Shown: one piece after another, positions 1 through 64,000 of the stretch
Numbering within the stretch: position 1 is the stretch's first letter
Layout of the letters: the number at the start of each line of letters is the position of its first letter
NCBI GenBank assembly: GCA_007376195.1
Contig: VMFT01000002.1
Coordinates: 1,273-65,272 of the forward strand
DNA from: Parcubacteria group bacterium Gr01-1014_29
GTDB lineage: Bacteria > Patescibacteriota > Minisyncoccia > Ryanbacterales > 2-02-FULL-48-12
Length of the DNA: 64,000 bases
Direction: 5' to 3'
The notes under the pieces: generated by a model
The model's database searches: none
What the model saw: only the letters and a program-made list of their open reading frames with translations
What the model was told of the DNA's origin: nothing
Translations under genes and position numbers: made by a program

Positions 1-362
1 AACACAGAGAAATAATGAATAGCGGGGTGGGGTAAATTATGCGTGTTCAAACAAATACGAAAAGTCGGCATATAAATAGCCGCATCGTTTTTCTTCTCAA
101 ACACAGTTCTCCCACTTGCGTCACCGCTAAAGCTAGGGCGGCACGCGGTCGCGTAAAGCTTCGGAAGGACGCAGTAATCCTAAAGGACTGCGATTTACAG
201 TCGCCTTGCAAGGCGAGTAAATCGGGAGCATCCTCCACGATGGCACCCAAAAATAAGAAGGAAAGCGACTATATTTTTGGAGTGTGCCCGCATGGGTGCA
301 CCCAGAAAAGAATTGAACCAAGAAGTCCTTACGTGGTAGGGATTTTTTGGTATTATGAGCAT

Positions 363-995
363 ATGAATTTCGAACAGTCGCAACAAAATCCAAAAACTGA
401 AGTCATCGAAAAAACAAGCAACGATAGGCAATTTGCCTACAAACGCGAGGTTGGAGAATTGATTAAGGAGAGGCCGGGGATTCTGAAGGACGCCCTTAAT
501 CTTATTGCAGAAGCTGAAAAACTTGATGTAGGCAAGAGTATCGACGAAGACGACATAAAAGTTACTTATTTCCAAGAACGTAATTGGTCGCATAACTTTA
601 AAGTCGAAGTGAATGATAAATCATTTTTTGTCAGGAAAGAATTAGGCCGAGGGACTGGATTCAAGGCGATACGGGGATTTAAAGAAGCTGCACAGAGAAT
701 TGAAGGCAAGGAGGATGTGCGGCTCATTGATTACCAGCTTGGCTATACCGACAAGATGGGTAATGACTACTTTGTTGCGAAATGGGAAAATTTGCCCGTG
801 ATGGGAGATTACCTCAGCCGGGATTTGCCTGATGAAGAAAGAAAGTTTATCGCTCAAAAGTTAGAGTATGTATACGATACGTTTAAGGATTATGATGATG
901 TAACTACCGGAAACATGTTTTACGATCCAGAAAAGAAGCAGATCGTATTATTTGATCTGGAAAAGCAGGATATTTATGACAGTAATAAGGGGTAA
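363..995 (+). CDS. hypothetical protein kinase-like (PKL-fold) phosphotransferase
   Basis: Belongs to ORF 39..995. C-terminal motifs DVTTGN (catalytic D..N) and LFDLE (DFG-like) fit an APH/ChoK/RIO-type kinase fold. The in-frame stretch 39-362 is basic, low-complexity and GC-rich, so the true start is probably the Met at 363. Confidence 0.4.
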   Translation: MNFEQSQQNPKTEVIEKTSNDRQFAYKREVGELIKERPGILKDALNLIAEAEKLDVGKSIDEDDIKVTYFQERNWSHNFKVEVNDKSFFVRKELGRGTGFKAIRGFKEAAQRIEGKEDVRLIDYQLGYTDKMGNDYFVAKWENLPVMGDYLSRDLPDEERKFIAQKLEYVYDTFKDYDDVTTGNMFYDPEKKQIVLFDLEKQDIYDSNKG

Positions 996-1073
996 TACAT
1001 CTATGGGTTTTGAAGGGCCACAACTTCCACTAGAGAATACTCAAGCTACACAGGCGACAGAAAAAGTATTGTT

Positions 1074-1100
1074 GTCAAATTCACTTAAAGTGAATTTGAC
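1074..1100. promoter_or_regulatory. 11-bp perfect inverted repeat gtcaaattcac-ttaaa-gtgaatttgac upstream of abiEi; candidate operator or terminator
   Basis: Palindrome read directly; it sits about 60 bp upstream of the AbiEi start and is followed by TTGACA at 1136. Confidence 0.35.
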
Positions 1101-1156
1101 CTATTTTATGCCCTATATTCAGTAGTTTTAGCCTTATTGACAGCGGCGTTTCTGAT

Positions 1157-1795
1157 ATGATACACTATTGTCATACTATGAAAAGTAAGAATAATCTTCT
1201 AGAACAGCTCAAATCCTTACCCCATTTCGGGAAGAATACTGTATATCAGCTTGGCAAACAGTTGGGGCTCAAGGACTCTACGGTTAATACCTACATTAGC
1301 CGTTTTTTGAAGTACAAAGAAATTATCCAGCTCAGGAGAGGGTTGTATGTGTCTGCTGATTTTTTTGATAAAAATAGGAACGATGTTTCCTATTCATTCT
1401 ATCTTGCCAATGTCATTCGAACGCCGTCATATATCAGTTCGTGGGCGGCGCTTCAGTATTACAACCTTGCTACGGAGGCGATCCACTCTGTCACCTCGGT
1501 CACACCTAAAGTGACAAAAGAATACCAGACAAAGGCCGGTAATTTCGCATATCAGTCAATCAGCAAAAATTTTTTCGCAGACTTTTCTTTGGCAAAAGGA
1601 AAGTTTGATTTCTATATAGCTTCTCCCTCCAAAGCATTGTTTGATTTGCTCTATTTGAGGACCCGTCAGTTCAATAACCTTTCAGTAGAACAGATAAAAG
1701 CAATGGTTTCAGAATTAAGGATAGACATTGATGAAATGAGTAAGGAAGAGCAGGATAAATTTTATTCAATGATTAATAAATACTCCCATGAGTGA
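1157..1795 (+). CDS. AbiEi-family antitoxin / wHTH transcriptional regulator (type IV TA)
   Basis: N-terminal winged-helix region with the ...RLRRGLY... motif typical of AbiEi. The 3' end overlaps the next gene by 8 nt. Start could instead be the internal Met at 1178. Confidence 0.55.
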   Translation: MIHYCHTMKSKNNLLEQLKSLPHFGKNTVYQLGKQLGLKDSTVNTYISRFLKYKEIIQLRRGLYVSADFFDKNRNDVSYSFYLANVIRTPSYISSWAALQYYNLATEAIHSVTSVTPKVTKEYQTKAGNFAYQSISKNFFADFSLAKGKFDFYIASPSKALFDLLYLRTRQFNNLSVEQIKAMVSELRIDIDEMSKEEQDKFYSMINKYSHE

Positions 1796-3071
1796 ACAGA
1801 TTTCAACAATTCTAAAACGTAAGCTTGATGATCTTGCCGCCTACGGCAGTCTTGATGCGGAAACGCGCCGTAATGCTCTGAAAGGAGAGTTGCAGTTTTA
1901 TGTTCTCAATTTCATTTACCATCACCCGGAATACAACGCGTGGATCATGTATGGCGGTTCGGCACTTCGTATTATCCATGAGCTTGACCGCATGTCAGTT
2001 GACTTGGATTTTGAGATTTCTCATGCGGTAACGGAGAAGTTTTTAGAGGAATTGAAAAAAGAAGTTGAGGATTACTTCACTAATACCTTTGGCGCGGGAG
2101 CTGATTTTCTTACGATAAAAATAATCACCGGTAGAGGTCTGCTCTTGAAGTTCCACGTTGGTGAAGAGCTAAGCTCCGGACACCCCTCAAAGCAGGTGCA
2201 TGTAAAAATTGATCTCAATCACTTTGTCGCTCCCAAGACTGTCACTGAACGTCGGCCGATAAACCGCAATCAGTTATCCTTTGTGATCATCACCTACAAT
2301 ATGTCCTCGCTTATGGCGAGCAAGCTTGCCGCTATTTTCCTCCGTGGTACCCGTGGCGTGGGAGAAGCAACTTACGAGGAAAAAGGACGCGATATTTATG
2401 ATCTCCTTTGGTACATGAATAAAAAAGTAGTGCCAGACTTCGATTACCTCATAGCCAAAGGCATTGACGCGAAAGACCCTCGCGCGCTTTTCGATAAACT
2501 CACGCTTCAGATCAACAAAGTGAGCGATAAAAATCTTGAGCAGGACCTTGAGCCTCTGTTTGTGGATAAGACGTATATTAGAAATTTGCTCAAGAACTGG
2601 CGAGAGAGCTATCTACGACTTTTGGATGAATATAAAATTCGCAACATTAAAGAACTCGAGAGTATTGGTATACATCAGGACTTTCGCACAGATACTTTTT
2701 CTTTCGTGTATTGGTATACGACGGAGGACGGCGGATCGATCAGGGTTGTTTATAACCTAAGCGAGTACTGGATTATATTCGGCGAGGGTAATTTGCAGGT
2801 TGAAATAGATAAGAAACTGGAAGAGAGGATGGATTTCAGGAGCAACAGGGTTAGCAGTCGTCCGACTTCGCAGGATAGGCTTAAGCAGTACGCGACCCTG
2901 TTTTATCAGAAAACGGAAAAGTACTTCAAGAAAACGAATCGGATCATGCTCGGGGACAGCATTATCACTAAGATTATTCGGATAACGGCCGATAATTTGA
3001 ACCAGAAGGAACAGATCGTGCTTAATAAGTCGGCACTGCTTTCTTGTGAGCTTGATGACTTACTGAAATAA
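1788..3071 (+). CDS. AbiEii/AbiGii-family nucleotidyltransferase toxin (DUF1814) with about 130-aa C-terminal extension
   Basis: Motif MYGGSALRIIHELDRMSVDLDFE matches the GG(T/S)ALR...S.DlDF nucleotidyltransferase signature of AbiEii. Translationally coupled to AbiEi. Confidence 0.6.
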   Translation: MSEQISTILKRKLDDLAAYGSLDAETRRNALKGELQFYVLNFIYHHPEYNAWIMYGGSALRIIHELDRMSVDLDFEISHAVTEKFLEELKKEVEDYFTNTFGAGADFLTIKIITGRGLLLKFHVGEELSSGHPSKQVHVKIDLNHFVAPKTVTERRPINRNQLSFVIITYNMSSLMASKLAAIFLRGTRGVGEATYEEKGRDIYDLLWYMNKKVVPDFDYLIAKGIDAKDPRALFDKLTLQINKVSDKNLEQDLEPLFVDKTYIRNLLKNWRESYLRLLDEYKIRNIKELESIGIHQDFRTDTFSFVYWYTTEDGGSIRVVYNLSEYWIIFGEGNLQVEIDKKLEERMDFRSNRVSSRPTSQDRLKQYATLFYQKTEKYFKKTNRIMLGDSIITKIIRITADNLNQKEQIVLNKSALLSCELDDLLK

Positions 3072-3088
3072 ATTTTAGGAAAAGTTTG

Positions 3089-3334
3089 TTACAAAATTTT
3101 ATGACTTGAAGGAAGCCACTCTATGAGTTTTTTGCGATGCTTGTCAATTGACCATTCGTCGCTGTTTTTGAAAAGAGAAGGATAAAGCGACTGAAATTTT
3201 TTCAGTGTAGCAACTGATGCTTGAGTAAAATTTGCCGGTATGGTGCTATTGTACATTTCCATAAAAACAGGCAGAGTTGTTGCGATTTGATTGATTTCTA
3301 GATCGTTTTTTTTCTTTCCCTTCATGTTTATCAT
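3089..3334 (-). CDS. hypothetical small protein (81 aa)
   Basis: ORF only; AT-rich; no recognisable motif. Confidence 0.3.
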   Translation of the reverse strand: MINMKGKKKNDLEINQIATTLPVFMEMYNSTIPANFTQASVATLKKFQSLYPSLFKNSDEWSIDKHRKKLIEWLPSSHKIL

Positions 3335-3383
3335 ACTATCATAGCTTACTCAAAACATCAATCTCTTTATGTGTATGCATAAA

Positions 3384-3425
3384 AAATGCCCGGGAGAAAT
3401 TGTTCTCATCGGGCTTTTTGCTGTT
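3384..3425 (-). terminator. rho-independent terminator (minus strand)
   Basis: On the minus strand: gcccgatgagaacaatttctcccgggc stem followed by attttttat. Confidence 0.4.
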
Positions 3426-3817
3426 ACTTTTTGCCGCTGCGTTTTTTGGCATAGCAGCGGTTCAGGAACGATCTCGCTACTTCCCACTTGGTATGCGGGT
3501 CATTTGTTATGTAGTTGGGAATTACACCACGCTCATCAGTGGTAGTACCGTCCTTAAAAAATATGCGTCCGTTTGTAAATTTTAACACAGCACCGTCTGT
3601 AAATGTGTGTGTTATTTGCATTCTTTACTGTCGGCAATACCATATCGTTTGCAATGCGGATCATAACGCATTCATGCACCGCTTTTTTATCCAGCGGATA
3701 GAGCCACTGCTCTTCAAGTACACGCAGCAACTCGTCATAAGTGGTTTGGTCGCCACTGCTTATGCTAGTACTGCTCACAATTGTTGCGAGCACGGCCAAT
3801 ACGATAAAGCGCTTCAT
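3424..3817 (-). pseudogene. small secreted protein split over two frames at a T6/A6 homopolymer; apparent frameshift or sequencing error
   Basis: ORFs 3554..3817 (signal peptide MKRFIVLAVLATIVSS) and 3424..3621 overlap in different frames across the aaaaaa run at 3558-3563. A terminator follows directly at 3424. Confidence 0.3.
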
Positions 3818-4070
3818 GGTTCACCTCGCGTTTGTCAGATTTGTTCTTGATATAGCATACGGAAATATTTTTGTAAATGTCAACAAAGGGAGTTGACATT
3901 ATATTTATAAAATGTTAGCACTGGAAATGGTATAGAAGCAAAAATCAAGCTCTTTGACATATACAACTAGGACTTACGTGTTTGTGTATATTCTGGCTTT
4001 TTCTTTTCTGTCATTCTCGCGCAGGCGGGAATCCAGGACATTGTCAGTAATAGAAAAGGAGTGATTGGAA

Positions 4071-4889
4071 ATGAGCACAGCAAGGACACGCAAAGCAACA
4101 CACCAGGGTTCTAAACATCTCCAGCTTGGGTTTAATAACCAGGACGGGGTACTTTTGGAGTCTTTCAATATACCGGCTTTTGGGAAACAATATACCGTTG
4201 GCATCGTATGTGACGGCTGTACTGGGCTTCCTGGGTTTAGTAAAACCGAGGTCGGCGCGAGTATTTTGCCGGTTTTTGCGTTCGGACGGTGTCAAGAGTT
4301 CTTGTGCGCCGGTCTTCCGCTCGCGGATATACCGATGGTACTGTTTCAATCATGCACAGAATTCTTGCGCGATTTGGCGCAGAAGGTTATGCCCGGAAAT
4401 ATTTATTGGGGATATTCGGAAGTGTTGAGCACCGCTTTGGCAAAACTCAAAACGGGTCGCAAGGGTTGGGACAGTACTACACGCTTTCGCATCGACTATC
4501 TTTCGGCGACGCTGCTTGGTTTCGTTACAGACGAAACGCAATTAGTTACGTTTACGGCTGGCGACGGCATCGTGCTGGTAAACGATGACATTCGCGTTAT
4601 TGACCAGGACGACAAACCAGAATATCCGGCGTCTTCGATCAACAGCCCGGGAAAGGGATTTGACGTACATGTCTTGAGTCTCTCCGAAGTGCAGAGAGTT
4701 GCCATTTGTTCGGATGGGTTAAAGGAACTTATGCAGGACCAAAAGTTTGTGGACCAGATGTTTTCGTTCAGTCCCGGACTGTTCGGATTGCAGATTCTCC
4801 TTAACAATACCTACAGCGAACGTGATCACCTTATGGAGGATGATTGTACGGCGGTTACATTCGAAAGGAGCGATGAGCCATGTACCTAG
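4071..4889 (+). CDS. PP2C-family Ser/Thr protein phosphatase
   Basis: PP2C metal-binding motifs: NQD, GIVCDGCTG (xxDGxGG-like), CSDGL, DDCTAV. Strong RBS aaaaggag 9 nt upstream of the ATG at 4071; the ORF track starts at TTG 4065. Confidence 0.6.
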   Translation: MSTARTRKATHQGSKHLQLGFNNQDGVLLESFNIPAFGKQYTVGIVCDGCTGLPGFSKTEVGASILPVFAFGRCQEFLCAGLPLADIPMVLFQSCTEFLRDLAQKVMPGNIYWGYSEVLSTALAKLKTGRKGWDSTTRFRIDYLSATLLGFVTDETQLVTFTAGDGIVLVNDDIRVIDQDDKPEYPASSINSPGKGFDVHVLSLSEVQRVAICSDGLKELMQDQKFVDQMFSFSPGLFGLQILLNNTYSERDHLMEDDCTAVTFERSDEPCT

Positions 4890-6844
4890 TGAATGGCAAG
4901 AAATATGATGAAGATCCAAGCCGCAAACTTGGTGGCGGGTCTGAAGGTTCGGTGTATCCATTCGACGGCGACCCGGATAATACATGCGTCAAACTTTGGC
5001 ATCCAGTTGATCCGAAAGATCGTTCCGGACAGCAGATTGCGTTATACCGTGCAAAGAAAGTAAAAGCTGTTACGGGTCTTAACCTTCATTTGCCAGAACA
5101 GTTCATTCTCCCAAAACTTCCCGCACAAGACGGTAAGGGAAATATTATTGGCTATCTCATGCGACGCGTGCCGAAAGAGTATGTCAAGTTGATGAAGTTG
5201 CTTCAGCCAGCGTTTCGAACCAACAATTCGATTGGGTTGAAAGATATTGCGTTGTTGTACGCTTTTTTCTTCGAGGACTTGGAGGTACTTCAGAAGAATA
5301 GTATCTCGGTGGGGGACGTAAATCTTGGCGGCAACATGGTGAGATTCACCTCGAAAGGGATTGAGCGCGTATGGGTGGATACCGATAGTTGGAGCTATCC
5401 AGGATTTCCCTGTCTCGCTACAACGGAAATGTTCTGTCATCCGGATTTGTATGCAAACCTTGGGTCTGGTGGCAAATTTGTGCCGCCTATGCACAAGCAT
5501 GACTGCTTTGCATTCGAGGTGGAATTTTGTCTGCTGGCTCTGCCGGGAGCTCACCCATTTCGAATGGGGTTGCATCCGAGCGTTACCAGTCTTCAGGAGC
5601 GCGCAGAGGCGGGGATTACCATTTTCGATTCTAGTGTAGCTTATCCAAAGTACTTGCCATCTCCAGATGTGCTAAGTGATGAGTTGCTTCACGAACTTAT
5701 TCTCCGGTTGAAGCGGAAAAAGGAGGAACCGCTTCCTGCCAAACTGCTTCGGGATTTTGCCGAACAGTTGGTCGTATGCGCGAAGTGCAGCGAGCAGTAT
5801 CATCGCTCGCGTTCAAATTGTCCGAAGTGTCAGGAGAAAACCATAGTCGATCTAAAGAAATTGATCGAGCTCATAATCCAAGAAGTCTATGCCGCTTCGG
5901 AAGCGATTTTATACACGCAAGTTGTCGACAGTACACTTTTTGTGGTTTGTCGAGTTAGCGGGATGATACACATCGTAACTATTGATGAGAAAGGAGGTGT
6001 AGATACACTTGTAACTTTCATTTCAGCTCTCCGTGGTATGCGGTACCGATTCTTTGGATCACACCTGGTTGTGTGTCCTGATGTGTACGCTGATGCGCCC
6101 GTGCCGATTCAGATTTATAGGATTACAGGTAGCACGTTGCAGATGGTGCAGAATATAACAACCAACGGTCTCGAAAACGAGTCGGCGGTATTCGATGTGT
6201 CGTCACGGTTCATGTACCGTACGGCGGGCAACACTCTCCTGTGCGGGAAATGGATGTTTGGCGGCAAGGTCTTTGGTGAAGATCCTGTTACACAGGTGCA
6301 TCAAACGCAGAGCTGGTTTACTGTGGATCGCACATCCGGATTAGATCGGGAAGCGATATTCGGTTATGACCGTGCTCTTCGCGATATGCAATGGTTTGTT
6401 GTGAAGGGAGACAAGGCCGGAGAGAAGTTCGATTTTCACAACGTTACTCTTCCTGCAATGCGCGCGGGGGAAAGACTGGAAGATTTTGCAGTGGATTTCG
6501 GTGCGGATGCTGTGCTGTTGGTGCGGCAAACCCTTTATCAAGGCCGTCAATATATTCGGTATTCCATCATTGCTCTTAACGGGGTTGTGGTGGAAGATCG
6601 TGTGTTGAGGAGCGGAGATAATGGGTATGACGCATGGGAGAGTATTCACGGCAAATTGTTCCAAAAATCGAGCATTCTTCATGTAACTCCCTTGGGCGTC
6701 GTAAAACAGACGCTCCTGAACAATGCCTATGAACTTGTGGAGGATACGCGCGGTGTGGTGACGGCGGAGGATTGGCTGTTTCGGTTCAACAAGAGTGTCG
6801 GCATTGCACGACGTGGTGCCGTGCTGACAATGAGAAAAAAGTAA
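4880..6844 (+). CDS. atypical Ser/Thr protein kinase-like protein with internal Cys4 zinc ribbon and large C-terminal domain
   Basis: Gly-loop LGGGSEGSVY, Lys in VKLW, catalytic-loop-like SVGDVNLGGN, DFG-like VDTDSW, zinc ribbon CAKCSEQYHRSRSNCPKCQ. Overlaps the PP2C stop by 10 nt; RBS aaaggag. Confidence 0.55.
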   Translation: MYLVNGKKYDEDPSRKLGGGSEGSVYPFDGDPDNTCVKLWHPVDPKDRSGQQIALYRAKKVKAVTGLNLHLPEQFILPKLPAQDGKGNIIGYLMRRVPKEYVKLMKLLQPAFRTNNSIGLKDIALLYAFFFEDLEVLQKNSISVGDVNLGGNMVRFTSKGIERVWVDTDSWSYPGFPCLATTEMFCHPDLYANLGSGGKFVPPMHKHDCFAFEVEFCLLALPGAHPFRMGLHPSVTSLQERAEAGITIFDSSVAYPKYLPSPDVLSDELLHELILRLKRKKEEPLPAKLLRDFAEQLVVCAKCSEQYHRSRSNCPKCQEKTIVDLKKLIELIIQEVYAASEAILYTQVVDSTLFVVCRVSGMIHIVTIDEKGGVDTLVTFISALRGMRYRFFGSHLVVCPDVYADAPVPIQIYRITGSTLQMVQNITTNGLENESAVFDVSSRFMYRTAGNTLLCGKWMFGGKVFGEDPVTQVHQTQSWFTVDRTSGLDREAIFGYDRALRDMQWFVVKGDKAGEKFDFHNVTLPAMRAGERLEDFAVDFGADAVLLVRQTLYQGRQYIRYSIIALNGVVVEDRVLRSGDNGYDAWESIHGKLFQKSSILHVTPLGVVKQTLLNNAYELVEDTRGVVTAEDWLFRFNKSVGIARRGAVLTMRKK

Positions 6845-6871
6845 CCCCAAACCCATGAAAGGAGTACAGTA

Positions 6872-7945
6872 ATGACTACTGTCAAAATTGCGGCACACAT
6901 GCCGCTTCTCTACACGCCCAAGTTCTGGGCTCCGGCGAAAGCTTATGAGAACTACACGCCGGATATCGAGGGGGCCAAGCTCGAAGGCGCTGAATACGCT
7001 CGTAAGCATGGTCTCGAGCCTGCGTTCAGACTGTTGGAGCGGCCGGAGGGTGCCAGTATGGCATTTCTTACAGACTTACAACAGGACTTCCGTGATCATG
7101 GAAGATTGCCGGTTACTGGTACGGATGATGTTGTCCTTCGATGTGCCTCGCGCCTCATCAATGGATTTATTTCCGGCCATTATGCGGGGCTGAAACGTTC
7201 TAAGGATGGGCATCCGCCGGTGCATGTTTCGTTTGGCACATACTTTCGAACGCAAACAGGGGAGTTGTTCGATCTGCGGACACGCAAAGCATCTATCCTT
7301 GCGTTGGAAGATGATAAAAAGTGTATTTTCAAGGCTACATGTTTCGATCCGAGTGATGGTTCTCCCGTCGACGCGGGATACATTCAGCCCATGTACAAGC
7401 CACATGAATGTGTGGCATACAACCATTATCTGGAAAGTACAGGACAAGCACCGCAGTGGGCATTTGCCCAGCATTGTGAACTTGGTACGGACGGCGAATC
7501 GTTCCATCCGCTCATTGTCGAGGCAGTTGCTTTCGCGAGCGGGTTACGGAGCTTTGTTCCGGGACTGGTTAGCAAGGGGCATATCATGGAGTGGGATTGG
7601 TATGGCCCGCTCTGTTCGTGCGGAGGATATTCGGAGGATCCAAACATTGTGCCGGTAATTACCCACCCGCAAGGTGGGTTCCAGAAAGACATTGTCGATG
7701 GGTTCAAACCCTTTCGGAGTGTCGAATTCTTTGGGGTCGCGGAAGACTTCTGCGATTATTGGATGAAGAAGCAGAGCCGGTGGTATTTCAGAGGAACGGA
7801 GTTTCTCAAAAAGATGGTATTCGTCGAAGATGGCACTGCACCCATCGTCCCGAATGCCCAGCATGTGAAGACCCAGAATGCTGAAGCGAGGGCCGAAGGC
7901 GTGAAGTTCATTAAGCACGATACACCTTTCGCGCAATCGCTGTAG
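6872..7945 (+). CDS. isochorismatase-family cysteine hydrolase, nicotinamidase (PncA)-like, with about 100-aa internal insertion
   Basis: AFLTDLQQDF..G.LPV.G.DDVV...RLI aligns to PncA ALLLVDLQNDF...LAVPEGD...RLI. FHPL, the catalytic-Cys region GVAEDFCDYW (cf. GLATDYCV) and VFVEDG (cf. VITDG) are all present. RBS gaaaggag. Confidence 0.5.
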   Translation: MTTVKIAAHMPLLYTPKFWAPAKAYENYTPDIEGAKLEGAEYARKHGLEPAFRLLERPEGASMAFLTDLQQDFRDHGRLPVTGTDDVVLRCASRLINGFISGHYAGLKRSKDGHPPVHVSFGTYFRTQTGELFDLRTRKASILALEDDKKCIFKATCFDPSDGSPVDAGYIQPMYKPHECVAYNHYLESTGQAPQWAFAQHCELGTDGESFHPLIVEAVAFASGLRSFVPGLVSKGHIMEWDWYGPLCSCGGYSEDPNIVPVITHPQGGFQKDIVDGFKPFRSVEFFGVAEDFCDYWMKKQSRWYFRGTEFLKKMVFVEDGTAPIVPNAQHVKTQNAEARAEGVKFIKHDTPFAQSL

Positions 7946-8029
7946 AGAAGTGCATCATCGGAGGCGGTGACTCTCATTGCACCGCCCCCAATTTTTCATC
8001 AACAACCAAACAGTCAAAGGAGAAAATCC

Positions 8030-8905
8030 ATGCCAACAAAATCAGTTGACCCAACAATCGCGGCATTCTTCAAAGATCCTGATGCGAGCAGTGTTGTGGG
8101 ACTTAAGGCATCTCAAATCGTTGCGCCGATCGTGCGCGGCGAAGACGTGAGGCCGGAAGAGCTTATGATGGGTGGCGGCTTGCGCATTGTCCAGTTTGTA
8201 CTCGATCGTTCTCCGAGCATGGAGCCGGTGGGCAACATGCTTCGGGAGGACTTCAACACAGAGTTCGTACCGGCGGTGAAAGAGGCACGCGAGGATGATA
8301 TCAGTGTTCTGCGTATCGGCGGCACGTCGTTTTCAACCGACATCGAGCCGATTTGGAAGGGAAAAGGTTTATCCGGAGTCACTGAATATTATCATTCCAT
8401 CGATAATCTTCCAGCACTTACTCGCGCTGAATACGATCCGGAGAGAGGCTACACAACGGCACTTCATGATGCTATCCTCGACGGTACGGCACGTGCTCTG
8501 AAGTTTGCCGCGGACCAACAGCAAAAGACAGGTACGGCGCCTGATGTGGATGTGATTGTCTTAACTGACGGAGCCAATAACTGTAACCCCAGAGATCCTG
8601 CGGTAGTGAAAGATATGGTTGTGGGCGCAAACAAACGGCGAGTGCGGTTTATCTTCTTCTACTTCGAAACAGGTGACGGTCTCGAAAACCCGAAAGACTA
8701 TGCCGTTAGTGAGCTAGGTTTTGACGGTGAGAATGTCATGGAGTTCAAACAGGGGCCAGGCGAAACGAAGGAAGAACGCCGCAAGCGTTTCCGGCGCATG
8801 ATGCGGGTGATGAGCAGGGTCTCGGCATCCAAAGGCATGAGCGCTGTTCAAGCGGCCGCGACGCAACAAGTTGCCACCGCAACTGATGACGAAGATCTTG
8901 TCTAA
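8030..8905 (+). CDS. von Willebrand factor type A (vWA) domain protein, TerY-like
   Basis: MIDAS motifs DRSPSM (DxSxS), TALHDAI (Thr) and VIVLTDGANN (D). RBS caaaggag 8 nt upstream of the ATG at 8030. Confidence 0.6.
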   Translation: MPTKSVDPTIAAFFKDPDASSVVGLKASQIVAPIVRGEDVRPEELMMGGGLRIVQFVLDRSPSMEPVGNMLREDFNTEFVPAVKEAREDDISVLRIGGTSFSTDIEPIWKGKGLSGVTEYYHSIDNLPALTRAEYDPERGYTTALHDAILDGTARALKFAADQQQKTGTAPDVDVIVLTDGANNCNPRDPAVVKDMVVGANKRRVRFIFFYFETGDGLENPKDYAVSELGFDGENVMEFKQGPGETKEERRKRFRRMMRVMSRVSASKGMSAVQAAATQQVATATDDEDLV

Positions 8906-8917
8906 AGGAGTAGGACA

Positions 8918-9157
8918 ATGGCTTCTTTAATACAGCTCACCATGCTTGCTGAACTTACAGTAAAAGAAGTGAAAGCAAGCAAACTTCCTCTGGAGGAAGT
9001 TGATCTTGTGGAAGTCGCGGCTATCCTCATTCACGCAAAGCACCTTGATGGAAATACTGAGGGTCAGGCCGAGGTGAGTACGGAAGGGTGGCCGGATGTG
9101 TCCCTCGCATGGAAATCCCGTTATAGAAACCTTGCGAGACAGTTCTTTCAAAAGTAA
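8918..9157 (+). CDS. hypothetical small acidic protein (79 aa), last gene of the operon
   Basis: RBS taaaggag; 12 nt after the vWA stop; followed by a terminator. Confidence 0.4.
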   Translation: MASLIQLTMLAELTVKEVKASKLPLEEVDLVEVAAILIHAKHLDGNTEGQAEVSTEGWPDVSLAWKSRYRNLARQFFQK

Positions 9158-9172
9158 GCAGTTCATTTACCG

Positions 9173-9198
9173 GACCTCCCGAGAGGTCCGTTTTTATT
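9173..9198 (+). terminator. rho-independent terminator
   Basis: ggacctcccgagaggtcc hairpin followed by gtttttatttg. Confidence 0.5.
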
Positions 9199-9547
9199 TG
9201 GCATCCTTGCTAGATCAGTAGTTATATGATAAAAACCCGGAGGTTATTTTCAAGAGCGACGCGTTTGAGGGCCGCGAGCACGAGATCATCGGAAAGGAAT
9301 ATGCAAAGAGAATTAAAATTGTCCGCGATGTTGTGGACCATTCGTCCACAACGGAAATTTTAAGAGAAGCATCAAAACGACCTTATTGAGTTGGCGTGAT
9401 ATCAACGGTGAAACATCACATACACTAGGCATATGATCCCACTTTGAGCAGTGGGATTTTTTTCGTCGTAATATTCCATTCAATAACTGTTCGTTGTTTT
9501 TTAATCATTAGTTTTCTATTATTGTGATATGTCATACTGGTATTTCC

Positions 9548-9668
9548 ATATGAATCCCGTTAGAGATCGCAGACGCATAAAACTGATGCTAATCAAAAAG
9601 CAAAACAGTATTAATCACCATAAACACATAGGACGCGAGGCTTGTTCGTCTGCGTCTTATCTCTAACG
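9548..9668. repeat. long imperfect inverted repeat (arms cccgttagagat..cgcagacgc / gcgtctgcg..atctctaacggg) enclosing about 60 nt and ending at the HD-gene start codon
   Basis: Arms read directly; the right arm ends 2 nt before the ATG at 9671. Confidence 0.4.
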
Positions 9669-9670
9669 GG

Positions 9671-10267
9671 ATGAACAAAATTTTTCGTCATTTTCTTGAT
9701 CGCTCGCTTTCGCATGTGGTGCGCTTTAACAGCACTCCTCAGCAGTTTGGGGAATCAGTGGCGGAGCACTCGTTTTATGTTGCATATTTCACAAGCATTT
9801 TGATTTACTTTTTGCGCGAGGCAGGGGAAGAGGTGGACGAGGCGCGCGCGTTAAAAATTGCCCTTCTGCATGATGCGGAAGAGAAATTTAGCGGCGATAT
9901 TCTTACGCCGTTTAAGCATTACAACGAGGATGTGTTGCGCGCGATTCGCAAGGTAAATCAGGAGACGATCTCGTTTGTGTTTGAAGATTTACCTCCGGAT
10001 TTAAGCGCGGAATTTATCGCGTTGTGGAACGAAGATGTTAATCTTACAACCAAAGAAGCACAGATTGTCAAAACTGCCGACAAGGTATCTCTCCTCGCAA
10101 AATGTTACGAAGAAATTAAGATCGGCAACGAATTTTTCCTCCCTATTTATGAACGGGAACTGGGAAGACTCTCCGCGCTTTCATGGCCGTGGTGGCGAAA
10201 GATCAAAAAGCATATCCTTCCCCACCGCCGGACTCCCATACCGCTTCCGGTGGACCATTTGCATTAA
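9671..10267 (+). CDS. HD-domain phosphohydrolase, YfbR-like 5'-deoxynucleotidase
   Basis: SVAEHSFYVAY ... ALLHDAEEKFSGDI match the HD motif and YfbR-like context. Confidence 0.55.
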   Translation: MNKIFRHFLDRSLSHVVRFNSTPQQFGESVAEHSFYVAYFTSILIYFLREAGEEVDEARALKIALLHDAEEKFSGDILTPFKHYNEDVLRAIRKVNQETISFVFEDLPPDLSAEFIALWNEDVNLTTKEAQIVKTADKVSLLAKCYEEIKIGNEFFLPIYERELGRLSALSWPWWRKIKKHILPHRRTPIPLPVDHLH

Positions 10268-10362
10268 ATAAAAGCGACGATTGTTGTCACACCACTGGAG
10301 AGTTTTTGGTTTCCAAGTTTTTTCGCGGTCGCATATACTTCTTGGAAATGAGAAATAATATG

Positions 10363-10563
10363 TTAAAACCGTGAGGCACGGCTGTGTCTCGAGAATCTAT
10401 TACTTCGTCCACTGCTACCTCTGCTAGAAAAACCGCGTCCAAAAGCAGGTCGGGTACGCGTGCGCGGGCGCATTACTTTTTGAAGCGCCAGGAGCTCTTC
10501 CGAGACGCTCTCGGGGTACAGATGCTTGACAGCAGTGGCAAGTAAGGTATATGATAAAATCAT
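10363..10563 (-). pseudogene. duplicated 3' fragment of the DEAD-box helicase gene (C-terminal tail copy)
   Basis: Encodes ...ESVSEELLALQKVMRPR..., identical over 17 aa (about 50 nt) to the C-terminus of the helicase at 11773..12993, then diverges. Confidence 0.45.
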
Positions 10564-10584
10564 ATTATAATATCATATAAATAT

Positions 10585-10806
10585 ATGACTACCTTATCTG
10601 TGCCGGTGCCGCCAAAGTTGGAGGAATTGGTAAATTCTTTGGTGAAAAGAGGGTATGGGGCAAATAAAGCGGATGTTGTGCGAAAAGCCCTCGAGCTTCT
10701 TGCGGAGGAAGAAGCCATTAAGACCGTGCGGGAAGCGCAACAGGAAGTGCGCGATGGTAAAGTGCTCAAAGGAGACATTCGCAGGCTTATCAAGAACATG
10801 CTGTAA
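10585..10806 (+). CDS. ribbon-helix-helix type antitoxin (ParD/CopG-like)
   Basis: 73-aa protein with a predicted N-terminal beta-strand plus helices; stop overlaps the toxin ATG (TAATG). Confidence 0.5.
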   Translation: MTTLSVPVPPKLEELVNSLVKRGYGANKADVVRKALELLAEEEAIKTVREAQQEVRDGKVLKGDIRRLIKNML

Positions 10807-11069
10807 TGATCGGATTGCAATACGCGCCAAAGTTCTTGAAGCAGTTGAGTAAGCTGGATCCTGCTCTCCAAAAAGAGGCGTTTGCGAAGATTGAGCTCTT
10901 CAAGGACAAGAAAAACCATCAATCCCTAGAAGTACATAAGTTGCAGGGAAGGCTTTCCGGCAGCTATGCATTCTCGGTCAATTACAAAGATCGGATTGTT
11001 TTTGATTATGTTTCAAAAAGCGAGGCTGTTTTGCTTGCTATCGGGGATCATGATGTTTATAAAAAGTAA
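10806..11069 (+). CDS. RelE/ParE-family toxin (mRNA interferase)
   Basis: ...LQGRLSGSYAFSVNYKDRIVFDYVS...AVLLAIGDHDVYK shows RelE/ParE hallmarks. Confidence 0.6.
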   Translation: MIGLQYAPKFLKQLSKLDPALQKEAFAKIELFKDKKNHQSLEVHKLQGRLSGSYAFSVNYKDRIVFDYVSKSEAVLLAIGDHDVYKK

Positions 11070-11180
11070 TGAACTAGATTGTTTATCAGTGTGTATAAAC
11101 ACGCTTTTCTGTTGCATCTCGGCTGTTTTTATGGTATCTTCTTTGTGAACTACACAGAATAAATTTATAGGAGGTGCATA

Positions 11181-11672
11181 ATGGTAGTCATTGTTGTCAA
11201 AGATAATCGTCCGTTGAAGTTCGCGGTTGCTGTTGTAATTAGAAGTATAGATCGGAAAATGCTTTTTGTTGTACAACGGCCTCCCGACGATGATGAGTTT
11301 CCCGACATGTGGGGATTGCCTTCCGCAAGTGCGAAGCGTGGTGAGCTTCCCGAAGAAGTTGTGCGGCGCATTGGACGCGAAAAGCTCAATGTAGAACTCA
11401 CGCCGAATTGGTTTCTTGGCGTAAAATATGCCGAGCGAACTAATTACAAACTCATCTTGATGGATATGTGCGCTGACATTGCGGAAGGTGCTCTGAATGT
11501 CCGAATTGCAAACGTTCGCAACCGCGCAGTACCTGGTACAAAGTATGTTGACTGGCGGTGGGTGGAGGGTCTGGACATTCTCAAAGAAGCCGCGTCGCGC
11601 GGTTCCATCTGTTCGCAGATTCTTCTGGAGTATGAAGGTGTGGACTACCCAGACAAGAGGCACTTTAATTGA
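11181..11672 (+). CDS. Nudix-like hydrolase (degenerate Nudix box)
   Basis: GLPSASAKRGELPEEVVRRIGREKLNV approximates the Nudix box Gx5Ex7REuxEExGu. Confidence 0.35.
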   Translation: MVVIVVKDNRPLKFAVAVVIRSIDRKMLFVVQRPPDDDEFPDMWGLPSASAKRGELPEEVVRRIGREKLNVELTPNWFLGVKYAERTNYKLILMDMCADIAEGALNVRIANVRNRAVPGTKYVDWRWVEGLDILKEAASRGSICSQILLEYEGVDYPDKRHFN

Positions 11673-11772
11673 TATCGTTTCCAGCCCCCACGCTCATTTG
11701 AGTGTCGGGGCGTTTTCTTTTTCTACGCTCTTGCCGGTTGGCGGATTTTTTCGTGTTGTATGCTATGTCAAA

Positions 11773-12993
11773 TTATCTATGAGGGTTGGTTCGGGGCGCG
11801 CGGTTGGTTCTTACGAATGGGCGCGGGCCGCCGCTTCGAGGTGAGAAACTGCGCTGTGTCGGCCAGCTGGCGGATTGCTGATGTCTGCTTGTGCGCCCGC
11901 GCGGACGGGGGCGCATTACTTTTTGAAGCGCCAGGAGCTCTTCCGAGACGCTCTCGTGGCGTTTTACCAGAAGTGTTTTACGGATAAGGCGCTCAATAGC
12001 GCGAATTTCTCCTTGCTGGTCGGGGGTGGCCAGAGATATTGCCTTACCCTCCCTACCCGCGCGGCCCGTGCGCCCGATGCGGTGCACGTAGTCTTCAGAG
12101 CTTTCGGGTATGTCAAAATTTACCACTAACTCAATATTGACGACGTTGATGCCACGCGCGGCTATGTCAGTAGCCACAAGCACGCGATATTTTCCTTTTT
12201 TGAACCCTTCCAGCGCTTCACGGCGCTGGCCCATTGTTTTGTTTGAGTGTATTTCTACAGCACGTTCCCCAATGTCGCGGAGGTGCCGCGCGAGCTTTGA
12301 TGCGCCATGTTTTGTGCGCGAGAATATCAGAATGGTGCCCGCATGTTCCCGGAGAAGCGTTTCAAGGAGGGAAATTTTTGACTCCTTTTTTACTATATAT
12401 ATTTCCTGCTCTGTCGCTTCTATGGTGGTGCCCGCGGGCGCGACCTCAACTCGTACAGGGAGCGTCATGTGACGTGTGGCAATGGATACGATGGTATCCG
12501 GCATGGTTGCAGAAAACAGCATGGTTTGGCGCTTGCCTGGCTCCGGCAAGGCTTCAAAGATGATGCGTATTTGCGGAGCAAAGCCCATGTCAAACATGCG
12601 GTCGGCTTCGTCAAGAACCAGAATGGTTATGTTGCCAAGCGAGACAGTTTTTTCTCCAAGATGGTCAATGAGACGTCCGGGAGTCGCGATAATAATGTGA
12701 GGGCCTTGCCGCAGCTGGTCAATTTGACGCGGCATGGATTCGCCTCCTATGAGTACTGCGGTGCGAAGTCCCAGCGGATGCCCGATTTTCTGAAGCATAT
12801 CGTTTACTTGCAAGGCAAGTTCGCGCGTGGGGAGCACCACGAGCCCGCGTGCGCGGTGCTCTGCGATGCGTTGAATCATAGGTATGCCGAAGGCAAGGGT
12901 CTTGCCGGTGCCGGTCTGCGCGATGCCGATAATGTCTTTTCCTTCGATTGCCGCAGGAATAGATTGGTGTTGAATGGGGGTTTCTTGTGTCAT
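11773..12993 (-). CDS. DEAD-box ATP-dependent RNA helicase with RG-rich C-terminal tail
   Basis: Motifs AQTGTGKT, PTRELA, DEAD, SAT and HRIGRTGRAG. Start taken at the Met preceding TQETPIQ; the ORF track extends to 13077. Confidence 0.75.
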   Translation of the reverse strand: MTQETPIQHQSIPAAIEGKDIIGIAQTGTGKTLAFGIPMIQRIAEHRARGLVVLPTRELALQVNDMLQKIGHPLGLRTAVLIGGESMPRQIDQLRQGPHIIIATPGRLIDHLGEKTVSLGNITILVLDEADRMFDMGFAPQIRIIFEALPEPGKRQTMLFSATMPDTIVSIATRHMTLPVRVEVAPAGTTIEATEQEIYIVKKESKISLLETLLREHAGTILIFSRTKHGASKLARHLRDIGERAVEIHSNKTMGQRREALEGFKKGKYRVLVATDIAARGINVVNIELVVNFDIPESSEDYVHRIGRTGRAGREGKAISLATPDQQGEIRAIERLIRKTLLVKRHESVSEELLALQKVMRPRPRGRTSRHQQSASWPTQRSFSPRSGGPRPFVRTNRAPRTNPHR

Positions 12994-13148
12994 ACATGTG
13001 TGACCCGATTTCCTTTCGTGGGTCACACATCTTGCGAGAGATGACACAAATAAGGCGCGAGTCTTTAATAAAAGCAATTATACCACATTCATATATATTT
13101 TGCAAGGACTGATGGCTGGGGCCTTTTTGATATACTATAAATGGTACC

Positions 13149-14270
13149 ATGTTTGGTTTCGATAAAGAAAAATTCCAATATATTTTTGACCGCTACGAGC
13201 GGTGGGCGTTTTCAGGTTCCATGCTTTTGGGGTTTATTGTGGATAGCCTCACGCTTACTCGTATTGATTTATTGTTTGATAATCTTGTTCTCTTTTTTTA
13301 TCTCGCGGTTGCCGTTGTGGGCATTGTGATAACTAACCTATACGACACCGGTGTATGGCGGGGAACGCCCGACGGCGTGCGATTGCTGCATCGCATTCCT
13401 TCCTACGCGCGGATGGTGTCGCCCTTTTTGATGCAGTATGCCTTTGGAGGGCTTCTTTCCGGTTTTTTCGTGTTTTACTCGCGCGGCGCATCGTTTTCCG
13501 CCAGCGGACTGTTTTTAGCTCTATTGTTCGGACTTCTGGTGGGAAACGAATTTTTTAGAACGCGGTATCAGCAATTTACGTTTCAGGTAAGTATTCTCTT
13601 TTTTGTTTTGTATTCCTATATGATTTTCTTTATTCCCATTGTGGTAGGCGCCATGGGCGCGTGGGTATTTCTCGCGAGCGGAGCAGTAAGCATCGGCGGC
13701 ATGGGTTTCTTGCTCTATGGTTTTTCTTGTCTTATGCCTACCACGCGCCAGCAGCTTCGTACGGCTGTAGCCGGAAGCATCGGCGGGATATTTCTCGTTA
13801 TGAATGCCCTGTATTTTCTCAATATTCTTCCGCCACTACCCCTTTCCCTTAAAGAAGCAGAGGTGTATCACGAGGTTCGGCGCGTGGCTGGCGGGTATCG
13901 GGTTATGGGTGAAGATCAGCCATGGTACGCGTTCCTGCTACCGCGTAAAACGGTACACCTTATTCCGGGGAATCCCGTTTACTTTTACAGCGCCGTATTT
14001 GCACCTACGCGGCTCGCCCAAACCCGCATTATCCACCATTGGCAGTATTTTGATGAAAAAAAAGACGCATGGATAAGCCGTTCACGCATTGAGTTTCCAA
14101 TTGCAGGCGGCCGGGATGGCGGGTATCGCGGCTATTCGCAAAAAACAAACGTGGAGCCGGGTTTATGGCGGGTGCGCGTGGAGACAACACGAGGACAAGT
14201 GTTGGGGCAAAAGAGCTTTTGGGTGGAGCGGGTGGCAGAATCACCTGCATTAGTAGAACAAATATTTTAA
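13149..14270 (+). CDS. multi-pass membrane protein with C-terminal soluble domain, hypothetical
   Basis: Several hydrophobic segments; N-terminus is MFGFDKE. Confidence 0.45.
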   Translation: MFGFDKEKFQYIFDRYERWAFSGSMLLGFIVDSLTLTRIDLLFDNLVLFFYLAVAVVGIVITNLYDTGVWRGTPDGVRLLHRIPSYARMVSPFLMQYAFGGLLSGFFVFYSRGASFSASGLFLALLFGLLVGNEFFRTRYQQFTFQVSILFFVLYSYMIFFIPIVVGAMGAWVFLASGAVSIGGMGFLLYGFSCLMPTTRQQLRTAVAGSIGGIFLVMNALYFLNILPPLPLSLKEAEVYHEVRRVAGGYRVMGEDQPWYAFLLPRKTVHLIPGNPVYFYSAVFAPTRLAQTRIIHHWQYFDEKKDAWISRSRIEFPIAGGRDGGYRGYSQKTNVEPGLWRVRVETTRGQVLGQKSFWVERVAESPALVEQIF

Positions 14271-14301
14271 AATGTTCAAAGCTAAGCTTTGAACATTTTT
14301 G
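14271..14301 (+). terminator. rho-independent terminator (perfect 12-bp stem)
   Basis: aatgttcaaagc-taa-gctttgaacatt followed by ttt. Confidence 0.5.
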
Positions 14302-14309
14302 TCTTATGT

Positions 14310-14921
14310 ATGTTCGGATTTGATAAGGAAGAACTCAAACTTTTGCGCTTGCTCCGTACGCCGCGCGCGGTGCAGGATTATTTAGATACAGTCCCCATGA
14401 ATTTTGAACAGATGGGTGACACGTTGTTATCGCCGCGCCGCGTTATGCGCGAGAAAAAAGCGCACTGCATGGAAGGCGCGCTTTTTGCGGCAGCCGCGTT
14501 TTGGGTGCGGGGGAGAGAGCCGTTACTACTTGATTTGTGTACCACGCGCGAAGATGATGACCATGTAGTGGCGCTTTTCAAGGAACGCGGACGATGGGGC
14601 GCGGTAAGCAAAACAAACCACGCCGTATTGCGGTGGCGCGAGCCGATTTTTAAGAGTGTTCACGCACTCGCGGCTTCCTATTTTCATGAATATTTTTTGG
14701 ATGATGGCAAGCGGACTCTTCGCGCGTACTCGCGGCCGTTTGATCTTTCGACGCGAAAGTTTGCGGGGTGGACAGTTGCCGAAAACGATTTATGGCACCT
14801 TTCAAAAGCGCTTGATGCCGCGCGGCATTATTCTTTGGTACCGCGGGGTAACTTTCGCCACGCGCGTCTCGCGGACAGTCTTGAGATTGAAGCGGGAAAA
14901 ATAACAGAATGGAAAGTCTGA
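14310..14921 (+). CDS. hypothetical protein with Cys...His (HCMEG ... DDDHVVAL) arrangement, possibly a transglutaminase/papain-like cysteine peptidase fold
   Basis: Motif spacing only. N-terminus MFGFDKE is shared with the upstream gene. Confidence 0.3.
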   Translation: MFGFDKEELKLLRLLRTPRAVQDYLDTVPMNFEQMGDTLLSPRRVMREKKAHCMEGALFAAAAFWVRGREPLLLDLCTTREDDDHVVALFKERGRWGAVSKTNHAVLRWREPIFKSVHALAASYFHEYFLDDGKRTLRAYSRPFDLSTRKFAGWTVAENDLWHLSKALDAARHYSLVPRGNFRHARLADSLEIEAGKITEWKV

Positions 14922-14997
14922 ACGCAAGTTGTTGTTGCTTTTATTGATAGTTTTTGGTACATTCATATGAAATAAACCCGAGAGAAGGAGGCAATAA

Positions 14998-16437
14998 ATG
15001 AAACGGAATGAGTTTTTTCAACAACGCGAGGGTCGTTCTTTGAAACCAGATGATATAACACTTAACACAAAGTTTGTTGAATTTGTTCCCAAGCAGATTT
15101 CCCTGGCCACGCGTTTTTCGCGGAATGTTACGCTCAAGGTGCCGCTGGTGAGCGCCGCTATGGATACGGTCACAGAGGCGCGTATGGCTATTGCCATGGC
15201 TCGGTGGGGTGGCATGGGCATTATTCATCGCAATCTTACTCCACACAAACAAGCCGAAGAAGTAGACCGCGTGAAGAATGCCTGTAAATTCGGCCTCATA
15301 GAACAGCCAATCTGCGTTTTTGAAGACGAAACAGTAGAGAGTATCGATCGGCGTCGTGAAGAGAAGCAATACCACTTCCATAGTTTTTTGGTGATTGAAA
15401 GATTGATAGGGAGGCTTGTTGGGGTCTTTACAGGCCAGGATCGTCGGTTTTGCAAATCTCTTGCAGTGCAAGTTCGGGAAGTTATGACTAGGAACCCGGT
15501 GACTGGTATATTTGGAGATACTACCGTGGTGCAGGCGTTTGAAAAGATGCGCGAAAAGAAAATCAAAGTGTTGCCGCTTATAAGTACCCTCGGCACTGTT
15601 AGAGGGCTTTGGACACTTGCCGATGTGGAGCGTATGCTTGCGCAATCAGTACCGGACAATTTTGGGAGTGATGGACGCTACCAAGTAGCGGCGGCAATCG
15701 GTCTTCTTGGTGTAGATAAAGACACCGAGGAGCGTGTGGCTTTGCTTGTTGACAAGCATGTTGACGTCCTGAAGATAGATATGGCGCACGCAGGAACTGC
15801 CGCGGCAGTTGAGACAGTTAAATGGATCAAATGTATCTATCCGGTGGACGTTGTTCCTGGCAATGTGTCGGAAGAAAGTGCTACACGGCACCTACTTGAA
15901 GCTGGCGCTGATGGTATTATGGTAGGCCAAAGTCCGGGATCTGTGTGTAAGAGTAAGCAAGTCAAAGGAACAGGTCTTGCATTGGCAACAGCGGTGTACA
16001 AGTGTGCACAGATCACCGAGAAATGTGATGTTCCGCTTGGCGCAGACGGTGGATTGTGGCATCCAGGCGATATAGTCAAAGTGTTAGCAATCGGGGCTAG
16101 TTTTGCGGTTTGCGGCAGGAGGTTTGCTGGCACCGAAGAATCGCCGGGTGATGTGATAGAGGACGAAGAGACAGGGCTTCGAAAAAAATTGTACCGTGGC
16201 ATGGGATCGCTTGGTGCTATGCGCGACCGTATGAACATGGGATCACGCGAGCGGTATTTGCAGAACGATATGGAAGAATTGGTGGCAGAGGGGTTTGAAA
16301 CGGAGGTGCCCTATGTGGGACCTGCTGAAAAGATTACCAAGACACTCGCTGGCGGTATTCGGAAAGGCATGTTTGAGATAGGCGCTTACGATATACCTTC
16401 CCTGCGAATCGAAGCGGACTTTTACGAGGAGCAATAA
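14998..16437 (+). CDS. guaB: inosine-5'-monophosphate dehydrogenase
   Basis: PLVSAAMDTVTE..GGMGIIHRN, CBS-domain region and catalytic-loop GQSPGSVC. Confidence 0.75.
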   Translation: MKRNEFFQQREGRSLKPDDITLNTKFVEFVPKQISLATRFSRNVTLKVPLVSAAMDTVTEARMAIAMARWGGMGIIHRNLTPHKQAEEVDRVKNACKFGLIEQPICVFEDETVESIDRRREEKQYHFHSFLVIERLIGRLVGVFTGQDRRFCKSLAVQVREVMTRNPVTGIFGDTTVVQAFEKMREKKIKVLPLISTLGTVRGLWTLADVERMLAQSVPDNFGSDGRYQVAAAIGLLGVDKDTEERVALLVDKHVDVLKIDMAHAGTAAAVETVKWIKCIYPVDVVPGNVSEESATRHLLEAGADGIMVGQSPGSVCKSKQVKGTGLALATAVYKCAQITEKCDVPLGADGGLWHPGDIVKVLAIGASFAVCGRRFAGTEESPGDVIEDEETGLRKKLYRGMGSLGAMRDRMNMGSRERYLQNDMEELVAEGFETEVPYVGPAEKITKTLAGGIRKGMFEIGAYDIPSLRIEADFYEEQ

Positions 16438-16868
16438 TGGAAAACACACAAATCCACGATGACTTGCGTGCGGTGGCGCAATATGTTGAGACCGCTCTTA
16501 TGTATAAATCTTTCGTGCCAGGAGAGCCTCCCAAAGCGCTCAACCGTGTGTGGGCACTTTTCAAAAAATCGGTTGAGGAACGCACAATACCGATATCACC
16601 CGACGGGCTTACCGTACCCGAATGGTCCACCGACCCGTTATTAGTCGTCTTGAGACACCTCTACCATCTGGTACCCAACAAGGAGACACCGCTTTCATTT
16701 TTGGCCGTGTTTCGCTTTTTAAATTCCCTCGGCCGGCAGGAGGAGATTATATATCATGTAGATGCGGAAACCGGTCGCGAGCTTTTGGGGGTACTGAAGC
16801 GGTTGCAGGATGAGGATTTTGTTTTTGGCATTGTATGTGCCAGGTGCGGGATTTTTCTCGGCAGATAA
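16437..16868 (+). CDS. hypothetical protein
   Basis: ORF overlaps the guaB stop by 1 nt; no recognisable motif. Confidence 0.35.
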   Translation: MENTQIHDDLRAVAQYVETALMYKSFVPGEPPKALNRVWALFKKSVEERTIPISPDGLTVPEWSTDPLLVVLRHLYHLVPNKETPLSFLAVFRFLNSLGRQEEIIYHVDAETGRELLGVLKRLQDEDFVFGIVCARCGIFLGR

Positions 16869-16896
16869 GTAGTAAGGAAATTTGCACTTGTATCCG

Positions 16897-16935
16897 CTTG
16901 GAGTTTTATGCTTCAAGCGGTTTTTCTTTAACTCG
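16897..16935 (+). terminator. rho-independent terminator
   Basis: ccgcttg...caagcgg stem followed by tttttc. Confidence 0.4.
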
Positions 16936-16963
16936 ATAATTCTAAACGTGGTACTATAGATGC

Positions 16964-17428
16964 ATGGGGGAGTCTTTTGTTCACACATGTGACAGGAAGG
17001 TTATTAAAATCATACGGCAGCTTGCCATACCAATGGGGCGTGTGTCGTTGTTTGTCGTGTTTTTCTGGTTTGGGTTTCTAAAACTGCTTGGTGCAAGTCC
17101 TGCGGGTTCTCTTGTGAATGACCTTCTTGGTAAAACCATGCCATTTTGGCCGTTTGAGAGCTTTATGGTGTTTCTGGGCATCTTGGAAATGCTGGTAGGC
17201 ATCGCGTTTTTAATCGAGGGATGGGAACGTTTTGCGATTGCGCTTATGGCGCCGCATATGATCGTTACCTTTCTCCCGTTTATTCTATTACCAGAGGTGG
17301 TGTGGTATACGTTTTTAACACCAACATTAGAAGGGCAGTATATCATAAAGAACCTCGTGGTAATCGCGTTGGCGCTTAGTTTGGGGGCACGCTTGCAGCC
17401 GATCGGCGCGCCGCGCCGAGGCCGCTAA
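16964..17428 (+). CDS. DoxX-like small membrane protein
   Basis: Four hydrophobic helices; the start may be the internal Met near 17030. Confidence 0.4.
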   Translation: MGESFVHTCDRKVIKIIRQLAIPMGRVSLFVVFFWFGFLKLLGASPAGSLVNDLLGKTMPFWPFESFMVFLGILEMLVGIAFLIEGWERFAIALMAPHMIVTFLPFILLPEVVWYTFLTPTLEGQYIIKNLVVIALALSLGARLQPIGAPRRGR

Positions 17429-17504
17429 AATTGTTGTCCACAGGTTCTTACCGAGTTTGCTCGGTTTTTTTGTTGCGCGGATTTTTATTGCGCGAAGGAG
17501 TAGT

Positions 17505-17600
17505 GTAGAATACGTCTACTGGTAAAAATCCCCCTTCATCCCCCTTTTCCAAAGGGGGACATACGCTCCTCCCTTTGGAAAAGGGAGGTTAGGAGGGATT
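17505..17600. repeat. paired hairpin modules A (tcccccttt..aaaggggga) and B (ctcctcccttt..aaagggagg-ttaggaggga) upstream of nrdA
   Basis: Read directly; the same two modules recur at 29520-29625 in the opposite order. Confidence 0.5.
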
Positions 17601-17661
17601 TCGTAATTCAAAGTAGTTTTCTATCAACTAATGTCCAGCCGCAGCAAGATATGTTGCGGGT

Positions 17662-20586
17662 GTGTTGTCAGGCACCATGGAAAACATACAGAAAATAAAG
17701 AAACGCAACGGAGAGGTCGTAGAATTTGACCAGCATAAAATAACACTCGCGGTGCAAAATGCTTTTTTTGCAACGCGCGGGACGTTAGACGAGGCGCGTC
17801 TGCGCGCTATTACCGAGAACGTCGTTATTGAGCTTGTTGCTCTGTTTCCGTCCACCGAGCAGATTCCATCCGTTGAGAATGTGCAGGATATCGTGGAGCG
17901 CAAGATCATGGAGCAGGGCTTTTTTGATGTCGCAAAAGCCTATATTCTCTATCGGTATGATCATGCCAAAGAGCGGGAGGAGAAGAAAAAGGATACCTTG
18001 CGGCGCATTCAGGAAAATCAGATTACGATTATAAAACGGTCAGGCAAACCGGAGCCGTTTTCAATGGAAAAAATTCGTACATCGCTTCGCTATGCCGCGC
18101 GCGGCTGCCAAGACGCCGTGGATATAGAGAGGCTTGCGGAACAATGCCGTAACGAGGTGTATGACAACATGCCCACATCTGAAATTGCGCGCTCATTGGT
18201 GTTGGTTGCTCGATCGTTCATTGAGCTTGATCCGGCCTATTCAAAAGTGGCTGCCCGGCTGATGCTGGTAAAGCTCTACAAAGATATAATCGGCTCGAAG
18301 ATTGACTACGCCCGGCTCGATCAGCAGTACCGCGAGGCGTTTGTGCAGGTACTGCAACATGGCGTGGGCGTGGGAAAACTGGACAAGCGCATGCTGGAGT
18401 TTGATCTTGAAAAACTGGCTCTCCGCCTCAAGCCCGAACGCGACGATTTGTTGCGGTATCTGGGTGTGCAGCGGCTGTATGATCAATATTTTTTGAAAAA
18501 CGCGGAAACTCGGGATGTATTGGAAGCGCCGCAGATGTTTTGGATGCGCGTGGCGATGGGTCTGGCGCTGGGCGAGCAGGAAAAAACCAAATGGGCGGAA
18601 GAATTTTACGAAATACTCTCGATGCTCCGGTATGTGCCGTCGAGCCCCACGCTGTATCACGCGGGCATGGTGAAGGCGCAGTTGAGTTCGTGTTTTCTTT
18701 CCACGGTGGGGGACGACTTGCATGCGATTTTCAAATCATACGGCGACAGCGCGCATTTGTTGAAATGGGCAGGCGGCATGGGTATGGACTGGACTCCCGT
18801 GCGCGCCACTGGCGCTTTGGTGCGGAGCACCGGCGTGGAGTCGCAAGGCGTGGTGCCGTTTTTGAAAATAATGAACGACGTTACGATTTCCATAAACCGC
18901 AGCGGCAGGAAGCGGGGCGCGACGTGCGTGTATCTTGAAACTTGGCACTACGACATTGAGGACTTTCTGGAGCTTCGCAAGAATACGGGCGACGAGCGCC
19001 GCCGCACGCATGATATGAACACGGCCAACTGGATACCCGATCTTTTTATGAAGCGCGTGCGCGAAGACGGGGATTGGACACTTTTTTCATCGGAAGAAGT
19101 GCCGGATCTCCACGAAACATACGGCAGAAAATTCGAAGAGCGCTATATGGCATACGAACGGAAGGCCGATGAGGGGGGTATCCACATGTGGAAGCGTATG
19201 AAAGCGCGGGAGCTTTGGAAGAAAATGCTTGCCATGCTGTTTGAAACGGGTCATCCGTGGATTACATTTAAGGATCCATCCAACATCCGTTCGCCCCAAG
19301 ATCATGTGGGTGTTGTGCACAATTCAAACTTATGCACGGAGATAACGCTTAACAACTCCGCCGAAGAGACCGCGGTCTGCAATCTCGGCTGGATCAATTT
19401 CGCTGAGCACGTAACGGACGGTGTGTTTGACGAAGCAAAAGCGGCCCAAACCGTACGGCTTGGCATGCGCATGCTCGACAACGTTGTTGATTTGAACTAC
19501 TACCCCACAGTCGAAACCAAGCGGTCTAATATGCGCCATCGCCCGGTAGGATTTGGCATGGGCGGATTTCACGATGCGCTCTACCGGATGAATATACAAT
19601 TTGATTCGGAGGCGGCGGTTGAGTTTGCCGACCGCAGCATGGAGGTTATTGCGTATCACGCGTATCTTGCGTCTTCCCAGCTTGCGGCTGAGCGTAGCGC
19701 CTACGAGACATTCAAGGGTTCCAAATGGGATCGCGGCATCCTGCCGCAGGATACCTTGCAGCTTCTGGAGGAAGAGCGCGGCGAGCATATTCCCGTCTCG
19801 CGCCGAAGCTCGCTTGACTGGAGCGTGGTGCGCGACGCTATCAAACAATATGGCATGCGCAACTCCAACTGTCTTGCGGTGGCTCCCACAGCGTCCACAT
19901 CCAACGTGGTGGGGGCGATTCCTTCTATTGAACCGATTTACAAAAACATCTATGTAAAGTCGAATATGTCCGGGGACTTTACCGTGGTAAACGAGTACCT
20001 GGTGGAAGATTTAAAAAAGATCGGGTTGTGGAGCAGGGAGATGTTGAATAAAATTAAGTTTAAGGACGGCAATATTTCCAGCATCGCGGGCATTCCAGAT
20101 CATCTCAAAGAAAAATACAAAGAAGTGTTTCAGATAAATCCCAAGTGGCTTATTCGCGCGGCGGCTCATCGCGGCAAGTGGATAGATCAGAGCCAATCGC
20201 TGAACATTTTCTTTGCGGGTTCTTCCGGAAAGCAGATTTCTGAGATTTACCAGTATGCGTGGGAAATGGGCTTAAAGACTACGTATTATTTGCGTACACT
20301 TGCGGTCTCGCAGGTAGAAAAGTCTACCGTGAGCGCGGTAGAATACGGGTCCACCCACGTTCGTGTGCAAGAGACGGTTGCGGCCGCAACTCTCGCAGAG
20401 GGAATTGTGTCGCAGCAGGCGCAAGGTATGGATGCGGAGCGTATGGCAGTTAGCGAAAGGCCGGTATACTTGACACCCCACATCGAAGCGGCTGATATTC
20501 CGGAGTCGCCAGAGAGCAATCCCCTATCTGTACCACAGCCGAAACTGTGCAGTATCGAGGATCCAAGCTGTGAATCATGCCAGTAA
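17662..20586 (+). CDS. nrdA: ribonucleoside-diphosphate reductase alpha subunit, class I, with N-terminal ATP-cone
   Basis: ATP-cone at the N-terminus, NLCTEI, GGFHDALY, and a C-terminal CxxC tail (CESCQ). Start may be the Met at 17677. Confidence 0.8.
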   Translation: MLSGTMENIQKIKKRNGEVVEFDQHKITLAVQNAFFATRGTLDEARLRAITENVVIELVALFPSTEQIPSVENVQDIVERKIMEQGFFDVAKAYILYRYDHAKEREEKKKDTLRRIQENQITIIKRSGKPEPFSMEKIRTSLRYAARGCQDAVDIERLAEQCRNEVYDNMPTSEIARSLVLVARSFIELDPAYSKVAARLMLVKLYKDIIGSKIDYARLDQQYREAFVQVLQHGVGVGKLDKRMLEFDLEKLALRLKPERDDLLRYLGVQRLYDQYFLKNAETRDVLEAPQMFWMRVAMGLALGEQEKTKWAEEFYEILSMLRYVPSSPTLYHAGMVKAQLSSCFLSTVGDDLHAIFKSYGDSAHLLKWAGGMGMDWTPVRATGALVRSTGVESQGVVPFLKIMNDVTISINRSGRKRGATCVYLETWHYDIEDFLELRKNTGDERRRTHDMNTANWIPDLFMKRVREDGDWTLFSSEEVPDLHETYGRKFEERYMAYERKADEGGIHMWKRMKARELWKKMLAMLFETGHPWITFKDPSNIRSPQDHVGVVHNSNLCTEITLNNSAEETAVCNLGWINFAEHVTDGVFDEAKAAQTVRLGMRMLDNVVDLNYYPTVETKRSNMRHRPVGFGMGGFHDALYRMNIQFDSEAAVEFADRSMEVIAYHAYLASSQLAAERSAYETFKGSKWDRGILPQDTLQLLEEERGEHIPVSRRSSLDWSVVRDAIKQYGMRNSNCLAVAPTASTSNVVGAIPSIEPIYKNIYVKSNMSGDFTVVNEYLVEDLKKIGLWSREMLNKIKFKDGNISSIAGIPDHLKEKYKEVFQINPKWLIRAAAHRGKWIDQSQSLNIFFAGSSGKQISEIYQYAWEMGLKTTYYLRTLAVSQVEKSTVSAVEYGSTHVRVQETVAAATLAEGIVSQQAQGMDAERMAVSERPVYLTPHIEAADIPESPESNPLSVPQPKLCSIEDPSCESCQ

Positions 20587-20587
20587 A

Positions 20588-20676
20588 TTAGGCGCTAGGC
20601 ACTAGGCGTTAGGAACTAAGAAAGAAAAATATCTTTCTAGCATCCAGAGCCTAAAGCCTAAAGCCTAAAGCCTAAT
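20588..20676. repeat. intergenic palindromic element, ctaggc/cctaaag arrayed-heptamer type
   Basis: Left arm ttaggcgctaggcactaggcgttagg, right arm cctaaagcctaaagcctaaagcctaa, around an AT-rich centre that has its own inner palindrome. Confidence 0.5.
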
Positions 20677-20678
20677 CT

Positions 20679-21716
20679 ATGCCTATTCAAAAAACAACAG
20701 AACGCGTGAACAGTAATAAACGCCGCATCATCAACGGAGAAGACGCGGATGTAATGCAGTTATACCCCATTAAGCACAAATTTGCGTGGGATGCGTATAT
20801 AATAGGGAACGCCAACCATTGGTTGCCAACCGAAGTCAACATGCAGCGCGATGTTGAGCAGTGGAAGTCTCCGTATGTTCTTACGGCGGACGAGCGTCTT
20901 GCGCTGGAAACCGTGCTTGGGTTTTTCACCACAGCCGATTCTCTCGCGGCAAACAACCTGGTGCTTGCCTCCTATAAGCACATCACTTCGCCCGAATGCC
21001 GGCTGTATTTATTGCGTCAGGCCTATGAAGAGGCAATCCATACGCATGCGTATCAATACATTGTAGAAAGCCTGGGTATGGATGAAGGGCGCCTGTTCAA
21101 CATGTACCGCGAGCATGATGCAATTTACAACAAAGACGCGTTTATCCTTACGTTTAACGAAGGCATTTTTGACCCTCACTTCAAAACCGGCACATTCGCG
21201 TCGGATCAGAAGTTTCTTGAGAACATGGTTGTGTTTTCAATTATTCTTGAAGGCATCTTTTTTTACAGCGCGTTTGCCGTTATGTTCGGGTTCCAGCGGC
21301 AAAATAAAATGGTTGGCGCGGCCGAGGAGATCCAATACATCATGCGCGATGAGTCTATGCACCTTAACTTCGGGATTAACGTTATAAATACTATAAAACA
21401 GGAGCAGCCGGAGTTGTGGACAAAGGATTTCCAGGAGCATGTCATGGAGCTTGTGAAAACAGCTGTTGTGCTTGAATCCACATTCGCGGCAAGCGTGTTT
21501 CCACACGGCATTTTCGGCATGAACGCCGATGGATTTCGTCAGTATATACAACATATTGCGGACCGCCGGCTGCAGCGGATAGGTCTTCTGGCAGCATATG
21601 GCAGTCAGAACCCATTTCCGTGGATGTCCGAAGCCATTGACCTTTCCAAGGAAAAAAATTTCTTTGAGACGCGCGTTATTGAATATCAGACCGGTGGCGC
21701 GTTAGAATGGGAATAG
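20679..21716 (+). CDS. nrdB: ribonucleoside-diphosphate reductase beta subunit
   Basis: Ferritin-like di-iron motifs (EAIHTHAY, ESMHLNF) and a C-terminal tail; directly follows nrdA. Confidence 0.75.
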   Translation: MPIQKTTERVNSNKRRIINGEDADVMQLYPIKHKFAWDAYIIGNANHWLPTEVNMQRDVEQWKSPYVLTADERLALETVLGFFTTADSLAANNLVLASYKHITSPECRLYLLRQAYEEAIHTHAYQYIVESLGMDEGRLFNMYREHDAIYNKDAFILTFNEGIFDPHFKTGTFASDQKFLENMVVFSIILEGIFFYSAFAVMFGFQRQNKMVGAAEEIQYIMRDESMHLNFGINVINTIKQEQPELWTKDFQEHVMELVKTAVVLESTFAASVFPHGIFGMNADGFRQYIQHIADRRLQRIGLLAAYGSQNPFPWMSEAIDLSKEKNFFETRVIEYQTGGALEWE

Positions 21717-21790
21717 GAATCAACGAATAGCGAATCAGAAACGAATTTACGAATGAGGTGAATTAAGCTAAAAATAAGTCCTATTCGTTG
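21717..21790. repeat. acgaat-type TIR element (cargo-less copy) related to the GxxExxY cassette ends
   Basis: atcaacgaatagcgaatcagaaacgaatttacgaatg ... cctattcgttgat. The ends resemble the 30-bp TIRs at 38552 and 38984. Confidence 0.4.
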
Positions 21791-21800
21791 ATAAAATATT

Positions 21801-23177
21801 ATGCCTACCCAACCTCACCTAAAGTATCTCACGCCGGAAAAATTTCTCAACACGATTCTTGAAGAAGCGGTGCGCGACCGCGCGTCTGATGTGCACATTG
21901 AGCCCTTGGTAGATGAATTGCGGGTGCGCTTTCGTATTGATGGATACTTGCAGGAGCGTTACCACCGGCCGCTTATGGAAATTGAGCCGTTAGTAACGCG
22001 CATCAAGGCTATTTCCGATCTTGATCTTGCAACGCGCCTTCCGCAGGACGGTCATTTTGAGTTTAGTGTAGAGCTTTCAGAAAGCGCCAAAAACAACACA
22101 CAAGAAGCTACGCAGCCCGTTGTGGAAATGCGCGAGCCGCCGTCGCGTCTGGCAGACGCGTTCTCGTCACTCTTTAGCACAGGCAAACAAGAAGACGAGT
22201 TGGAACAGATTGTTTCTTCCCAGCCGGATAAAAAAGATGTAACAGAAATCAAAGGGACGCAAAAAACGCGCCCCGCGGGCGTGTATGTGCTTAATGTGCG
22301 TGTGTCGGTGTTTCCTACGGTCTATGGTGAGGCGGTTGTGTTTCGGTTGCTTAACCGCAGCGACATGCTTATCTCGCTTTCAGGTCTTGGTATGGAAGCA
22401 AGTGACCTTGCCGCCATGCGTGATCTTATTACTCGTACGTATGGCATGGTGCTTACCACGGGACCTTCCGGCTCCGGCAAGACCACGACGCTGTACGCGA
22501 TTCTTCAAGAGCTTAAAAACAAAGAAAAAAACATTATCACGCTAGAAGATCCGGTCGAGTTTTATTTTGGTGATATCCGGCAAACCCAGATTCGGCCCGA
22601 ACAAGGGCTTACGTACGCGGTAGGCATGCGTTCTGTTTTGCGTCAGGACCCCGACGTTATTATGATAGGTGAAATCCGTGATCGTGAAACGGCTGAACAC
22701 GCCATGCGCGCATCGTTGGTGGGACGCATGGTTGGCTCCACGGTTCACTCTAATACAGCTGTCGGTACCATCGCGCGCTTGATCGATATGAATGTTGAGC
22801 GCAGTCTTATCGCGTTTGCGCTAAACGGCATCATCGACCAGCGGCTAGTGCGCAAGGTATGCGATGTATGCGCCGCATCGTATGCTCCTGATCCTGCAGC
22901 GCTCCGGCGTATTGGTATTGCAGATGGCATGAAGGGTACGTTTCGCAAGGGTAGCGGATGCGCGGAGTGCGGCAGTACGGGCTTTAACGGACGCACAGGT
23001 GTGTTTGGTATTCTTGTTATGGATGACGAGTTGCAGTCTTTAATTGTGGAGCGTTCTCCCATGCGGGCGTTGCAGGAGTACATGGAAAAATCTGACATGG
23101 CAACATTGCGCCAGCGCATAGCGGAAAAAGTGCTCGCGGGTGTTATCACCGCTGAAGAAGCCGCCCGTGCGGTGTGA
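21801..23177 (+). CDS. type II/IV secretion system ATPase (PilB/GspE family)
   Basis: Walker A GPSGSGKTTT, Asp box, His box, and tetracysteine CDVC...CAEC. Confidence 0.7.
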   Translation: MPTQPHLKYLTPEKFLNTILEEAVRDRASDVHIEPLVDELRVRFRIDGYLQERYHRPLMEIEPLVTRIKAISDLDLATRLPQDGHFEFSVELSESAKNNTQEATQPVVEMREPPSRLADAFSSLFSTGKQEDELEQIVSSQPDKKDVTEIKGTQKTRPAGVYVLNVRVSVFPTVYGEAVVFRLLNRSDMLISLSGLGMEASDLAAMRDLITRTYGMVLTTGPSGSGKTTTLYAILQELKNKEKNIITLEDPVEFYFGDIRQTQIRPEQGLTYAVGMRSVLRQDPDVIMIGEIRDRETAEHAMRASLVGRMVGSTVHSNTAVGTIARLIDMNVERSLIAFALNGIIDQRLVRKVCDVCAASYAPDPAALRRIGIADGMKGTFRKGSGCAECGSTGFNGRTGVFGILVMDDELQSLIVERSPMRALQEYMEKSDMATLRQRIAEKVLAGVITAEEAARAV

Positions 23178-23409
23178 TATACAGTAGAACGAAACTCAAA
23201 AGAAGCGTTTTCGGACGTGCTCTCAAAATTAAAAAATCTCCTCGTGCCGTTACAAGTTAATTTTTACTATGTCAGTCATCAAAAAATGCTTTCAAGTAAT
23301 GCTTTTGTAGCTATTTGGTGTAGTTGATGTAACTTGTAACGGTACTCGCATCAAAAATGCGGGAGATGACGTGATTGCGCGTTAGACAATGTTGTAGTAC
23401 ATTGAAAAC

Positions 23410-23643
23410 ATGCCTACTCTTACAATCCCAAAAAAACTTACGAAAGGCGAAGACCTTGTAGTGATTCCGCGTAAGGAATACGAGGAGCTTTTGCGTGTTC
23501 AGCAGTCGATGCCAGAGAAAGTAAAAACATTTAAGCCGACTGCTAGTGAAAAGAAAGCTATCGCGGAAGCGCGTAAACGATTTGCGAAAGGCGAATATCT
23601 CACTCTCGAAGAGCTTCGTCATGAGCTGGCGCTTAATCGTTGA
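23410..23643 (+). CDS. antitoxin of a RelE/ParE module (77 aa)
   Basis: Small protein whose 3' end overlaps the toxin start by 23 nt. Confidence 0.45.
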   Translation: MPTLTIPKKLTKGEDLVVIPRKEYEELLRVQQSMPEKVKTFKPTASEKKAIAEARKRFAKGEYLTLEELRHELALNR

Positions 23644-23878
23644 TAAATCGGTAAGTAAAGAATTAAAACGCGTACCGCGCAAAATAGCTACGCGCGTTTT
23701 TTCTGTTATAGAGCATTTGGTTGAAGACCCTTTCTTTGGGGATATTGAAAAAATGGAAGGAGAAGATTTTGTGTGGCGTCGGCGTGTCGGTAGTTACAGG
23801 ATTTTTTATGAAGTACTGCAACGTGAGAAATTAATCCGAATTACGAATGTGAAACGGAGAACTTCAAAGACATATTAA
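23621..23878 (+). CDS. RelE/ParE-family toxin
   Basis: ...DPFFGDIEKMEGEDFVWRRRVGSYRIFYEV...LIRITNVKRR matches the RelE/ParE consensus. Confidence 0.5.
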   Translation: MSWRLIVDKSVSKELKRVPRKIATRVFSVIEHLVEDPFFGDIEKMEGEDFVWRRRVGSYRIFYEVLQREKLIRITNVKRRTSKTY

Positions 23879-23883
23879 GAATC

Positions 23884-23925
23884 ATAAAAAATCTCCTCGC
23901 ATCCAAGATGCGGGAGATGATGTAA
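23884..23925 (-). terminator. bidirectional hairpin; rho-independent terminator for nth on the minus strand
   Basis: tctcctcgcatc-caag-atgcgggaga; the minus strand has TTTTTTAT after the stem. Confidence 0.45.
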
Positions 23926-23964
23926 TTTACCGTTGTGTGGCATTATGTCAAGGTGAAAATATTC

Positions 23965-24678
23965 CTATACAAGTGCTGAGGGGCAGAGTTTATTAAGGGG
24001 GCACTCCACGCATTTGGGACGTTGCGCGATGCAGATTGCGCGGCCGTGGTTTATCAAGCGATAGGTGAGGCTAAACCAATTCTTTTTCGGGAAGAGCGTC
24101 ATCAAGTCTTTTTCAATTTTTACAGGATCGGTTTGTTTCGTAAAACCAAGCCGTTGAGAGAGGCGTATCATATGCGTGTCTATGGCGATGCCTTCTACTA
24201 CGCCGTAGGCGTTTCCCAGCACCACATTCGCGGTTTTGCGGGCTACTCCGGGCAAGGTAAGCAAGTCCTGCATGGTATGAGGAAGTTTTCCGTTGAAGGT
24301 ATCCTGGATTTTTTTACATGCCCTAATGATATGTTTTGTTTTTGCATGATAGAATCCCGATGGACGTATCTCTCTTTCAAATAGTGACGGTTTCGCATGC
24401 GCAAAGTCTTTCGCGGTTTTATATTTTTTGAAAAGGGGTACGGTAACTTCGTTCACTTTTTTGTCGGTGCATTGGGCCGAAAGTATAACAGCCACGAGAA
24501 GTTGGATATTGTTTCCATATTTCAACGCGATTTTTGCATTCGGGTACGTTTTGGTAAGCACCCGAACTATTTGCGTCGCGCGTTTTTTCTTGTCGGCGAC
24601 GGGTTCCGTTTTGATCCACGGTTTTGTATACATTTGAAATTTTTCCATAATTTTTTCAGATGTTTTTATTTTACACAA
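23965..24678 (-). CDS. nth: endonuclease III
   Basis: HhH-GPD motif LPGVARKTANVVL and [4Fe-4S] cluster C-x6-C-x2-C-x5-C at the C-terminus. Confidence 0.75.
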   Translation of the reverse strand: MCKIKTSEKIMEKFQMYTKPWIKTEPVADKKKRATQIVRVLTKTYPNAKIALKYGNNIQLLVAVILSAQCTDKKVNEVTVPLFKKYKTAKDFAHAKPSLFEREIRPSGFYHAKTKHIIRACKKIQDTFNGKLPHTMQDLLTLPGVARKTANVVLGNAYGVVEGIAIDTHMIRLSQRLGFTKQTDPVKIEKDLMTLFPKKNWFSLTYRLINHGRAICIAQRPKCVECPLNKLCPSALV

Positions 24679-24723
24679 TATATGATACTATGTGAAAGCA
24701 AGCATATATTCTAGATAAAATTT

Positions 24724-25317
24724 ATGCAAACATTTATCAAATACATCGTAGTACTTGGTATCATTACAGGCGCTGTTTTTTTGCTTTCGCGTAGCACTAT
24801 TTCACTAAAAGAAGAAGGCACAAGAGCGTCTGAACCATCACTCACTGCTGATATACAGACAAATTTCGGGATGATTACCGTGGAGCTTTTCCCGGAGGAT
24901 GCGCCGAAAACGGTAGAGAATTTTATCAAACTCGCCGAATCAAAGTTTTATGATGGCACAAAACTCCATCGCATCATCAAAAATTTTATGATTCAAGGCG
25001 GAGATCCAAACAGCAAAGATACTGATTGGTCTGATGACGGCAAAGGCGGGCCTGGCTACGCGTTTGAAGATGAATTTAACGAACACAAAGTGGTGCGTGG
25101 CGCGCTCGCCATGGCCAATTCCGGACCTAACACAAACGGCAGTCAGTTTTTTGTCGTGACTGCCAAGGAAACCCCGTGGCTCGACGGAAAGCATACCGTA
25201 TTCGGTCGTGTGGTAAGGGGCATGGAAATAATCGATAAAATAGAATTGATGGCCACAAATGAAAAAGATCATCCGCTGGAGGACGTAGTGATTGAGAACA
25301 TAGCGATACCACGGTGA
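24724..25317 (+). CDS. cyclophilin-type peptidyl-prolyl cis-trans isomerase with N-terminal membrane anchor
   Basis: HRIIKNFMIQGGD, GYAFEDEF, ALAMANSGPNTNGSQFF. Confidence 0.75.
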   Translation: MQTFIKYIVVLGIITGAVFLLSRSTISLKEEGTRASEPSLTADIQTNFGMITVELFPEDAPKTVENFIKLAESKFYDGTKLHRIIKNFMIQGGDPNSKDTDWSDDGKGGPGYAFEDEFNEHKVVRGALAMANSGPNTNGSQFFVVTAKETPWLDGKHTVFGRVVRGMEIIDKIELMATNEKDHPLEDVVIENIAIPR

Positions 25318-26018
25318 CCATGGAACAACAGGTTCGAAAACACAATAAAAGCGGCGAGTACCTAAAAGATGTCGTGTATGGCGCAAACGACGGTGTTATT
25401 ACGACGTTTGCAGTTGTCGCGGGCGTTGCGGGAGCAGGTCTTGATAGCGCTATTGTTGTTTTGTTGGGGCTTGCAAATTTGCTGGCTGATGGATTTTCCA
25501 TGGCCGCGTCAAACTATCTGGGCAGCAAGTCCGAGCGCGACTATGTCATGCGTGAACGAGATACGGAAGAAATGGAATTGCATGCTGAACCGAAAAGGGA
25601 ACACACAGAGATGTTTGGCTATCTGCGGCGCAAGGGATACGCCCAACAAGATGCCAAAGCTTTGCTTTCACTGCTTTCAAAAAACAAAAGCTTGTGGCTT
25701 GATATTATGAGTCATGAGGAACTTGGCATAAGTCCACCGAATGGCGCAAGTACACCCGTTCGCGCCGCGCGGGCGACTTTTTTTTCGTTTGTGTTTGCCG
25801 GCGCTGTGCCGCTTATACCGTATATGGTTTTTACCGGTGGCGACTTGTTTAGTATCGCTTCCTGGAGCACCGCCGTTGTTTTGTTTACGATTGGCGCGGC
25901 GCGGTCATTGTTTACCGATCAACGATGGTATACTGCGGGATTTGAAATGTTGTGTGTTGGTGGAACCGCGGCGTTGATCGCCTATAGCGTCGGTTATTTG
26001 CTAAGCGTGATGCTGTAA
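25314..26018 (+). CDS. VIT1/CCC1-family Fe/Mn transporter
   Basis: YLKDVVYGANDGVITTFAVVAGV and C-terminal TM helices. Confidence 0.6.
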   Translation: MTMEQQVRKHNKSGEYLKDVVYGANDGVITTFAVVAGVAGAGLDSAIVVLLGLANLLADGFSMAASNYLGSKSERDYVMRERDTEEMELHAEPKREHTEMFGYLRRKGYAQQDAKALLSLLSKNKSLWLDIMSHEELGISPPNGASTPVRAARATFFSFVFAGAVPLIPYMVFTGGDLFSIASWSTAVVLFTIGAARSLFTDQRWYTAGFEMLCVGGTAALIAYSVGYLLSVML

Positions 26019-26028
26019 TGGCGTTTTG

Positions 26029-27123
26029 TTATTTCCGTTCTTCAAGATGTGCGTGAGCAATTCTGCGTTTTGCGCCTTCGCTCAAGACGCCAAATCGCAC
26101 TTCGTCTCCTATGGTGAGTCCTTCAAGCATGTCTTCGAGGGTTTCTTTTTCGGTGATACGCTTTTTATTGCATGTAAGAATAATATCGCCTTCTCGGAGC
26201 CCCGCCTTAGCCGCAGCACTCCCGGGAACAATCGCATGGTCTCCGGGAAACGCTTCTTTAAGGATCAATGCGCCATGCGTAACCGGAAGCCCAAAACGAT
26301 CCGCGATGCGCTTGTTCAAGAGCACATAACGTACGCCCAGAAACGGCCGGCGAATGCGGCCATGCTGGGTTATGTCGTCGAGATCGCGCTTTGCCTTTAT
26401 TACGGGAATGGCAAAGCCGATGTTTTGCGCCCCAAATACAATAGCAACGTTGATACCAATGACATTGCCATCCAAGTCAATAAGCGGGCCGCCGGAGTTT
26501 CCCGGGTTTATGGCCGCGTCGGTTTGGATAAGGCCGCGGAGCCGTTCTTGGCGGCCGGACATATCGGTAATTGCCGAGATAAGGCGCGAGAGGCCGGAGA
26601 TGACGCCGGTGGAGACCGAGTTTTTAAATTCACCGAGCGCGTTGCCGATGGCGATCACCGTCTGCCCCAGCTCAAGCGGTTTTTCTTCGGCAAGCGATAC
26701 AACAGGAAGTTCCGGTAGCGTGCGCCCGCGCATCTCAATTTTAAGAATTGCAACGTCGTGAATGGGATCGCGCGCAACTATTGATACGGGGTATGACTGG
26801 TCGTTGTGCAGGACCGCAGTATATTCCGCTTCTGGGTCCGCGACTACATGGCGGTTTGTAAGAATGATGCCAGTTTTATTCACCAGAAACCCCGAGCCGC
26901 CGCCAAGCCGCACCTTGCCGTCGTCGGTGGTGGGAATGTCATCAGGAATTTCTTCGCTATCCATACCCATGCCGGGTGTGGCTTCTCCAAACGGTGATAC
27001 ACCAAAGGGGGCGAGTTTGCGGGCGGCTTCCTGCAACGCTTGCCAGTCTTTTGCCGCGGTAATGGATACTACGGCGGGCATGACTTTTTTAACTGCCTCT
27101 ACAATTTGTTCTTCGTATGTCAT
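26029..27123 (-). CDS. HtrA/DegP-family serine protease with PDZ domain
   Basis: GNSGGPLIDLDGNVIGIN and the catalytic His/Asp regions; C-terminal PDZ-like segment. Confidence 0.75.
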   Translation of the reverse strand: MTYEEQIVEAVKKVMPAVVSITAAKDWQALQEAARKLAPFGVSPFGEATPGMGMDSEEIPDDIPTTDDGKVRLGGGSGFLVNKTGIILTNRHVVADPEAEYTAVLHNDQSYPVSIVARDPIHDVAILKIEMRGRTLPELPVVSLAEEKPLELGQTVIAIGNALGEFKNSVSTGVISGLSRLISAITDMSGRQERLRGLIQTDAAINPGNSGGPLIDLDGNVIGINVAIVFGAQNIGFAIPVIKAKRDLDDITQHGRIRRPFLGVRYVLLNKRIADRFGLPVTHGALILKEAFPGDHAIVPGSAAAKAGLREGDIILTCNKKRITEKETLEDMLEGLTIGDEVRFGVLSEGAKRRIAHAHLEERK

Positions 27124-27201
27124 ATAGATAAGTATACTTGCAAATAGATAAGTAAGCTAGTATAGTAGGGGCGGATATGCGAAAGAAGAAAGGAGATACA
27201 G

Positions 27202-27564
27202 ATGGAAACAGGAATATATGAAAATGAACTGTTTGAATCGTATGTGCTGTTACCCGAGCAAGTTACCTCTTTGGCAGCAGCAGATTCTCCCGAACATCGG
27301 TTCATGCGGGTCGTGTTGGAAGATGCACTCAAGGGATATCAGAGATATAAAGACAAGAAATCTCTGAGAGCGCGGCGGTTGTTTCAGGAAGATGAGAAGT
27401 GGTTTCGGTCTGCTGACGTGTCGTGGCCGTTTTCTTTTGAAAATATCTGCATGGCGCTGGGTCTAGATGCCCAAGCAGTGAGGAAAGAGCTTTTCAGAAA
27501 GGATTCCAAAGTGAAAGTGCCAATGATTAACTTGATCACCTATCACCGCACAAAAATTGGATAG
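27202..27564 (+). CDS. hypothetical protein
   Basis: ORF only. Confidence 0.3.
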   Translation: METGIYENELFESYVLLPEQVTSLAAADSPEHRFMRVVLEDALKGYQRYKDKKSLRARRLFQEDEKWFRSADVSWPFSFENICMALGLDAQAVRKELFRKDSKVKVPMINLITYHRTKIG

Positions 27565-27628
27565 GTTTCACATGCGCTGCCAAATTGTGGCGGTGCTTTT
27601 TTGTTCCGTTTTCTGGTACAATACACTC

Positions 27629-28852
27629 ATGACTCAAGACAAAAAATTTCCGGATGGGTTTTTGTGGGGGGCGGCGACGTCAGCTCATCAAGTTGAAGGA
27701 GACAACCGGAACGATTGGACGGAGTGGGAAAAGAAAAACGCCGAGCGGCTTTCAAAAACAAATGGCGCGAAATATCCTCCGGAAAATTATATTTCCGATC
27801 AGGCGTGTGATCACTACAGTCGCTACGAGGAAGATTTTGATATCGCAAAGTCTCTTGGCCACAATGCGCACCGGTTTTCCATTGAGTGGTCTCGCGTGGA
27901 GCCGGAAGAGGGAAAGTTTGATGAGAAAGAAATTGAACACTACCGCGACGTAATCCGCGCGTTACGCGAACGGGGCATGGAGCCGTTTGTAACATTGTGG
28001 CATTGGACAAACCCTATTTGGTTTGCTGAAGCGGGCGGTTGGGAGAATAAAAAAGCGACGGAATATTTTGTGCGCTATGTGGAAAAAGTTGTTGATGTTC
28101 TCGGCGACGTGAAATTTTGGATAACCATGAATGAGCAAGAGGCGTTTGCGCGCCATGGCTACTTTACGAAAGATCGCCCGCCCGCCACCGGCACTATTTT
28201 TACGGCATATCATGTGCTTAAAAAACTGGTTCATGCTCATGAGCAGGCGTATCAAGTTATAAAAAATATACGACCAAAAAGCCTTGTGGGGTTTTCGGAA
28301 AGCCGTGTTTTTTTTGAACCGTATAACAGGTTGCCCCACAATCTCCTTGCGACAAAACTTATTGCGTGGTGGAGGAACAACGCTTTTTTTGATCAGTTTG
28401 TCAAACATTCTGATTTTATTGGCCAGCAGTATTATTTTCACTCAAGGGTACGATTGAATCCGTTTGTGTCCCACTGGGGCTTTCAGTATAACGAAAATAA
28501 GAAAGTAAGCGACATGGGGTGGGAATTGTATCCGGAAGGACTATACCATGTGCTCACGGACTTAACAAAATATAAAAAACCTATTTATATCACAGAGAAC
28601 GGGCTTGCCGATGCACGGGATGAACACCGGGCGTGGTTTATCCGGGAGCATGTTCGTTGGATGAAAAAAGCAATGGATGAAGGGGCTGATGTGCGTGGAT
28701 ATTTTTATTGGTCACTATTGGACAATTTTGAGTGGGACAAAGGATTCTGGCCGCGATTCGGACTCGTGGAGGTGAATTACCAAACGCTCGAGCGAACAAT
28801 TCGCCCGAGCGCGTGGGAGTATAAGAAAATAATTATGGATCATGAAGCGTGA
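27629..28852 (+). CDS. glycoside hydrolase family 1 (beta-glucosidase-like)
   Basis: FLWGAATSAHQVEG, TMNEQ and ITENG catalytic motifs. The ORF track starts at 27557 with a hydrophobic N-terminal extension. Confidence 0.75.
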   Translation: MTQDKKFPDGFLWGAATSAHQVEGDNRNDWTEWEKKNAERLSKTNGAKYPPENYISDQACDHYSRYEEDFDIAKSLGHNAHRFSIEWSRVEPEEGKFDEKEIEHYRDVIRALRERGMEPFVTLWHWTNPIWFAEAGGWENKKATEYFVRYVEKVVDVLGDVKFWITMNEQEAFARHGYFTKDRPPATGTIFTAYHVLKKLVHAHEQAYQVIKNIRPKSLVGFSESRVFFEPYNRLPHNLLATKLIAWWRNNAFFDQFVKHSDFIGQQYYFHSRVRLNPFVSHWGFQYNENKKVSDMGWELYPEGLYHVLTDLTKYKKPIYITENGLADARDEHRAWFIREHVRWMKKAMDEGADVRGYFYWSLLDNFEWDKGFWPRFGLVEVNYQTLERTIRPSAWEYKKIIMDHEA

Positions 28853-29013
28853 ATCATGAAGCATAAGATATTAAATTCCTCACTTTTATGTTCCATGTTT
28901 CAAGTTTTATGTTATATGCTTTATGAACTGGTTTCTCATATCACTTCTTGCACAATGGGTTACCCCCTGCGAACTCATTTGCTTTTCAAGCGTACATATT
29001 TTATAATACATAC

Positions 29014-29226
29014 ATGACTGTGGTTGAGCAAAAAATATCATTACTGGAAAAAGAAGTACAACAACTTCGCTCGTTTATTATTGGTATCGCAGGAAAAGAT
29101 CCGGAAGGCGACTATAAGCCGGAGTTTGTGGATGATATTTTTAAAGCGCGCAGTGAGAAATCTGCCTATACATTTCATGGAAAATCTTCATTTCTTACCG
29201 AACTGCACCGCCGCAAGGCATCATGA
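29014..29226 (+). CDS. putative antitoxin (coiled-coil, 70 aa) of a RelE/ParE module
   Basis: Stop overlaps the toxin ATG (ATGA). Confidence 0.4.
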   Translation: MTVVEQKISLLEKEVQQLRSFIIGIAGKDPEGDYKPEFVDDIFKARSEKSAYTFHGKSSFLTELHRRKAS

Positions 29227-29486
29227 TCCGCGTTCTTACAACAGAACGTTTTCTTGATGGAGCCGCATATTTACCAAAACAGCAACAGCAGAAACTTGCA
29301 AATCTTCTTATAACATTGGAAGAAAATCCCTTTCATCCAAAACTTCGCACAAAATTATTGCGCGGTACGCTCACCGGCCTTTATGCATTTCGTATAACGC
29401 GCGACTGGCGTGTGATCTTTCAATTTCAAGATACACACACCATACTACTCCTCCGCACCGCAAACCGTAAAGACATCTACCGATAA
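29223..29486 (+). CDS. RelE/ParE-family toxin
   Basis: ...LTGLYAFRITRDWRVIFQFQDTHTILLLRTANRKDIYR matches the RelE/ParE consensus. Confidence 0.55.
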   Translation: MIRVLTTERFLDGAAYLPKQQQQKLANLLITLEENPFHPKLRTKLLRGTLTGLYAFRITRDWRVIFQFQDTHTILLLRTANRKDIYR

Positions 29487-29519
29487 ATAGATTTCCTCTC
29501 ACATTCTACTCCACAAAAT

Positions 29520-29625
29520 AACTACTCACTCCTCCCTTTGAAAAAGGGAGGTTGGGAGGGATTTTACAAGATGTATTTTTTAAAAATCCCCCTTATTCCC
29601 CCTTTTACAAAGGGGGAATTTCCCA
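29520..29625. repeat. paired hairpin modules B then A (same family as 17505-17600)
   Basis: ctcctccctttgaaaaagggaggttgggagggatt ... aaaatcccccttattcccccttttacaaaggggga. Confidence 0.5.
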
Positions 29626-29667
29626 AGGTGTGAGCAGTTACTCCACAAACTATTGAACTTTGTCCTC

Positions 29668-29699
29668 GGACTCTGCATTTTAATGCAGGGTCCTTTTTT
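29668..29699 (+). terminator. rho-independent terminator
   Basis: ggactctgcattttaatgcagggtcc followed by tttttt. Confidence 0.45.
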
Positions 29700-29831
29700 G
29701 TACGCTAGAATAAAAATGGTAGTAGGTGAATATACGGGAGAAAAGTTGATATGTTTGGTTATTTAGAAAGCGCCTTTTAATTGAAAGGCGTTTTTTCTTT
29801 TGATGAGCTATACTAGAAGTGTATTTTAAAC

Positions 29832-29856
29832 TAACGCCTAAAGCCTAGCGCCTAAT
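29832..29856. repeat. solo arm of the ctaggc/cctaaag palindromic element family
   Basis: ctaacgcctaaagcctagcgcctaa immediately upstream of the ATG at 29863. Confidence 0.35.
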
Positions 29857-29862
29857 TTTTTT

Positions 29863-31737
29863 ATGAACTGGTTTCTTATATCACTTCTCGCACAGGTTGT
29901 TCTTGGCACCGCATCGGTGGTTGATAAGCTGTTCCTCAAAAAATCCTATCCAAATCCGGTAGGGTACACGTTTTGGATAGGAATATTAGGTTTAGTGTCG
30001 GTGTTTCTTTTGCCGTTCGGGTTTGAATGGGCAGAATCTGCAGTAGTGGTGCGTGCGTTGTGGGGAGGCGCTGTGTTTATGGCCGCACTTCTGCTTTTTT
30101 ATTGGGCATTGTATTACGGAGAAGCATCAGGGGCAGTGGTTGCCATTGGCGGTCTTTCGCCGGTAGCAACATTATTTTTTTCTTTTGTGCTCATGGGCGG
30201 TTCGCTTGCATCTTACGAAATTGCAAGCTTTTTTCTTTTGGTAATTGGCAGTTTTCTTCTGTCGTTTACCGCAGAGCGGACCGTGCGCCTGCGCGTGGCA
30301 GGGCTCGTTGCGGCAAGCGCCCTCTTATTTGGGTATTCCAATATTCTTGCCAAGCAAGTGTTTGACGCTACCTCATTTTTCACCGGATTTTTCTGGCTAA
30401 AAATCGGCGGAGTTATTGCGGTGTTCCTACTGTTTTTTTACGCGCCGTGGCGAAAGGCGATTCTCAATCCGGGAGAGAAAGACGAGTTTCATAATCGTCT
30501 TGGCTATTTTACCAACCGAGTGTACGCAGGCGTCGGTTCTATACTAATATATTACGCTATCGCATTAGGCGTGCCGCCGCTGGTGGATGCCATGCAGGCA
30601 GTACGGTTTTTATTTGTGTTTCTCGGCGGTTGGCTGGTGCTTCGTGAGACGTTTCGCGGAAAAATTCTTGCGCTAAAAATCGCCGCGTTTATAATAGTGT
30701 CTCTTGGGGTGTTGTTTCTCGGCGTGGGCACCTATCTCTCACACACAGCGCCAGATCCGAACCGGTCTATCGCGTGGGGAGTTACATTTTCAGAAAAATT
30801 CGCACGGGAATTTTTTGTGCCAAATGACAGTGCGCCCGGTCGGATGACCGGGTCGGATGAGTATTGGAAAAGTAACTATGACGCGATTCTTGATGATCTT
30901 GGCGTGCGGCATCTCCGATTGGTTGCTTACTGGGATCTTCTGGAGCCAACGGAAGGCGTATTTGATTTTTCAGGGCTTGACTATCAAATGCGCCGCGCGG
31001 AGAAAGTCGGGGCGGATGTTATCTTGGTGGTAGGAAAGAAAGTGCCGCGGTGGCCGGAGTGCCACACCCCGCACTGGGTGCGGGAATTTTCAATTTCCAA
31101 TTTTCAATTTCCAAACAAACAAGACGAAAAACTACTGGAGTTTGTTGAAGTAGTTGTAAAAAGATACAACGATTCTCCGGTACTTCGTTATTGGCAGGTG
31201 GAAAATGAACCATTTTTGCCGTTTGGAGAGGGAGCGTGCGCTCTTTCCGGGAAAGAGCTTTTGGAAAACGAAATAGAACTTGTGAAAAAACTAGACCCGG
31301 CGCATCCAGTTGTCATCACGGATTCAGGAGAAATTGGGGCGTGGGTGCGTGCCGCGAAACGCGGGGATGTATTTGGCACCACCATGTATAGAAGAGTACA
31401 CAACGACCGTCTTGGCAACTTCGAATATCCTATTGGTCCGTGGTTTTTCCGCGTGAAAGAAAAAATAGTCCGCTTTTTGCTTCAAGATTACGAGAAAAAA
31501 TTTATAGTGGTTGAACTTGGCATGGAGCCGTGGTTGCCCCAACAGCTCTATGAGACAACGCCGGAGGAACAAATGCAGGTTTTTGATTTTGAGTTTTTCA
31601 AAGATTCTGTGCGATTTGCCAAAGATACGGGGTTTGATGAGTACTATCTGTGGGGTGCTGAATGGTGGTATTGGTTAAAAACAAAACACAACGATCCCCG
31701 GTTTTGGGATGAGACGGGTGAGTTGTTTCCCAACTAA
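29863..31737 (+). CDS. fusion protein: N-terminal about 10-TM EamA/DMT-like membrane domain plus C-terminal TIM-barrel glycoside-hydrolase-like domain
   Basis: Hydrophobic N-terminal 300 aa; the C-terminal part has WQVENEP (GH5/GH42-like NEP catalytic motif). Confidence 0.5.
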   Translation: MNWFLISLLAQVVLGTASVVDKLFLKKSYPNPVGYTFWIGILGLVSVFLLPFGFEWAESAVVVRALWGGAVFMAALLLFYWALYYGEASGAVVAIGGLSPVATLFFSFVLMGGSLASYEIASFFLLVIGSFLLSFTAERTVRLRVAGLVAASALLFGYSNILAKQVFDATSFFTGFFWLKIGGVIAVFLLFFYAPWRKAILNPGEKDEFHNRLGYFTNRVYAGVGSILIYYAIALGVPPLVDAMQAVRFLFVFLGGWLVLRETFRGKILALKIAAFIIVSLGVLFLGVGTYLSHTAPDPNRSIAWGVTFSEKFAREFFVPNDSAPGRMTGSDEYWKSNYDAILDDLGVRHLRLVAYWDLLEPTEGVFDFSGLDYQMRRAEKVGADVILVVGKKVPRWPECHTPHWVREFSISNFQFPNKQDEKLLEFVEVVVKRYNDSPVLRYWQVENEPFLPFGEGACALSGKELLENEIELVKKLDPAHPVVITDSGEIGAWVRAAKRGDVFGTTMYRRVHNDRLGNFEYPIGPWFFRVKEKIVRFLLQDYEKKFIVVELGMEPWLPQQLYETTPEEQMQVFDFEFFKDSVRFAKDTGFDEYYLWGAEWWYWLKTKHNDPRFWDETGELFPN

Positions 31738-31753
31738 AGAAAAAACCGGCTTG

Positions 31754-32280
31754 CTACCGGTTTTGTGATTTGAAAGAGGAGTGATGCAAGTTATATTCTT
31801 TGAGATAGTTACGGAGTGTCCGCGTGGTCAATTTTGATATCTGAGCCGCTCTGGTCATGTTGCCTTGCGTTCTAAATAAGATCGCAGTAATGTATTGTTT
31901 CCTAGCGTCTGCGAGTGTCGGCAGTACCTCATCATATTTGATGAGCGGCGAAGGTATTTCGATGTGTGATAAAGAGATTTCAACAGGCGGCAAAGGTATT
32001 TCGTGAAGCTGGAAGAAGTCGCTAGCCCCAACAACTTGTTTATCCACTCGCTTTTTGATATATTGCAACTTTGTTGGTGGTGTGCGATTTTTTCTATAAA
32101 ATTTTTGTTAGAAATATAATCATCCACTTGGCTTTTACTTAGTTCCCGAGTAGTAAAAAGAAACATTAAAATCTCATAGTAAACGTGCTCCGCACTTCTT
32201 TTTAGTTTTTTCTCGGATATACTCATAGCTTTCCAGTGAACGGTTGATTGAGAATTGATTATCTTGGTGTTGGAACTCAA
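31754..32280 (-). pseudogene. AT-rich gene for a Fis-type HTH protein, apparently frameshifted (two overlapping ORFs)
   Basis: ORF 31754..32068 carries a C-terminal HTH (MTRAAQISKLTTRTLRNYLKEY). ORF 31855..32280 overlaps it in another frame; T-runs sit at 32088-32108. Confidence 0.3.
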
Positions 32281-32333
32281 GTTAGGCGCTATCTATCAAC
32301 TCTTGCAAGACATAACTACCCCAGATTTTAATT

Positions 32334-32408
32334 TGGTGTCCTCGGCAGGAATTGAACCTGCATCAAAGGCTTAGGACGCCCCTATTCTGTCCGTTGAACT
32401 ACGAGGAC
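32334..32408 (-). tRNA. tRNA-Arg (anticodon CCT)
   Basis: Minus strand: GTCCTCG acceptor, D-loop with GG, anticodon loop gTCCTaa, T-arm GCAGG-TTCAATT-CCTGC, 3' CGAGGAC-A-CCA. Manual fold; the anticodon stem has two G-U pairs. Confidence 0.65.
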
Positions 32409-33028
32409 ATAATTAACTGATTAAGTCTTTTTATAATGCAAAATATTTCTTTTAATAACAATCCTCCTTTTTTAACTCTGACTCTACACATGCCATATTT
32501 AAGTTTACCTTTCTTTTTACCTTTTAAAACATTCACGCTCGTCTCTTTCCCTAGCTTGATTCCGGTTACTTCAGACCAAAATTTAAGGCAGTTTTTCTTG
32601 TTGAGATCTTCATATATTCTTACTGAAATTTTAAGGTCGCTGTTCTGAATTCCGAAAGTAGTTCGTAAGGTATAAAGAAATAATCTAATTAAATCCGGAT
32701 CAGTATTGGAAAGTCCAAAATCTTTTTTTGATCCCTCAGCCCAATATAAAGAAGTTGCTATAAGGGCTAAATCTTTTCGTGTCAAACAATCCATTAATTG
32801 TTCGGCTTTTCCCTTAGCTGTATCCCAATGTCGCTCAGAAATGATTTTACTTGCATTACGGCGGTTAAGCCATCTTTGATAATGTTTAGGGAGTATGTTA
32901 ATATTTTTTATGTATCTCGATGCGGTTGATTTCGAAATTTCGCACATGCGGCTTATTTCGGGTACACTATAACCCCGAGCTCTTAAACTTCGGATTTCGG
33001 AGATTTTATCATCTTGGATAGGTAGCAT
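32399..33028 (-). CDS. AT-rich protein with N-terminal resolvase-type HTH and LAGLIDADG-like (LYWAEGS) homing-endonuclease-like domain
   Basis: GYSVPEISRMCEISKSTASRYIKN HTH; IATSLYWAEGSKK resembles a single-motif LAGLIDADG. GC content is far below its surroundings; the stop overlaps the tRNA-Arg 5' end by about 10 nt. Confidence 0.4.
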   Translation of the reverse strand: MLPIQDDKISEIRSLRARGYSVPEISRMCEISKSTASRYIKNINILPKHYQRWLNRRNASKIISERHWDTAKGKAEQLMDCLTRKDLALIATSLYWAEGSKKDFGLSNTDPDLIRLFLYTLRTTFGIQNSDLKISVRIYEDLNKKNCLKFWSEVTGIKLGKETSVNVLKGKKKGKLKYGMCRVRVKKGGLLLKEIFCIIKRLNQLIMSS

Positions 33029-33074
33029 ATACCCAGAGTATCAGTACATACAATTATGTCAAGGACGGACTTGC

Positions 33075-33110
33075 TCTATCCAGTTGAGCTATGGGGGCTT
33101 AGGCCATGGC
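33075..33110 (-). other. tRNA 5'-half-like fragment (acceptor plus D-arm) without a matching 3' half
   Basis: Minus strand reads GCCCCCA-TA-GCTC-AACTGGAT-AGAGC-A-AGTCC.. then loses tRNA structure; a second partial copy (GAGCGGATAGAGCAA) lies about 35 nt upstream. Confidence 0.35.
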
Positions 33111-33272
33111 GGGTAGGTGTTTGCTCTATCCGCTCCGACGCTCTGCTTTGCCCGCCCAGAGGCGGGTCCGCCTCGGGCGGAAACTACGAGGGCATGTTGC
33201 CATAGTATAAGAAAATGGTAGTATTGTCTTGTAGCAACTTGAAATACATCAATCCCGAAAAGGAGGGTTTAT

Positions 33273-33734
33273 ATGCCGCTACCTGGAATTCTTGAAAACC
33301 GCTTTTGCCCTCTTTGCGGGTTTCAACTCGAAGGCGATAATTTTCTTGAAACAATAGAGCAAAGCGAAGAAGAATATTATTTGTGCCTGCAAGGTAAACA
33401 CACCGCACCATGTGTGGTGCAAGAAGAACGGCACCACGAAGAATGGCCGGTAAGTTTTTTTGTGGTATGGCGGGCAGACGGCGCAAAAATCAAAAGCGAG
33501 AAGAGATGGTGTTTGTTTTGCGGCTTTCCAACAGATGAATGTTATACATATATTGATTTTACTGCGGAGAGTCAACAAAAAGGGTGTGTGTTCTCTGTTT
33601 GCTCTAGCGTAGAATCCCATGCGTGGCAAGAAGTTCATAATGAGACATGCATTTTCTTTGTAGAGGAAACAGTAGAGAAGTTGGCTCTTTTAGAGCACAT
33701 GTTCATGTTTCTTAGTTGGGGGTTGCCAAATTGA
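33273..33734 (+). CDS. hypothetical Cys-rich protein (two CxxC pairs; zinc-ribbon-like)
   Basis: CPLCGF ... CLFCGF pairs. Confidence 0.4.
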   Translation: MPLPGILENRFCPLCGFQLEGDNFLETIEQSEEEYYLCLQGKHTAPCVVQEERHHEEWPVSFFVVWRADGAKIKSEKRWCLFCGFPTDECYTYIDFTAESQQKGCVFSVCSSVESHAWQEVHNETCIFFVEETVEKLALLEHMFMFLSWGLPN

Positions 33735-33751
33735 TTAAGTCGCTCCCCATT

Positions 33752-33795
33752 ATGCTTTTCGCACGGTGTCTTGTTGCGAAAAGCATTTTATTTTG
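33752..33795 (+). terminator. rho-independent terminator
   Basis: atgcttttcgca-cggtgtcttgt-tgcgaaaagcat followed by tttattttg. Confidence 0.5.
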
Positions 33796-33941
33796 CCATA
33801 CATTATTATGTATACTAAGCGGTGTGTAACCCGCCCATAGCTCCCTCCTTCACTCGCCTTCGGCGAGCTTCGGAAGGGCACGCATCTCAATAACACGATG
33901 TTAGTCCTTCTGAAGCTAAGCGAATGCTTAGCGTAGGAGGA

Positions 33942-34014
<73 letters not shown>

Positions 34015-34067
34015 CACTTAGAAAAAGGCAAGCCAGAGGAAGCCGCCTCGCTTCGCTCGGCGACTGA

Positions 34068-34472
34068 TTGGTATTCAATTTTGTGGGTCTGAAAAACATT
34101 TTTGCAATCTCGATTCCGATTTTCATAGCACATGGGCTAGAAGAATACTTTACGGGATTTTTTAACATTGATAACATTTCCCGATTTGTTTTCAGCCCAC
34201 TTGAAACCATGCCTCTTCTCCAGGCCACTTTTCTGCTTTTCCAAATTATGATTTGGTTGCTTCTCATAATTTCTTTGCTCTTAATCACGAGTGAAAAATG
34301 GCAATCGCGTTTAATGATAATTCCAGGACTGATTTATATTTTTGAGTTGCACCATTTGTGGAAGGCGCTAATCTCTGGGGGCTATTATCCCGGACTAATA
34401 ACCGCAATTGCTTTTCCGATAATCGGCTTTCTATTTTGGAAAGAATTGTTAAAGCACTACAAACATGTTTAG
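34068..34472 (+). CDS. HXXEE-domain membrane protein
   Basis: IAHGLEEYFTGF (HxxEE) followed by TM helices. Confidence 0.4.
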   Translation: MVFNFVGLKNIFAISIPIFIAHGLEEYFTGFFNIDNISRFVFSPLETMPLLQATFLLFQIMIWLLLIISLLLITSEKWQSRLMIIPGLIYIFELHHLWKALISGGYYPGLITAIAFPIIGFLFWKELLKHYKHV

Positions 34473-34725
34473 AGTTATTGCTTTCGCAAATACTTTCGCC
34501 ATTATTGATTTGATACTCCATCAACTTTTCCATCTGTGGATTTCTGTCGCGCCACGCTCGTATGAATGGGCGATGAATTTGTTTGTCGCTGGTCTTCATC
34601 TCCAAGTAACTGATTTTGATAGCAGTTTTACTCATGTTGCCTTGGGTACCATAGTTGAAGCATCGGCTTTCTGGATTCTTGGTGCTTCATTTGCATTGAT
34701 TTACAATCGGCTATCAAAGTCATAG
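34465..34725 (+). CDS. hypothetical small membrane protein
   Basis: ORF only; hydrophobic. Confidence 0.25.
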   Translation: MFRVIAFANTFAIIDLILHQLFHLWISVAPRSYEWAMNLFVAGLHLQVTDFDSSFTHVALGTIVEASAFWILGASFALIYNRLSKS

Positions 34726-34983
34726 GATTAGTTGCCGCCAAAGAAAAACTTGTTCCCGTTTTATCTGGCAAAATGAAGTTACAAAACGCAATCCCGCCTT
34801 CTAAAATTTTAAATAAGTGGCGGGAACATTGTCATCCTCCTTCGCCAAGGCTACGGAAGGACAAGTCGGTGCGGCTCCGCCGCCTTTCGGATTTTTCGCG
34901 GGGGGTTCCTCGCCCTTCGACAAGCTCACTATTTTAAGAATACCGGACACTTGTTTTATTCCTCTTATTTGCTATGCTGTAAG

Positions 34984-35218
34984 CATGAAAAAACATAAAG
35001 AAATAATCTATCAATACGAGGTTCTTTTTGACCCAAATGGGGTGGGATATACCGTTACGGTACCCAAACTCCCCGGACTTGTTACTGAAGGGAACAATTT
35101 AAAAGACGCGCGGGAAATGGCAAAAGATGCTATTCGGTGTTACCTCGGAGCAATCTTAAAAGAAAAAGCTATTGCTTTCGGAACCACACGACATGAGAGG
35201 ATCAGAGTAGCAGTATAA
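34984..35218 (+). CDS. hicB: HicB-family antitoxin
   Basis: YEVLFDPNGVGYTVTVPKLPGLVTEGNNLKDAREMAKDAI matches the HicB/UPF0150 consensus. Confidence 0.55.
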
Positions 35219-35227
35219 TTTTACTTT

Positions 35228-35455
35228 GTGCCAAAACTTCCGCGTATACCATCTTCGTTGGTAATTCGAGCTCTCAAACGGGCTCATTTTTACGAATTTC
35301 ATCAATCGGGAAGCCATGTACAACTTCGACATCCTGATACACAGGAGTTGCGAGTCACAATACCATTTCATAGGAAAGATTTAACACCAAAAACACTGAA
35401 ATCAATTATTCAACAAGCTGGTTTAACTGTCGAAGAATTTATTAAATTGCTCTAA
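35228..35455 (+). CDS. hicA: HicA-family toxin (mRNA interferase)
   Basis: ...VIRALKRAHFYEFHQSGSHVQLRHP...VTIPFHRKDLTPKTLKSIIQQAGL matches the HicA consensus. Confidence 0.6.
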   Translation: MPKLPRIPSSLVIRALKRAHFYEFHQSGSHVQLRHPDTQELRVTIPFHRKDLTPKTLKSIIQQAGLTVEEFIKLL

Positions 35456-35483
35456 TCTGGCAGGAGCTCCCTGTCTTTTGATT

Positions 35484-35705
35484 TTACTTTGTTTGTCTGG
35501 AGCCATGTTTTTGCCCGCCCCTTAGGGGCGAGGTCTCGTCTTTGGCGGAGGCGGAAAACCACGCTTTTATTTTATCCCAAAATAGTATTCGAATTCCAAT
35601 AAATTCCAGACCAACAAAAATCAACCAAGAACCCGGTGTAAAAGGCGTAACCAGAGCCAAAAGACCGATAACGATTAAGAGAATGCCGATTGTTTTTTTA
35701 ACCAC
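35484..35705 (-). CDS. hypothetical small membrane protein (73 aa)
   Basis: Two TM helices. Confidence 0.35.
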   Translation of the reverse strand: MVKKTIGILLIVIGLLALVTPFTPGSWLIFVGLEFIGIRILFWDKIKAWFSASAKDETSPLRGGQKHGSRQTK

Positions 35706-35749
35706 AGATTTACACTTACATTATAGATTTTTCTCTCCTTGATATATTG

Positions 35750-35820
35750 TCGGGGTAGGCGGAATCGGACCGCCACTACAAGACCCCCAGCCTTGCGTAC
35801 TACCACTATACTATACCCCG
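35750..35820 (-). tRNA. tRNA-Pro (anticodon GGG)
   Basis: Minus strand: CGGGGTA acceptor, GTAT-AGTGGTA-GTAC D-arm, CAAGG-CTGGGGG-TCTTG anticodon arm, GGCGG-TCCGATT-CCGCC T-arm, TACCCCG-A. Confidence 0.65.
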
Positions 35821-35888
35821 CTACTTCTATTTTGGCATATGAAAAAAGGAGCTCCAACTCCCTCTTGTCCCTCTTCGCTTACAACTTG

Positions 35889-36092
35889 TTACTTGGTACT
35901 TACTGCTAATTTGAGATGCTTCCCGCCTTTGAGACACCGGGTGCATATTTTTATGCGCCTGCCCGTTGCCAACGTTGCCCATTGAAGATTGGGATAATGC
36001 CGTTTCCATTGCACGGGGTTGTAGTGCGCGCGCAGCAGACTGCGTTCACCACCCATGCGTGAAGTTTTATTGCAGGTTGGACACGATTTCAT
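35889..36092 (-). CDS. rpmB: 50S ribosomal protein L28
   Basis: MKSCPTCNK..., ..NPNLQ.., ..ICTRCLK matches bL28. Start taken at the internal Met of ORF 35889..36143. Confidence 0.6.
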   Translation of the reverse strand: MKSCPTCNKTSRMGGERSLLRAHYNPVQWKRHYPNLQWATLATGRRIKICTRCLKGGKHLKLAVSTK

Positions 36093-36180
36093 GGTCTTAT
36101 TTCTAGCAAATTTATTGTGAGTACGCAATAGACCAACATTCAATTGGGAGTTGTAAATTGAAAATCATTTCTCTATTATA

Positions 36181-36867
36181 ATGATTATGGATACAAGCGC
36201 TCTGAGTTTTATATTCCAAATAGCCATACTCGTTATGTCTGTGGTAATTCATGAAGTATCGCACGGTTTTATGGCTTATGCGCTGGGCGATCCTACCGCC
36301 AAATATGCCGGGCGGCTTACCTTAAATCCGATACCGCATATTGATCCGTTTGGTTCGATTATACTTCCGTTTGTTCTTTCCTTGTTGCCGGGCGGGATAG
36401 TGTTTGGCTATGCAAAACCAGTGCCTTATAATCCTTACAATCTTCGTGACCAAAAATGGGGCCCCGCATTAGTGGCTGGCGTGGGTCCGCTTTCAAATCT
36501 GTTTGTTGCGTTCGTGTTTGGACTCATTATCCGTTTTGGCGCGACTACTTCATTTGCGATCCCCGCTGCATTTTTTGAAATTGCATCCCTTATTGTTCTT
36601 TTAAATATTGTGCTTGCGGTATTCAACTTGGTGCCAATACCGCCGCTTGATGGCTCGCGCGTGCTCTTTACACTGCTTCCATACCACATGGATCACATCC
36701 GGCAGTTTCTGGAACAATATGGCTATATCTTACTGCTTGTGTTTATTTTCTTTTTCTTCCACATACTGCATCCTATCATCGAACAATTATTTTATTGGTT
36801 TACAGGTTTAGGGCCCAACCTCCTGGGGGATTTCATTGAATGTTTTCGCCATGGTTGTTCTTTATGA
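36181..36867 (+). CDS. site-2 protease family (M50) membrane metalloprotease
   Basis: HEVSHGFMA (HExxH) in a TM helix; LTLNPIPHIDPFG. Confidence 0.65.
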   Translation: MIMDTSALSFIFQIAILVMSVVIHEVSHGFMAYALGDPTAKYAGRLTLNPIPHIDPFGSIILPFVLSLLPGGIVFGYAKPVPYNPYNLRDQKWGPALVAGVGPLSNLFVAFVFGLIIRFGATTSFAIPAAFFEIASLIVLLNIVLAVFNLVPIPPLDGSRVLFTLLPYHMDHIRQFLEQYGYILLLVFIFFFFHILHPIIEQLFYWFTGLGPNLLGDFIECFRHGCSL

Positions 36868-37139
36868 TCATGGATGATAATGAGTTATACGGACGTAACT
36901 TCTTGCTTTCCGCGGCTTACTGTGATACAAATGCCAATATGCAGCAGGTTGTTGAACAAAAAATGAATTATGGAAAGGTGCTGGAACGGCAGGAAATTAT
37001 CCTGCGGGAGATTGATCAGATCAAAACTAAGATGCGACTACTTGGTTCTTTGGGTCGCTTCAAGGAAGTTGCACGGAGAGGGCAGCAATTTGCAAAGAAA
37101 CATGGGATAACACAAAAAGACGTTCTTGAGAATGATTAA
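36864..37139 (+). CDS. hypothetical protein, candidate antitoxin partner of the downstream PIN gene
   Basis: Small helical ORF that overlaps the PIN-gene start. Confidence 0.3.
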   Translation: MIMDDNELYGRNFLLSAAYCDTNANMQQVVEQKMNYGKVLERQEIILREIDQIKTKMRLLGSLGRFKEVARRGQQFAKKHGITQKDVLEND

Positions 37140-37533
37140 AGTTGTATTAGATACCAATGTTGTTATTTCTGCGCTTTTTTGGAAAGGTGTCCCCCACACT
37201 ATTGCTGAAAAAGGACTCAAAGGAAGTTTTGTACTTGTAACGTCGCATGAGATTCTAAAGGAGATTAAAGACAAACTTGAGGGAAAGTTCAGATTTCCTA
37301 CAATAGATACTGCCGCTTTTATCGATATTCTTGTACTAAACTCTGAAATTGTTATGCCAGTGGAGAAGCTCAATGTTGTTAGTAAAGATCCTACGGACAA
37401 TAAAATAGTTGAGTGCGCTATTGCTGGTAAAGTTGACTATATTATTTCTGGTGATAAGCATCTTTTGAATATCAAAGGATATGAGGGAGCGAGAATTATT
37501 TCTCCCACAGAATTTCTGAAACTGATTAGTTGA
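37126..37533 (+). CDS. PIN-domain (VapC-like) ribonuclease
   Basis: VLDTNVVISAL, DPTDNKIVECA and ISGDK acidic residues typical of PIN. Confidence 0.6.
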   Translation: MRMIKVVLDTNVVISALFWKGVPHTIAEKGLKGSFVLVTSHEILKEIKDKLEGKFRFPTIDTAAFIDILVLNSEIVMPVEKLNVVSKDPTDNKIVECAIAGKVDYIISGDKHLLNIKGYEGARIISPTEFLKLIS

Positions 37534-37581
37534 CACTGTGTCTTTATTTTGATAGCGTTATTTCTACGTTTTTGTTTACAT

Positions 37582-37992
37582 ATGCCAACAATTAACCAAT
37601 TAGTACGGAAACCGCGCAAGACCGCTCAAGCGAAAGCAAAAACGCCCGTGCTCCGGCGCGGCTTTAACACGGTTCACAATCGGCCTACGGAATACGCGTC
37701 GCCCTTTAAGCGCGGCGTATGTGTGGCGGTGCGTACGACAACGCCAAAAAAACCGAACTCGGCGTTACGTAAAATTGCCCGCGTACGGCTTACCAACGGC
37801 ATGGAAGTAACGGCATATATTCCGGGAGAGGGGCATAACTTACAGGAACACTCGGTGGTGATTATCCGCGGCGGGCGCGTGAAAGATCTTCCGGGTGTGC
37901 GGTACCACATTGTGCGCGGTATGCTGGACGCAAGCGGTGTGGAAGGTCGCAAACAGGGGCGGAGCAAGTATGGAGCAAAGAGACCTAAATAG
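37582..37992 (+). CDS. rpsL: 30S ribosomal protein S12
   Basis: [12 protein letters not shown]... with the conserved [10 protein letters not shown]. Confidence 0.9.
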
Positions 37993-38067
37993 GCTCTAGA
38001 GGGTTAGGCGCTAGGCTTTAGGAAAAGATATAGAAATGTCTTCTAGAGCCTAAGGCCTAGTGCCTAA
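37991..38067. repeat. intergenic palindromic element (ctaggc type)
   Basis: ...gggttaggcgctaggctttagg ... cctaaggcctagtgcctaa, with nested ctctagag arms. Confidence 0.5.
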
Positions 38068-38079
38068 TTTTCTAAACAA

Positions 38080-38550
38080 ATGAGACGAAAACCAGCAACA
38101 AAACGAGAAATACCGGCAGATTACAAATGGGACTCCCCGCGAGTTGCCAAGTTTGTAAATATAATCATGTGGGACGGCAAGAAATCAGTTGCCGAACACG
38201 TTGTATATGATGCGTTGGATATCGTTGCAAAAAAAGCGAGCGTGGAAAATCCTGTCGTGGTTTTTGACCTTGCGCTCGACAATGTTGCGCCGCTTGTGGA
38301 AGTGCGTTCGCGCCGCGTAGGAGGTGCAAACTATCAAGTTCCGGTAGAGGTGCGCGGGCCGCGCCGCATGACGCTTGCGATGCGCTGGCTTGCAGCCGCC
38401 GCCCGTTCGCGCAAAGGCGCGCCTATGGCCGAACGCCTCGCGGAAGAGTTGTTTCTGGCATCCAAAAACGAAGGCGTTGCAATAAAGAAGAAACTAGACA
38501 CGCATCGCATGGCGGACGCCAACAAGGCATTTGCTCATTTTGCGTGGTAG
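38080..38550 (+). CDS. rpsG: 30S ribosomal protein S7
   Basis: S7 family sequence; canonical str-operon position. Confidence 0.9.
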
Positions 38551-38551
38551 A

Positions 38552-39013
38552 AAATCAACGAATAACGAATTAAGTACGAATAAACGAATGAAGGAGTTGA
38601 AAAGAAGTGATTTGGTATATCCCGAATTAAGTTATCGGATTATAGGTTGTGCGTTTGAAGTTTATAACATTTTAGGTCAGGGTCGCCAGGAAAAGCATTA
38701 CCAGAAAGCGTTGGTGGAAGAATTCAAAAACATAGGGCTTGCAATAATTGAACAGGTTTACTATCCTATTTCATTCAAAAATAAAAATATCGGAAAAGAC
38801 TTTCTTGATTTCTTGGTTAATAGTCAGGTAGTTGTAGAAATCAAAAAAGGTGATAGATACTCCAAACAACACATTGATCAAGTATTAGAATATCTTAAAG
38901 TTAGCGACAAACAACTTGCTATCTTAATTAATTTTGGATCGCAGGGTGTCCACTTCAAAAGAATTATAAATTTTAATTCGTAAATTCGTACTTAATTCGT
39001 TATTCGTTGATTT
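38552..39013 (+). mobile_element. cassette with perfect 30-bp terminal inverted repeats (aaatcaacgaataacgaattaagtacgaat) carrying a GxxExxY gene, inserted exactly between rpsG and fusA
   Basis: Left TIR 38552-38581 and right TIR 38984-39013 are exact reverse complements; the fusA ATG is at 39014. Confidence 0.5.
38588..38983 (+). CDS. GxxExxY-family protein (PD-(D/E)XK nuclease superfamily)
   Basis: YPELSYRIIGCAFEVYNILGQG contains the G-x-x-E-x-x-Y motif; AT-rich gene. Confidence 0.55.
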   Translation: MKELKRSDLVYPELSYRIIGCAFEVYNILGQGRQEKHYQKALVEEFKNIGLAIIEQVYYPISFKNKNIGKDFLDFLVNSQVVVEIKKGDRYSKQHIDQVLEYLKVSDKQLAILINFGSQGVHFKRIINFNS

Positions 39014-41107
39014 ATGAGACAATACCCTTTAGAAAAAACTCGTGACTTTGGTATTATCGCTCACATCGACGCTGGCAAAACCACCGTTACCGAGCGCGTT
39101 TTGTTTTACACGGGGGTTTCCCACAAAATCGGCGAGGTGCATGAGGGAAAGGCCATTATGGACTGGATGGAGCAGGAGCGCGAACGCGGCATTACTATCA
39201 CTGCCGCTGCCACAACTTGTTTCTGGAAACGCACCTATGCGCCTGACACGGGAGAATTTCGGTTTAATATTATTGATACCCCGGGCCATGTGGATTTTAC
39301 CGCAGAAGTGGAACGGTCGCTCCGCGTGCTTGATGGAGGAGTGGTGGTGTTTGACGGAGTAGCGGGTGTGGAACCGCAGTCTGAAACCGTATGGCGCCAA
39401 GCCGACAAATACAAAGTGCCGCGCATTTGTTTTATAAACAAGCTTGATCGTATGGGCGCGAGTTTTGAGAAAAGTTTTGCTTCAATTCTCGATCGTCTCA
39501 CACCCAATGCTGTTGCGGTTACCATTCCCATTGGTCTCGAATCAGATTTCGCAGGCATTATTGATTTAGTCCGCATGAAGACGATTAAATTTTTGGGAGA
39601 GCGAGGCGAGCATGTATCAGAATCAGATATTTCGGCAGACAGGAAAGAAGAGGCAAAAAAGTGGCGCGCAGTGCTTCTTGAGAAAGTTGCAGAAACAGAC
39701 GACGTGCTTACGGAAAAGTTTCTTGAAGGAGGTGAAATTTCTGAAGACGAATTGCGAACAGCCCTTCGAAAGGCGACTCTTGCCTACCGCTTGGTCCCCG
39801 TATTTTGCGGGTCTGCTCTCAAGAACAAGGGTGTCCAGATTGTGCTTGACGGTGTCATTGACTATCTTCCCGCGCCGACGGACGTACTGCCCGTTACGGG
39901 GCATGACCCAAAGACAGATGAAGAAATAACACGCCAAGCGCGTGATGATGTTCCATTTGCCGCACTTGCATTTAAGTTGCAGACGGATCCTTATGTGGGC
40001 CAACTGACGTATTTTCGGGTGTATTCTGGCATGCTCGAGGCGGGGTCGTATGTTTTGAACGCGACAAAAGGAGAAAAAGAGCGCGTCGGGCGGATTTTAC
40101 GCATGCATGCGAATGATCGCGAGGATGTAAAAGAAATTTTTGCGGGTGAAATCGGCGCCCTGGTTGGCATGAAGAATACATTTACAGGAGATACGTTGTG
40201 TGATCCCGATCACCCGATTATTTTGGAAAAAATTACGTTCCCGGAACCGGTGGTCGCCATGCGTATTGAGCCAAAGACGAAGGCCGATCAGGAGCGTATG
40301 GGTCTTGCGTTAAAACGCCTGTCTGATGAAGACCCGACGTTTCGCATTAAATCAGACCCTGAAACGCTTGAAACCATTATCGCGGGCATGGGCGAGCTGC
40401 ATTTGGAAATTTTAGTAGACCGCATGAAACGGGAGTTCAAGGTGGACGCAAACATCGGCCGGCCGCAGGTAGCATATAAAGAGACAGTTAAAAAGAAGGC
40501 CGAGGCCGAAGGAAAATATATCCGCCAGTCGGGCGGTAGAGGGCAGTATGGGCATGTGTGGTTGAAGATCGAACCCTTGGAGCGCGGTGCGGGGCTTCTA
40601 TTTGAAGATAAAATAAAAGGAGGTGTGATACCGCGCGAGTATATTTCGGCGGTGGAGAAAGGTGTTCGCGAGGCGGCCGACAAAGGCGTGATAGCCGGCT
40701 TTCCATTCATTGACGCGAAAGTTACTTTGTATGACGGATCATATCACGAAGTAGACTCGTCGGAAGCCGCGTTTAAGATTGCCGGATCCATAGCGTTCCA
40801 GGAAGTTGCTAAACGCGCCAATCCCCTGTTGCTTGAGCCTATTATGAAAGTGGAAGTCGTAACGCCGGATACATTCATGGGAGATGTTACCGGCGATATT
40901 AATTCCAAACGCGGGCGCATTGAAGAGATGTCAGACCGCATGAACGTAAAGGTGATGCAGGCCCAAGTGCCGCTTGCCGAGATGTTCGGTTATGTAACGA
41001 ATCTTCGCTCCATGACCGAAGGCCGCGCAAGCTACACTATGGAATTCAGCCATTATGAGGAAATACCAAAACACGTCGCTGAGCAAATTGTGGAAGGAAG
41101 GAAATGA
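39014..41107 (+). CDS. fusA: elongation factor G
   Basis: [20 protein letters not shown] and the full EF-G domain order. Confidence 0.9.
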
Positions 41108-41230
41108 GTCGCCCGTTTTATTTCCAACAAACATACGCGATCGCGAAAAATGTTGGAAAAAGCACAAACTTGCCTTTTCCGCCAACTTTATCTTCTTGGT
41201 ATTCAATCATTTAGAATTCTTTCTTCAGCT

Positions 41231-41273
41231 AACTTTATAAAGTTCCTTTATTTTGCATAACTTTATAAAGTTT
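41231..41273. promoter_or_regulatory. two copies of the 14-bp perfect palindrome aactttataaagtt (28 bp apart) upstream of the HTH-Fic gene; candidate operator
   Basis: Read directly at 41231-41244 and 41259-41272. Confidence 0.4.
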
Positions 41274-41287
41274 GGTAATATAAATCC

Positions 41288-42220
41288 ATGACTATTCGTC
41301 AAAAACTGGAAATTATCCAAAAAATGCTGGGATTAACACAGACAAAGCTCGCCGAAAAATTCGGCGTGTCTTTTGCCGCTTTTAACAGCTGGTGGACCGA
41401 AAAATCAAAGCCCCGGCCTAAAATGCAGGCCGCCATAGACGAGCTGTTTTTGGAAGTGACCGGACAAAAAATAATATCCACTGATCAGCTTACAGCAAAA
41501 AAGCAAGCTCTCCGGCAGAAATCGGGAGAACACAAAAATATTGTGACAGAAATTCTGGATAATCCGGATATCCGCGATCAGTTTATTTTAAAGCTCACCT
41601 ATCATAGCAACAGTATTGAGGGTAGTACGCTTACCGAGCCGGATACAGCGGCGATTCTTTTTGACAATGCGGCTCTGCCCAATAAAAGTTTGACCGAACA
41701 ACTGGAAGCGAAGAATCATCAGACTGCTTTGAATTATTTGTTTGATTATGTCGCCAAAAAAGAAAAAGTTGATGAGGCACTGGTACTTAAACTTCATAGT
41801 ATTCTCATGAATGGTATCCGTCCGGATGCCGGTGTATATCGCAATCATGCTGTCAGAATCACCGGCGTTAATTTGCCAACTGCGAATTATATGAGTGTTC
41901 CTAAATTGATGCCAGAGGTAATGGCTCGAGTCGCTCTAAAAAACACAGACATACTTGCAGAGTCCGCCGGTGTTCATAGCAAATTCGAACAAATTCATCC
42001 TTTTTCCGATGGTAACGGCCGTATTGGACGATTGCTTATGAGCACAATGTTACTTAGTGCAAATTTTGCTCCTGCAATAATTCGTCAGGAACAAAAACGG
42101 CTGTATTACACATATCTTTATAAAGCTCAAACCAAAGATGACCACAGCCAACTAGAGGATTTTCTCTGTGAAGCTGTCAGGGACGGGTTCAAGATTTTGG
42201 AACGCACAGACGCGAGATAA
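41288..42220 (+). CDS. Fic-family protein (AMPylase-type) with N-terminal XRE-type HTH
   Basis: Fic motif HPFSDGNGRIGR; N-terminal LGLTQTKLAEKFGVSFAAFNSW HTH. Confidence 0.7.
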   Translation: MTIRQKLEIIQKMLGLTQTKLAEKFGVSFAAFNSWWTEKSKPRPKMQAAIDELFLEVTGQKIISTDQLTAKKQALRQKSGEHKNIVTEILDNPDIRDQFILKLTYHSNSIEGSTLTEPDTAAILFDNAALPNKSLTEQLEAKNHQTALNYLFDYVAKKEKVDEALVLKLHSILMNGIRPDAGVYRNHAVRITGVNLPTANYMSVPKLMPEVMARVALKNTDILAESAGVHSKFEQIHPFSDGNGRIGRLLMSTMLLSANFAPAIIRQEQKRLYYTYLYKAQTKDDHSQLEDFLCEAVRDGFKILERTDAR

Positions 42221-42293
42221 TCGTTCTGCTTTTTGGCAAAAAAATCCCCGGTTCGCTTGCGGCGAATCGGGGGAGTTTGTTTATGAGAAACAC

Positions 42294-42587
42294 TTAGTGC
42301 CGTCGTGGTACAACATGTCGGTAATCAAATGAGCTGTCTAAGCTACTGTTTACATCCCCGCACATGTTACATACACCAACACCAAGGCGTACCGTGACTT
42401 TTGTGTCAGCACGACACTTCGGTACACACCAGAATTCCACATAGTCATGGTCGCAGGTAAAGCGCTGGAACGTTATCACCAAACGTCGTAACATACAAAA
42501 CAGCGATACCCGTTTTACACTGACATGCGGGATCCTGCGGAATAGTACTTCTGTTGCCATTATTCGTCTCCTTTCGGTTTTCTTCAT
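42294..42587 (-). CDS. hypothetical protein with Cys motif
   Basis: ORF only. Confidence 0.3.
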   Translation of the reverse strand: MKKTERRRIMATEVLFRRIPHVSVKRVSLFCMLRRLVITFQRFTCDHDYVEFWCVPKCRADTKVTVRLGVGVCNMCGDVNSSLDSSFDYRHVVPRRH

Positions 42588-42643
42588 TCTTAGCGCACAG
42601 GTTGCGGCTTGTCAACAGGTGTAATGTTTTCTATTCTATAATA

Positions 42644-42958
42644 ATCATGCTTACAAAACTTGGATATTATCTAGGCCAACAGTCAATTCACAAACCGGTG
42701 CGCTATATTACCTTAAGCGGGGAGGAGTTTGTGGTAATGCCGGCGAAGGACTATGCGCTTCTTACCGGTCTTGACACGGATACCTTGCCAGTGATGGAAG
42801 TGTCTGATACTGTTACAAGTATAGCGCAGGTGGAAGAATCGGAAGAAGAAAAGCAAAACAGCCCAGGCATTTCCTCCGCTAGTGAAACTGGCTCGGCATG
42901 GGCTTTGGCCACTATCTCGCTGGAAGAGGAAATCAGCGTTGATCGGCTGCCGCTCTAG
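42644..42958 (+). CDS. Phd/YefM-like antitoxin-fold protein with acidic C-terminal tail
   Basis: N-terminus KPVRYITLSGEEFVVMPAKDYALL resembles the Phd/YefM N-terminal strand-helix. Start taken at the internal Met of ORF 42554. Confidence 0.35.
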   Translation: MMLTKLGYYLGQQSIHKPVRYITLSGEEFVVMPAKDYALLTGLDTDTLPVMEVSDTVTSIAQVEESEEEKQNSPGISSASETGSAWALATISLEEEISVDRLPL

Positions 42959-43035
42959 TCATGAAGCTTAAAACATGAAACTTGGAACATTTGTTTTATT
43001 TTTTATGCTTCACGTTTCATGCTTCAAGCTTCAGG
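42959..43035. repeat. intergenic palindromic element (catgaagc/gtttcatg type)
   Basis: catgaagcttaaaacatgaaacttggaacat ... atgcttcacgtttcatgcttcaagcttcag. Confidence 0.45.
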
Positions 43036-43116
43036 TTAACCCCTTGACGATTTTCCTCTCGATATGGTAAAGTATAAAAACGTTAATTATCATTATAACT
43101 CTAATTTTTACATACT

Positions 43117-44313
43117 ATGGCAACAGAAAAATTTGAGAGGTCAAAACCTCACGTCAATGTAGGCACTATTGGTCATGTAGACCATGGCAAAACTACTCTT
43201 ACCGCAGCAATTCTTCACTCGCTGAATCTCGCGGGCATGAAAGTAAAGTTGGAGAAGGTTGATGATATTGACAAGGCGCCTGAAGAACGCAAGCGCGGCA
43301 TTACCATAGCGCTTCACCACTCGGAATATGAATCCGAGAAGCGGCACTACGCGCACATTGACGCGCCCGGGCACGCGGACTACATCAAGAACATGATTAC
43401 GGGTGCCGCCCAAATGGACGGCGCGGTATTGGTGGTTTCTGCCGTTGATGGTCCTATGCCCCAGACCCGGGAGCACATTCTTTTGGCGCGCCAAGTGGGT
43501 GTGCCGGCTATCGTTGTGTTTCTAAATAAGGTTGACATGGTATCCGATGCGGAATTGATTGACCTTGTGGAAGCTGAAATTCGCGAACTTCTCTCGAAGT
43601 ATGAATTTCCTGGCGATGCCACCCCTATTATCCGCGGTTCTGCCCTAAAGGCGCTGGAAGCAAGTTCCGTGGACGACCAAAACGTAAAGCAGGTGTTGGA
43701 GCTCGTAAAGGCGCTTGACGAGTATATTCCGGAGCCTGTTCGTGAAAAAGAAAAGCCGTTTTTGATGCCGGTAGAAGATGTATTTTCCATTGAGGGGCGC
43801 GGCACGGTAGTCACCGGCCGTATCGAACGCGGTGTGGTAAAAGTAAACGAGGAGGTTGAAATTGTGGGGCTTCGCGACACGCAGCGTACCATTGTCACAG
43901 GCATTGAAATGTTCAATAAATCGCTCGATGAAGGAATCGCGGGAGATAATGCGGGGCTTCTTCTGCGGGGTTTAAAGAAAGAAGATGTTGAGCGCGGGCA
44001 GGTGCTCGCAAAACCAAAGACCATCACCCCGCATACAGATTTTGATGCCGAAGTATATATCCTTACCAAGGAGGAAGGTGGGCGCCACACCCCGTTTTTT
44101 TCAGGCTACAAACCGCAGTTTTATATCAGGACAACAGATGTTACCGGCGATGTAACGCTTCCGCAGGGTACGGAGATGGTCATGCCGGGCGATACGATAA
44201 CATTCCAGGTAAAACTTATTTCGCCGATTGCGCTGGAAGAACGGCAACGCTTTGCTATCCGTGAAGGGGGTCACACGGTGGGCGCCGGCATAGTAACGAA
44301 GATTACGAAATAG
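43117..44313 (+). CDS. tuf: elongation factor Tu
   Basis: [22 protein letters not shown]. Confidence 0.9.
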
Positions 44314-44337
44314 GCGACAGCATAGCGACGTATCGCA

Positions 44338-44667
44338 ATGGCATCACGAAAAGAAGAAGAAAAACAACGCCTTCGCATCCGCATCAAGGGATACGACCAC
44401 AAGATTATTGATTCAAGCGTGCGGCAGATTGTAGAGACGGTACTGCGGTATGGGGCGGATGTGGTAGGTCCTCTTCCGCTTCCAACGGAGATTCGTAAGT
44501 ATACGGTAAACCGCTCGCCATTTATACACAAAAACGCGCGCGAACAGTTTGAGATGCGGGTGCATAAGCGGCTGATTGACATATTGAATCCCGTGCCAAA
44601 AATTATTGATGCATTAACAAATCTTACGCTTCCCGCAGGCGTTGATATTGAGATTAAGATGGGGTAA
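44338..44667 (+). CDS. rpsJ: 30S ribosomal protein S10
   Basis: [15 protein letters not shown]... matches the S10 family. Confidence 0.85.
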
Positions 44668-44727
44668 GGGCGGCGAATGAAGAAGCGAAAATACCGGACA
44701 TCGCTCCGGTATTTTTAAAAAGCGATT

Positions 44728-45285
44728 ATGAAATATATTCTGGGTACAAAAAAAGAGATGACGCAGATGTTTCGCGTGGATGGTGTAACGGAACCAGTTA
44801 CGCTTGTTCAGGCTTTGCCGGTGGAGATTTCGCTTATTCGCACCGTGCAAAAAGATGGCTATGAAGCAGTACAGGTGCGCCAAGGCCGGGTGCGCCGCGA
44901 GTTTCGTATAATGGGTGGCGCGATCAGCGCTATCGAAGGCGTCCTCGGCGATACGCTGAATGTTGCGCAGTTTTTGGAGGGACAAAAGGTGACTGTTTCG
45001 GGCATATCCAAAGGGAAAGGATTTCAGGGAGGCGTGAAGCGGCACGGTTTTCACGGTGCGTCTAAAACACACGGCGTTAAGCACGCGCATCGCCAGCCCG
45101 GATCTATCGGCGCGGGCGGTGTGCAACGGGTTCTGAAAGGCCAGCGGATGGCCGGGCGCATGGGCAGTGATCGCGTTACAACCAAAGGGGTGCGCGTGGT
45201 AAAAGTCTATCCGGAGAAAAATCTGATCGCGTTAAAAGGCGGCATACCGGGAAGCAGGGGAAGTTTAGTGGAAATACGAGGATAA
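44728..45285 (+). CDS. rplC: 50S ribosomal protein L3
   Basis: Glycine-rich region of L3 plus order in the S10 operon. Confidence 0.85.
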   Translation: MKYILGTKKEMTQMFRVDGVTEPVTLVQALPVEISLIRTVQKDGYEAVQVRQGRVRREFRIMGGAISAIEGVLGDTLNVAQFLEGQKVTVSGISKGKGFQGGVKRHGFHGASKTHGVKHAHRQPGSIGAGGVQRVLKGQRMAGRMGSDRVTTKGVRVVKVYPEKNLIALKGGIPGSRGSLVEIRG

Positions 45286-45290
45286 GATGA

Positions 45291-45360
45291 TAGGCACTAG
45301 GCTCTAGGCATTAGGGAAAAAATATATGTTCCCAGCTAGTGCCTAAGGCCTAATGCCTAA
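45291..45360. repeat. intergenic palindromic element (ctaggc type)
   Basis: taggcactaggctctaggcattagg ... cctaaggcctaatgcctaa. Confidence 0.5.
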
Positions 45361-45366
45361 AAGATC

Positions 45367-46035
45367 ATGGAAACTAGCGTATACAATATGCAAGGGGAAA
45401 AAGTTGGTATGATAGACCTCCCAGCATCTGTGTTTGGCTTGCCGTGGAATGCCGCGCTTGTGCAGCAGGCGGTAGAGGCGGAGCGCAGGAATGCGCGCGC
45501 CGGGACCGCTCATACCAAGGATCGCGGTGAAGTTTCTGGCGGCGGAAAAAAGCCATGGCAGCAGAAAGGCACCGGGAGAGCGCGCCATGGATCCATTCGT
45601 TCGCCGTTGTGGAAGGGCGGCGGCGTTACACACGGTCCCCGCGTTGAGCGGATGTTCAGCGCAAAAATTAATAAGCGCGCGCGCAGGAAAGCGCTTCTTA
45701 CTTCGTTGTCTGAAAAAGCGCGCGATAACGAAATTGTCATATTTGATGTCTTAACATTTGAGGAAGCGCGTACGCGGAATGCCGCGCGCATGTTTCGTAG
45801 TCTGGCAGATCTTTATGTGCCGCGCATCGGCATGAAAGGTGGAACGGTATTGGTGGCGCTTGCTTCGGCTGACAGACAAGCGGTGCGCGCTCTCAAAAAT
45901 TTGGCGTATGTTCAGTCTGCCGAAGCACGGAATCTTTCCGCGCACCAAGTGCTCGCTTCGAAATATATAGCGCTGTCAAAAGAAGCGCTGCCGGTTTTGG
46001 AAACTTTTGCCGAGAAATTAACAAAACATGGGTAA
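45367..46035 (+). CDS. rplD: 50S ribosomal protein L4
   Basis: Order and L4 family similarity. Confidence 0.85.
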   Translation: METSVYNMQGEKVGMIDLPASVFGLPWNAALVQQAVEAERRNARAGTAHTKDRGEVSGGGKKPWQQKGTGRARHGSIRSPLWKGGGVTHGPRVERMFSAKINKRARRKALLTSLSEKARDNEIVIFDVLTFEEARTRNAARMFRSLADLYVPRIGMKGGTVLVALASADRQAVRALKNLAYVQSAEARNLSAHQVLASKYIALSKEALPVLETFAEKLTKHG

Positions 46036-46040
46036 TTTGT

Positions 46041-46394
46041 ATGATATTTGGAAAAAAAGAACAAAAGGTTGATGGTGTGCCAATCGGCGGCAGCGCGCCC
46101 GTTCAGGAGAAAAGTGGTTACGCGGAATATGGCATACTTCGCGCGCCGGTGATAAGCGAGAAAGCATCCTTATTGGCAGGGCAGGGTACGTATGTGTTTT
46201 TTGTGCGCCAGGGAGCGAATAAAATGGCTATCAAGAAGGCGGTGTCCACGCGGTTCGGTGTTGATGTAGTATCGGTACGCATTGGAAAAAAGCCGCAGAA
46301 GCGCATTCGGCGCGGAGCTCATACCGGACGACGGCACGGGTATAAAAAAGCGCTGGTATCGGTGCTTGCCGGGCAGAAGATAGAACTTGCATAA
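46041..46394 (+). CDS. rplW: 50S ribosomal protein L23
   Basis: Order and L23 family similarity. Confidence 0.8.
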   Translation: MIFGKKEQKVDGVPIGGSAPVQEKSGYAEYGILRAPVISEKASLLAGQGTYVFFVRQGANKMAIKKAVSTRFGVDVVSVRIGKKPQKRIRRGAHTGRRHGYKKALVSVLAGQKIELA

Positions 46395-46405
46395 GTTATA
46401 ATTGT

Positions 46406-47230
46406 ATGCGTCAATACAAACCAACAACACCAGGAAGGCGCGGTATGTCTGTAATGTCGCGGCCGTTTCTTTCTTCAGGGCGCCCCCAAAAGAGTCTGGT
46501 GGCGGGGAGAAAACGCGCTGTCGGCCGCAATAACGTCGGCCGCATAACAACGCGACACAAAGGAGGCGGCCACAAGCGTTTGTATCGATTTGTGGATTTT
46601 GGGCAGGAGAAGCGCGATGTTCCCGGGCGTGTGCTTTCATGCGAGTACGATCCGAACAGGACTTCATATATTGCGTTGGTCGCCTATCGCGACGGCGACA
46701 AGCGGTATATACTGCTTGGACAGGAGATGGCAGACGGAGCTGAAATTATCACATCAGAAAAAGCTCCGGTACAACCGGGCAACAGGCTGCCGCTCTCAAG
46801 GATTCCTGTCGGGACATTTGTATATAATGTCGAGGTGCATCCGGGCGGCGGGGGAAAACTTGTTCGCGCTGCCGGTGTGGGCGCCGAAGTTCTTGCGCAC
46901 GATACCCCGTATGTCTTGCTGCGTCTGCCGTCGAAAGAAATCCGCAAGATACAAGAACACTGCTGGGCTTCTGTGGGGCGCCTCAGCGGTGAGGAGCATC
47001 GCTTTGTAACAATAGGCAAAGCGGGTCGGTCGCGTTGGATGGGTAAACGGCCCACCGTGCGAGGGTCGGCAATGAATCCCGTTGATCATCCTTATGGCGG
47101 CGGTGAAGGCCGTGCGCTTCGCGGGACGCGGCGTCCAAAAAATCTTTGGGGGAAAGGAGTGCGGGGAGTAAAGACACGCGGGAAGAAGAAATATTCAAAT
47201 AAACTTATTATAGAGCGGAGGAAAAAATAA
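46406..47230 (+). CDS. rplB: 50S ribosomal protein L2
   Basis: L2 family motifs; order. Confidence 0.9.
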   Translation: MRQYKPTTPGRRGMSVMSRPFLSSGRPQKSLVAGRKRAVGRNNVGRITTRHKGGGHKRLYRFVDFGQEKRDVPGRVLSCEYDPNRTSYIALVAYRDGDKRYILLGQEMADGAEIITSEKAPVQPGNRLPLSRIPVGTFVYNVEVHPGGGGKLVRAAGVGAEVLAHDTPYVLLRLPSKEIRKIQEHCWASVGRLSGEEHRFVTIGKAGRSRWMGKRPTVRGSAMNPVDHPYGGGEGRALRGTRRPKNLWGKGVRGVKTRGKKKYSNKLIIERRKK

Positions 47231-47236
47231 CATAGT

Positions 47237-47569
47237 ATGAGTCGCAGTTCAAAAAAAGGTCCCTATGTCAATGAGCGTTTGCTGCAGAAACTTTCAAAAG
47301 AAAAGCCGGGAACACGGGCAGTTATTAAGACGTGGGCGCGTAGTTCCATGATAAGCCCCGAGATGGTCGGTTACACTATTGGCGTGCATAATGGCAAAGA
47401 TCATATCGCAGTTACTATTAACGAAGATATGATTGGTCACCGGTTGGGCGAATTCAGCCCTACCAGAAAATTTATTCGCCACGGCGGAAAAATGCAAAAA
47501 GAGCAGGAGCAAAAAGCAAAAACGGCAGCCGCTGCCGCTCCCGCGCCAAGCAGTAAGAAAACAGGATGA
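47237..47569 (+). CDS. rpsS: 30S ribosomal protein S19 (with C-terminal extension)
   Basis: [11 protein letters not shown]...GHRLGEF. Confidence 0.85.
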
Positions 47570-47904
47570 AAACAGTGAAAGCACAACTGAAGTATGCGCG
47601 CATATCGCCGCAGAAAGCGCGGCGTGTTGCCGATGTTATTCGCGGTATGTCGGTGCCTGCGGCACATGTGCAATTGGCGATGCTTGGGCAGCGGCCGGTG
47701 TTGGTACTGCGAAAACTTCTTGCTTCAGCCGTAGCGAATGCCAAACAATTAGGGCTTGAGACGAGCCGTCTTATCGTGCAATCGCTTACGGTTAACGAGG
47801 GACCCATGTTTAAACGTTCTATGCCGCGGGCACATGGCCGGGCAACGCCAATTCGGAAACGCACGAGTCATATTGCTTTGGTGGTAGGAGAAAAGGAATT
47901 ATGA
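47566..47904 (+). CDS. rplV: 50S ribosomal protein L22
   Basis: Order and family similarity; overlaps rpsS by 4 nt. Confidence 0.85.
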
Positions 47905-48617
47905 CACATGTAGCTCACCCCTACGGGGTACGATTGGGTATATTAAAAGATTGGCGGTCGCGTTGGTTTGACGCGCGTGGATATCGCCAGTTGCTGAAGA
48001 TTGATACACTTTTACGCGTTTACCTATGGCGCGAACTCGACGGTATTTTGGTTGACAGCATTGATATCGAACGTTCTGGGCGCGTGTTATCCGTTATAAT
48101 TAAAACAAGTCAACCCGGCTTGCTCGTCGGGCGCGGGGGTGAGGGGGCGGAGAAATTGAAAGAGAAAATCCGTTCCTATGTGGCAAAAATTGAGCGCCAG
48201 CCTGTTACGGGCGGCACATGTACCCCGGAGGGCGGTGTGGAAGGTCGTGGCCGCGTGGAAATCCGCCTTACCATTGAAGAAGTTCGAATGCCGGAAACGC
48301 ATGCGAATATTCTTGCGCAGATGGTGGTGCAGGATCTTGAGCGGCGGCTCCCGTTCCGGCGTGTTTTGAAGGGCGCTATAGAAAAAGCAAACACGAATAA
48401 AGAAGTCCAAGGCGTAAAGATAGCATTGAAAGGCAGGCTTGACGGAGCGGAGATGGGGCGGTATGAATGGCTGCGAAAAGGACGTATTCCATTACAAACG
48501 CTCCGGGCGGATGTAGATTACGCACAGCAGGAAGCACAGTTGCCATACGGCACCATTGGCATAAAGGTCTGGATTTATAAAGGGGAGCGCTTTGAGAATG
48601 AAAAACCAAGTGGGTAG
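47901..48617 (+). CDS. rpsC: 30S ribosomal protein S3
   Basis: KH domain; order. Confidence 0.9.
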   Translation: MTHVAHPYGVRLGILKDWRSRWFDARGYRQLLKIDTLLRVYLWRELDGILVDSIDIERSGRVLSVIIKTSQPGLLVGRGGEGAEKLKEKIRSYVAKIERQPVTGGTCTPEGGVEGRGRVEIRLTIEEVRMPETHANILAQMVVQDLERRLPFRRVLKGAIEKANTNKEVQGVKIALKGRLDGAEMGRYEWLRKGRIPLQTLRADVDYAQQEAQLPYGTIGIKVWIYKGERFENEKPSG

Positions 48618-48707
48618 TCCCTCGCTTTGCTCGGTGATGTCGAAGATACTGAACGCAGTGAACGTACTCAAAAATTATAGTCGTTATCACTCCTTAATTT
48701 TTGGCAT

Positions 48708-49121
48708 ATGCTAGTTCCCAAAAAAGTAAAACATAGAAAATGGCAGCGCGGACGGAGTCGTGGTCTTGAAACACGCGGCACAACCCTTGCTTTTGGAGCA
48801 TTCGGCCTCAAGGCAATGGAAGCGCGATGGATTGATTCCCGACAAATTGAGGCAGCTCGGCGCGCCATGACACGCTATGTTCAGCGCGGCGGCAAGATAT
48901 GGATCCGGATATTTCCCGACAAGCCCATTACCAAGCGGCCACCGGAGACAACGCTCGGAGGCGGGAAGGGCGCGCCGGATAAATATGTGTTTCCGGTTCG
49001 GCCGGGGCGTGTGCTTTTCGAGATGGATGGCATCGCGGAGAATGTTGCGCGCGAGGCGTTGCGTAGAGCAGGCGCGAAGCTCCCCCTCAAAGTAAAAATT
49101 ATTAGCAGGTTGAGTACATAA
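48708..49121 (+). CDS. rplP: 50S ribosomal protein L16
   Basis: [16 protein letters not shown]... Confidence 0.9.
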
Positions 49122-49124
49122 TAT

Positions 49125-49319
49125 ATGAAACCGCGTGATGCCAGGGAAAAAAGTATAGCGGAGCTCAAGACTGCTCTCTACGACGTTCAGAAGCAATTGG
49201 GCGATCTGTATTTTGATCTTGCCGCAGGCCGTATAAAAAACGTAAAGGGGGCGGCAACTCTTCGCCGCGAGGCCGCGCGCATAAAAACCATACTACATGA
49301 TGCAAACAACTCATCCTAA
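49125..49319 (+). CDS. rpmC: 50S ribosomal protein L29
   Basis: Order; small helical protein. Confidence 0.8.
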
Positions 49320-49542
49320 AAGATTACAAGGAACGATAGTATCCGACCGCATGCAGAAAACAGCGGTTGTGTTGGTTGTGCGGTTGGAAAAATATCCGAA
49401 GTACAAGAAATATCACAAAGTCAGCAAGAAATTCAAAGCGCACGATGAACAAAACGAATACAAAACTGGCGATAAGGTCGTGATTCAAGAAACACGCCCC
49501 CTGTCAAAAGACAAGAGATGGAAAGTTATTAGTAAGGTATAA
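49297..49542 (+). CDS. rpsQ: 30S ribosomal protein S17
   Basis: ..[14 protein letters not shown].. OB fold; overlaps the rpmC end. Confidence 0.85.
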
Positions 49543-49628
49543 TTAGGCTTTAGGCGCTAGGCATTAGAACACTGAATGAAAACTATGTGTCTAGTCCTAG
49601 AGCCTAAGGACTACTATCTAGCGCCTAC
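49543..49628. repeat. intergenic palindromic element (ctaggc type)
   Basis: ttaggctttaggcgctaggcattag ... ctagtcctagagcctaagg ... ctagcgcctac. Confidence 0.5.
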
Positions 49629-49633
49629 ATTAT

Positions 49634-49999
49634 ATGATTCAACCTCAAACACAATTGAAAGTAGCCGACAACTCGGGAGCAAAACTTATCCAGGTTTTTA
49701 AGATTTTGGGCGGGAGCCGCCGCCGGTACGCGCGCATCGGGGATTTGGTTGTGGCGTCGGTTAAGATAGCTGAACCGAAAAAGGCGGTAAAAAAGAAAGA
49801 TATTGTCCGGGTGGTTATCGTACGGCAAGCCCAGCCCTATCGACGCGCCGATGGGTCTTATATTCGTTTCGATGACAACGCAGGGGTTATCGTGGACGGA
49901 AAAGAACCAAAGGGAGGACGTATTTTCGGCCCCATTCCACGGGAACTTCGGGAGCGCGGATTTACAAAAATAATTTCATTGGCCGAAGAAGTGGTGTAA
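49634..49999 (+). CDS. rplN: 50S ribosomal protein L14
   Basis: [17 protein letters not shown]... Confidence 0.9.
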
Positions 50000-50007
50000 A
50001 TAGCAAA

Positions 50008-50085
50008 CTAGGCATTAGGCTCTAGGCACTAGGAAAAGAAATACAAAAGCATTTTTTCCTAAAGCCTAACGCCTAGAGCCTAGAG
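50008..50085. repeat. intergenic palindromic element (ctaggc type)
   Basis: ctaggcattaggctctaggcactagg ... cctaaagcctaacgcctagagcctagag. Confidence 0.5.
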
Positions 50086-50091
50086 TATTCT

Positions 50092-50397
50092 ATGCGCATA
50101 AAAAAAGGTGACAACGTGAAAGTAATAAGCGGAAAGGACCGCGGTAAGACGGGTACGGTTGTTCGGGCTGTTCCGGATCAGGATCGTATTGTGGTAGATG
50201 GTTTGAATATACGAAAACGCCATGTCCGCGCGAAGCGTGCGGGGCAGAAAGGAGAAGTCGTACAATTTTCCGCTCCCCTGCATGTTTCAAATATACAGCT
50301 GGTCTGTACAAAATGCGGAAAAACAACCCGCGTGGGTTATCGGGTGGACGGAGCCGTTAAAAGCAGGGTGTGTAAAAAATGTGGAGCGGATATATAA
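50092..50397 (+). CDS. rplX: 50S ribosomal protein L24 with C-terminal CxxC...CxxC zinc ribbon
   Basis: KOW motif at the N-terminus; CTKCGK...CKKCG at the C-terminus. Confidence 0.85.
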   Translation: MRIKKGDNVKVISGKDRGKTGTVVRAVPDQDRIVVDGLNIRKRHVRAKRAGQKGEVVQFSAPLHVSNIQLVCTKCGKTTRVGYRVDGAVKSRVCKKCGADI

Positions 50398-50398
50398 T

Positions 50399-50947
50399 AT
50401 GGCGCCATCAGCACTACAAAATAAATACCAGAAAGACGCACTACCCGCCATGCAGACCCGTTTTGGGCATGCAAATGTAATGGCTGTTCCTCGGTTACAA
50501 AAGACGGTCGTGAATATTGGGATTGGGCGTATTGCGAGAGAAAAGGGAAGCGATGAGGAGGTGGTAAAGTTTATAACGGGTATTACGGGACAAAAGCCTA
50601 CACCGTGTCTTGCGCGTAAATCCATTGCGGCGTTCAAAACACGCGCGGGACAAGTGATTGGTTATAAGGCTACATTACGCGGCAGGCGGATGTTCGACTT
50701 TTTGGAACGTTTTATTTCTGCGGCCATTCCGCGCATGAGAGATTTTCGGGGTATTGACCCAAAAGCGGTTGATGCCGGAGGAAACTTGACGGTTGGTGTG
50801 CGAGAACATATTATATTTCCAGAGACTATCGGTGAGGATATGCGCATGATTTTTGGGCTTGAAGTGACGACAACTACCAACGCAAAGACGCGTGAGGAAG
50901 CAGTCGAGCTATTTAGATTATTAGGATTCCCATTAAAAAGGCACTAG
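50399..50947 (+). CDS. rplE: 50S ribosomal protein L5
   Basis: Start taken at MAPSALQNKYQ within ORF 50222..50947. Confidence 0.85.
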   Translation: MAPSALQNKYQKDALPAMQTRFGHANVMAVPRLQKTVVNIGIGRIAREKGSDEEVVKFITGITGQKPTPCLARKSIAAFKTRAGQVIGYKATLRGRRMFDFLERFISAAIPRMRDFRGIDPKAVDAGGNLTVGVREHIIFPETIGEDMRMIFGLEVTTTTNAKTREEAVELFRLLGFPLKRH

Positions 50948-51012
50948 GGCACTAGGCTCTAGGCCTTAGGATTCTAAGTCCTAGAGCCTAGTGCCTAGGT
51001 TCCTAGCGCCTA
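50942..51012. repeat. intergenic palindromic element (ctaggc type), overlapping the rplE stop
   Basis: cactagggcactaggctctaggccttagg ... cctagagcctagtgcctagg ... cctagcgcctag. Confidence 0.5.
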
Positions 51013-51017
51013 GTATT

Positions 51018-51203
51018 ATGGCAAAAACATCAGTAGTAGCAAGGTCGAAGAAAAAACCAAAGTTTGTAACACGGCTTGTGCGGCGCTGTTTTCGCTGTGG
51101 CCGCAAGCGCGGGTATATGCGTGCTTTTGATCTTTGCCGCATCTGTTTTCGCGAACTTGCGCTCCGCGGCGAGTTGCCAGGTATTAAAAAATCATCATGG
51201 TAA
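51018..51203 (+). CDS. rpsN: 30S ribosomal protein S14, type Z (zinc-binding)
   Basis: [20 protein letters not shown]. Confidence 0.85.
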
Positions 51204-51209
51204 GTAGTA

Positions 51210-51292
51210 TCAACGAATAACGAATCTGTTACGAATAAACGAATAATAACCGCTGAATTCCATTCGTACATTCGTACAAGATTCGTTATTCG
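51210..51292. repeat. acgaat-type TIR element (cargo-less copy); ends nearly identical to the TIRs of the GxxExxY cassette
   Basis: atcaacgaataacgaatctgttacgaataaacgaat ... attcgtacattcgtacaagattcgttattcgatg. Confidence 0.5.
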
Positions 51293-51304
51293 ATGATTGT
51301 TTTT

Positions 51305-51700
51305 ATGACAGATTCTATTTCAGACACACTAACAAGAATTCGGAATGCGCAAATGGTTCAGAAGCGCAGTGTTGTGGTGCCTCATTCCGACATTGTGCAC
51401 GAGGTGCTGCGTGTATTGAAGGAAACAGGTTTTGTGCGGGAAGCTGTAAAGCGAGGACGCCGGAACCGGTGCGTTCTTGATGTGTCGCTTCTTTATGATG
51501 CCAGCGGTAGCGGGCATATGCAGGGCGCACGGCGTGTCAGCAAACAAAGTAAGCGTGTGTATGCGCGCGCGTGTGATTTGAGACCCTCCAAGAAAAGCGC
51601 CAAAGGTATCTTTATTGTTTCCACATCGAGCGGCATCATGTCTTCTTCTGATGCGCGCAAATCAAAAGTCGGCGGCGAAGTTTTATGCGAAGTATGGTAA
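51305..51700 (+). CDS. rpsH: 30S ribosomal protein S8
   Basis: MTDSISDTLTRIRNAQ; the ORF track begins four codons earlier at 51293. Confidence 0.85.
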   Translation: MTDSISDTLTRIRNAQMVQKRSVVVPHSDIVHEVLRVLKETGFVREAVKRGRRNRCVLDVSLLYDASGSGHMQGARRVSKQSKRVYARACDLRPSKKSAKGIFIVSTSSGIMSSSDARKSKVGGEVLCEVW

Positions 51701-51703
51701 TAA

Positions 51704-51786
51704 AACGTGAAGCCTGAAACTTGAAACGTAAAACCCAAGAAAATAATTTTTAAGGTTTAAGGTTTCAGGATTTAAGTTTCAGAATT
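51704..51786. repeat. intergenic palindromic element (gaaac/gtttc type)
   Basis: gaagcctgaaacttgaaacgtaaaacc ... aggtttaaggtttcaggatttaagtttcag. Confidence 0.45.
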
Positions 51787-51789
51787 TAT

Positions 51790-52338
51790 ATGGGTCGTCT
51801 ATCAGCAAAACCAATTCATGTTCCCGAAGGAGTGTCCGCCCGTTTGGAAAACGGTGTTTTCAGCGTGAAAGGGCCAAAGGGAGAGTTGTCGCGCGTATTG
51901 CCCCGCGATGTGGTGTTGGTCGTAGCGGAAAATGGGCGGGAGATTTCTGTCGTCGCATCAAAACGTGTCAAAACAGCAAACCTTCTTGGCACCGCATATG
52001 TCTCTGCCAGAAATATGGTTCAGGGTGTTTGGGAGGGGTTTTCGAAGATTCTAGAAATGGAAGGGGTGGGTTATCGCGCATCTAAGGAAGGCAACGATAT
52101 TGTTTTTTCGCTTGGTTTTTCTCACCCCGTCCGCTATACGCCGCCGGACAATGTTCAGCTTGCCGTTGAAAAAAATACTATACGGGTAGTTGGTATTGAC
52201 AAAGAGCTTGTTGGAAAGGTTGCTGCTGATATTCGCGCCTTAAGGCCGCCCGAGCCCTACAAAGGCAAGGGTATTCGGTACCAAGGGGAGCGGATTCAGC
52301 GTAAGCAAGGCAAGAAAGCTGGAGTGGGGGCAACGTAA
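51790..52338 (+). CDS. rplF: 50S ribosomal protein L6
   Basis: Order and family similarity. Confidence 0.85.
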
Positions 52339-52342
52339 AAAT

Positions 52343-52711
52343 ATGACACATACACTAAACAATAGAACACGAAGAACGCGGCGGCACAAACGGGTGCGAG
52401 CGAAGGTTCAGGGGACAGCGAAAGTGCCGCGTCTTTCGGTATTCCGTTCAAACCGGCATGTTTACGCGCAGATTATTGACGATGTTGCCGGGCGGACATT
52501 GGCGGGAGTGCATAGCGCTTCTTTCGTTTCTTTAAAAAAGGACTCAAAAGAAACAAAAACAGAACATGCGAAAAAAATTGGTACCCAGATTGCCAAACGT
52601 GCCAAGGAGCTTCGTATTGTGCGCGTTGTGTTTGATCGGGGCGGGTATCGGTATCAAGGGCGTGTACGCTCGCTGGCGGACGCTGCGCGAGAAGGTGGTC
52701 TTGAATTTTAA
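52343..52711 (+). CDS. rplR: 50S ribosomal protein L18
   Basis: Order and family similarity. Confidence 0.85.
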
Positions 52712-52755
52712 TGGTTTATCAGGCACCATAGGTCAATCATATAAAAATACATTAT

Positions 52756-53223
52756 ATGCGCAGACGAATGCAAAAACAAAAACGGGAACGCCCGGAATTC
52801 GATCAAAAGCTGATTGATCTTCGGCGTGTTGCGCGCGTGGTTTCCGGCGGGCGCCGATTTAGTTTTCGCGCATCGCTTGTTATAGGCAATCGCAAGGGGG
52901 ATGTCGGGTTTGCGTCGGCGAAGGGGGCGGACACTGCTATGGCAATTGAAAAAGCGTTTCGCCAGGCGCGTAAGTACATGATCAGCGTTCCCTTGACGTC
53001 GGAAGGTACCATTAGGCATGAGGTGTCCGCAAAACATTCCGGTTCCCGGATTTTATTGAAACCTGCGCGCAAAGGAAGAGGAATTATGGCAGGCGGCCCC
53101 GTGCGTATTGTATGCGATATGGCGGGCATCAGGGATATTACCGGCAAGATTGTTTCTCGCTCTACGAACAAGCTGAACAACGCGTTGGCGACAATGAAAG
53201 CATTACAGAAATTAAAAATGTAA
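52756..53223 (+). CDS. rpsE: 30S ribosomal protein S5
   Basis: ..RVARVVSGGRRFSFRASLVIGN.. Confidence 0.85.
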   Translation: MRRRMQKQKRERPEFDQKLIDLRRVARVVSGGRRFSFRASLVIGNRKGDVGFASAKGADTAMAIEKAFRQARKYMISVPLTSEGTIRHEVSAKHSGSRILLKPARKGRGIMAGGPVRIVCDMAGIRDITGKIVSRSTNKLNNALATMKALQKLKM

Positions 53224-53231
53224 TTTTTTTC

Positions 53232-53669
53232 ATGCAACTGCATACCATATCAGCGCCAAAACATACATCTGCCAAACGCATTGGCCGCGGCGGCAAGCGC
53301 GGCACGTTTTCGGGTCGCGGCACCAAAGGCCAAAAAGCGCGGGCTGGTCGCCGTATTCGTCCGCAATTGCGCGATATATTGAAAAAAATCCCAAAGAAAC
53401 GCGGGTATCGTTTTACGTCATTTCGCGCGCGACCAATCGGTGTTAACCTTTCCATCCTCAATGAAAAGTTTGAGTCGGGCGGTGTTGTTTCTCCTCAGAC
53501 GCTTGTCGAAGGGGGCATGGTATCCCGGAAGGGTGGTGCGTATCCTTCCGTAAAGATTCTTGGCACAGGAATTATTTCAAAAAAGCTTACCATTGAAGGA
53601 TGTCAGATTTCCGCATCAGCAAAAGAGAAGATCGAAAAAGCGGGAGGAAAACTAGTAGCTAGGCGTTAG
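53232..53669 (+). CDS. rplO: 50S ribosomal protein L15 (directly after S5; no L30 gene in between)
   Basis: MQLHTISAPKHTSAKRIGRGGKRGTFSGRG; start taken inside ORF 53112..53669. Confidence 0.85.
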   Translation: MQLHTISAPKHTSAKRIGRGGKRGTFSGRGTKGQKARAGRRIRPQLRDILKKIPKKRGYRFTSFRARPIGVNLSILNEKFESGGVVSPQTLVEGGMVSRKGGAYPSVKILGTGIISKKLTIEGCQISASAKEKIEKAGGKLVARR

Positions 53670-53733
53670 GCACTAGGCGCTAGAGGAACAAAAAAATATT
53701 CTAGAGCCCTAAAGCCTAAAGCCTAAAGCCTAA
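53652..53733. repeat. intergenic palindromic element (ctaggc/cctaaag type), overlapping the rplO stop
   Basis: ctagtagctaggcgttaggcactaggcgctagagg ... ctagagccctaaagcctaaagcctaaagcctaaa. Confidence 0.5.
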
Positions 53734-53734
53734 A

Positions 53735-54997
53735 ATGAATAAAATCCTATTGATATTCAAAGACCCCGACCTCCGTAAGCGCGTTCTTTTCATGCTTGGT
53801 ATTTTGGTTGTATTCCGGCTTACGGCAGCTGTGCCTATTCCCGGTGTTGACATCGGGCAACTGCAGGCGTATCTGTCCGGAAACCAATTGCTTGGTTTGC
53901 TGAATATTTTCTCCGGCGGCGCTTTGGATAATCTTTCTATTATAATGTTGGGGCTGGGGCCGTATATTACCGGCTCAATTATTATGCAGTTGATGACATT
54001 GGTATTTCCTCAGCTGAAGGAAATGTATCAGGAAGCGGGGGAGGCAGGGCGGCAGAAGTTCAATCAGTACTCGCGTTTGCTGACGGTGCCTCTTGCATTG
54101 TTGCAGGGATACGGTTTGTTGACGCTTCTGTCGCGGCAGGGCATTTTTACTGACGCGAGTTTTGCCGGCATTGCGGTAAATGTTGTTATTGTTACGGCAG
54201 GAGCGCTATTTCTTATGTGGCTGGGAGAACTTATTTCCGAATATGGCATCGGAAATGGCGTTTCCATCATGATTTTCGCCGGCATTGTAGCTGGTGTGCC
54301 GTCGAGCATACAGCAGACGCTCTTTTCGTTTGACAGTTCGCAGATTCCGCTCTTTGTGACATTTGCGGTTCTGGCAATTGTTGTTATTGCTTCTATCGTG
54401 TTTATTACCGAAGGCGAGCGGCCGGTTCCGGTTTCTTACACCAAGCGCGTGCGCGGTATGCGCATGTACGGAGGGTTTTCCACGTATCTCCCTTTGCGGG
54501 TAAACCAGGCAGGCGTAATTCCGATTATCTTCGCGCTTTCCATACTTCTGTTCCCGCAAATGTTCGCGGGGTTTCTCGCGGTCTCTTCCAACTCGTTTCT
54601 GCGCGGCATAGCTGATGTGTTTACAAACTTTACGCAAAATCTGTTACTCTATGGTACCGCGTATTTTATTCTGGTGTTCTTTTTCACGTATTTTTATACG
54701 GCAGTCACTTTTGATCCGGATACCATTTCAAGCAATCTGCAAAAAAGTGGCGGGTTCGTTCCCGGTATTCGCCCGGGTCGGCCCACGGCGGATTTTTTGA
54801 GCAATATCATCACGCGCATAACGCTCGTTGGCGCATTATTTTTAGGGCTTATTGCCGTTCTGCCGTTTATGGTGCAGGCCGCAACCGGAATTGTAACGCT
54901 TACGCTGGGCGGCACGGCACTGCTTATTGTTGTCTCTGTTGTGCTTGAACTTATGAAGCAGTTACAGGGGAAATTGGTGATGCGGGAGTATGAATAG
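53735..54997 (+). CDS. secY: preprotein translocase subunit SecY
   Basis: 10-TM SecY signature; order. Confidence 0.9.
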   Translation: MNKILLIFKDPDLRKRVLFMLGILVVFRLTAAVPIPGVDIGQLQAYLSGNQLLGLLNIFSGGALDNLSIIMLGLGPYITGSIIMQLMTLVFPQLKEMYQEAGEAGRQKFNQYSRLLTVPLALLQGYGLLTLLSRQGIFTDASFAGIAVNVVIVTAGALFLMWLGELISEYGIGNGVSIMIFAGIVAGVPSSIQQTLFSFDSSQIPLFVTFAVLAIVVIASIVFITEGERPVPVSYTKRVRGMRMYGGFSTYLPLRVNQAGVIPIIFALSILLFPQMFAGFLAVSSNSFLRGIADVFTNFTQNLLLYGTAYFILVFFFTYFYTAVTFDPDTISSNLQKSGGFVPGIRPGRPTADFLSNIITRITLVGALFLGLIAVLPFMVQAATGIVTLTLGGTALLIVVSVVLELMKQLQGKLVMREYE

Positions 54998-55038
54998 CGC
55001 TATTTGGCTGGAAGTGATAAAATAAAGTAAGAGGTTAT

Positions 55039-55620
55039 ATGGAAAAACCGCTTAACGTCGTTTTTATCGGTGTCTCGGGTTCGGGTAAGGGCACGCAGGT
55101 AGAACTTCTTGTGGGTGTTTTGAATTTGCGCCAAAAAACAAAAATTATTTCTTCCGGTGATTTATTCCGTGATTTGCAAGAACACGACACGGATACGGCA
55201 CATCGTGTAAGAGAAATTTTGCAGAAGGGAGGATTGCCCTATGATGATTTAGCAACGGCGCTTTGGATGCATGAAATCGCTTATACCGTGAAGGAAGACG
55301 AGGGGATTGTTTTTGACGGCGCTCCACGACGCGTGCAAGAAGCGAAAAATATCGATAGCTTTTTTACATTCCTTGATCGGTTGGATATGTTACGCATTTT
55401 GCATTTAAATGCTTCGCCGGAAGAAGTAACCAGACGTCTCCTGAAACGCGGCCGTGTAGATGATAACGAACCTGCTATTGCCGGGCGGATTGCATATTTC
55501 AAAGAAAAAGTTTTGCCAGCCACACTCTATTACCAAGAACAGAATCGTCTTATCGAAATAAACGGTGAACAGAGCGTTGAAAAGGTACATAAGGATATCG
55601 TGAAAGCATTGAAGCTCTAA
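55039..55620 (+). CDS. adk: adenylate kinase
   Basis: P-loop GVSGSGKGTQ; order. Confidence 0.8.
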   Translation: MEKPLNVVFIGVSGSGKGTQVELLVGVLNLRQKTKIISSGDLFRDLQEHDTDTAHRVREILQKGGLPYDDLATALWMHEIAYTVKEDEGIVFDGAPRRVQEAKNIDSFFTFLDRLDMLRILHLNASPEEVTRRLLKRGRVDDNEPAIAGRIAYFKEKVLPATLYYQEQNRLIEINGEQSVEKVHKDIVKALKL

Positions 55621-55626
55621 GATACG

Positions 55627-56394
55627 ATGGCATTCATAAAGTCTAAAAAAGAGATTGAAGCGCTTCGGGAAGGTGGACAAAAGCTCGCGGAAATATTACG
55701 AAAGGTGGTTGAAACGGTAAAACCAGGCGTTACTACTAAAGAACTCGACAGGCTCGCGGAGAGCCTGATTTTGTCTGTCGGCGGCACGCCGTCGTTTAAG
55801 GGATATCACATTCCCGGCGCGCATACTCCCTACCCAGCGTCTTTGTGCACATCCATCAACGACGAGGTGGTGCATGGGATACCTTCGGAAAAACGAGTTC
55901 TGAAGGATGGAGATATTATCGGCCTTGATATTGGCATGAAGTATAAGCGGTTGTACACCGATATGGCGGTAACGGTTGGAGTTGGCGCGATAGACGCCGC
56001 ATCTCGCAAGCTTCTTTTGGTAACCGAACACGCGCTTGCGGAGGGTATTGTCCAAGTTCGCGCGGGCGCACATGTGGGAGATATCAGTGAGGCGGTTCAG
56101 ACGTATGCCGAAGATCACGGACTTGGCGTGGTGCGGGAACTCGTAGGGCATGGCGTGGGGCACGCGGTGCATGAAAATCCGCCCATACCAAATTTTGGCA
56201 GCCGGGGGCAGGGAGAAAAGCTTCGCGAAGGAATGGTGATCGCGATTGAGCCTATGCTCACAGCAGGAGATTATGCCGTTGTTCTTGCGCCCGATGATTG
56301 GACATGGAAAACAAAAGACGGTTCTCGCGCGGCGCATTTTGAACACACAGTGGCGGTTACGAAAGATGGCGTACGGGTGTTGACAAAGATATAG
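55627..56394 (+). CDS. map: methionine aminopeptidase type I
   Basis: Pita-bread metal ligands (D..D..H..E..E); order. Confidence 0.85.
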   Translation: MAFIKSKKEIEALREGGQKLAEILRKVVETVKPGVTTKELDRLAESLILSVGGTPSFKGYHIPGAHTPYPASLCTSINDEVVHGIPSEKRVLKDGDIIGLDIGMKYKRLYTDMAVTVGVGAIDAASRKLLLVTEHALAEGIVQVRAGAHVGDISEAVQTYAEDHGLGVVRELVGHGVGHAVHENPPIPNFGSRGQGEKLREGMVIAIEPMLTAGDYAVVLAPDDWTWKTKDGSRAAHFEHTVAVTKDGVRVLTKI

Positions 56395-56563
56395 TCTTGT
56401 GCTATCTTTTCTATAAATTTGCGGGCAGAAGATTAAAGGAGGTTAAAGAATGTCAAAGAGGATTTCACCTGTGATTGTTGACCTAGAAAAGTCCCAATTT
56501 GCTAAGACTAGGAGATAGGCACATGTTTTGCATGTGCTTTTTCTTTTGCTTTTGGCGCGTAGA

Positions 56564-56605
56564 AATTCCTAAAAATATGGACGGTCGTCCATATTTTTAG
56601 GAATT
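56564..56605. promoter_or_regulatory. 42-nt perfect palindrome (aattcctaaaaatatggacg-gt-cgtccatatttttaggaatt) followed by a T-run; terminator or operator between map and ruvX
   Basis: Read directly; followed by cttgctatttttta. Confidence 0.4.
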
Positions 56606-56641
56606 CTTGCTATTTTTTATGCGGTGTCATATCCTTTCTTC

Positions 56642-57043
56642 ATGCGGATTCTTGGCATTGATTATGGCACCAAACGTATCGGGTTTGCGGTGGGAGATAC
56701 TGATCAGAAAATTGCGTTCCCGCGTGATGTTATGGAAGGCCGTGCTAGAGCGCTTGATTACGTGGATAGAATGATAGATCAGGAAGGAATACAAAAAGTT
56801 ATTATCGGCATTCCCATGCGTCATAGTGGGGAAGAGGGAGAACTTGCCGGCGAGATCCGTATATTTGCAAAAGAGATAACAGAAAAACTTGGCGTGGAAG
56901 TGGTGTTCCAAAACGAGATCCTTTCCACAAAAGCCATTCAGCAAGGCACTGTTTCTAAAGATAAAATAGACGCCGCGAGCGCCGCGCTTATTTTGCAGAG
57001 CTATCTTGATAGAATTATGAACCCAGAATCACGCGCCCACTAG
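56642..57043 (+). CDS. ruvX: Holliday-junction resolvase-like YqgF/RuvX
   Basis: MRILGIDYGTKRIGFAVGD. Confidence 0.75.
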   Translation: MRILGIDYGTKRIGFAVGDTDQKIAFPRDVMEGRARALDYVDRMIDQEGIQKVIIGIPMRHSGEEGELAGEIRIFAKEITEKLGVEVVFQNEILSTKAIQQGTVSKDKIDAASAALILQSYLDRIMNPESRAH

Positions 57044-57204
57044 CGCCTAAACGTAGCGGCAGCGGGTAGGCGAATTATTGCTTAGTGTACATCTTTTGAC
57101 GATAGGAAAAAGATGTACACTACTGTGGATTACAAAATGTGATAATGTGTTGCCAGGAATTGTGGTATTTCGTAATTCAACGTACCCTATGGTAAAGTAT
57201 CCCT

Positions 57205-57948
57205 ATGGAACGCGAACGTCCCTATCTCTCAATAATTGTTCCCACGTATAACGAGGAAAAACGCATTGAAAAAACGTTGCGGCGGCTTGATGAATATTTG
57301 CGGCAGCAATCGTATACATACGAAATTCTTGTGGTGGTTGACAATGCAACTGATAAAACTGCTGACATTGTACGCGGACTTGAGGTATCTATCCCACACA
57401 TGCGACTCTTGTGGAGGGATGTCAACTTCGGCAAGGGCGGTTCCGTGGTGCGCGGCATGGCGGAGGCAAAAGGCGAGATTCGGTTGTTTACCGATGCTGA
57501 CAATTCAACAGATATAACACACTTCGAAAAAATGAAACCGCTTTTTGATGAAGGATATGATATTGTTATTACGTCACGCAATCATTTAGACGCAGCGGGT
57601 GCAACCCAAGCCATATCTCAATCGTGGTTCAAACGCATCATGGGCATGGCAGGGAATATCTTTATTCAAGTTGTTGCCGTTCGGGGCATTTGGGACACAC
57701 AAAACGGTTTTAAAGCATTTCGTTTTTCCGTGGCACAGCGCATTTTTCCCCAGCTTGCGATTCATGGCTGGGGGTTTGACATTGAGATATTAGCGCTTGC
57801 GCGGGCAATGAACTCGCGTATCGGGATTATACCTGCGCATTGGATGAACGACGAAGAAAGCCATGTGCGCTTGATAAATTACTTTCAAGTTTTGTGGGAG
57901 ACGGTTCTTGTACGGTGGAATCTGATTACCGGGAAATATAAGATTTAA
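57205..57948 (+). CDS. family 2 glycosyltransferase (dolichyl-phosphate mannosyltransferase-like)
   Basis: LSIIVPTYNEE, VVVDNATD, DAD. Confidence 0.7.
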   Translation: MERERPYLSIIVPTYNEEKRIEKTLRRLDEYLRQQSYTYEILVVVDNATDKTADIVRGLEVSIPHMRLLWRDVNFGKGGSVVRGMAEAKGEIRLFTDADNSTDITHFEKMKPLFDEGYDIVITSRNHLDAAGATQAISQSWFKRIMGMAGNIFIQVVAVRGIWDTQNGFKAFRFSVAQRIFPQLAIHGWGFDIEILALARAMNSRIGIIPAHWMNDEESHVRLINYFQVLWETVLVRWNLITGKYKI

Positions 57949-57955
57949 TTTTCTG

Positions 57956-58996
57956 ATGTTTTCCAGAAAAAAAACAGAAAAACACAGCGAGTTGGTTTCC
58001 GAACTCCGAAAAGACGCCGTATCTGGTGAATGGATACTAGTTGCCGCGGGCCGCTCAAAGCGTCCGGGCGAGTTTAATCGGCATAAACACAAGAAGCCGC
58101 AGCCGCAGAGCTCGTGTCCGTTTGAAGATACGCGTATTAATGGGGAAGATCCCTTACTATGGTATCCACATCCGGAGAGCGGCGTGAAAGATTCTCTAGA
58201 TGAATGGTTTGTGCAGGTGATAGCCAATAAATACCCTGCGCTCATGCCGCACGCGGATCGTACATGTGCTATGATAAGCGATACCGGACCGTATAAACGG
58301 ATGGACGGTGTTGGGTACCACGAGATTATTGTAACGCGCCCGCATGAACGAAGTCTTGGCGCTATGACAATAGACGAGGCGGGTCTTGTGATACGCGCGT
58401 ATCGCGAACGGTTTGCCGCGCTTAAAAAAGATCCTTGTGTGGCGTATATTTTAGTATTTCACAACGATGGTGAGGAAGCGGGCGCGTCAATTAGTCATCC
58501 TCATTCACAACTCATTGCGTTTCCCATTATTCCGCCCGACGTACAGCAAAGCATTCGCGGATCTACGGAGTTTTACAACGTGCACGACGCATGCATTCAC
58601 TGCCGTATGATTGCATGGGAGCTGGAAGACGGAGAACGCATAGTGTTTGAAAACGAGAAATTTATTGTAATAGCGCCGTATGCGTCGCGCGTATCGTTTG
58701 AATTGCGCATCTATCCACGTGAGCATGCTCCGCATTTTGACCTTATGCCCGAACCCCAGCTTGATCTTTTTGCCCAAGCGCTTACGGTTACTCTCAAAAA
58801 GTTGCAGGATGCTCTGGGAGACCCCGCGTATAACTTTTTTATCCATACAGCTCCCACAAACCAGCACGACGGCGAGTTTTATCATTGGCATTTGGAAATA
58901 CTTCCTAAGACGGCAGTGCCGGCCGGTCTGGAACTTGGCACGGGGGTTGATGTTGTGACGGTGGCACCGGAGGATGTGCCGGGGTTACTGACATGA
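57956..58996 (+). CDS. galactose-1-phosphate uridylyltransferase-like HIT-family nucleotidyltransferase
   Basis: CPFE Zn-site region and HPHSQ active-site motif (cf. GalT HPHGQ). Confidence 0.55.
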   Translation: MFSRKKTEKHSELVSELRKDAVSGEWILVAAGRSKRPGEFNRHKHKKPQPQSSCPFEDTRINGEDPLLWYPHPESGVKDSLDEWFVQVIANKYPALMPHADRTCAMISDTGPYKRMDGVGYHEIIVTRPHERSLGAMTIDEAGLVIRAYRERFAALKKDPCVAYILVFHNDGEEAGASISHPHSQLIAFPIIPPDVQQSIRGSTEFYNVHDACIHCRMIAWELEDGERIVFENEKFIVIAPYASRVSFELRIYPREHAPHFDLMPEPQLDLFAQALTVTLKKLQDALGDPAYNFFIHTAPTNQHDGEFYHWHLEILPKTAVPAGLELGTGVDVVTVAPEDVPGLLT

Positions 58997-59009
58997 AAAT
59001 TCTTACGTT

Positions 59010-59609
59010 ATGAAATATAAACTGCCTCTCGTACATAGTTTGTATCATTGGACCTTGAAATGGGCAGCGCATCCGCACGCGGCGTGGATGCTTTTTTTGG
59101 TTGCATTTATTGAGAGTTCAGTATTTTTAATTCCGCCGGACGTATTGCTCATTCCCATGACACTTGCGGAGCCTCGAAAATGGTTCCGGTTTGCGCTCAT
59201 CACAACCAGCGCCTCTGTGCTGGGGGGTATAGCAGGCTATTATATCGGGTATGGTTTGTGGGAGACAGTAGGAAAACCCGTAATCGAGTTTTATAAATTT
59301 GAAGAAGCTATGATTGCTGTTGGGGCGCAGTATAGGGCAAATGCGTTTTGGGCAATTTTTACCGCAGCGCTCACCCCTATTCCGTATAAGGTATTTACTA
59401 TTTCAGCGGGTCTTTTTCATATACCATTAACAACACTGGTGGTCGCTTCCATTGTGGGGCGCGGTTTGCGTTTTTTCGCAGTGGGGTGGCTTATCAGAAC
59501 ATACGGTGATCCTATAAAAGTATTTATTGAAAAGTATTTTGATATACTTACCGTTGCTCTGGTTGTTTTATTGGTAGGCGGTTTTCTTGTCATACGATTT
59601 CTTATATAA
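59010..59609 (+). CDS. YqaA/DedA-family membrane protein
   Basis: Hydrophobic profile and the IESSVFLIPPDVLLIP motif. Confidence 0.5.
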   Translation: MKYKLPLVHSLYHWTLKWAAHPHAAWMLFLVAFIESSVFLIPPDVLLIPMTLAEPRKWFRFALITTSASVLGGIAGYYIGYGLWETVGKPVIEFYKFEEAMIAVGAQYRANAFWAIFTAALTPIPYKVFTISAGLFHIPLTTLVVASIVGRGLRFFAVGWLIRTYGDPIKVFIEKYFDILTVALVVLLVGGFLVIRFLI

Positions 59610-59613
59610 AGAA

Positions 59614-60399
59614 ATGAAAAAACTTATTGTCGCAAACTGGAAGTGTAATCCCGCAACTTTGCGCCAAGCGCAGGAGTTGTTTCGCGCGACAATTAAGGCG
59701 GTCCCAAAAAGCAAAAATGTTAAGGTTGTTGTCTGTCCTCCTTCTGTGTATCTTTCAGGCTTCAGGTTTTCCGCCAAAGGCGGATCCGCCTTTGGCGGAC
59801 AAGTTTCAGGTCTTAAGCTCGGCGCCCAAGACGTGTTTTGGGAAGATACAGGAGCATATACGGGTGCGGTGGGTCCGCGGATGTTGAAGAGCGTCGGCGT
59901 GACATATGTCGTCATGGGGCATTCGGAGCGGAGAGAACAATTTGGCGATACGAACGAGTCGGTAAGAAAGAAAGTGGCGGCGGCTCTGAAAGGGGGCCTC
60001 TGCGTTATTGTATGCGTGGGCGAGAAAACGCGAGAAGCCGATGCGTCAGAATACGCGTTATATGTGAAGAAAGAGGTTGAAGAAGCTCTTCGCGGCATTT
60101 CAAAGGCGGCGCTGAAAAATGTGGTGGTGGCATACGAGCCGTTATGGGCTATTGGATCGGATGAGGCGGATACGCCGGAAAGCACGCTTGAGATGGCATT
60201 GTATATCCGCAAAATAATTGCTGGTATGTTTGGTAATGTAGTCGCGCAGAGTTTTCCCGTGCTCTATGGCGGATCGGTAAACATAGGAAACGCGCGCGCT
60301 TTTTTGCGAGATGGCGGCGTTGATGGTTTATTGGTAGGGAGGGCAAGTTTGGACTCAAAGGCGTTTGGGAAGATAGTTGAGGAAGCAAATGGTTTATAA
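59614..60399 (+). CDS. tpiA: triosephosphate isomerase
   Basis: VANWKCN, GHSERR, AYEPLWAIGS, GGS. Start taken at MKKLIVANWK. Confidence 0.85.
   Translation: MKKLIVANWKCNPATLRQAQELFRATIKAVPKSKNVKVVVCPPSVYLSGFRFSAKGGSAFGGQVSGLKLGAQDVFWEDTGAYTGAVGPRMLKSVGVTYVVMGHSERREQFGDTNESVRKKVAAALKGGLCVIVCVGEKTREADASEYALYVKKEVEEALRGISKAALKNVVVAYEPLWAIGSDEADTPESTLEMALYIRKIIAGMFGNVVAQSFPVLYGGSVNIGNARAFLRDGGVDGLLVGRASLDSKAFGKIVEEANGL
59771..59798. repeat. 28-nt perfect palindrome ccgccaaaggcggatccgcctttggcgg inside the tpiA reading frame, flanked by ttcagg direct repeats
   Basis: Read directly; it encodes an extra SAKGGSAFGG loop relative to canonical TIM. Confidence 0.5.
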
Positions 60400-60471
60400 A
60401 AATATAAAATGTAAATATCAAAATGTAAAATGATTCCGGTGCAACCGGAATAAAGTTCTAAAATCATCATT

Positions 60472-61602
60472 GTGCTCTCTCAAAAACTTCCCGTTTTTAA
60501 TAAATCAGTTACGGTATCCAACAAGCGTGTCATCGTGCGTGTTGATTTTAACGTGCCTCTTGAACATGGTGGTATTGCGGATGACTACCGCATCATAAAA
60601 ACACTTCCGCTGTTAGAGCAGCTCCGTAGCGGAGGCGCGCGCCTTGTGTTGTTGAGCCATCTTACGGAAAAAAAGGAACACCGGAGTTTTGCTGCTTTGG
60701 TGGATGAGCTCAACCGCATTGTGGGGTTAGGCATGGTGTTTGCAAAAAGTGTTGAGGAGGCTCGTCAGAACGGCGCAGATGTTGTGCTTCTTGAAAATCT
60801 CCGCGTGTTTCCGGGCGAAGAACGAAACGATGTTGTGTTTGCCGAAGAGCTTTCTACGCTCGGGGATATATTTATCAATGAAGGTTTTTCGCAATCGCAC
60901 CGGCCGTATGCAAGCATCATGCATCTTCCAAAACTTCTTCCGTCTTATGCCGGCCCCCTATTTTATGAAGAAGTGATGAAACTGGAAGAAGCGCTAAATC
61001 CCGAGCGGCCGTTTATGCTGGTGCTGGGCGGCGTAAAATTTGCGACGAAAGTCGGTGTGTTGGAGCACTTTATGAAAACTGCCGACAAGATTTTTGTGGG
61101 CGGCGCGCTTGCAAATACGTTTCTTGCCGCAAAGGGGCATCGGGTTGGCGCGTCCCCAGTAGAAAAGGACGCTTTTGAATACGTTCGCGAAATGTTTTTA
61201 AATTCTCCCAATCTTATGCTTCCTTCGGATGTGCGCGTGGGAGAGAATAAGACGTTAGGCATAGGGAATATAGGAGAACGGGATGTCGTATATGACATAG
61301 GTCCCGCATCGTCTGACGCTCTTGGGCGCGTTTTGGGAGATATGAAGATGATACTCTGGAACGGCCCGCTGGGGTGCGTGGAAGAGGGGTATGGCCAGGG
61401 AACGGCTAATCTCCTTTCTGTTCTTGCCGCAACCAAAGCAAAAGTAATAATTGGCGGTGGAGATACTCTGGCGGTTGTACGCAACCAAGGGTTGGAGAAC
61501 AGGTTTTACCATCTCTCCACAGGTGGCGGCGCTATGTTAGAATTTTTGGCGAAAGGCACGTTGCCTGGCATTGAAGCGATACTTGACAACACAAAAGACT
61601 AA
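60472..61602 (+). CDS. pgk: phosphoglycerate kinase
   Basis: RVDFNVP and the hinge/nucleotide motifs. Confidence 0.85.
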   Translation: MLSQKLPVFNKSVTVSNKRVIVRVDFNVPLEHGGIADDYRIIKTLPLLEQLRSGGARLVLLSHLTEKKEHRSFAALVDELNRIVGLGMVFAKSVEEARQNGADVVLLENLRVFPGEERNDVVFAEELSTLGDIFINEGFSQSHRPYASIMHLPKLLPSYAGPLFYEEVMKLEEALNPERPFMLVLGGVKFATKVGVLEHFMKTADKIFVGGALANTFLAAKGHRVGASPVEKDAFEYVREMFLNSPNLMLPSDVRVGENKTLGIGNIGERDVVYDIGPASSDALGRVLGDMKMILWNGPLGCVEEGYGQGTANLLSVLAATKAKVIIGGGDTLAVVRNQGLENRFYHLSTGGGAMLEFLAKGTLPGIEAILDNTKD

Positions 61603-61747
61603 AAAGTTTGTTGCGGTAGTATTCAAAGCTAGAATTCTGGCTTTTTTCTTTTTTCAAAAAAGAATGATATACTATACCTCATGCTGAATTTTTATATGTT
61701 GTTTTTCTTTTCCAGTCTCCAGTCTCTAATTTCCAGCCTCTAGTGTT

Positions 61748-62533
61748 ATGTGGTACAAAGACGCATCAGAATTTATGGCAGAAATGGGACACAACCGCGA
61801 CGGCACATGGTACCCGCGCGTGACAAAAATACTCGATGTAAAATCAAAACCGGCGCTTGAGATATTTATGCGCGAAGTCGGCAGTTATGAAGCGGCTGAA
61901 GACATCAAAAACAAATCGGCCGAGGAAGGGAGTTTGGTGCATGAAGTGGTGCAGAAGGTCGCCACCGGGAAGCCTGTGAATGTTCCCGCTTCCATTGCGC
62001 CTGCCGTAGCGGCGTTTCAGGATTTCGCATCAAAACGTGGCATTCAGATGCATCCTGATTTTATTGAATGGCCTGTCATTTCTTCGAAGAATAGGTACAC
62101 GGGTACGGTGGACGCGCTTGCCGAGATCGACAGTAAGTTCGGCGTGCTTGATATCAAAACATCCACCGGGTTTTATCGGGAATACAATCTGCAGACCGCG
62201 GCATATGTGTCGGCAATTCAGGAGCCGGATTCCATGCGTATTCTTGCTTTGCCGCGCCCCATAGAGACGCGCTGGATTTTGCGTGTAAACCAACACCGCA
62301 TCTGCACGAAATGCAAAGCTACGCTGCGCGAGAAAGGCGGGCGTAACAAAATTAGAAATGCTAACATTGCTTCGTCGTGCCCGGAAGACGCGCACGAGTG
62401 GGGAGAGGTAGAAGGAGATGTGGAGCTCAAAGAATTTCCATATTATTATGCTGATGTAAAAGCGTTTCTTGCCGCAAAAACGCTTTGGGAGTGGGAACAT
62501 AGTTACTGGTTGCGGCAGGTGGGATATCTTTAA
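61748..62533 (+). CDS. hypothetical PD-(D/E)XK-like nuclease-fold protein with inserted Cys4 zinc ribbon
   Basis: GTVDAL ... LDIKTS (D...D/E-x-K) and CTKCKATL...SSCPED. Confidence 0.35.
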   Translation: MWYKDASEFMAEMGHNRDGTWYPRVTKILDVKSKPALEIFMREVGSYEAAEDIKNKSAEEGSLVHEVVQKVATGKPVNVPASIAPAVAAFQDFASKRGIQMHPDFIEWPVISSKNRYTGTVDALAEIDSKFGVLDIKTSTGFYREYNLQTAAYVSAIQEPDSMRILALPRPIETRWILRVNQHRICTKCKATLREKGGRNKIRNANIASSCPEDAHEWGEVEGDVELKEFPYYYADVKAFLAAKTLWEWEHSYWLRQVGYL

Positions 62534-62576
62534 AAATAATGTTATAATTATGATTATAATGCAGGACGTTCCATTT

Positions 62577-62608
62577 CCATCCATCCATCCATCCATCCAT
62601 CCATCCAT
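62577..62608. repeat. (CCAT)8 tetranucleotide microsatellite (plus one more CCAT 2 nt upstream)
   Basis: Read directly between the convergent 3' ends. Confidence 0.7.
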
Positions 62609-62668
62609 CATTCTAATGTAGAAGAAGCATTTTTGTGTGTACCGCACTGCTTTTCGCAGTGTTTTTTG

Positions 62669-63718
62669 TTATTCATGGAGCCAGAACCAGTATTGATTTT
62701 TTAGATCGTTGGTAAAGGCGTATGTATTGGCGTGAGAAAGTACCCCGAGATAAGATTGGAGAGATTGTTCGACGGCTTCGTAAGATATAATCCCTTGTTT
62801 ATGTTCACGAATGCGCCAAAAAAGTTTTTTGAGTATGCGCTTCTTGGTTTTTGTACGAAGTTGCTGATAATGCGGCAAAACAATATAGCCCAAAAAATCT
62901 ATGCCCTGATGAAATTTCCGAATCGTGACTTTGTTGGGATGCAGATTGAGAGTAAGGTTCTCTTTCAAAAACTTGCTGATTAATGGAATCAGGCCCTCAA
63001 GATAATTTCTATTATCAGAAACAACCACAAAATCATCCGTATAGCGAAGGTAGTTTTTTACTTTAAGCTCATGCTTCATAAATTGATCAAACTCATTCAT
63101 ATATACGTTCGCAAAGAGTTGCGATGTCAGATTTCCAATGGGTACACCTTTGCGTTCAAAAAAGTTGGAATATTTGGTAGTGAAGCTCTCTACAATCTCG
63201 GAGAGCAACCACACCGTGTCAGTATCTTTGATTCTTTTGCCAAGAATACGAAGCAGTACGCCATGGTCGATCGTATCAAAAAACTTTCTCACGTCGCATT
63301 TCAAGGCAAAAGATTTTTTGTGTCCATTGCCGCTAATCTTGCGAATGATGTTCGCAAGGGCCTTTATTCCTTTGTGGGTTCCTTTTCCAATGCGACAGGA
63401 AAAGGATTTTGCAATGAACGTGGGTTCAAAGATTGGATTGAGCATGGTAAAAATGGCGTGATGCAAGATCCGATCTCGCACCGTCGCCTTATGGATATGG
63501 CGAGGTTTTGGGTCCTTTATCCAAAAGCCGCTATAAGCGCCATGTTTGTATTGTTTTGTACGCAAGTCGCGATGCAGTGCAAAGATATTTTCCTCCAGTC
63601 GCCATTCAAATTCCTGCACGTCAATCCTATTCCGCTTATCGCTCTTAAAAGCGTCCCAGGCGGAAAAAAGATTTTCCAATGAGATTATTCGTTCGTAAAT
63701 ATTCTTATAAACTTTCAT
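62669..63718 (-). CDS. reverse transcriptase of diversity-generating retroelement (DGR) type
   Basis: RT motifs FALKCDVRKFFDTIDH (motif A), GVPIGNLTSQLFANVYMNEFD (with the DGR-diagnostic IGxxxSQ) and YLRYTDDFVV (YxDD); no endonuclease domain; AT-rich. Start taken at the Met of MKVYKNIYERI; the ORF track extends to 63775. Confidence 0.6.
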   Translation of the reverse strand: MKVYKNIYERIISLENLFSAWDAFKSDKRNRIDVQEFEWRLEENIFALHRDLRTKQYKHGAYSGFWIKDPKPRHIHKATVRDRILHHAIFTMLNPIFEPTFIAKSFSCRIGKGTHKGIKALANIIRKISGNGHKKSFALKCDVRKFFDTIDHGVLLRILGKRIKDTDTVWLLSEIVESFTTKYSNFFERKGVPIGNLTSQLFANVYMNEFDQFMKHELKVKNYLRYTDDFVVVSDNRNYLEGLIPLISKFLKENLTLNLHPNKVTIRKFHQGIDFLGYIVLPHYQQLRTKTKKRILKKLFWRIREHKQGIISYEAVEQSLQSYLGVLSHANTYAFTNDLKNQYWFWLHE

Positions 63719-63726
63719 AATTATTA

Positions 63727-64000
63727 TGCAAGACCTTGATATACCAATCTTCAAAAAGACGTACGATTTGTACAACGAATTCTACGGTCTTCGCAATGGC
63801 GTTCCCAAGCAAGATAGATTTACCATTTGGCAGCGTTGCGAAAATCTTATTCTTGAGATTCTGGAGTATATCCTCGACGCAAGCCGACTCTCTAAAATAG
63901 AGAAGCTACCCATACTCCAAAAAGCGAGCACAAAACTTAACCTGCTCCGCGTATTCCTTCGGCTCTGCAAGGACACGAAGGTATTGGATAGCAAAAAGTA
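63727..64000 (+). CDS. partial (runs off the window): Avd-like four-helix-bundle protein (23S rRNA IVS protein family), divergent from the RT
   Basis: Plus-strand frame from the ATG at 63727 is open to the window end: MQDLDIPIFKKTYDLYNEFYGLRNGVPKQDRFTIWQRCENLILEILEYILDA... The helical periodicity resembles Avd. Confidence 0.35.

Follow-up and report, generated by a model that had tools for sequence, protein, structure and literature searches.

A cassette of four conserved genes, coding for a PP2C-type phosphatase, a YegI-type Ser/Thr kinase, a predicted nicotinamidase and, likely, a vWA-domain protein, was characterized on the + strand of the window (the whole stretch of DNA analyzed, 64 000 nt, from a contig of Parcubacteria group bacterium Gr01-1014_29). 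The four genes make up a module specific to CPR (Patescibacteria) bacteria; we consider it rather probable that the module is a TerY-P-type phospho-switch dedicated to the nicotinamidase in Preiss–Handler NAD salvage, working by a mechanism that we infer. Nicotinamidase catalyzes the first step of this pathway, conversion of nicotinamide to nicotinate and NH3. As in related genomes the cassette is situated within a cluster of NAD recycling genes, it looks like a device to control NAD salvage, and not like a defence against viruses.

The five-gene operon proposed by an earlier, sequence-only reading of this DNA was seen: all five ORFs exist, on the + strand at window positions 4065–9198, with a single terminator at the end. 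The PP2C ORF (4065..4889, 274 aa from TTG 4065) likely starts at ATG 4071, 9 nt past the Shine–Dalgarno (SD) sequence AAAGGAG; the kinase gene (4880–6844, 654 aa) overlaps it by 10 nt, and the nicotinamidase gene (6872..7945, 357 aa) follows after a gap of 27 nt. The next ORF spans 7967–8905; alignment of orthologues and an SD sequence at 8016–8022 place the true start of this vWA gene at ATG 8030 (8030..8905, 291 aa), therefore the gap to the nicotinamidase gene is 84 nt. Spacing of 0–27 nt or overlap, claimed earlier for the whole operon, thus holds for the PP2C/kinase overlap and for the gaps of 27 and 12 nt, but not for the vWA gene. The gap of 12 nt precedes the gene of a 79-aa acidic protein (8918..9157), co-transcribed here with the others. 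The operon is closed by a strong intrinsic terminator on the same strand (9171..9198; CGGACCTC-CCGA-GAGGTCCG then TTTTTATTT), with an 8-bp stem containing 6 GC pairs. As each of the four large genes has dozens of full-length homologues at 45–85% identity, we regard them as real genes and not as chance ORFs.

Upstream of the PP2C start, at a distance of 60–110 nt, the element CTTTGACA recurs in the window and in related loci L004, L007, L012, L017 and L018. The TTGACA within it (3954..3959, + strand) may be the −35 element of a cassette promoter, a candidate proposed with low confidence; a simple promoter scan gave no full sigma-70 match at this site. At the other end of the operon, the 79-aa protein, which family searches did not match, has homologues at the same position in the two closest relatives only (L007, 64% identity; L018, 35%); in other related loci the gene is missing or unrelated small ORFs take its place. 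The acidic protein is present, as the sequence-only reading had it, but it is a lineage-specific local addition and not a core component of the system.

The product of 6872..7945, read earlier as a PncA-like hydrolase, is by sequence and by model a long-form nicotinamidase, a cysteine hydrolase of the PncA/Pnc1 type, with the activity predicted. Its AF2 model has pLDDT 93; nicotinamidases took each of ranks 1–10 in the Foldseek search of PDB (E 1e-9 to 2e-7, TMt 0.74–0.78), and hhalign with E. coli PncA gave 96% at E 2e-9. The catalytic triad D68, K235 and C294, aligned to D10, K111 and C156 of E. coli PncA, is invariant in 40 sequences, as is the metal site D112/H114/H118/H201 (in H201-C202); the motifs DGHPxxHxS and HCxxGTxG align with PncA as well. 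The earlier call is therefore borne out by the fold and by a complete set of catalytic and metal-binding residues, and structure keeps the protein within the isochorismatase family, which the PF00857 profile misses. Indeed, Pfam, PF00857 included, gave no match to the 357-aa protein at E≤1, and the NCBIfam model PRK11609 reached 26 bits, its cut-off being 174, through the N-terminal motif only. Since PF00857 missed the protein and the score is that far from the NCBIfam PncA cut-off, the substrate could differ from nicotinamide. The fold is enlarged by a helical extension of 60 aa at the N-terminus and by insertions specific to the family at about residues 125–195 and 245–272; some family members carry a further N-terminal domain of about 240 aa with no assigned identity. 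The loop D262..HPQGGFQ271 is conserved only in cassette copies.

The kinase gene codes for three parts: an N-terminal YegI-type Ser/Thr protein-kinase domain (4880..5767, residues 1–296), a Cys4 zinc ribbon (5768..5839, residues 297–320) and a C-terminal seven-bladed beta-propeller (5870..6844, residues 331–653). The AF2 model of the kinase domain (pLDDT 90) was matched by Foldseek to the kinase domains of ULK1, ASK1, Aurora B and CaMKII (TMt 0.6–0.66). Sequence comparison shows homology of the kinase to E. coli YegI: hhalign gave 98% (E 1.7e-13) for residues 13–318, a range running through the position of the zinc ribbon, with ∼26% identity in BLASTP. Residues G18/G20/G23, K38, D146, N148, D167 and T182-E183 are invariant in 48 sequences; S170 of the DxDS motif, kept in 47 of the 48, is aligned to YegI's activating Ser (preprint 10.1101/819920). 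The zinc ribbon gave weak matches to HypA, RING and eL40 zinc ribbons, and its C300, C303, C314 and C317 are present in 48/48 sequences; the earlier reading of an atypical Ser/Thr kinase that carries a Cys4 zinc ribbon is confirmed by the kinase fold and these four cysteines.

The C-terminal domain of roughly 350 aa, noticed earlier as well, could be given an identity. Modelled as all-beta at pLDDT about 90, it had as top Foldseek matches in PDB the N-terminal propellers of clathrin heavy chain (E 2e-8) and the LRRK2 kinase-WD40 structure. In this region of the kinase a transmembrane segment was not apparent and a helical hairpin was not predicted. On the strength of the model, the C-terminal ∼320–350 aa are a soluble seven-bladed beta-propeller, which replaces the earlier label of a domain of unknown function.

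The domain calls made earlier for the two remaining proteins were upheld. In the Pfam search the phosphatase exceeded the gathering score of PF13672 (PP2C_2, E 1.9e-8), and its metal-binding Asp motifs (D27, D50-G51, D167-G168, D217-G218, D259-D260) are invariant in 15 orthologues. The product of 8030..8905 matched PF00092 below gathering (E 1e-3); 7 of 11 orthologues matched this family, with the best E 4.6e-6, and the MIDAS is complete and invariant among orthologues (DxSxS as D59/S61/S63, T143, D180), so that a vWA domain is likely judging by sequence. Its Ser-rich, basic C-terminal tail is conserved, with RFRxxxxVxSxVSA invariant. Both proteins are too diverged for a specific tie to their E. 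coli counterparts (hhalign 10% for the phosphatase with PphC, 2% for the vWA protein with YegL).

Furthermore, considering related loci, we saw the order PP2C–kinase–nicotinamidase–vWA in every locus long enough to show order (the window, L001, L002, L004, L007–L009, L011–L013, L018, L021, L023, L025 and L028–L032), as well as in distant members L034 (kinase E 3e-135) and L035 (kinase E 3e-87). The PP2C gene was always the first of the cassette and the vWA gene always came directly after the nicotinamidase gene. The family of kinases with zinc ribbon and propeller has 264 representatives (clusters at 50% identity) at E≤1e-30; in the loci examined, the triad with this kinase family was never seen without a nicotinamidase gene between kinase and vWA genes. 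Identity of 45–55% is retained across CPR classes, and flanks with folD and murL, shared in L001, L002 and L030, indicate a stable chromosomal location. No conserved downstream target gene was found beside the cassette in related loci. The genes are thus tightly linked in relatives, as the idea of a system demands.

One could still think of an ordinary housekeeping pncA that is co-transcribed with an unrelated Ser/Thr triad and functionally uncoupled from it; mixed-function operons are common in reduced CPR genomes, and the enzyme can work alone, as at locus L015. We find this very improbable, as in each locus, L034 and L035 included, the enzyme gene is found between those of the kinase and the vWA protein, and the kinase family does not occur without it; persistence across 264 clusters would not be expected of a neutral neighbour.

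The link to NAD and nicotinamide metabolism, offered as a guess by the sequence-only reading, proved real and much stronger than first stated, with the cassette placed among nrtR, pncB, nadD and nadE in relatives. At least one of these NAD-salvage genes was within 10 kb of the cassette in 14 of 22 related loci, directly adjacent in 11 and absent from the 10-kb range in 8, the 22 loci not being all phylogenetically independent. Directly upstream of the cassette we found nrtR in L013, L018, L023, L028, L031 and L032; in L029 nrtR, nadE, pncB and the cassette follow each other on a single strand. The pncB gene adjoins the cassette directly in L009 and L012, nadD lies directly downstream of it in L013 and L018, and in L034 nadD, pncB, a PRPP synthase gene and nadE are downstream. 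In one genome (L015) pncB-nadD-nadE-nrtR is divergent from the nicotinamidase gene alone, which takes the pncA slot; we conclude from this that the enzyme plays a part of its own in salvage, to which the triad is accessory. Its place in this slot and in the NAD clusters also lends indirect support to the predicted hydrolysis of nicotinamide to nicotinate.

Upstream of the first cassette gene, 9 loci (L001, L011, L013, L018, L023, L028, L029, L031 and L032; GTGTA-N5-TACAC with ≤1 mismatch) carry a 21-bp palindrome, tAGTGTA-N5-TACACTa, which is also present upstream of nrtR, pncB and the stand-alone nicotinamidase gene of L015. The exact pattern occurs 7 times in the loci, always in NAD clusters, with 0.06 occurrences expected per 64 kb. 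Since it agrees with what is published for NrtR, both in the GT-N7-AC core and in the 21-bp symmetry (PMC2330246), we predict that these palindromes are NrtR-type operators. In the window no NrtR box (0 sites at ≤1 mismatch) and no NAD gene was found in 64 kb; with an operator in nine related loci and none here, the operator belongs to the family and not to the window copy. The cassette of the window genome has left the NAD cluster; it lies between toxin–antitoxin modules, an AbiEi/AbiEii pair and a HigB-like TA pair, which were near the cassette only in the window among the loci compared.

These neighbours in the window would suit a TerY-P-like anti-phage or abortive-infection system with a nicotinamidase-like effector, which could, for example, destroy nicotinamide so that NAD is not rebuilt. 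The combination of PP2C, kinase with zinc ribbon and vWA protein also fits the TerY-P description, and TerY-P-like modules are reported as defence systems, both in the account given in PMC11090510. On the other hand, PADLOC models matched none of the five proteins, except for the vWA protein (PD-T4-10_B, E 0.02), and searches of viral contigs and plasmids found no cassette copy. In relatives the cassette has NAD-salvage or housekeeping genes as its flanks, together with predicted NrtR operators, and does not lie in defence islands; the identity retained across CPR classes, the stable chromosomal location and the enzyme standing alone in the NAD operon of L015 speak against defence, too. The defence role suggested by the sequence-only reading is therefore unsupported, and we deem it improbable.

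Under the preferred reading, a phospho-switch on NAD salvage, the sequence of events may be as follows. NAD consumption would release ADP-ribose and nicotinamide; ADP-ribose, which is established to lift repression by NrtR-family regulators (Rodionov et al. 2008, PMC2330246), would allow the cassette to be transcribed with pncB, nadD and nadE. The kinase would autophosphorylate at the conserved serine of DxDS and then phosphorylate the nicotinamidase, the vWA protein at its Ser-rich tail, or both; the MIDAS site of the vWA protein would then bind or release a partner, with PP2C resetting the switch. The net effect would be post-translational gating of nicotinamide entry into NAD resynthesis. 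The beta-propeller could serve as a docking or sensing surface, and the nicotinamidase loop D262..HPQGGFQ271 is a candidate contact site.

The same parts could be wired in the reverse direction. The nicotinamidase-like protein would then be an input of the triad and not its target; through its occupancy or its acyl-enzyme state it would report nicotinamide/NAD turnover to the propeller-kinase, which would phosphorylate other targets, e.g. functions in epibiont growth or host attachment. That the triad was never seen without the enzyme, the large protein-binding propeller of the kinase and the conservation of loop 262–271 in cassette copies only would all agree with such a sensor, and the NAD-cluster context fits it equally well. 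However, the invariant catalytic triad and metal site point to a working enzyme, in L015 this enzyme occupies the pncA slot on its own, and the cassette has no conserved downstream target gene beside it; we thus see this alternative as unlikely.

Regulation of bacterial NAD salvage is known at the transcriptional level, by NadR, NiaR and NrtR. A kinase/phosphatase/vWA switch dedicated to a nicotinamidase is not described in the literature searched; the proposed one, if true, would be the first example of bacterial NAD salvage controlled through Ser/Thr phosphorylation and a vWA protein, atop transcriptional control by NrtR. CPR bacteria have tiny genomes and rely on scavenged precursors; that many of them keep a 5-kb cassette argues that gating of nicotinamide recycling matters to their lifestyle, and it may be central to the handling by CPR epibionts of a cofactor for which they lack de novo synthesis. 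For a triad of the TerY-P type, whose mode of action has so far only been hypothesized, the cassette offers a concrete and experimentally tractable client, as the enzyme can be assayed colorimetrically, and it would give a testable functional paradigm for the long-uncharacterized YegI-PphC-YegL triad of E. coli. It also cautions that not every cluster of PP2C, kinase and vWA genes is a defence system. A wider proposal, that triads of the TerY-P/YegI type are general-purpose phospho-switches that can be devoted to one metabolic enzyme, nicotinamidase in this case, we put forward tentatively, as somewhat short of an even chance.

With PncA and Pnc1 the cassette enzyme shares the fold, the Asp-Lys-Cys triad, the Asp/His metal site and the gene association with pncB, nadD, nadE and the NrtR regulator. 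It differs in length (357 aa, against 180–216 aa), owing to the N-terminal extension, a ∼70-aa beta-rich insertion and a second loop insertion, in being too diverged for PF00857 and in being embedded in a kinase/phosphatase/vWA cassette. As in NrtR regulons, nrtR (NUDIX plus NrtR winged helix) adjoins the cassette in relatives, and 21-bp GT-N7-AC palindromes stand before nrtR, pncB, nicotinamidase and cassette genes, whereas the window copy has no box. Genes for a Ser/Thr kinase, a PP2C or a vWA protein are absent from described NrtR regulons; the four mentions of ‘kinase’ in PMC2330246 refer to metabolic kinases.

A kinase domain followed by a beta-propeller is also found in LRRK2-type kinase-WD40 and bacterial kinase-propeller proteins; the C-terminal half of LRRK2 was among the Foldseek matches. 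This is a likeness of architecture only; in the cassette protein the linker is a zinc ribbon, and the protein is apparently cytoplasmic. The closest parallel is the TerY-P triad (Anantharaman, Iyer & Aravind 2012, as described in Bell et al. 2024, PMC11090510); the same source cites Gao et al. 2020 for reports of TerY-P-like triads that act in defence. The resemblance pointed out earlier is supported by the domains and by YegI homology: both comprise a PP2C phosphatase, a Ser/Thr kinase with a zinc ribbon behind the kinase domain, and a vWA protein, the vWA domain being a likely one in the cassette. In the E. coli version, yegL(vWA)-pphC(PP2C)-yegI (preprint 10.1101/819920), pphC and yegI overlap in most strains, as do the PP2C and kinase genes here, and YegI shares with the cassette kinase the homologous kinase domain, the VGDVN catalytic loop and the DxDS activation serine. 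The C-termini differ: YegI has two transmembrane segments and a helix-hairpin-helix annotation, and the kinase of the defence version of Gao et al. has an OB fold according to PMC11090510, in contrast to the soluble propeller predicted here. The context differs as well, being NAD salvage, with no PADLOC match, and not restriction or defence. Finally, the order vWA–PP2C–kinase of TerY-P and yegL-pphC-yegI is rearranged, with the vWA gene in fourth place as the sequence-only reading had noticed, to PP2C–kinase–X–vWA, where X is the inserted nicotinamidase gene.

A 100% match of the 357-aa gene 3 product assigns the window to a contig of Parcubacteria group bacterium Gr01-1014_29. Five ORFs were called on the plus strand of the window (4065-4889, 4880-6844, 6872-7945, 7967-8905 and 8918-9157), and a strong intrinsic terminator on the same strand at 9171-9198, 3′ of the fifth ORF, closes the operon. 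Two starts were corrected: gene 1 (the phosphatase gene) most likely starts at ATG 4071, 9 nt 3′ of AAAGGAG, and the vWA gene begins with ATG 8030, downstream of a Shine-Dalgarno site at 8016-8022, a start common to all aligned orthologues. The spacings between the five genes thus become -10, 27, 84 and 12 nt, and the five-gene operon described in the sequence-only reading stands with these corrections.

The cassette of the first four genes (PP2C phosphatase, kinase, nicotinamidase and vWA protein) is real and conserved. Single-sequence searches found ∼60 clusters of the enzyme and ∼69 clusters of the kinase (at 90% identity); all matches were full length, at 44-86% identity and on contigs of matching sizes. 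We examined 30 related loci with tblastn, jackhmmer and hmmsearch. Wherever the sequence was long enough, the four families stood on one strand in the order PP2C-kinase-nicotinamidase-vWA. An exhaustive profile search (E ≤ 1e-30) showed the kinase-ribbon-propeller architecture to extend much further: it gave 264 representatives of 50%-identity clusters, mostly matched along their whole length. The same cassette is kept in both distant members examined, loci L034 and L035; the L034 enzyme has an extra N-terminal domain, and L035 has an additional Cys-rich ORF of 196 aa (9325-9915; no family match) between the kinase and enzyme genes. All named sources belong to CPR (Saccharibacteria/Saccharimonadales, Adlerbacteria, Peribacteria, Paceibacterota and Parcubacteria), with two exceptions: L010 (1.6 kb) and L016 (a 15 kb contig), short cassette-bearing contigs binned as Chlorobiaceae and Gammaproteobacteria. 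Given that every other named source is CPR, these two may be mis-binned.

The gene 3 product is without a Pfam match, and its similarity to NCBIfam PRK11609 and to two solved nicotinamidases lies in the N-terminal motif. In 40 homologues the PncA triad (D68, K235, C294) and the metal site (D112/H114/H118/H201) are invariant. The profile aligns with E. coli PncA (hhalign 96%, E 2e-9), relative to which the enzyme is longer by a 60-aa N-terminal extension and by two insertions, and the ten best PDB matches of the AlphaFold model (pLDDT 93) are all nicotinamidases. The enzyme thus passes structural and active-site tests for a nicotinamidase while missing curated profile cut-offs. Some cassette copies also carry a conserved N-terminal extension of ∼240 aa with the motif GLCGRxxRG..PE[DE]F.TLTDD (L011 9218-11008, L024 904-2688 and L034 10958-12724, as well as homologues P0028, P0035 and P0042); searches of Pfam, NCBIfam and PDB sequences gave it no match.

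No Pfam match was found for the gene 2 product either, and a PDB sequence search with it gave zinc-ribbon noise only. In an alignment of 48 sequences the glycine loop, K38, D146/N148, D167, T182-E183 and four cysteines are invariant. The AlphaFold model is confident (pLDDT 90): its N-terminus has a protein-kinase fold (Foldseek TMt 0.6-0.66 to ULK1, ASK1, Aurora B and CaMKII), followed by a zinc ribbon, a short disordered linker and, at residues 331-653, a seven-bladed beta-propeller, which the model thus supplies for the C-terminal domain left without a function in the sequence-only reading. The propeller is structurally closest to clathrin terminal domains; the kinase-WD40 part of LRRK2 was matched as well. 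Residues 13-318 align with E. coli YegI (hhalign probability 98%, E 1.7e-13), and BLASTP identity to YegI clusters is ∼26%. YegI is activated by autophosphorylation of a serine, S162 in REL606 and S164 in MG1655 numbering (10.1101/819920), with which S170 of the cassette kinase aligns (conserved in 47 of the 48 sequences). By several lines, namely the invariant motifs, the predicted fold and the YegI alignment, the gene 2 product is a predicted kinase homologous to YegI. A homologue search with YegI in the query alignment was swamped by enterobacterial YegI clusters and revealed no intermediate contexts.

Gene 1 encodes a PP2C phosphatase, matching PF13672 above the gathering score (E 1.9e-8), with all metal-binding aspartate motifs invariant among 15 orthologues. 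The gene 4 product matches PF00092 (VWA) weakly (E 1e-3); the family was matched by 7 of 11 orthologues (best E 4.6e-6). Its MIDAS residues DxSxS...T...D and a C-terminal tail, RFRxxxxVxSxVSA, are invariant in the orthologue alignment, and the vWA alignment, searched as a profile against the PDB, had no match. The domain anatomy read from the sequence alone, PP2C, kinase with four cysteines, nicotinamidase and vWA, is right. The enzyme, kinase and phosphatase are apparently active, and the vWA protein appears MIDAS-competent. The 79-aa gene 5 product had no match in family and profile searches; only the nearest relatives, L007 and L018, have homologues.

We searched all loci with the NAD-cluster proteins of L015 and with E. 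coli PncB, and confirmed identities by Pfam and NCBIfam. In 14 of the 22 cassette loci one or more NAD genes are found within 10 kb of the cassette, and in 11 an NAD gene directly adjoins it; the link to NAD metabolism suspected in the sequence-only reading proved right, and the cassette usually resides in an NAD-salvage cluster. The repressor gene nrtR is immediately 5′ of the cassette in L013, L018, L023, L028, L031 and L032, nadD is immediately 3′ in L013 and L018, and pncB adjoins the cassette in L009 and L012. In L029 the order nrtR-nadE-pncB-cassette occupies a single strand; in L034 nadD, pncB, a PRPP synthase gene and nadE are downstream; in L011 pncB, nadE and nadD are upstream and nrtR downstream. 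As the arrangement varies by lineage, the association has survived rearrangement. Neutral hitch-hiking of the enzyme gene appears highly improbable in view of the fixed gene order.

A palindrome, tAGTGTA-N5-TACACTa, recurs in upstream regions of cassette loci. Its exact core, GTGTA-N5-TACAC, has 7 matches in ∼330 kb of loci, all in NAD-salvage/cassette clusters, with an expectation of ∼0.06 matches per 64 kb. With one mismatch allowed, nine loci have the palindrome 5′ of their PP2C gene, and it also precedes nrtR, pncB and the enzyme gene that stands alone. The published NrtR consensus has 21-bp symmetry and a GT-N7-AC core, with binding relieved by ADP-ribose (PMC2330246); the palindrome fits it and is a candidate NrtR operator. 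The window itself has no NAD gene in its 64 kb and no NrtR-type box.

Several further elements were seen near cassettes. A uridine-kinase-like gene (PF00485) lies directly 3′ of nrtR in L001 (14941-15837) and directly 3′ of the cassette in L008 (12168-13046); the two are 75% identical, and a role as a salvage kinase, for nicotinamide riboside or a related compound, is possible. Within a few kb 3′ of the cassette, genes for HD-domain phosphohydrolases (YfbR-like or HD_4) recur in three loci whose contexts otherwise differ: the window (9671-10267), L030 (15368-15973) and L029 (11170-11712). The window cassette is flanked on one side by an AbiEi/AbiEii pair and on the other by the YfbR-like HD gene, a HigB-like TA pair and a NUDIX-like gene. 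The former pair (1157-3071), ∼1 kb upstream of the cassette, consists of genes for an AbiEi-like antitoxin (match to NF047376, E 7e-4) and for an AbiEii toxin of the nucleotidyltransferase type (PF08843, E 2e-20), which overlap by 8 nt. A 60-nt direct repeat (10457-10516 and 11900-11959; 1443 nt apart, at 93% identity) is a duplication of the 3′ end of a DEAD-box helicase gene (11773-13077, minus strand) and brackets the HigB/RelE-like pair (10585-10806, 10806-11069) and the NUDIX-like gene (11181-11672); the segment has the look of a ∼1.4-kb insertion that duplicated its target. The start codon of the HD gene marks the end of a perfect 14-nt inverted repeat, ATCCCGTTAGAGAT / ATCTCTAACGGGAT (9554-9567 / 9659-9672; 91 nt between the arms), and a second terminator-like hairpin is at 9435-9458. 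In the divergent intergenic region 5′ of the cassette, the palindrome AATGTCAAC-N7-GTTGACATT (3876-3900) was ruled out as a shared operator, since it is single-copy in the window and none of the related loci has it; it may serve locally as an operator or terminate transcription in both directions.

The four proteins co-occur obligately and in many genomes are part of an NrtR-type NAD-salvage cluster. The triad would act as a reversible phospho-switch on the enzyme, directly or via vWA binding, adding post-translational gating over ADP-ribose-dependent transcriptional control. Three observations argue for control of the enzyme by the triad: the enzyme exists without the triad in L015, where its gene stands alone, divergent from nrtR-nadE-nadD-pncB; no triad was seen that lacked the enzyme; and the loop D262..HPQGGFQ271 is kept by the cassette copies and not by the stand-alone copy, a weak hint that it forms a contact surface. 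The reverse direction, with the enzyme as a sensor feeding the kinase, we consider unlikely. A phospho-switch gating nicotinamidase in NAD salvage is the probable reading, its main uncertainty being the direction and target of phosphorylation.

TerY-P is described (PMC11090510) as combining a vWA protein and a PP2C with a kinase that has a zinc ribbon at its C-terminus, and the cassette triad, with its probable vWA protein, fits this description. That it might be an anti-phage TerY-P variant, the framing of the sequence-only reading, gained no support: a PADLOC scan of all five proteins, viral-contig scans with enzyme and kinase profiles and plasmid blastn returned nothing, Foldseek of the enzyme against viral structures gave giant-virus nicotinamidases only, with no phage link, and the setting is metabolic. 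We regard such a role as distinctly improbable. The cassette also differs from TerY-P and YegI systems in gene order, and its kinase ends in a propeller, whereas theirs end in membrane/HhH or OB modules; hhalign of its vWA and PP2C profiles with E. coli YegL and PphC was not significant, leaving these pairs unlinked. In the full-text literature we found no paper tying nicotinamidase to PP2C/vWA/kinase cassettes and none on NrtR regulons in CPR, and a 2026 preprint on oral-microbiome kinases is silent on this kinase family. To our knowledge, the cassette is a previously undescribed combination of a TerY-P/YegI-type switch with a PncA-type enzyme.

Follow-up and report, generated by a model that had tools for sequence, protein, structure and literature searches.

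The PncA-like gene of the window, that is, of the whole 64-kb stretch of DNA that was analysed, most likely codes for a nicotinamidase of unusual length, the enzyme with which vitamin B3/NAD recycling begins, as judged from sequence comparisons and a predicted structure. We place the protein in a long-form branch of the isochorismatase superfamily that occurs mainly in Patescibacteria/CPR and had not been characterised before. The gene lies in an operon with genes for a PP2C-type phosphatase, a kinase-like protein and a vWA-domain protein (Table 1), and the pairing of a nicotinamidase with a kinase/phosphatase/vWA operon has apparently not been described before.

Table 1. Positions of the PncA-like gene, its unusual segments and the surrounding operon features in the window
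Feature	Position	Strand	Basis or description
Perfect palindrome AATGTCAAC-N7-GTTGACATT	3876..3900	.	About 170-190 nt upstream of the first cassette gene
PP2C-type Ser/Thr phosphatase, 274 aa, first cassette gene	4065..4889	+	PF13672 PP2C_2, E=1.9e-8, above cut-off
Kinase-like protein, 654 aa, three parts	4880..6844	+	AF2 model, Foldseek, invariant residues
PncA-like gene, predicted long-form nicotinamidase	6872..7945	+	357 aa, ATG start, AGGAG just upstream
N-terminal extension, residues 1-60	6872..7051	+	Alignment and model; mostly helical, absent from canonical PncA
Main insertion, approximately residues 122-195	7235..7456	+	Model DSSP and spacing relative to M. tuberculosis PncA; beta-rich subdomain
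Clade-specific 9-residue insertion GYSEDPNIV, approximately residues 252-260	7625..7651	+	Directly after invariant C250
vWA-domain protein with complete MIDAS	7967..8905	+	PF00092, E=1.2e-3, below cut-off
79-aa ORF	8918..9157	+	ORF list; directly 3' of the vWA gene, before the terminator
Intrinsic-terminator-like hairpin	9171..9200	+	Sequence; 8 bp (6 G-C), then a T-run

The open reading frame proposed in a first-pass annotation of this DNA is present, as are all of the motifs quoted there, namely, AFLTDLQQDF (residues 64-73), DHGRLPVTGTDDVVLRCASRLI (75-96), FHPL (211-214), CSCGG (248-252), GVAEDFCDYW (288-297) and VFVEDG (316-321). The product had been described as a divergent PncA/isochorismatase-like hydrolase with an Asp-Lys-Cys framework, and this is supported by the family profile, by the AF2 model with Foldseek and by residues D68, K235 and C294, which are invariant in an alignment of 36 homologs. 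In family-profile alignments with M. tuberculosis PncA, and also with 2wt9 and 2h0r, these residues correspond to D8, K96 and C138 of the M. tuberculosis enzyme. The Lys region, however, had been placed at FHPL, whereas alignment to solved nicotinamidases puts the catalytic Lys, K235, within SKGH. The putative metal ligands D112, H114, H118 and H201 are invariant in the same 36 homologs and are equivalent in the family-profile alignments to D49, H51, H57 and H71 of M. tuberculosis PncA. A metal site made of one Asp and three His sets nicotinamidases apart, and the other branches of the isochorismatase superfamily are not known to have it. Also invariant among the homologs are C202, C250 and H212, of which C202 and H212 are matched in canonical PncA by HC and HP (3pl1/2wt9). 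Since every catalytic and metal residue is invariant, the reading of this protein as a pseudo-enzyme was dropped. An hhalign comparison of the family alignment with the single M. tuberculosis PncA sequence aligned 23 N-terminal columns, and multi-segment HMMER alignments were used instead.

Searches with the single protein gave little. There was no direct match to PF00857 and none to any Pfam family at E ≤ 1, and PADLOC and PHROGs scans of the protein gave no matches. The NCBIfam PncA model matches residues 65-131 with E=6.4e-6 but scores 26 bits, far below its equivalog cut-off of 174 bits, and the nicotinamidase matches obtained by phmmer against the PDB were marginal (E=0.07-0.27). The family profile, on the other hand, matches five solved nicotinamidases in the PDB: 2wt9 (1.7e-9), 29iv (1.1e-8), 1ilw (5e-5), 2h0r (1.4e-4) and 3pl1 (5.9e-3). 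It also matches three bridging proteins, P0179, P0180 and P0200, at E values of 3.5e-18 to 3e-15, and these themselves match PF00857 at 4e-10, 1e-5 and 2e-9, respectively. The homology to PF00857 is thus transitive, by way of the bridging proteins. The first-pass annotation had held that the lack of a PF00857 hit, or a predicted structure without the isochorismatase fold, would speak against its assignment. Taken literally the former is what was found, but it does not refute the identity because the bridging proteins match PF00857 and the fold is there. The AF2 model (pLDDT 93.1, pTM 0.91) has the isochorismatase-type three-layer alpha/beta fold, and in a Foldseek search of the PDB ranks 1-11 were all nicotinamidases, with E values from 6e-10 to 2e-7 and TM scores on the target of 0.68-0.80 for ten of the 11 and 0.45 for the longer Drosophila enzyme. 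N-carbamoylsarcosine amidase, biuret hydrolase and RutB were among the lower-ranked matches.

The protein exceeds M. tuberculosis PncA by about 170 residues in total, distributed as +60 at the N-terminus, +69 between H118 and H201 (the second and third metal His, before the Lys), +9 from H201 to K235, +17 from K235 to C294 and +15 at the C-terminus. Thus, the extra length that had been ascribed to a single insertion of roughly 100 residues between the Lys and the Cys is real, but it does not sit at one site and little of it lies there. The N-terminal extension is conserved family-wide, with P16, K23, A24, G39 and L54 invariant. The main insertion separates the DGHxxxH and WxFxxHC metal motifs and in the model is made up of strands 125-127, 140-147, 152-158 and 165-173 and a helix at 177-189 (DSSP). 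Distant cassette members, P0154 among them, have a shorter form of it, and it is also present in the two family members that stand alone, without the signalling genes. Because these two carry the insert, a role as a docking module specific to the signalling triad was ruled out. In the family alignment the 9-residue insertion is found only in the window protein and in its closest relative, P0003, and is the region of lowest pLDDT in the model (72-78). The CSCGG string, which had been pointed out as a motif, consists of C248-S-C250 and the start of this insertion, and C250 is its only invariant residue; being clade-specific, the string was rejected as a functional Cys motif. Some family members carry a fused N-terminal domain of about 230 residues for which no Pfam or PDB match was obtained.

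The large insert and the N-terminal extension could change the pocket in favour of another pyridine or amide substrate. The protein might then be an amidohydrolase for a nicotinamide-containing nucleotide fragment, another heteroaromatic amide or a carbamoyl/ureido compound, serving as the catalytic output of the kinase/vWA module, with its linkage to NAD genes secondary. We consider this unlikely. It would agree with the failure of Pfam to recognise the protein, with extra residues that include a beta-rich subdomain beside the metal site and with the lower-ranked Foldseek matches, and the invariant C202, C250 and H212 are not all explained; yet C202 and H212 do have canonical PncA counterparts, none of the four nicotinamidase-type metal ligands varies and each aligns with its counterpart in the M. 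tuberculosis enzyme, the 11 best structural matches are nicotinamidases and, as described below, one stand-alone member fills the exact pncA slot of a Preiss-Handler operon.

The first-pass annotation had found it unusual for such an enzyme to share an operon with genes for a kinase and a vWA protein. This holds, in that all the genes are on the same strand with the kinase-like gene close upstream and the vWA gene downstream, but it had missed the PP2C gene, the zinc ribbon and beta-propeller of the kinase-like protein, the metal site and the NAD-salvage/NrtR context of the relatives. The PP2C gene starts at TTG 4065 or, alternatively, at ATG 4071, which is preceded by AGGAG. The acidic metal-binding motifs of its product (D27, D50-G51, D167-G168, D217-G218 and D259-D260) are invariant, and its orthologs hold the same position in 11 loci and are also present in L019. 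The kinase-like protein consists of a protein-kinase fold (approximately residues 1-290), a C4 zinc ribbon (C300/C303/C314/C317) and a beta-propeller (approximately 330-654), modelled by AF2 at a pLDDT of 90.8. Foldseek aligned it with the kinase domains of ASK1, ErbB4 and DCLK1 at TM 0.56-0.64 and its C-terminal part with clathrin terminal domain/WD40 propellers at E~1e-8. There was no Pfam kinase match and the PDB sequence hints were sub-threshold (e.g., HopBF1, E=0.1), so the kinase fold was assigned from structure prediction. The Gly-loop residues G18/G20/G23, K38, D146, N148, D167 and the four Cys (CxxC...CPxC, 300-317) are invariant. Kinase activity is considered putative because the catalytic loop is atypical, reading GDVN and lacking the conserved Asn at D+5. 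In the vWA protein the MIDAS residues D80-x-S82-x-S84, T164 and D201 are invariant in nine orthologs, and in 13 loci a vWA ortholog is found 3' of the PncA-like gene. Its likely start, as read from the sequence, is ATG 8030, with AGGAG 8 nt upstream, giving 291 aa.

Translational coupling of the PncA-like gene to its neighbours had also been proposed. The genes are indeed close, but the only overlap in the cassette is one of 10 nt between the genes for the PP2C and the kinase; 27 nt lie between the kinase gene and the PncA-like gene, which is followed after a gap of 21 nt (GTG start) or, likelier, 84 nt (ATG 8030) by the vWA gene, and the PncA-like and vWA genes each have their own ribosome-binding site. 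The 79-aa ORF, possibly a clade-specific fifth cassette gene, is shared with the closest relative alone (L007, 12036-12269, E=5.7e-27). The hairpin downstream of it probably marks the end of the operon. At the other end, the palindrome at 3876..3900 overlaps -35-like TTGACA hexamers, and a similar palindrome, AATGTCAAG...CTTGACTT, is found upstream of the cassette in L007; it is a candidate operator or promoter element of the operon. Rfam gave nothing in the operon region of the window, nor for a conserved leader in Saccharimonadia.

The order PP2C, kinase (with Zn ribbon and beta-propeller), PncA-like and vWA (with intact MIDAS) is kept in 17 of the 19 assessable loci. It is identical in the window and in L001, L002, L004, L006-L009 and L011-L013, the linkage is also kept in the distant relatives L017-L021, and members of the kinase and PncA-like families occur on the same contigs. 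The stand-alone PncA-like genes are those of L014 and L015. The partners recall the TerY-P triad, which comprises a vWA protein, a PP2C and an STK-Zn ribbon protein (Anantharaman, Iyer and Aravind 2012, via PMC11090510), and such triads have been proposed, according to PMC11090510, to be metal-sensing phospho-switches. With this in mind, the enzyme could itself be a sensor, whose binding or turnover of nicotinamide, or whose metal occupancy, would be read by the propeller or the vWA protein and would control a kinase with substrates elsewhere. The predicted metal site, the position of the gene between the kinase and vWA genes and its co-variation with both across large evolutionary distances are consistent with this. 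The fully conserved catalytic triad, however, favours turnover over mere binding and the enzymes of L014 and L015 do without the triad, and we regard a sensor as a very improbable role.

The argument for NAD salvage comes from the neighbourhoods of the relatives. L015 has the arrangement pncB-nadD-nadE-nrtR <> PncA-like gene without a kinase cassette, L013 has nrtR, the cassette, nadD and pncB in this order, and in L009, L012, L016 and L006 pncB, nadD, nadE or nrtR adjoin the cassette. Known NrtR regulons include nrtR-pncA-pncB-nadD-nadE in Clostridium acetobutylicum and nrtR-nadD<>pncA-pncB-nadE in Pseudomonas; the NrtR operator is a 21-bp palindrome with a GT-N7-AC core and NrtR responds to ADP-ribose, an NAD cleavage product (PMC2330246). 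In the relatives we found a 21-bp palindrome, TTAGTGTA-N5-TACACTAA, that has the GT-N7-AC core and occurs at eight sites (≤1 mismatch) against 0.4 expected in 221 kb. Every site is upstream of nadE, of nrtR, of the stand-alone PncA-like gene of L015 or of the first cassette gene, the last in L001, L006, L011 (two sites) and L013. In the 64 kb of the window we found no NAD-salvage gene, no nrtR and no NrtR-type operator, as is also the case in L002, L004 and L008; the only match in the window, at 42402 with one mismatch, is at chance level, and the palindrome at 3876..3900 differs from the NrtR-type motif. The NAD-regulon argument is for this reason transferred from the relatives. Because these adjoin nrtR, pncB, nadD and nadE and carry the NrtR-type palindrome, we read the window enzyme as a Preiss-Handler nicotinamidase, and it probably serves housekeeping salvage and is not just an accessory to signalling.

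Taken together, we think it rather probable that this is a catalytically competent, metal-dependent long-form nicotinamidase for NAD salvage, in an operon of the TerY-P type that may act as a post-translational switch. The enzyme would convert nicotinamide and H2O to nicotinate and NH3, and nicotinate would feed PncB, NadD and NadE of Preiss-Handler NAD salvage, on which these CPR organisms with their reduced genomes presumably depend. In many lineages the gene would be controlled by the ADP-ribose-responsive repressor NrtR, control that we infer for the window genome. The kinase may phosphorylate the nicotinamidase, the vWA protein or both, the vWA MIDAS and the propeller may keep the complex assembled, depending on phosphorylation or metal, and the PP2C would reset the switch. 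In this way salvage flux might depend on a signal, for example NAD consumption, metal status, contact with the host or infection. A stronger version, which we put forward only tentatively, is that of a conserved four-gene module under an ADP-ribose-sensing repressor, in which the triad is dedicated to the nicotinamidase. It would gate the first recycling step through Ser/Thr phosphorylation and through complexes formed by way of the MIDAS, or else the enzyme would report nicotinamide to the kinase.

The same arrangement suggests a link between NAD turnover, through ADP-ribose sensed by NrtR, and Ser/Thr signalling, and such a link matters in view of the central place that NAD depletion and reconstitution have in conflicts between phages and bacteria. 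The cassette could also be an anti-phage or conflict system, with a TerY-P-like triad as the sensor and the nicotinamidase as the effector under its control. The effector would then shift the nicotinamide/NAD pool during an infection, for example by destroying nicotinamide that phages need to rebuild NAD or by helping the cell to regain its NAD faster after an NADase response. TerY-P-like modules are described, in PMC11090510 with reference to Gao 2020, as stand-alone anti-phage systems and as restriction-system accessories, and the vWA-MIDAS, PP2C and STK-Zn ribbon architecture of the partners fits the TerY-P description. In the window an AbiEii toxin/antitoxin pair is immediately upstream, distant relatives are located on megaplasmids and in a 462-kb uncultured phage, and since NrtR responds to ADP-ribose (PMC2330246) an operon under its control would be induced on NAD consumption. 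However, PADLOC at E ≤ 1 gave no match for the PP2C, kinase-like or PncA-like proteins and for the vWA protein only PD-T4-10_B (E=0.021), which is not meaningful, and PHROGs gave nothing for the cassette proteins except one vWA match of unknown function. Moreover, the genes around the cassette have housekeeping functions (tRNA synthetases, Mur ligases, folD) and do not form defence islands, the cassette is placed inside pncB/nadD/nadE/nrtR operons and its distribution in CPR looks lineage-wide and not sporadic. A defence function thus seems improbable to us.

If the assignment as a nicotinamidase is right, the long-form enzyme provides the pncA step of NAD salvage in CPR/Patescibacteria and, since Pfam-based annotation misses it, metabolic reconstructions would wrongly score nicotinamide salvage as absent. 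The near-obligatory presence of a metabolic enzyme within a kinase/PP2C/vWA triad also offers a tractable entry to the function of the triad, with a likely client protein encoded inside the operon and an easy enzymatic read-out. The dedicated four-gene module, if true, would add a new layer of regulation to NAD homeostasis, would give the enigmatic TerY-P triads their first concrete metabolic client and would possibly connect salvage in these ultra-small, host-dependent bacteria with infection or NAD-consuming stress.

With the canonical PncA/Pnc1 enzymes (2wt9/2wta, 1ilw/1im5, 3pl1, 2h0r/3v8e, 3r2j, 3o9x) the window protein shares the alpha/beta fold, the Asp-Lys-Cys triad, the Asp/His/His/His site and the motifs D-x-H-x3-H-x-S-F, W-x-x-HC, H-P, K-G and (A/V)-x-D-x-C, and the relatives of its gene share the genomic partners pncB, nadD, nadE and nrtR. 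It differs in having 357 aa compared to 180-235 aa, in being too divergent for PF00857 (no match at E ≤ 1) and in the location of the long-form gene, which is almost always between kinase and vWA genes. The Drosophila NAAM (9u8m, a 327-residue chain) also has a nicotinamidase core with additional sequence (Foldseek E=9.7e-8), but it superposes poorly on the window protein (TM 0.42-0.45, rmsd 14 A, 12% identity), and therefore the extra parts appear unrelated and the lengthening looks independent.

The cassette has in common with TerY-P a MIDAS-intact vWA protein, a PP2C and a kinase fold with a zinc ribbon, together on one strand. Unlike TerY-P, it has a nicotinamidase gene between the kinase and vWA genes, its kinase bears an additional C-terminal beta-propeller, its order is PP2C, kinase, (PncA), vWA and the long-form loci lie in an NAD-salvage/housekeeping context and not in tellurite-resistance, restriction or CoCoNuT loci. 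Since there is no meaningful sequence match to the PADLOC defence models, we call it TerY-P-like in architecture and not a member. As to the known NrtR-controlled NAD salvage operons, the relatives share with them the gene set, the divergent or serial layouts and the GT-N7-AC palindrome. The window's own locus departs from them in having neither nrtR nor an NrtR-type operator, and the relatives do so in that the pncA slot is held by the long-form enzyme, which in most loci is accompanied by three signalling genes inside the predicted regulon.

The PncA-like protein is encoded by an uninterrupted open reading frame of 357 codons with AGGAG 8 nt before its ATG start, and every string quoted from it in the first-pass annotation is found in the protein. 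An identical protein is already on record as a hypothetical protein (Parcubacteria-group MAG Gr01-1014_29). Since about 60 full-length homologs of like size exist (340-365 aa, 45-85% identity, almost all metagenomic), the architecture of about 350 residues is conserved, which rules out an assembly artefact. At E≤1 the protein had no match in Pfam; the NCBIfam PncA equivalog model aligned with residues 65-131 only (E=6.4e-6, 26 bits against a cut-off of 174 bits), and the single sequence gave a marginal best E of 0.07 against solved nicotinamidases. The profile of an alignment of 36 family members, in contrast, matched five solved nicotinamidases in the PDB, namely 2wt9 (E=1.7e-9), 29iv (E=1.1e-8), 1ilw (E=5e-5), 2h0r (E=1.4e-4), and 3pl1 (E=5.9e-3), and had no other significant match. 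The relation to PF00857 that had been proposed earlier thus does not appear in a direct search but holds through the intermediate members P0179, P0180, and P0200, which match PF00857 directly, so that transitive homology, besides the fold, ties the family to the isochorismatase superfamily. When 1.84 billion representatives were scanned exhaustively with HMMER, 28 clusters matched the family at E≤1e-30, and the number rose to 162 at E≤1e-10.

Family-invariant residues were placed on the functional residues of M. tuberculosis PncA by multi-segment alignments. In this mapping the putative catalytic residues are D68, K235 (followed by G236), and C294, which align with D8, K96 (G97), and C138, in agreement with the D-K-C framework recognized in the first-pass annotation; the predicted metal ligands D112, H114, H118, and H201 (then C202) correspond to D49, H51, H57, and H71 (C72), and the conserved HP motif H212-P213 to H82-P83. 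The AlphaFold2 model built from the 36-member alignment has a pLDDT of 93.1 and a pTM of 0.91. Its best 11 Foldseek matches in the PDB are nicotinamidases throughout (E 6e-10 to 2e-7), with target-normalised TM of 0.68-0.80 for 10 of them and 0.45 for the 327-residue Drosophila enzyme, so that the expected isochorismatase fold is borne out in the predicted structure. Carbamoylsarcosine amidase, biuret hydrolase, and RutB come only from E≥4e-5, below the nicotinamidases. In the best supported interpretation, the protein belongs to a long-form branch of nicotinamidases centred on the CPR, is functional and metal-dependent, and would carry out the first step of Preiss-Handler NAD salvage. That it is an amidase with a substrate other than nicotinamide is unlikely because the nicotinamidase metal site is complete and because its relatives occupy the pncA slot in their genomic context.

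Compared to M. tuberculosis PncA (186 aa), the protein has 60 additional residues at the N-terminus, 69 between H118 and H201, 9 between H201 and K235, 17 between K235 and C294, and 15 at the C-terminus. The insertion of about 100 residues that had been placed between the Lys and Cys regions was therefore misplaced, the largest insert being that between H118 and H201, and FHPL, which had been taken for the Lys block, is the HP motif upstream of the catalytic Lys. The large insert is modelled as a beta-rich subdomain (strands 125-127, 140-147, 152-158, and 165-173; helix 177-189), and since it is also present in stand-alone family members it is not a dedicated docking module for the neighbouring signalling proteins. 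The CSCGG string does not characterize the family: C250 alone is invariant in the alignment, and the nine residues after it, the lowest-confidence stretch of the model, are an insertion common to the protein and its closest relative (locus L007) only. Some family members carry an extra N-terminal domain of about 230 residues (P0028, P0035, and P0042, 563-582 aa; P0130, P0132, P0139, and P0144; and those of L006 and L011) with the conserved blocks GKKPEDFL..LTDDP and YFTVHLRE..SGDGYTYD..GNRGVMEYIVPNKP. Neither Pfam nor PDB sequences yielded a match to this domain, and none of the other loci was found to encode it separately.

Positions of features in the window, in loci and replicons with relatives, and in the PncA-like protein
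Location	Feature	Position	Strand	Remarks
Window	Upstream partner gene, 212 aa	1157-1795	+	AbiEi antitoxin position; no Pfam match
Window	AbiEii-type nucleotidyltransferase toxin, 427 aa	1788-3071	+	PF08843, E=1.9e-20
Window	Perfect palindrome	3876-3900		upstream of cassette
Window	Gene 1, PP2C phosphatase	4065-4889	+	PF13672, E=1.9e-8
Window	Gene 2, kinase-fold protein	4880-6844	+	AlphaFold2 model, Foldseek
Window	Gene 3, PncA-like	6872-7945	+	
Window	Gene 4, vWA protein	7967-8905 (start more likely at 8030)	+	MIDAS motif
Window	79-aa ORF	8918-9157	+	
Window	Strong terminator-like hairpin	9171-9190		downstream of cassette
Window	YfbR-like HD-domain 5'-deoxynucleotidase	9671-10267	+	PF12917, E=2.4e-33
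Window	Small NUDIX hydrolase	11181-11672	+	PF00293, E=1e-4; without NrtR-type DNA-binding domain
L007	Related palindrome	7010-7034		upstream of cassette
L007	Counterpart of 79-aa ORF	12036-12269		E=5.7e-27
L001	Leader	about 5040-5163		
L002	Leader	about 5050-5172		
L008	Leader	about 7000-7122		
L006	Enzyme with extra N-terminal domain	5907-7598		
L011	Enzyme with extra N-terminal domain	9218-11008		
L011	Split nrtR homolog	12192-12776		ORFs 12192-12473 and 12504-12776
L022	Locus with remote relative	651489-666328		Variovorax sp. WDL1 plasmid 2
L023	Remote relative			Vibrio parahaemolyticus 882-kb plasmid
Phage LR756500.1	Nicotinamidase-like protein	73747-74550	-	
Protein	AFLTDLQQDF	residues 64-73		
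Protein	DHGRLPVTGTDDVVLRCASRLI	residues 75-96		
Protein	FHPL	residues 211-214		
Protein	CSCGG	residues 248-252		
Protein	GVAEDFCDYW	residues 288-297		
Protein	VFVEDG	residues 316-321		

The gene is the third of a cassette of four genes in the same direction, the first two of which overlap by 10 nt. Its coupling to the kinase and vWA genes, as claimed earlier, stands in that they are co-directional neighbours and fails in that it does not overlap the kinase gene but starts 27 nt past its stop. The gene 2 product (654 aa) has no kinase match in Pfam; its AlphaFold2 model (pLDDT 90.8) has an N-terminal protein-kinase fold resembling the kinase domains of ASK1, ErbB4, and DCLK1 (TM 0.56-0.64) and a C-terminal beta-propeller resembling the clathrin terminal domain and WD40 (Foldseek E about 1e-8), the two being joined by an invariant CxxC...CPxC zinc ribbon. 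Its catalytic loop (residues 145-150) is atypical, with an invariant G-D146-V/I-N148-x-G in place of HRDxxxxN, and the Gly-loop region of the protein has its best sequence match, at a sub-threshold E of 0.1, in the minimal kinase HopBF1. The MIDAS residues D80, S82, S84, T164, and D201 of the vWA protein are invariant. The 79-aa ORF, 13 nt past the vWA stop codon and before the hairpin, is conserved only in the closest relative. Farther downstream the window contains ribonucleotide reductase, a type IV pilus ATPase, and an EF-G/EF-Tu/SecY ribosomal region.

The order PP2C, kinase, PncA-like, vWA is kept wherever flanking DNA suffices (L001, L002, L004, L006-L009, L011-L013, and in part L016), and also in the far more divergent L017-L021, where the enzymes (profile E down to about 1e-21) have 311-334 aa and a shorter insert. 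The kinase family comprises 69 proteins, all of about 650 aa, and shares its contigs with the PncA-like family. Partner genes are present in 17 of the 19 assessable loci, the enzyme being without them in L014 and L015 only, and a search for exact peptide patterns in 185,579 species, each represented by a single genome, found at least 10 loci, a lower bound, nearly all in Patescibacteria. This near-obligatory co-encoding suggests that the triad of kinase, PP2C, and vWA proteins controls the enzyme post-translationally or takes it as an input. We favour a phospho- and MIDAS-dependent switch that would act on nicotinamidase activity or assembly; that the enzyme itself serves as a sensor seems improbable.

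In L015 (Paceibacterota) the stand-alone enzyme gene is divergent from nrtR-nadE-nadD-pncB, which is a Preiss-Handler operon with the PncA-like gene as sole candidate for the pncA step. L013 has nrtR, the four-gene cassette, nadD, and pncB in order on one strand; in L009 pncB and nrtR come after the cassette, in L012 pncB and the PP2C gene are divergently oriented, and in L016 nadD and pncB are downstream. The L006 cassette lies between nadE and a NAPRTase-like gene, with nrtR and a nadD-like gene farther on in a longer sister contig. These layouts mirror published NrtR regulons (PMC2330246). The relatives' loci also contain a 21-bp palindrome (consensus TTAGTGTA-N5-TACACTAA) with the GT-N7-AC core reported for most NrtR sites (PMC2330246). 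With at most one mismatch it occurs 8 times in 221 kb of non-redundant loci (0.4 expected; maximum 2 in 40 shuffles), and all 8 sites are before nadE, before nrtR, between nrtR and the stand-alone enzyme gene, or before the first gene of the cassette. Because cassette-linked sites lie 120-190 nt upstream of the first gene in L001, L006, L011 (two), and L013, the whole cassette including its signalling genes is predicted to belong to the NAD regulon in those lineages. In the Peribacteria locus L011 the nrtR homolog that follows the cassette is split, which points to a frameshift, to a pseudogene, or to faulty assembly.

No NAD gene, nrtR, or NrtR-type operator was found in the 64 kb of the window. 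The palindrome upstream of its cassette has 9-bp arms (AATGTCAAC-N7-GTTGACATT) and a related one (AATGTCAAG-N..-CTTGACTT) is present in the 79%-identical L007; both differ from the NrtR-type motif of other lineages; they may serve another regulator as operator or may be no more than overlapping -35 boxes. Saccharimonadia cassettes share a leader of about 110 nt upstream of the PP2C gene (ATTTCATTGTA...CATCAGTAGCAC...GACTCA..GAG.GGG..CCCTTTTT...TTAACAAGT.GGTTCA-ATG), which matched no Rfam family. It contains a GGG/CCC hairpin and then a T-run and is therefore possibly an attenuator or a riboswitch-like element.

The two overlapping genes directly upstream of the window's cassette region look like a type IV toxin-antitoxin/abortive-infection pair of the AbiEii type. 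Along with the role of NAD in immunity and the defence literature on TerY-P-like modules, this would fit an anti-phage system of TerY-P-like type whose effector is the nicotinamidase. We consider such a system unlikely, because the neighbours are housekeeping genes, the cassette is embedded in NAD operons, and none of its proteins matches a PADLOC defence model, for which last reason we call it TerY-P-like in architecture only. Control of a salvage nicotinamidase by the triad is the reading that we prefer.

Remote relatives without the triad, about 30% identical to P0154 (itself a distant cassette member), are on Variovorax and Vibrio megaplasmids (0.8-1.3 Mb), where they are annotated 'cysteine hydrolase' or 'hypothetical protein'. 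The Variovorax copy is next to two NUDIX genes, macro-domain and nucleoside 2-deoxyribosyltransferase-domain genes, and NAD kinase, an ADP-ribose/NAD turnover neighbourhood with no kinase triad. A 462-kb uncultured phage encodes a distant nicotinamidase-like protein (22% identity, 80% query coverage, E=7e-6), with possible relevance to how phages reconstitute NAD.

As an enzymatic class the family has precedent, since its members are already labelled "nicotinamidase-related amidase" in some JGI records. As far as the literature could be searched, what is new is the long architecture that escapes Pfam and, within NAD regulons, the conserved placement of a nicotinamidase inside a TerY-P-like triad. 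No paper joining TerY-P and nicotinamidase was found; the original 2012 description of TerY-P, beyond the reach of the search, may mention such a pairing. According to a later source (PMC11090510), the TerY-P triad combines a vWA protein and a PP2C phosphatase with a Ser/Thr kinase that bears a zinc ribbon, and the vWA, PP2C, and kinase-zinc ribbon proteins of the cassette have exactly the same composition.

Follow-up and report, generated by a model that had tools for sequence, protein, structure and literature searches.

A 48-nt direct repeat carrying two different helicase tails flanks a toxin-antitoxin and Nudix-like insert in a Parcubacterium: a possible Campbell-type insertion

In the window that we analysed, which is the whole 64-kb stretch of DNA from a Parcubacterium, the gene of a DEAD-box helicase reads through a 48-nt segment into its C-terminal tail, and a second copy of this segment reads into another tail at some distance from the gene. 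A toxin-antitoxin (TA) operon and a Nudix-like gene are found between the two. The explanation that we favour, if tentatively, is a non-autonomous and duplicative insertion of the Campbell type near the 3' end of the coding sequence of the rhlE-like helicase, in which the tail of the gene was replaced and of which the two copies of the repeat would be the two junctions. Rather than a new system, the locus would be a neat case of a type of scar already known from genome islands. The features on which this reading is built are the following.

3089-3334, minus strand: sORF81, immediately downstream of the helicase gene in relatives and displaced by 8.4 kb here
10274-10290, minus strand: terminator-like hairpin, 73 nt past the stop codon of tail A (weak, with 5 such sites against 2.7 expected)
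10363-10465, minus strand: tail A, RTRTRPAFGRGFSSRGSSGRSNRFSRHSRASRF plus a stop codon, a stranded alternative helicase tail (ORF 10363-10563)
10466-10513, no strand assigned: core copy A, 48 nt exact (repeat search)
10526-10595, plus strand: TA promoter TTGACA-18-TATGAT (11 of 12 matches) and overlapping palindromic operator-like region, conserved in L110 and L107
10585-10806, plus strand: ParD-like antitoxin, putative ribbon-helix-helix (RHH) protein of 73 aa (TIGR02606)
10806-11069, plus strand: toxin of the RelE/ParE superfamily, 87 aa (PF05015, family members)
11181-11672, plus strand: Nudix-like protein of 163 aa with a degenerate Nudix box (PF00293)
11673-11772, no strand assigned: spacer between the convergent Nudix-like and helicase genes, with terminator-like hairpins
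11773-11908, minus strand: tail B, 44 codons plus a stop codon, the present C-terminal tail of the helicase (similar to the tails of relatives)
11909-11956, no strand assigned: core copy B, 48 nt exact, within the helicase coding sequence (repeat search)
11957-12996, minus strand: body of the RhlE-like DEAD-box helicase, with its start ATG at 12996 (PF00270 and PF00271)

The window contains two copies of the 48-mer GGGCGCATTACTTTTTGAAGCGCCAGGAGCTCTTCCGAGACGCTCTCG, identical at 48 of 48 nucleotides. The repeat had been described in an earlier note on this DNA, and it is real; the second copy, however, starts at 11909 and not at 11907, and the spacing is 1,443 bp and not 1,441. That the truncated copy encodes ESVSEELLALQKVMRPR, as was also claimed, is borne out. 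No third copy could be found in the 64 kb with up to three mismatches permitted. A repeat of this length is not expected by chance at all, and none appeared in 100 dinucleotide shuffles. If partly matching flanks are included, it covers 60 nt with an identity of 93% (10457-10516 and 11900-11959), and there is no significant DNA similarity either on the tail side of the core, where the score was reached by 494 of 2000 shuffles, or on its body side, where it was reached by 1459 of 2000. In nine related helicase loci, the corresponding segment matches the core at just 32-42 of the 48 positions, so that coding conservation cannot account for the full identity of the two copies. Separately, an apparent repeat of 15 nt, D2, has the look of a shared promoter -10 motif (TATGATAAAA).

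The helicase is identical to P0001. The earlier note had taken the second copy for the C-terminal end of its gene, which it is not, since the 44 codons and the stop of tail B come after it. Tail A, which the note had missed, consists of 33 codons in frame with core copy A, ends at its own stop codon at 10363 and is stranded beside the gene of an HD-domain nucleotidase. Both tails are rich in arginine, and both follow the core in frame, each with a separate stop codon. Significant similarity links tail B with the tails of relatives, above all with that of P0002 (0 of 300 shuffles as good), while the best match of tail A is the tail of P0006 (RPAFNRGFSHRSG), with a score that 21 of 300 shuffles equalled. 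By composition, among all 32-aa stretches of the 64 kb read in six frames, the most helicase-tail-like is tail B, and the second is tail A (a fraction of 2e-4). The hairpin downstream of tail A is possibly the original terminator of the helicase gene. These tails are hypervariable in the family, as L099 and L001 share 91% identity in the body and 39% in the tail, which makes a closely related donor with a different tail plausible. All forms in the helicase's 90% protein cluster are tail-B forms.

What the note called duplicated host sequence is therefore made of two distinct helicase 3' ends, which have in common the sharp 48-nt block alone. Two different in-frame tails after an identical core are the signature of a recombination in which a resident gene end met an incoming one and the tail was replaced, and not of a target-site duplication. 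Two other origins were considered and rejected. A simple tandem duplication followed by divergence does not fit a core that is 100% identical between flanks without residual DNA similarity. Transposons and insertion sequences are recognised by a transposase, by inverted repeats at their termini and by a target-site duplication that is short (2-15 bp); here the repeat is 48 nt long, terminal inverted repeats and transposase are lacking, and one end of the insert is an in-frame helicase tail.

The neighbourhood of the gene in other genomes supports an insertion. In all close relatives, sORF81 starts 10-50 nt past the helicase stop, and neither a TA operon nor a Nudix-like gene is found there; this is why an insertion or capture, which the earlier note had proposed, stays the best reading of the locus. 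As sORF81 lies next to the helicase in relatives and far off in this genome, the 3' flank of the helicase is an insertion hotspot. The lineage-specific DNA on this side amounts to 8.4 kb (3335-11772) and extends beyond the 1.4-kb unit, and the inserts that other lineages carry at the helicase-sORF81 junction are different ones (0.48 kb in L100, 4 kb in L001 and about 2 kb in L007). The relatives whose helicase 3' ends carry no insertion are 80-84% identical and have a different downstream gene. In none of the relatives examined does an HD-domain gene lie beside the helicase. In the organism of contigs L110 and L111, the TA operon and the HD-domain gene are apparently located 5' of the helicase, to judge from an 87-nt match to the helicase 5' leader at the end of L111; in our window, no remnant of a TA operon was found upstream of the HD-domain gene, where the gene order of L110 would place it.

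The content of the insert was largely as described before, in that a putative RHH antitoxin, a RelE/ParE toxin and a Nudix-like gene do lie between the copies, but the support from profiles is weak. Against the ParD-type model TIGR02606, the antitoxin reaches 27.8 bits (E 1.9e-6), under the cutoff of 46.2, and it is 93% identical to its counterpart in L110. For the toxin, the scores against PF05015 (18.5 bits, cutoff 27) and TIGR02385 (16.2 bits, cutoff 27.9) both fall short; 28 of the 32 members of its family match PF05015, the family profile weakly matches the YoeB and HigB structures (E 0.01-0.07), and members are named RelE/StbE in their source annotations. The antitoxin gene comes first and overlaps the toxin gene by 1 nt in TAATG (10804-10808), the promoter lies at 10526-10555, and palindromes (I1 and I6) cover 10540-10595. 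Gene order, overlap and palindromic operator-like promoter fit the layout of a type II TA operon. This operon (about 10523-11072) recurs in two other contexts at 83% and 75% DNA identity, where the repeat is absent, and its left edge is just 9 nt from the core; the operon relocates independently.

The Nudix-like protein passes the PF00293 cutoff (22.8 bits against 21.1), and the profile of its family matches MutT/Nudix structures in the PDB (E 2e-5). The canonical catalytic Nudix box is GX5EX7REUXEEXGU. Here the box reads ...GELPEEVVRRIGREKLNV, with RIGREK in place of REUXEE and two glutamates missing, and this variant belongs to the family, since RRIG(R/L)EKL is present in all 8 members and RRIGREKL in 7 of them. 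Homologues of the Nudix-like protein are found in unrelated housekeeping contexts without the repeat. A conserved three-gene RHH-RelE-Nudix module was accordingly rejected, because the TA operon and the Nudix-like gene are apart everywhere else, and for the same reason the word cassette, if it means a single unit, is not supported. The insert reads as a composite and, with the edge of the TA operon 9 nt from the core, its history may include more than one event. Base composition does not distinguish it from its surroundings (GC 0.37-0.51 against about 0.5 in the neighbours). No Pfam domain of an integrase or transposase was found in the insert, in the ORFs tested from 39 to 10267 or in the genes beyond the helicase up to 17428, and the ends of the insert at 10514 and 11908 bear no inverted repeats. 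An RNA gene or a tRNA fragment was also discarded as an origin: Rfam gave nothing at E up to 1, and there is no tRNA within 20 kb.

An element carrying the core was sought in related loci and in JGI, viral, plasmid and phage data, in which the search space for Patescibacteria is limited. The comparison of related genomes that the earlier note had called for was thus made; it yielded no empty site, so that the insertion is kept and its recent date is unproven. In about 90 related helicase loci, neither an empty site nor a donor locus was found, and there was no circular junction and no second instance either. The loci around helicase homologues of 80 GTDB species had no common 3' synteny and no tail duplication, and the closest homologues (P0006, P0009 and P0010) have different 3' contexts. 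In the JGI metagenomes, a degenerate core pattern gave 12 hits, every one a single match and none a second instance; seven are ordinary helicase 3' ends and five are unrelated chance matches. The same pattern gave 0 hits in viral contigs, and plasmid and phage records contained no match. When identical proteins were looked up, those of the Nudix-like gene, RelE and HD led to the same strain only and sORF81 to no record, and no variant of the same species is on record.

With no empty site, donor or second instance found, we infer both the mechanism and its polarity. In the scenario that we favour, a small piece of DNA would have come in, most likely from another Parcubacterium, either as a circle or via template switching. 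This piece would have carried the 48-nt core, tail B with its stop codon and terminator, the Nudix-like gene and the ParD/RelE operon, and would have recombined with the resident helicase gene within the 48-nt segment. The helicase would thereafter run from its own body via the core into the incoming tail B, and the resident end (core, tail A, stop codon and terminator) would have been left 1.4 kb off as a promoter-less stump of 151 bp next to the HD-domain nucleotidase gene. As no recombinase is encoded, the unit would be non-autonomous, and a one-off event driven by homology is in our view likelier than a dedicated site-specific element. Such an event may have been a RecA-type recombination, or a template switch that copied both cores from the recipient.

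In this scenario tail A is the resident one and tail B the incoming one, as a single crossover joins the incoming tail to the gene body and tail B is so joined. Phylogeny may give a weak hint in the same direction: the body is closest to L086 (84%) and L001 (83%), whose short tails resemble tail A (41% each), and tail B is similar to that of the L099 type (48%). The insertion nevertheless has its difficulties. Of the two tails, B is the better conserved with relatives and could be native; tail A does not adjoin sORF81, as would be expected of a native tail, and an extra insertion of 7 kb (3335-10362) must be assumed. Homologous recombination across just 48 nt is inefficient, and a donor with an identical core yet an unrelated tail is required.

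Several known systems resemble this locus in part. In homology-facilitated illegitimate recombination, or capture by template switching, a one-sided homologous anchor suffices and no recombinase is needed. With such an anchor in a conserved gene, the junction of foreign DNA to a sharp block of homology would be explained; in captures of this kind, however, recipient DNA is usually lost and not, as here, duplicated over 48 nt, and no donor was identified. In the islands of tRNA and tmRNA genes, the direct repeats are the 3' end of the target gene, which is restored by a copy borne by the element, whereas the target here is protein-coding, the repeat is internal to the coding sequence and there is no integrase. 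TA modules stabilise the cassette arrays of chromosomal integrons, and also the SXT element (mosAT). In our locus, a type II TA operon likewise sits inside a deletable insert flanked by repeats, and it probably stabilises this insert, because a deletion between the 48-nt direct repeats would take out the antitoxin gene, a loss that would be counter-selected; the repeats differ from those of integrons in not being attC sites, and there is no integron integrase.

A close likeness is to prophage e14 in the icd gene of Escherichia coli, where the gene reads into a 3' end borne by the element and the native C-terminal fragment is left as the icdC pseudogene; e14 measures 15 kb and has a site-specific recombination system of its own for excision (PMC13626634). 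As with e14 (and phage 21) in icd, the 3' coding region of a housekeeping gene is involved, a replacement end is provided, the displaced end is found at the far junction, and excision would again produce a chimeric gene. Identical repeats are present at both ends, and the replacement end is in frame, with tail A inferred to be the native one. In contrast, our unit has 1.44 kb and no recombinase, and while the e14 replacement end is near-identical to the native one, with two amino-acid changes, the ends here are unrelated in DNA past the 48 nt and differ in length (44 against 33 codons). The classical CIMEs (cis-mobilizable elements) of streptococci have kept their att sites and lost their recombination genes, measure 1.2-13 kb and occupy the 3' ends of fda, rpsI and rpmG (PMC7563491). 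Our unit is similarly small and integrase-less, carries cargo genes between direct repeats from the 3' end of a protein-coding gene, and has both candidate att sites without recombination or transfer genes. CIMEs, however, are defined by an origin from ICEs or IMEs with which they share the att site and usually stand in tandem, whereas no partner element, other occupied site or tandem site was found here.

These likenesses make it possible, if on the unlikely side, that the unit is a decayed or trans-mobilised site-specific element of the CIME type, with the 48 nt as att core for a tyrosine or serine recombinase encoded elsewhere, the rhlE 3' end as target and the replacement tail as the part that keeps the target gene functional. 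The sharp edges of the identity block, the in-frame replacement gene end, a size within the classical CIME range and the pseudogene that e14 likewise leaves all argue for it. Against it stand the missing integrase domain in the tested ORFs from 39 to 17428, the missing further tail duplications in the related loci, a core that is absent from the rest of the window as well as from viral, plasmid and phage sequences, and a TA operon and a Nudix-like gene that occur elsewhere without the repeat. The fold of the core is also unremarkable, with no notable secondary structure (z = -1.5), and a structured att site was rejected on this ground.

The strong conservation of tail B with relatives would fit a reversed polarity, an unlikely alternative in which tail B is native and the stump is what is left of another helicase gene, of foreign origin, brought in by the island on the side of the HD-domain gene. 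The foreign gene would have been truncated by a deletion or by the arrival of the TA operon, and its last 48 nt homogenised with the resident gene by gene conversion. The right edge of the identity block, so close to an independently relocating TA operon, fits a truncation, its left edge is the point where helicase orthologues lose similarity, and a sliding-window breakpoint search places the 3' 250 nt of the helicase relatively nearer the L083 lineage than its middle, which is a weak hint of mosaicism. Conversion, however, requires flanking homology, of which none is left on either side; no relative has the HD-domain gene beside the helicase, and more steps are needed than for a single crossover. 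We consider it improbable that the locus is a living, non-autonomous micro-element of Candidate Phyla Radiation (CPR) bacteria that swaps tails, that is, one mobilised in trans by a recombinase, carrying its own helicase tail and an addiction module, specifically targeting a 48-nt site in the 3' coding part of the RhlE-like helicase gene and toggling the helicase between two RNA-binding tails by insertion and excision.

Very improbable is a complex rearrangement in which the 48 nt are templated filler from microhomology-mediated repair and the in-frame arginine-rich ORF is a coincidence: the region is indeed heavily reshuffled among relatives, as L110/L111 suggest, and the similarity of tail A to known tails is marginal, but tail A is the second most tail-like stretch of the window and lies exactly in frame with the core. 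Finally, the arrangement is not an assembly artefact. The ENA contig L081 (30 kb, from a k=139 assembly) has the same arrangement as the NCBI metagenome-assembled genome (MAG) and spans both repeats; among the Logan unitigs of run SRR8863434, L082 covers 10484-11938 and L089 ends at 10495, and these ends fall at the very positions at which a k=31 graph has to break over a 48-nt repeat. A chimera of two strains with different helicase tails, for which it can be said that the repeat is unresolvable in that graph, is extremely improbable, as the two independent assemblies agree across both repeats and every junction falls within unitigs.

The mobile DNA of the Patescibacteria (CPR) is poorly charted, and their genomes are small and thought to be streamlined. 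Against this background, the locus offers a scar of gene acquisition resolved to the base pair, in which the basic tail of a housekeeping RNA helicase would have been exchanged and which includes a TA operon that recurs in other genomic contexts. The conserved helicase-sORF81 junction has taken up different DNA in several lineages. As a single instance without a recombinase, the locus has mainly annotation value, in that it adds the pseudo-3' end of a helicase, an islet of composite origin and a hotspot of insertion; if the event proved to be recurrent or reversible, it would represent an integration site and a means of varying the tail of a helicase in an uncultivated phylum.

The direct repeat announced in the earlier note is real: GGGCGCATTACTTTTTGAAGCGCCAGGAGCTCTTCCGAGACGCTCTCG occurs exactly at 10466-10513 (core copy A) and at 11909-11956 (core copy B), the coordinates first given for it having been wrong by 2. 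Core B had been taken for the extreme C-terminus of the helicase; it carries on for 44 codons and a stop, so the repeat does not hold that position. Each core is followed in frame by its own tail (tail A or tail B), and core A with tail A forms the stump.

Features of the helicase locus in the window
10363 (stop), minus strand: tail A, 33 codons in the same frame as core A, RTRTRPAFGRGFSSRGSSGRSNRFSRHSRASRF
10514-11908: DNA between the cores, 1,395 bp, with the toxin-antitoxin (TA) operon, a Nudix-like gene, a spacer and tail B
10526-10555, plus strand: TA promoter, strong sigma-70-like TTGACA-18-TATGAT, overlapping palindromes
TA operon, first gene: ParD-like antitoxin, 73 aa (TIGR02606, 27.8 bits, below cutoff)
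TA operon, second gene: RelE/ParE-superfamily toxin, 87 aa, overlapping the antitoxin gene by one base
11181-11672: Nudix-like protein, 163 aa (PF00293, 22.8 bits against a cutoff of 21.1)
Between the Nudix-like gene and tail B: spacer with terminator-like hairpins
After core B, minus strand: tail B, 44 codons and a stop, RPRGRTSRHQQSASWPTQRSFSPRSGGPRPFVRTNRAPRTNPHR
11909-11956: core B, within the helicase coding sequence, encoding ESVSEELLALQKVMRP
11773-12996, minus strand: RhlE-like DEAD-box helicase (PF00270 and PF00271)
3089-3334, minus strand: sORF81, a small gene lying 8.4 kb from the helicase stop

The helicase is identical to P0001 (TSC80764.1), encoded on a 65.7-kb contig of a metagenome-assembled genome (MAG), and a longer TTG-start ORF, reaching 13077, extends into a conserved 5' leader. 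This leader (about 12990-13085) holds a conserved hairpin, GTGTGACCCACGAAAGGAAATCGGGTCACAC, which is also seen in read-through translations of relatives, is 80% conserved in another organism (L111 1-87), has no Rfam match and may be a regulatory element. The NCBI MAG helicase is also without 81 in-frame bp that are present in the ENA assembly of the same strain (window 12981/12982; L081 4468-4548), that is, the 27 aa AEKTGFDGLGIAPGLLRILEQFKFTVP just upstream of the Q-motif PTPIQ. The difference may reflect variation in the population, a deletion at a microhomology (ACC) or a mistake of assembly; if it is real, the window helicase may be impaired.

The homology of tail B to the nearest helicases' tails is clear: it has ...RTNRAPRT in common with the homologue P0002 (0 of 300 shuffles score as high). 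The likeness of tail A to the short tails of the homologue P0006 and of the related locus L001 is only marginally above composition (21 of 300 shuffles as high); ranked by helicase-tail composition, however, tail A comes directly after tail B among the 32-residue stretches from all six frames of the 64-kb window (fraction 2e-4). A terminator-like hairpin lies on the minus strand 73 nt past its stop. In the repeat search the two copies, spaced 1,443 bp apart, align over 60 nt at 93% identity. Beyond the exact 48 nt their DNA shows no significant similarity in either flank. With up to 3 mismatches allowed, the 48-mer has no third copy (0 in 100 shuffles), and no unusual fold of the core was found. 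Coding constraint was rejected as the source of the identity: when nine related helicase loci are compared, the core segment agrees at just 32-42 of the 48 positions. The locus, we conclude, has two complete alternative 3' ends of the helicase, with only this sharp 48-nt identity block in common. Inside the TA operator region there is also a minus-strand promoter-like site (TAGTCA-16-TATAAT, 10564-10591), which, with the terminator-like hairpin at 10274-10290 on the same strand, brackets the stump; the latter might give rise to a short transcript of ~280 nt, divergent from the TA promoter.

The cargo is composite. Two other settings also have the TA operon, from its -35 box through the toxin stop (about 10523-11072), in both without a flanking repeat: in contigs L110/L111 (83% DNA identity), between a small membrane-protein gene and DUF218 then an HD-domain gene, and in L107 (75%), in yet another context. 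The L110 block (850-2736) has its HD-domain gene 78% identical to that of the window, and the first 87 nt of L111 match the helicase 5' leader; this suggests that the TA-DUF218-HD block may lie on the 5' side of the helicase, which would imply local translocations around that gene. The toxin itself scores under the Pfam and NCBIfam cutoffs. Its family, a large one in Patescibacteria, nevertheless has 28 of 32 members matching PF05015 (HigB-like), and the family profile gives weak matches to YoeB and HigB structures. The Nudix-like protein has few homologues (46-51% identity), neighboured by SRAP-domain, ThiI, RsmF or response-regulator genes, and the profile of its family finds MutT structures at E 2e-5. 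This small family has a conserved non-canonical box (WGLP...GELPE..VRRIGREKL, alignment A2) that is missing two of the catalytic glutamates. The box is degenerate, with RRIGREKL where a canonical one has REUXEE, and as all 8 family members keep the variant, the protein may not be a canonical pyrophosphohydrolase. It may instead bind its ligand or be an otherwise divergent Nudix-fold protein.

Relatives keep the gene order on the helicase 5' side (DUF2914, a 210-aa protein, IMPDH, ribonucleotide reductase) and not on its 3' side. In every close relative, namely L083, L084, L085, L086, L092, L095, L096, L099 and L102, sORF81 starts 10-50 nt past the helicase stop (L083 9377-9613; L086 4316-4552; L099 4345-4617); its product has 81 aa (62-70% identity in the close relatives), and the gene may be co-transcribed with the helicase. 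The two genes are separated by a 0.48-kb insert with a coiled-coil gene in L100 (sORF81 at 3405-3641), by ~4 kb of other genes in L001 (sORF81 at 5416-5634) and by ~2 kb in L007. Since sORF81 adjoins the helicase in close relatives and varied inserts lie between them elsewhere, the junction is an ancestral adjacency and an insertion hotspot, where several lineages took up different DNA. In the window this DNA spans 3335-11772, and the stump separates 7 kb of it (PP2C, vWA, HD-domain gene) from the 1.4-kb insert. The helicase 3' flank resembles a defence or accessory island (1157-3071 and 4065-8905), with an AbiEii nucleotidyltransferase toxin (PF08843, 74 bits) preceded by a 212-aa ORF without Pfam match, possibly its AbiEi partner, and a cluster of a PP2C phosphatase, a 654-aa, a 357-aa and a vWA-domain protein. 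On the helicase 5' side, L086 (1830-2864) carries a different TA pair (YafQ toxin and DUF6364) and a NADAR-domain gene; TA modules cluster around this helicase gene in the clade.

The earlier note's observation stands and its insertion reading is partly supported, its duplication of host sequence excepted: the copies are two different helicase ends, and target-site duplication is excluded by an insert that ends in an in-frame tail homologous to helicase tails. Tandem duplication followed by divergence is likewise excluded, the core being 100% identical and the flanks without similarity. The observed order, body-core-tailB-cargo-core-tailA, is most simply produced if a circular molecule with core, tail B and cargo recombined with the resident gene by one crossover inside the core; an equivalent template switch, with both cores copied from the recipient, would give the same product. 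In any Campbell-type model the tail joined to the gene body would be the incoming one (B) and the stranded tail the resident one (A), a polarity hinted at by the hairpin after tail A and by the helicase body, since its nearest matches, L086 (84%) and L001 (83%), have short tails similar to tail A; tail B resembles the tails of the L099 type. A closely related donor with an identical core and an unrelated tail is plausible, because tails are hypervariable between close relatives (L099 and L001 have 91% identity in the body and 39% in the tail). Three points count against this reading or complicate it: tail B is better conserved than tail A, tail A does not adjoin sORF81, and the TA operon starts 9 nt from the core, so that more than one event may be overlaid here.

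The search for recombinase domains gave none in the insert, none in the tested ORFs to its left (39-10267; AbiEii, PP2C, vWA protein, YfbR-like HD-domain nucleotidase, several unknowns) and none in the genes tested past the helicase to 17428, housekeeping ones; nor were terminal inverted repeats found at the insert ends, or an Rfam family or tRNA at the locus. Looking for empty sites in related helicase loci, as the earlier note had suggested, yielded none, and none of about 90 such loci has a duplicated tail. Protein, JGI, viral, plasmid and phage searches gave no empty site, donor or circular form: exact-protein look-ups returned the same strain only (for sORF81, nothing on record), the 90% cluster of the helicase has tail-B helicases only, the 12 JGI matches to a degenerate core pattern are ordinary helicase ends or unrelated chance ones, and the viral, plasmid and phage searches gave nothing. 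As neither a recombinase nor a second instance turned up, we tentatively favour a one-off, homology-driven capture.

The closest analogue of the insert is the e14 prophage of E. coli, where icd extends into the prophage and a C-terminal pseudogene, icdC, lies at the other end (PMC13626634), and the second closest the cis-mobilizable elements (CIMEs), integrase-less, of 1.2-13 kb, with att repeats at the 3' ends of fda, rpsI and rpmG (PMC7563491). They and the window insert alike have direct repeats, a replacement end for the gene and a stump that was displaced; here, unlike in these analogues, nothing past the 48 nt relates the two gene ends. The insert also lacks what defines such elements: it has no integrase for autonomy, and no partner element that would speak for CIME descent. 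A CIME-like site-specific element is rather unlikely. We consider it improbable that the stump is what is left of a second copy of the helicase gene, made alike by gene conversion, and highly improbable that it marks a templated-filler junction. An assembly chimera is scarcely credible, and the arrangement is no artefact of assembly: the independent ENA contig L081 (k=139 assembly) is identical to the window across the region, and the Logan unitigs L082 (covering 10484-11938) and L089 (stopping at 10495) end exactly at the points where a graph built at k=31 has to break on a 48-nt repeat.

RecA-type deletion across the 48-nt repeats would take out the antitoxin gene, so the TA operon should stabilise the insert; such a deletion would restore a helicase with tail A, of 423 aa, from the intact 434-aa form. 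The locus is an insertion scar of a known kind, in an uncultivated CPR bacterium.
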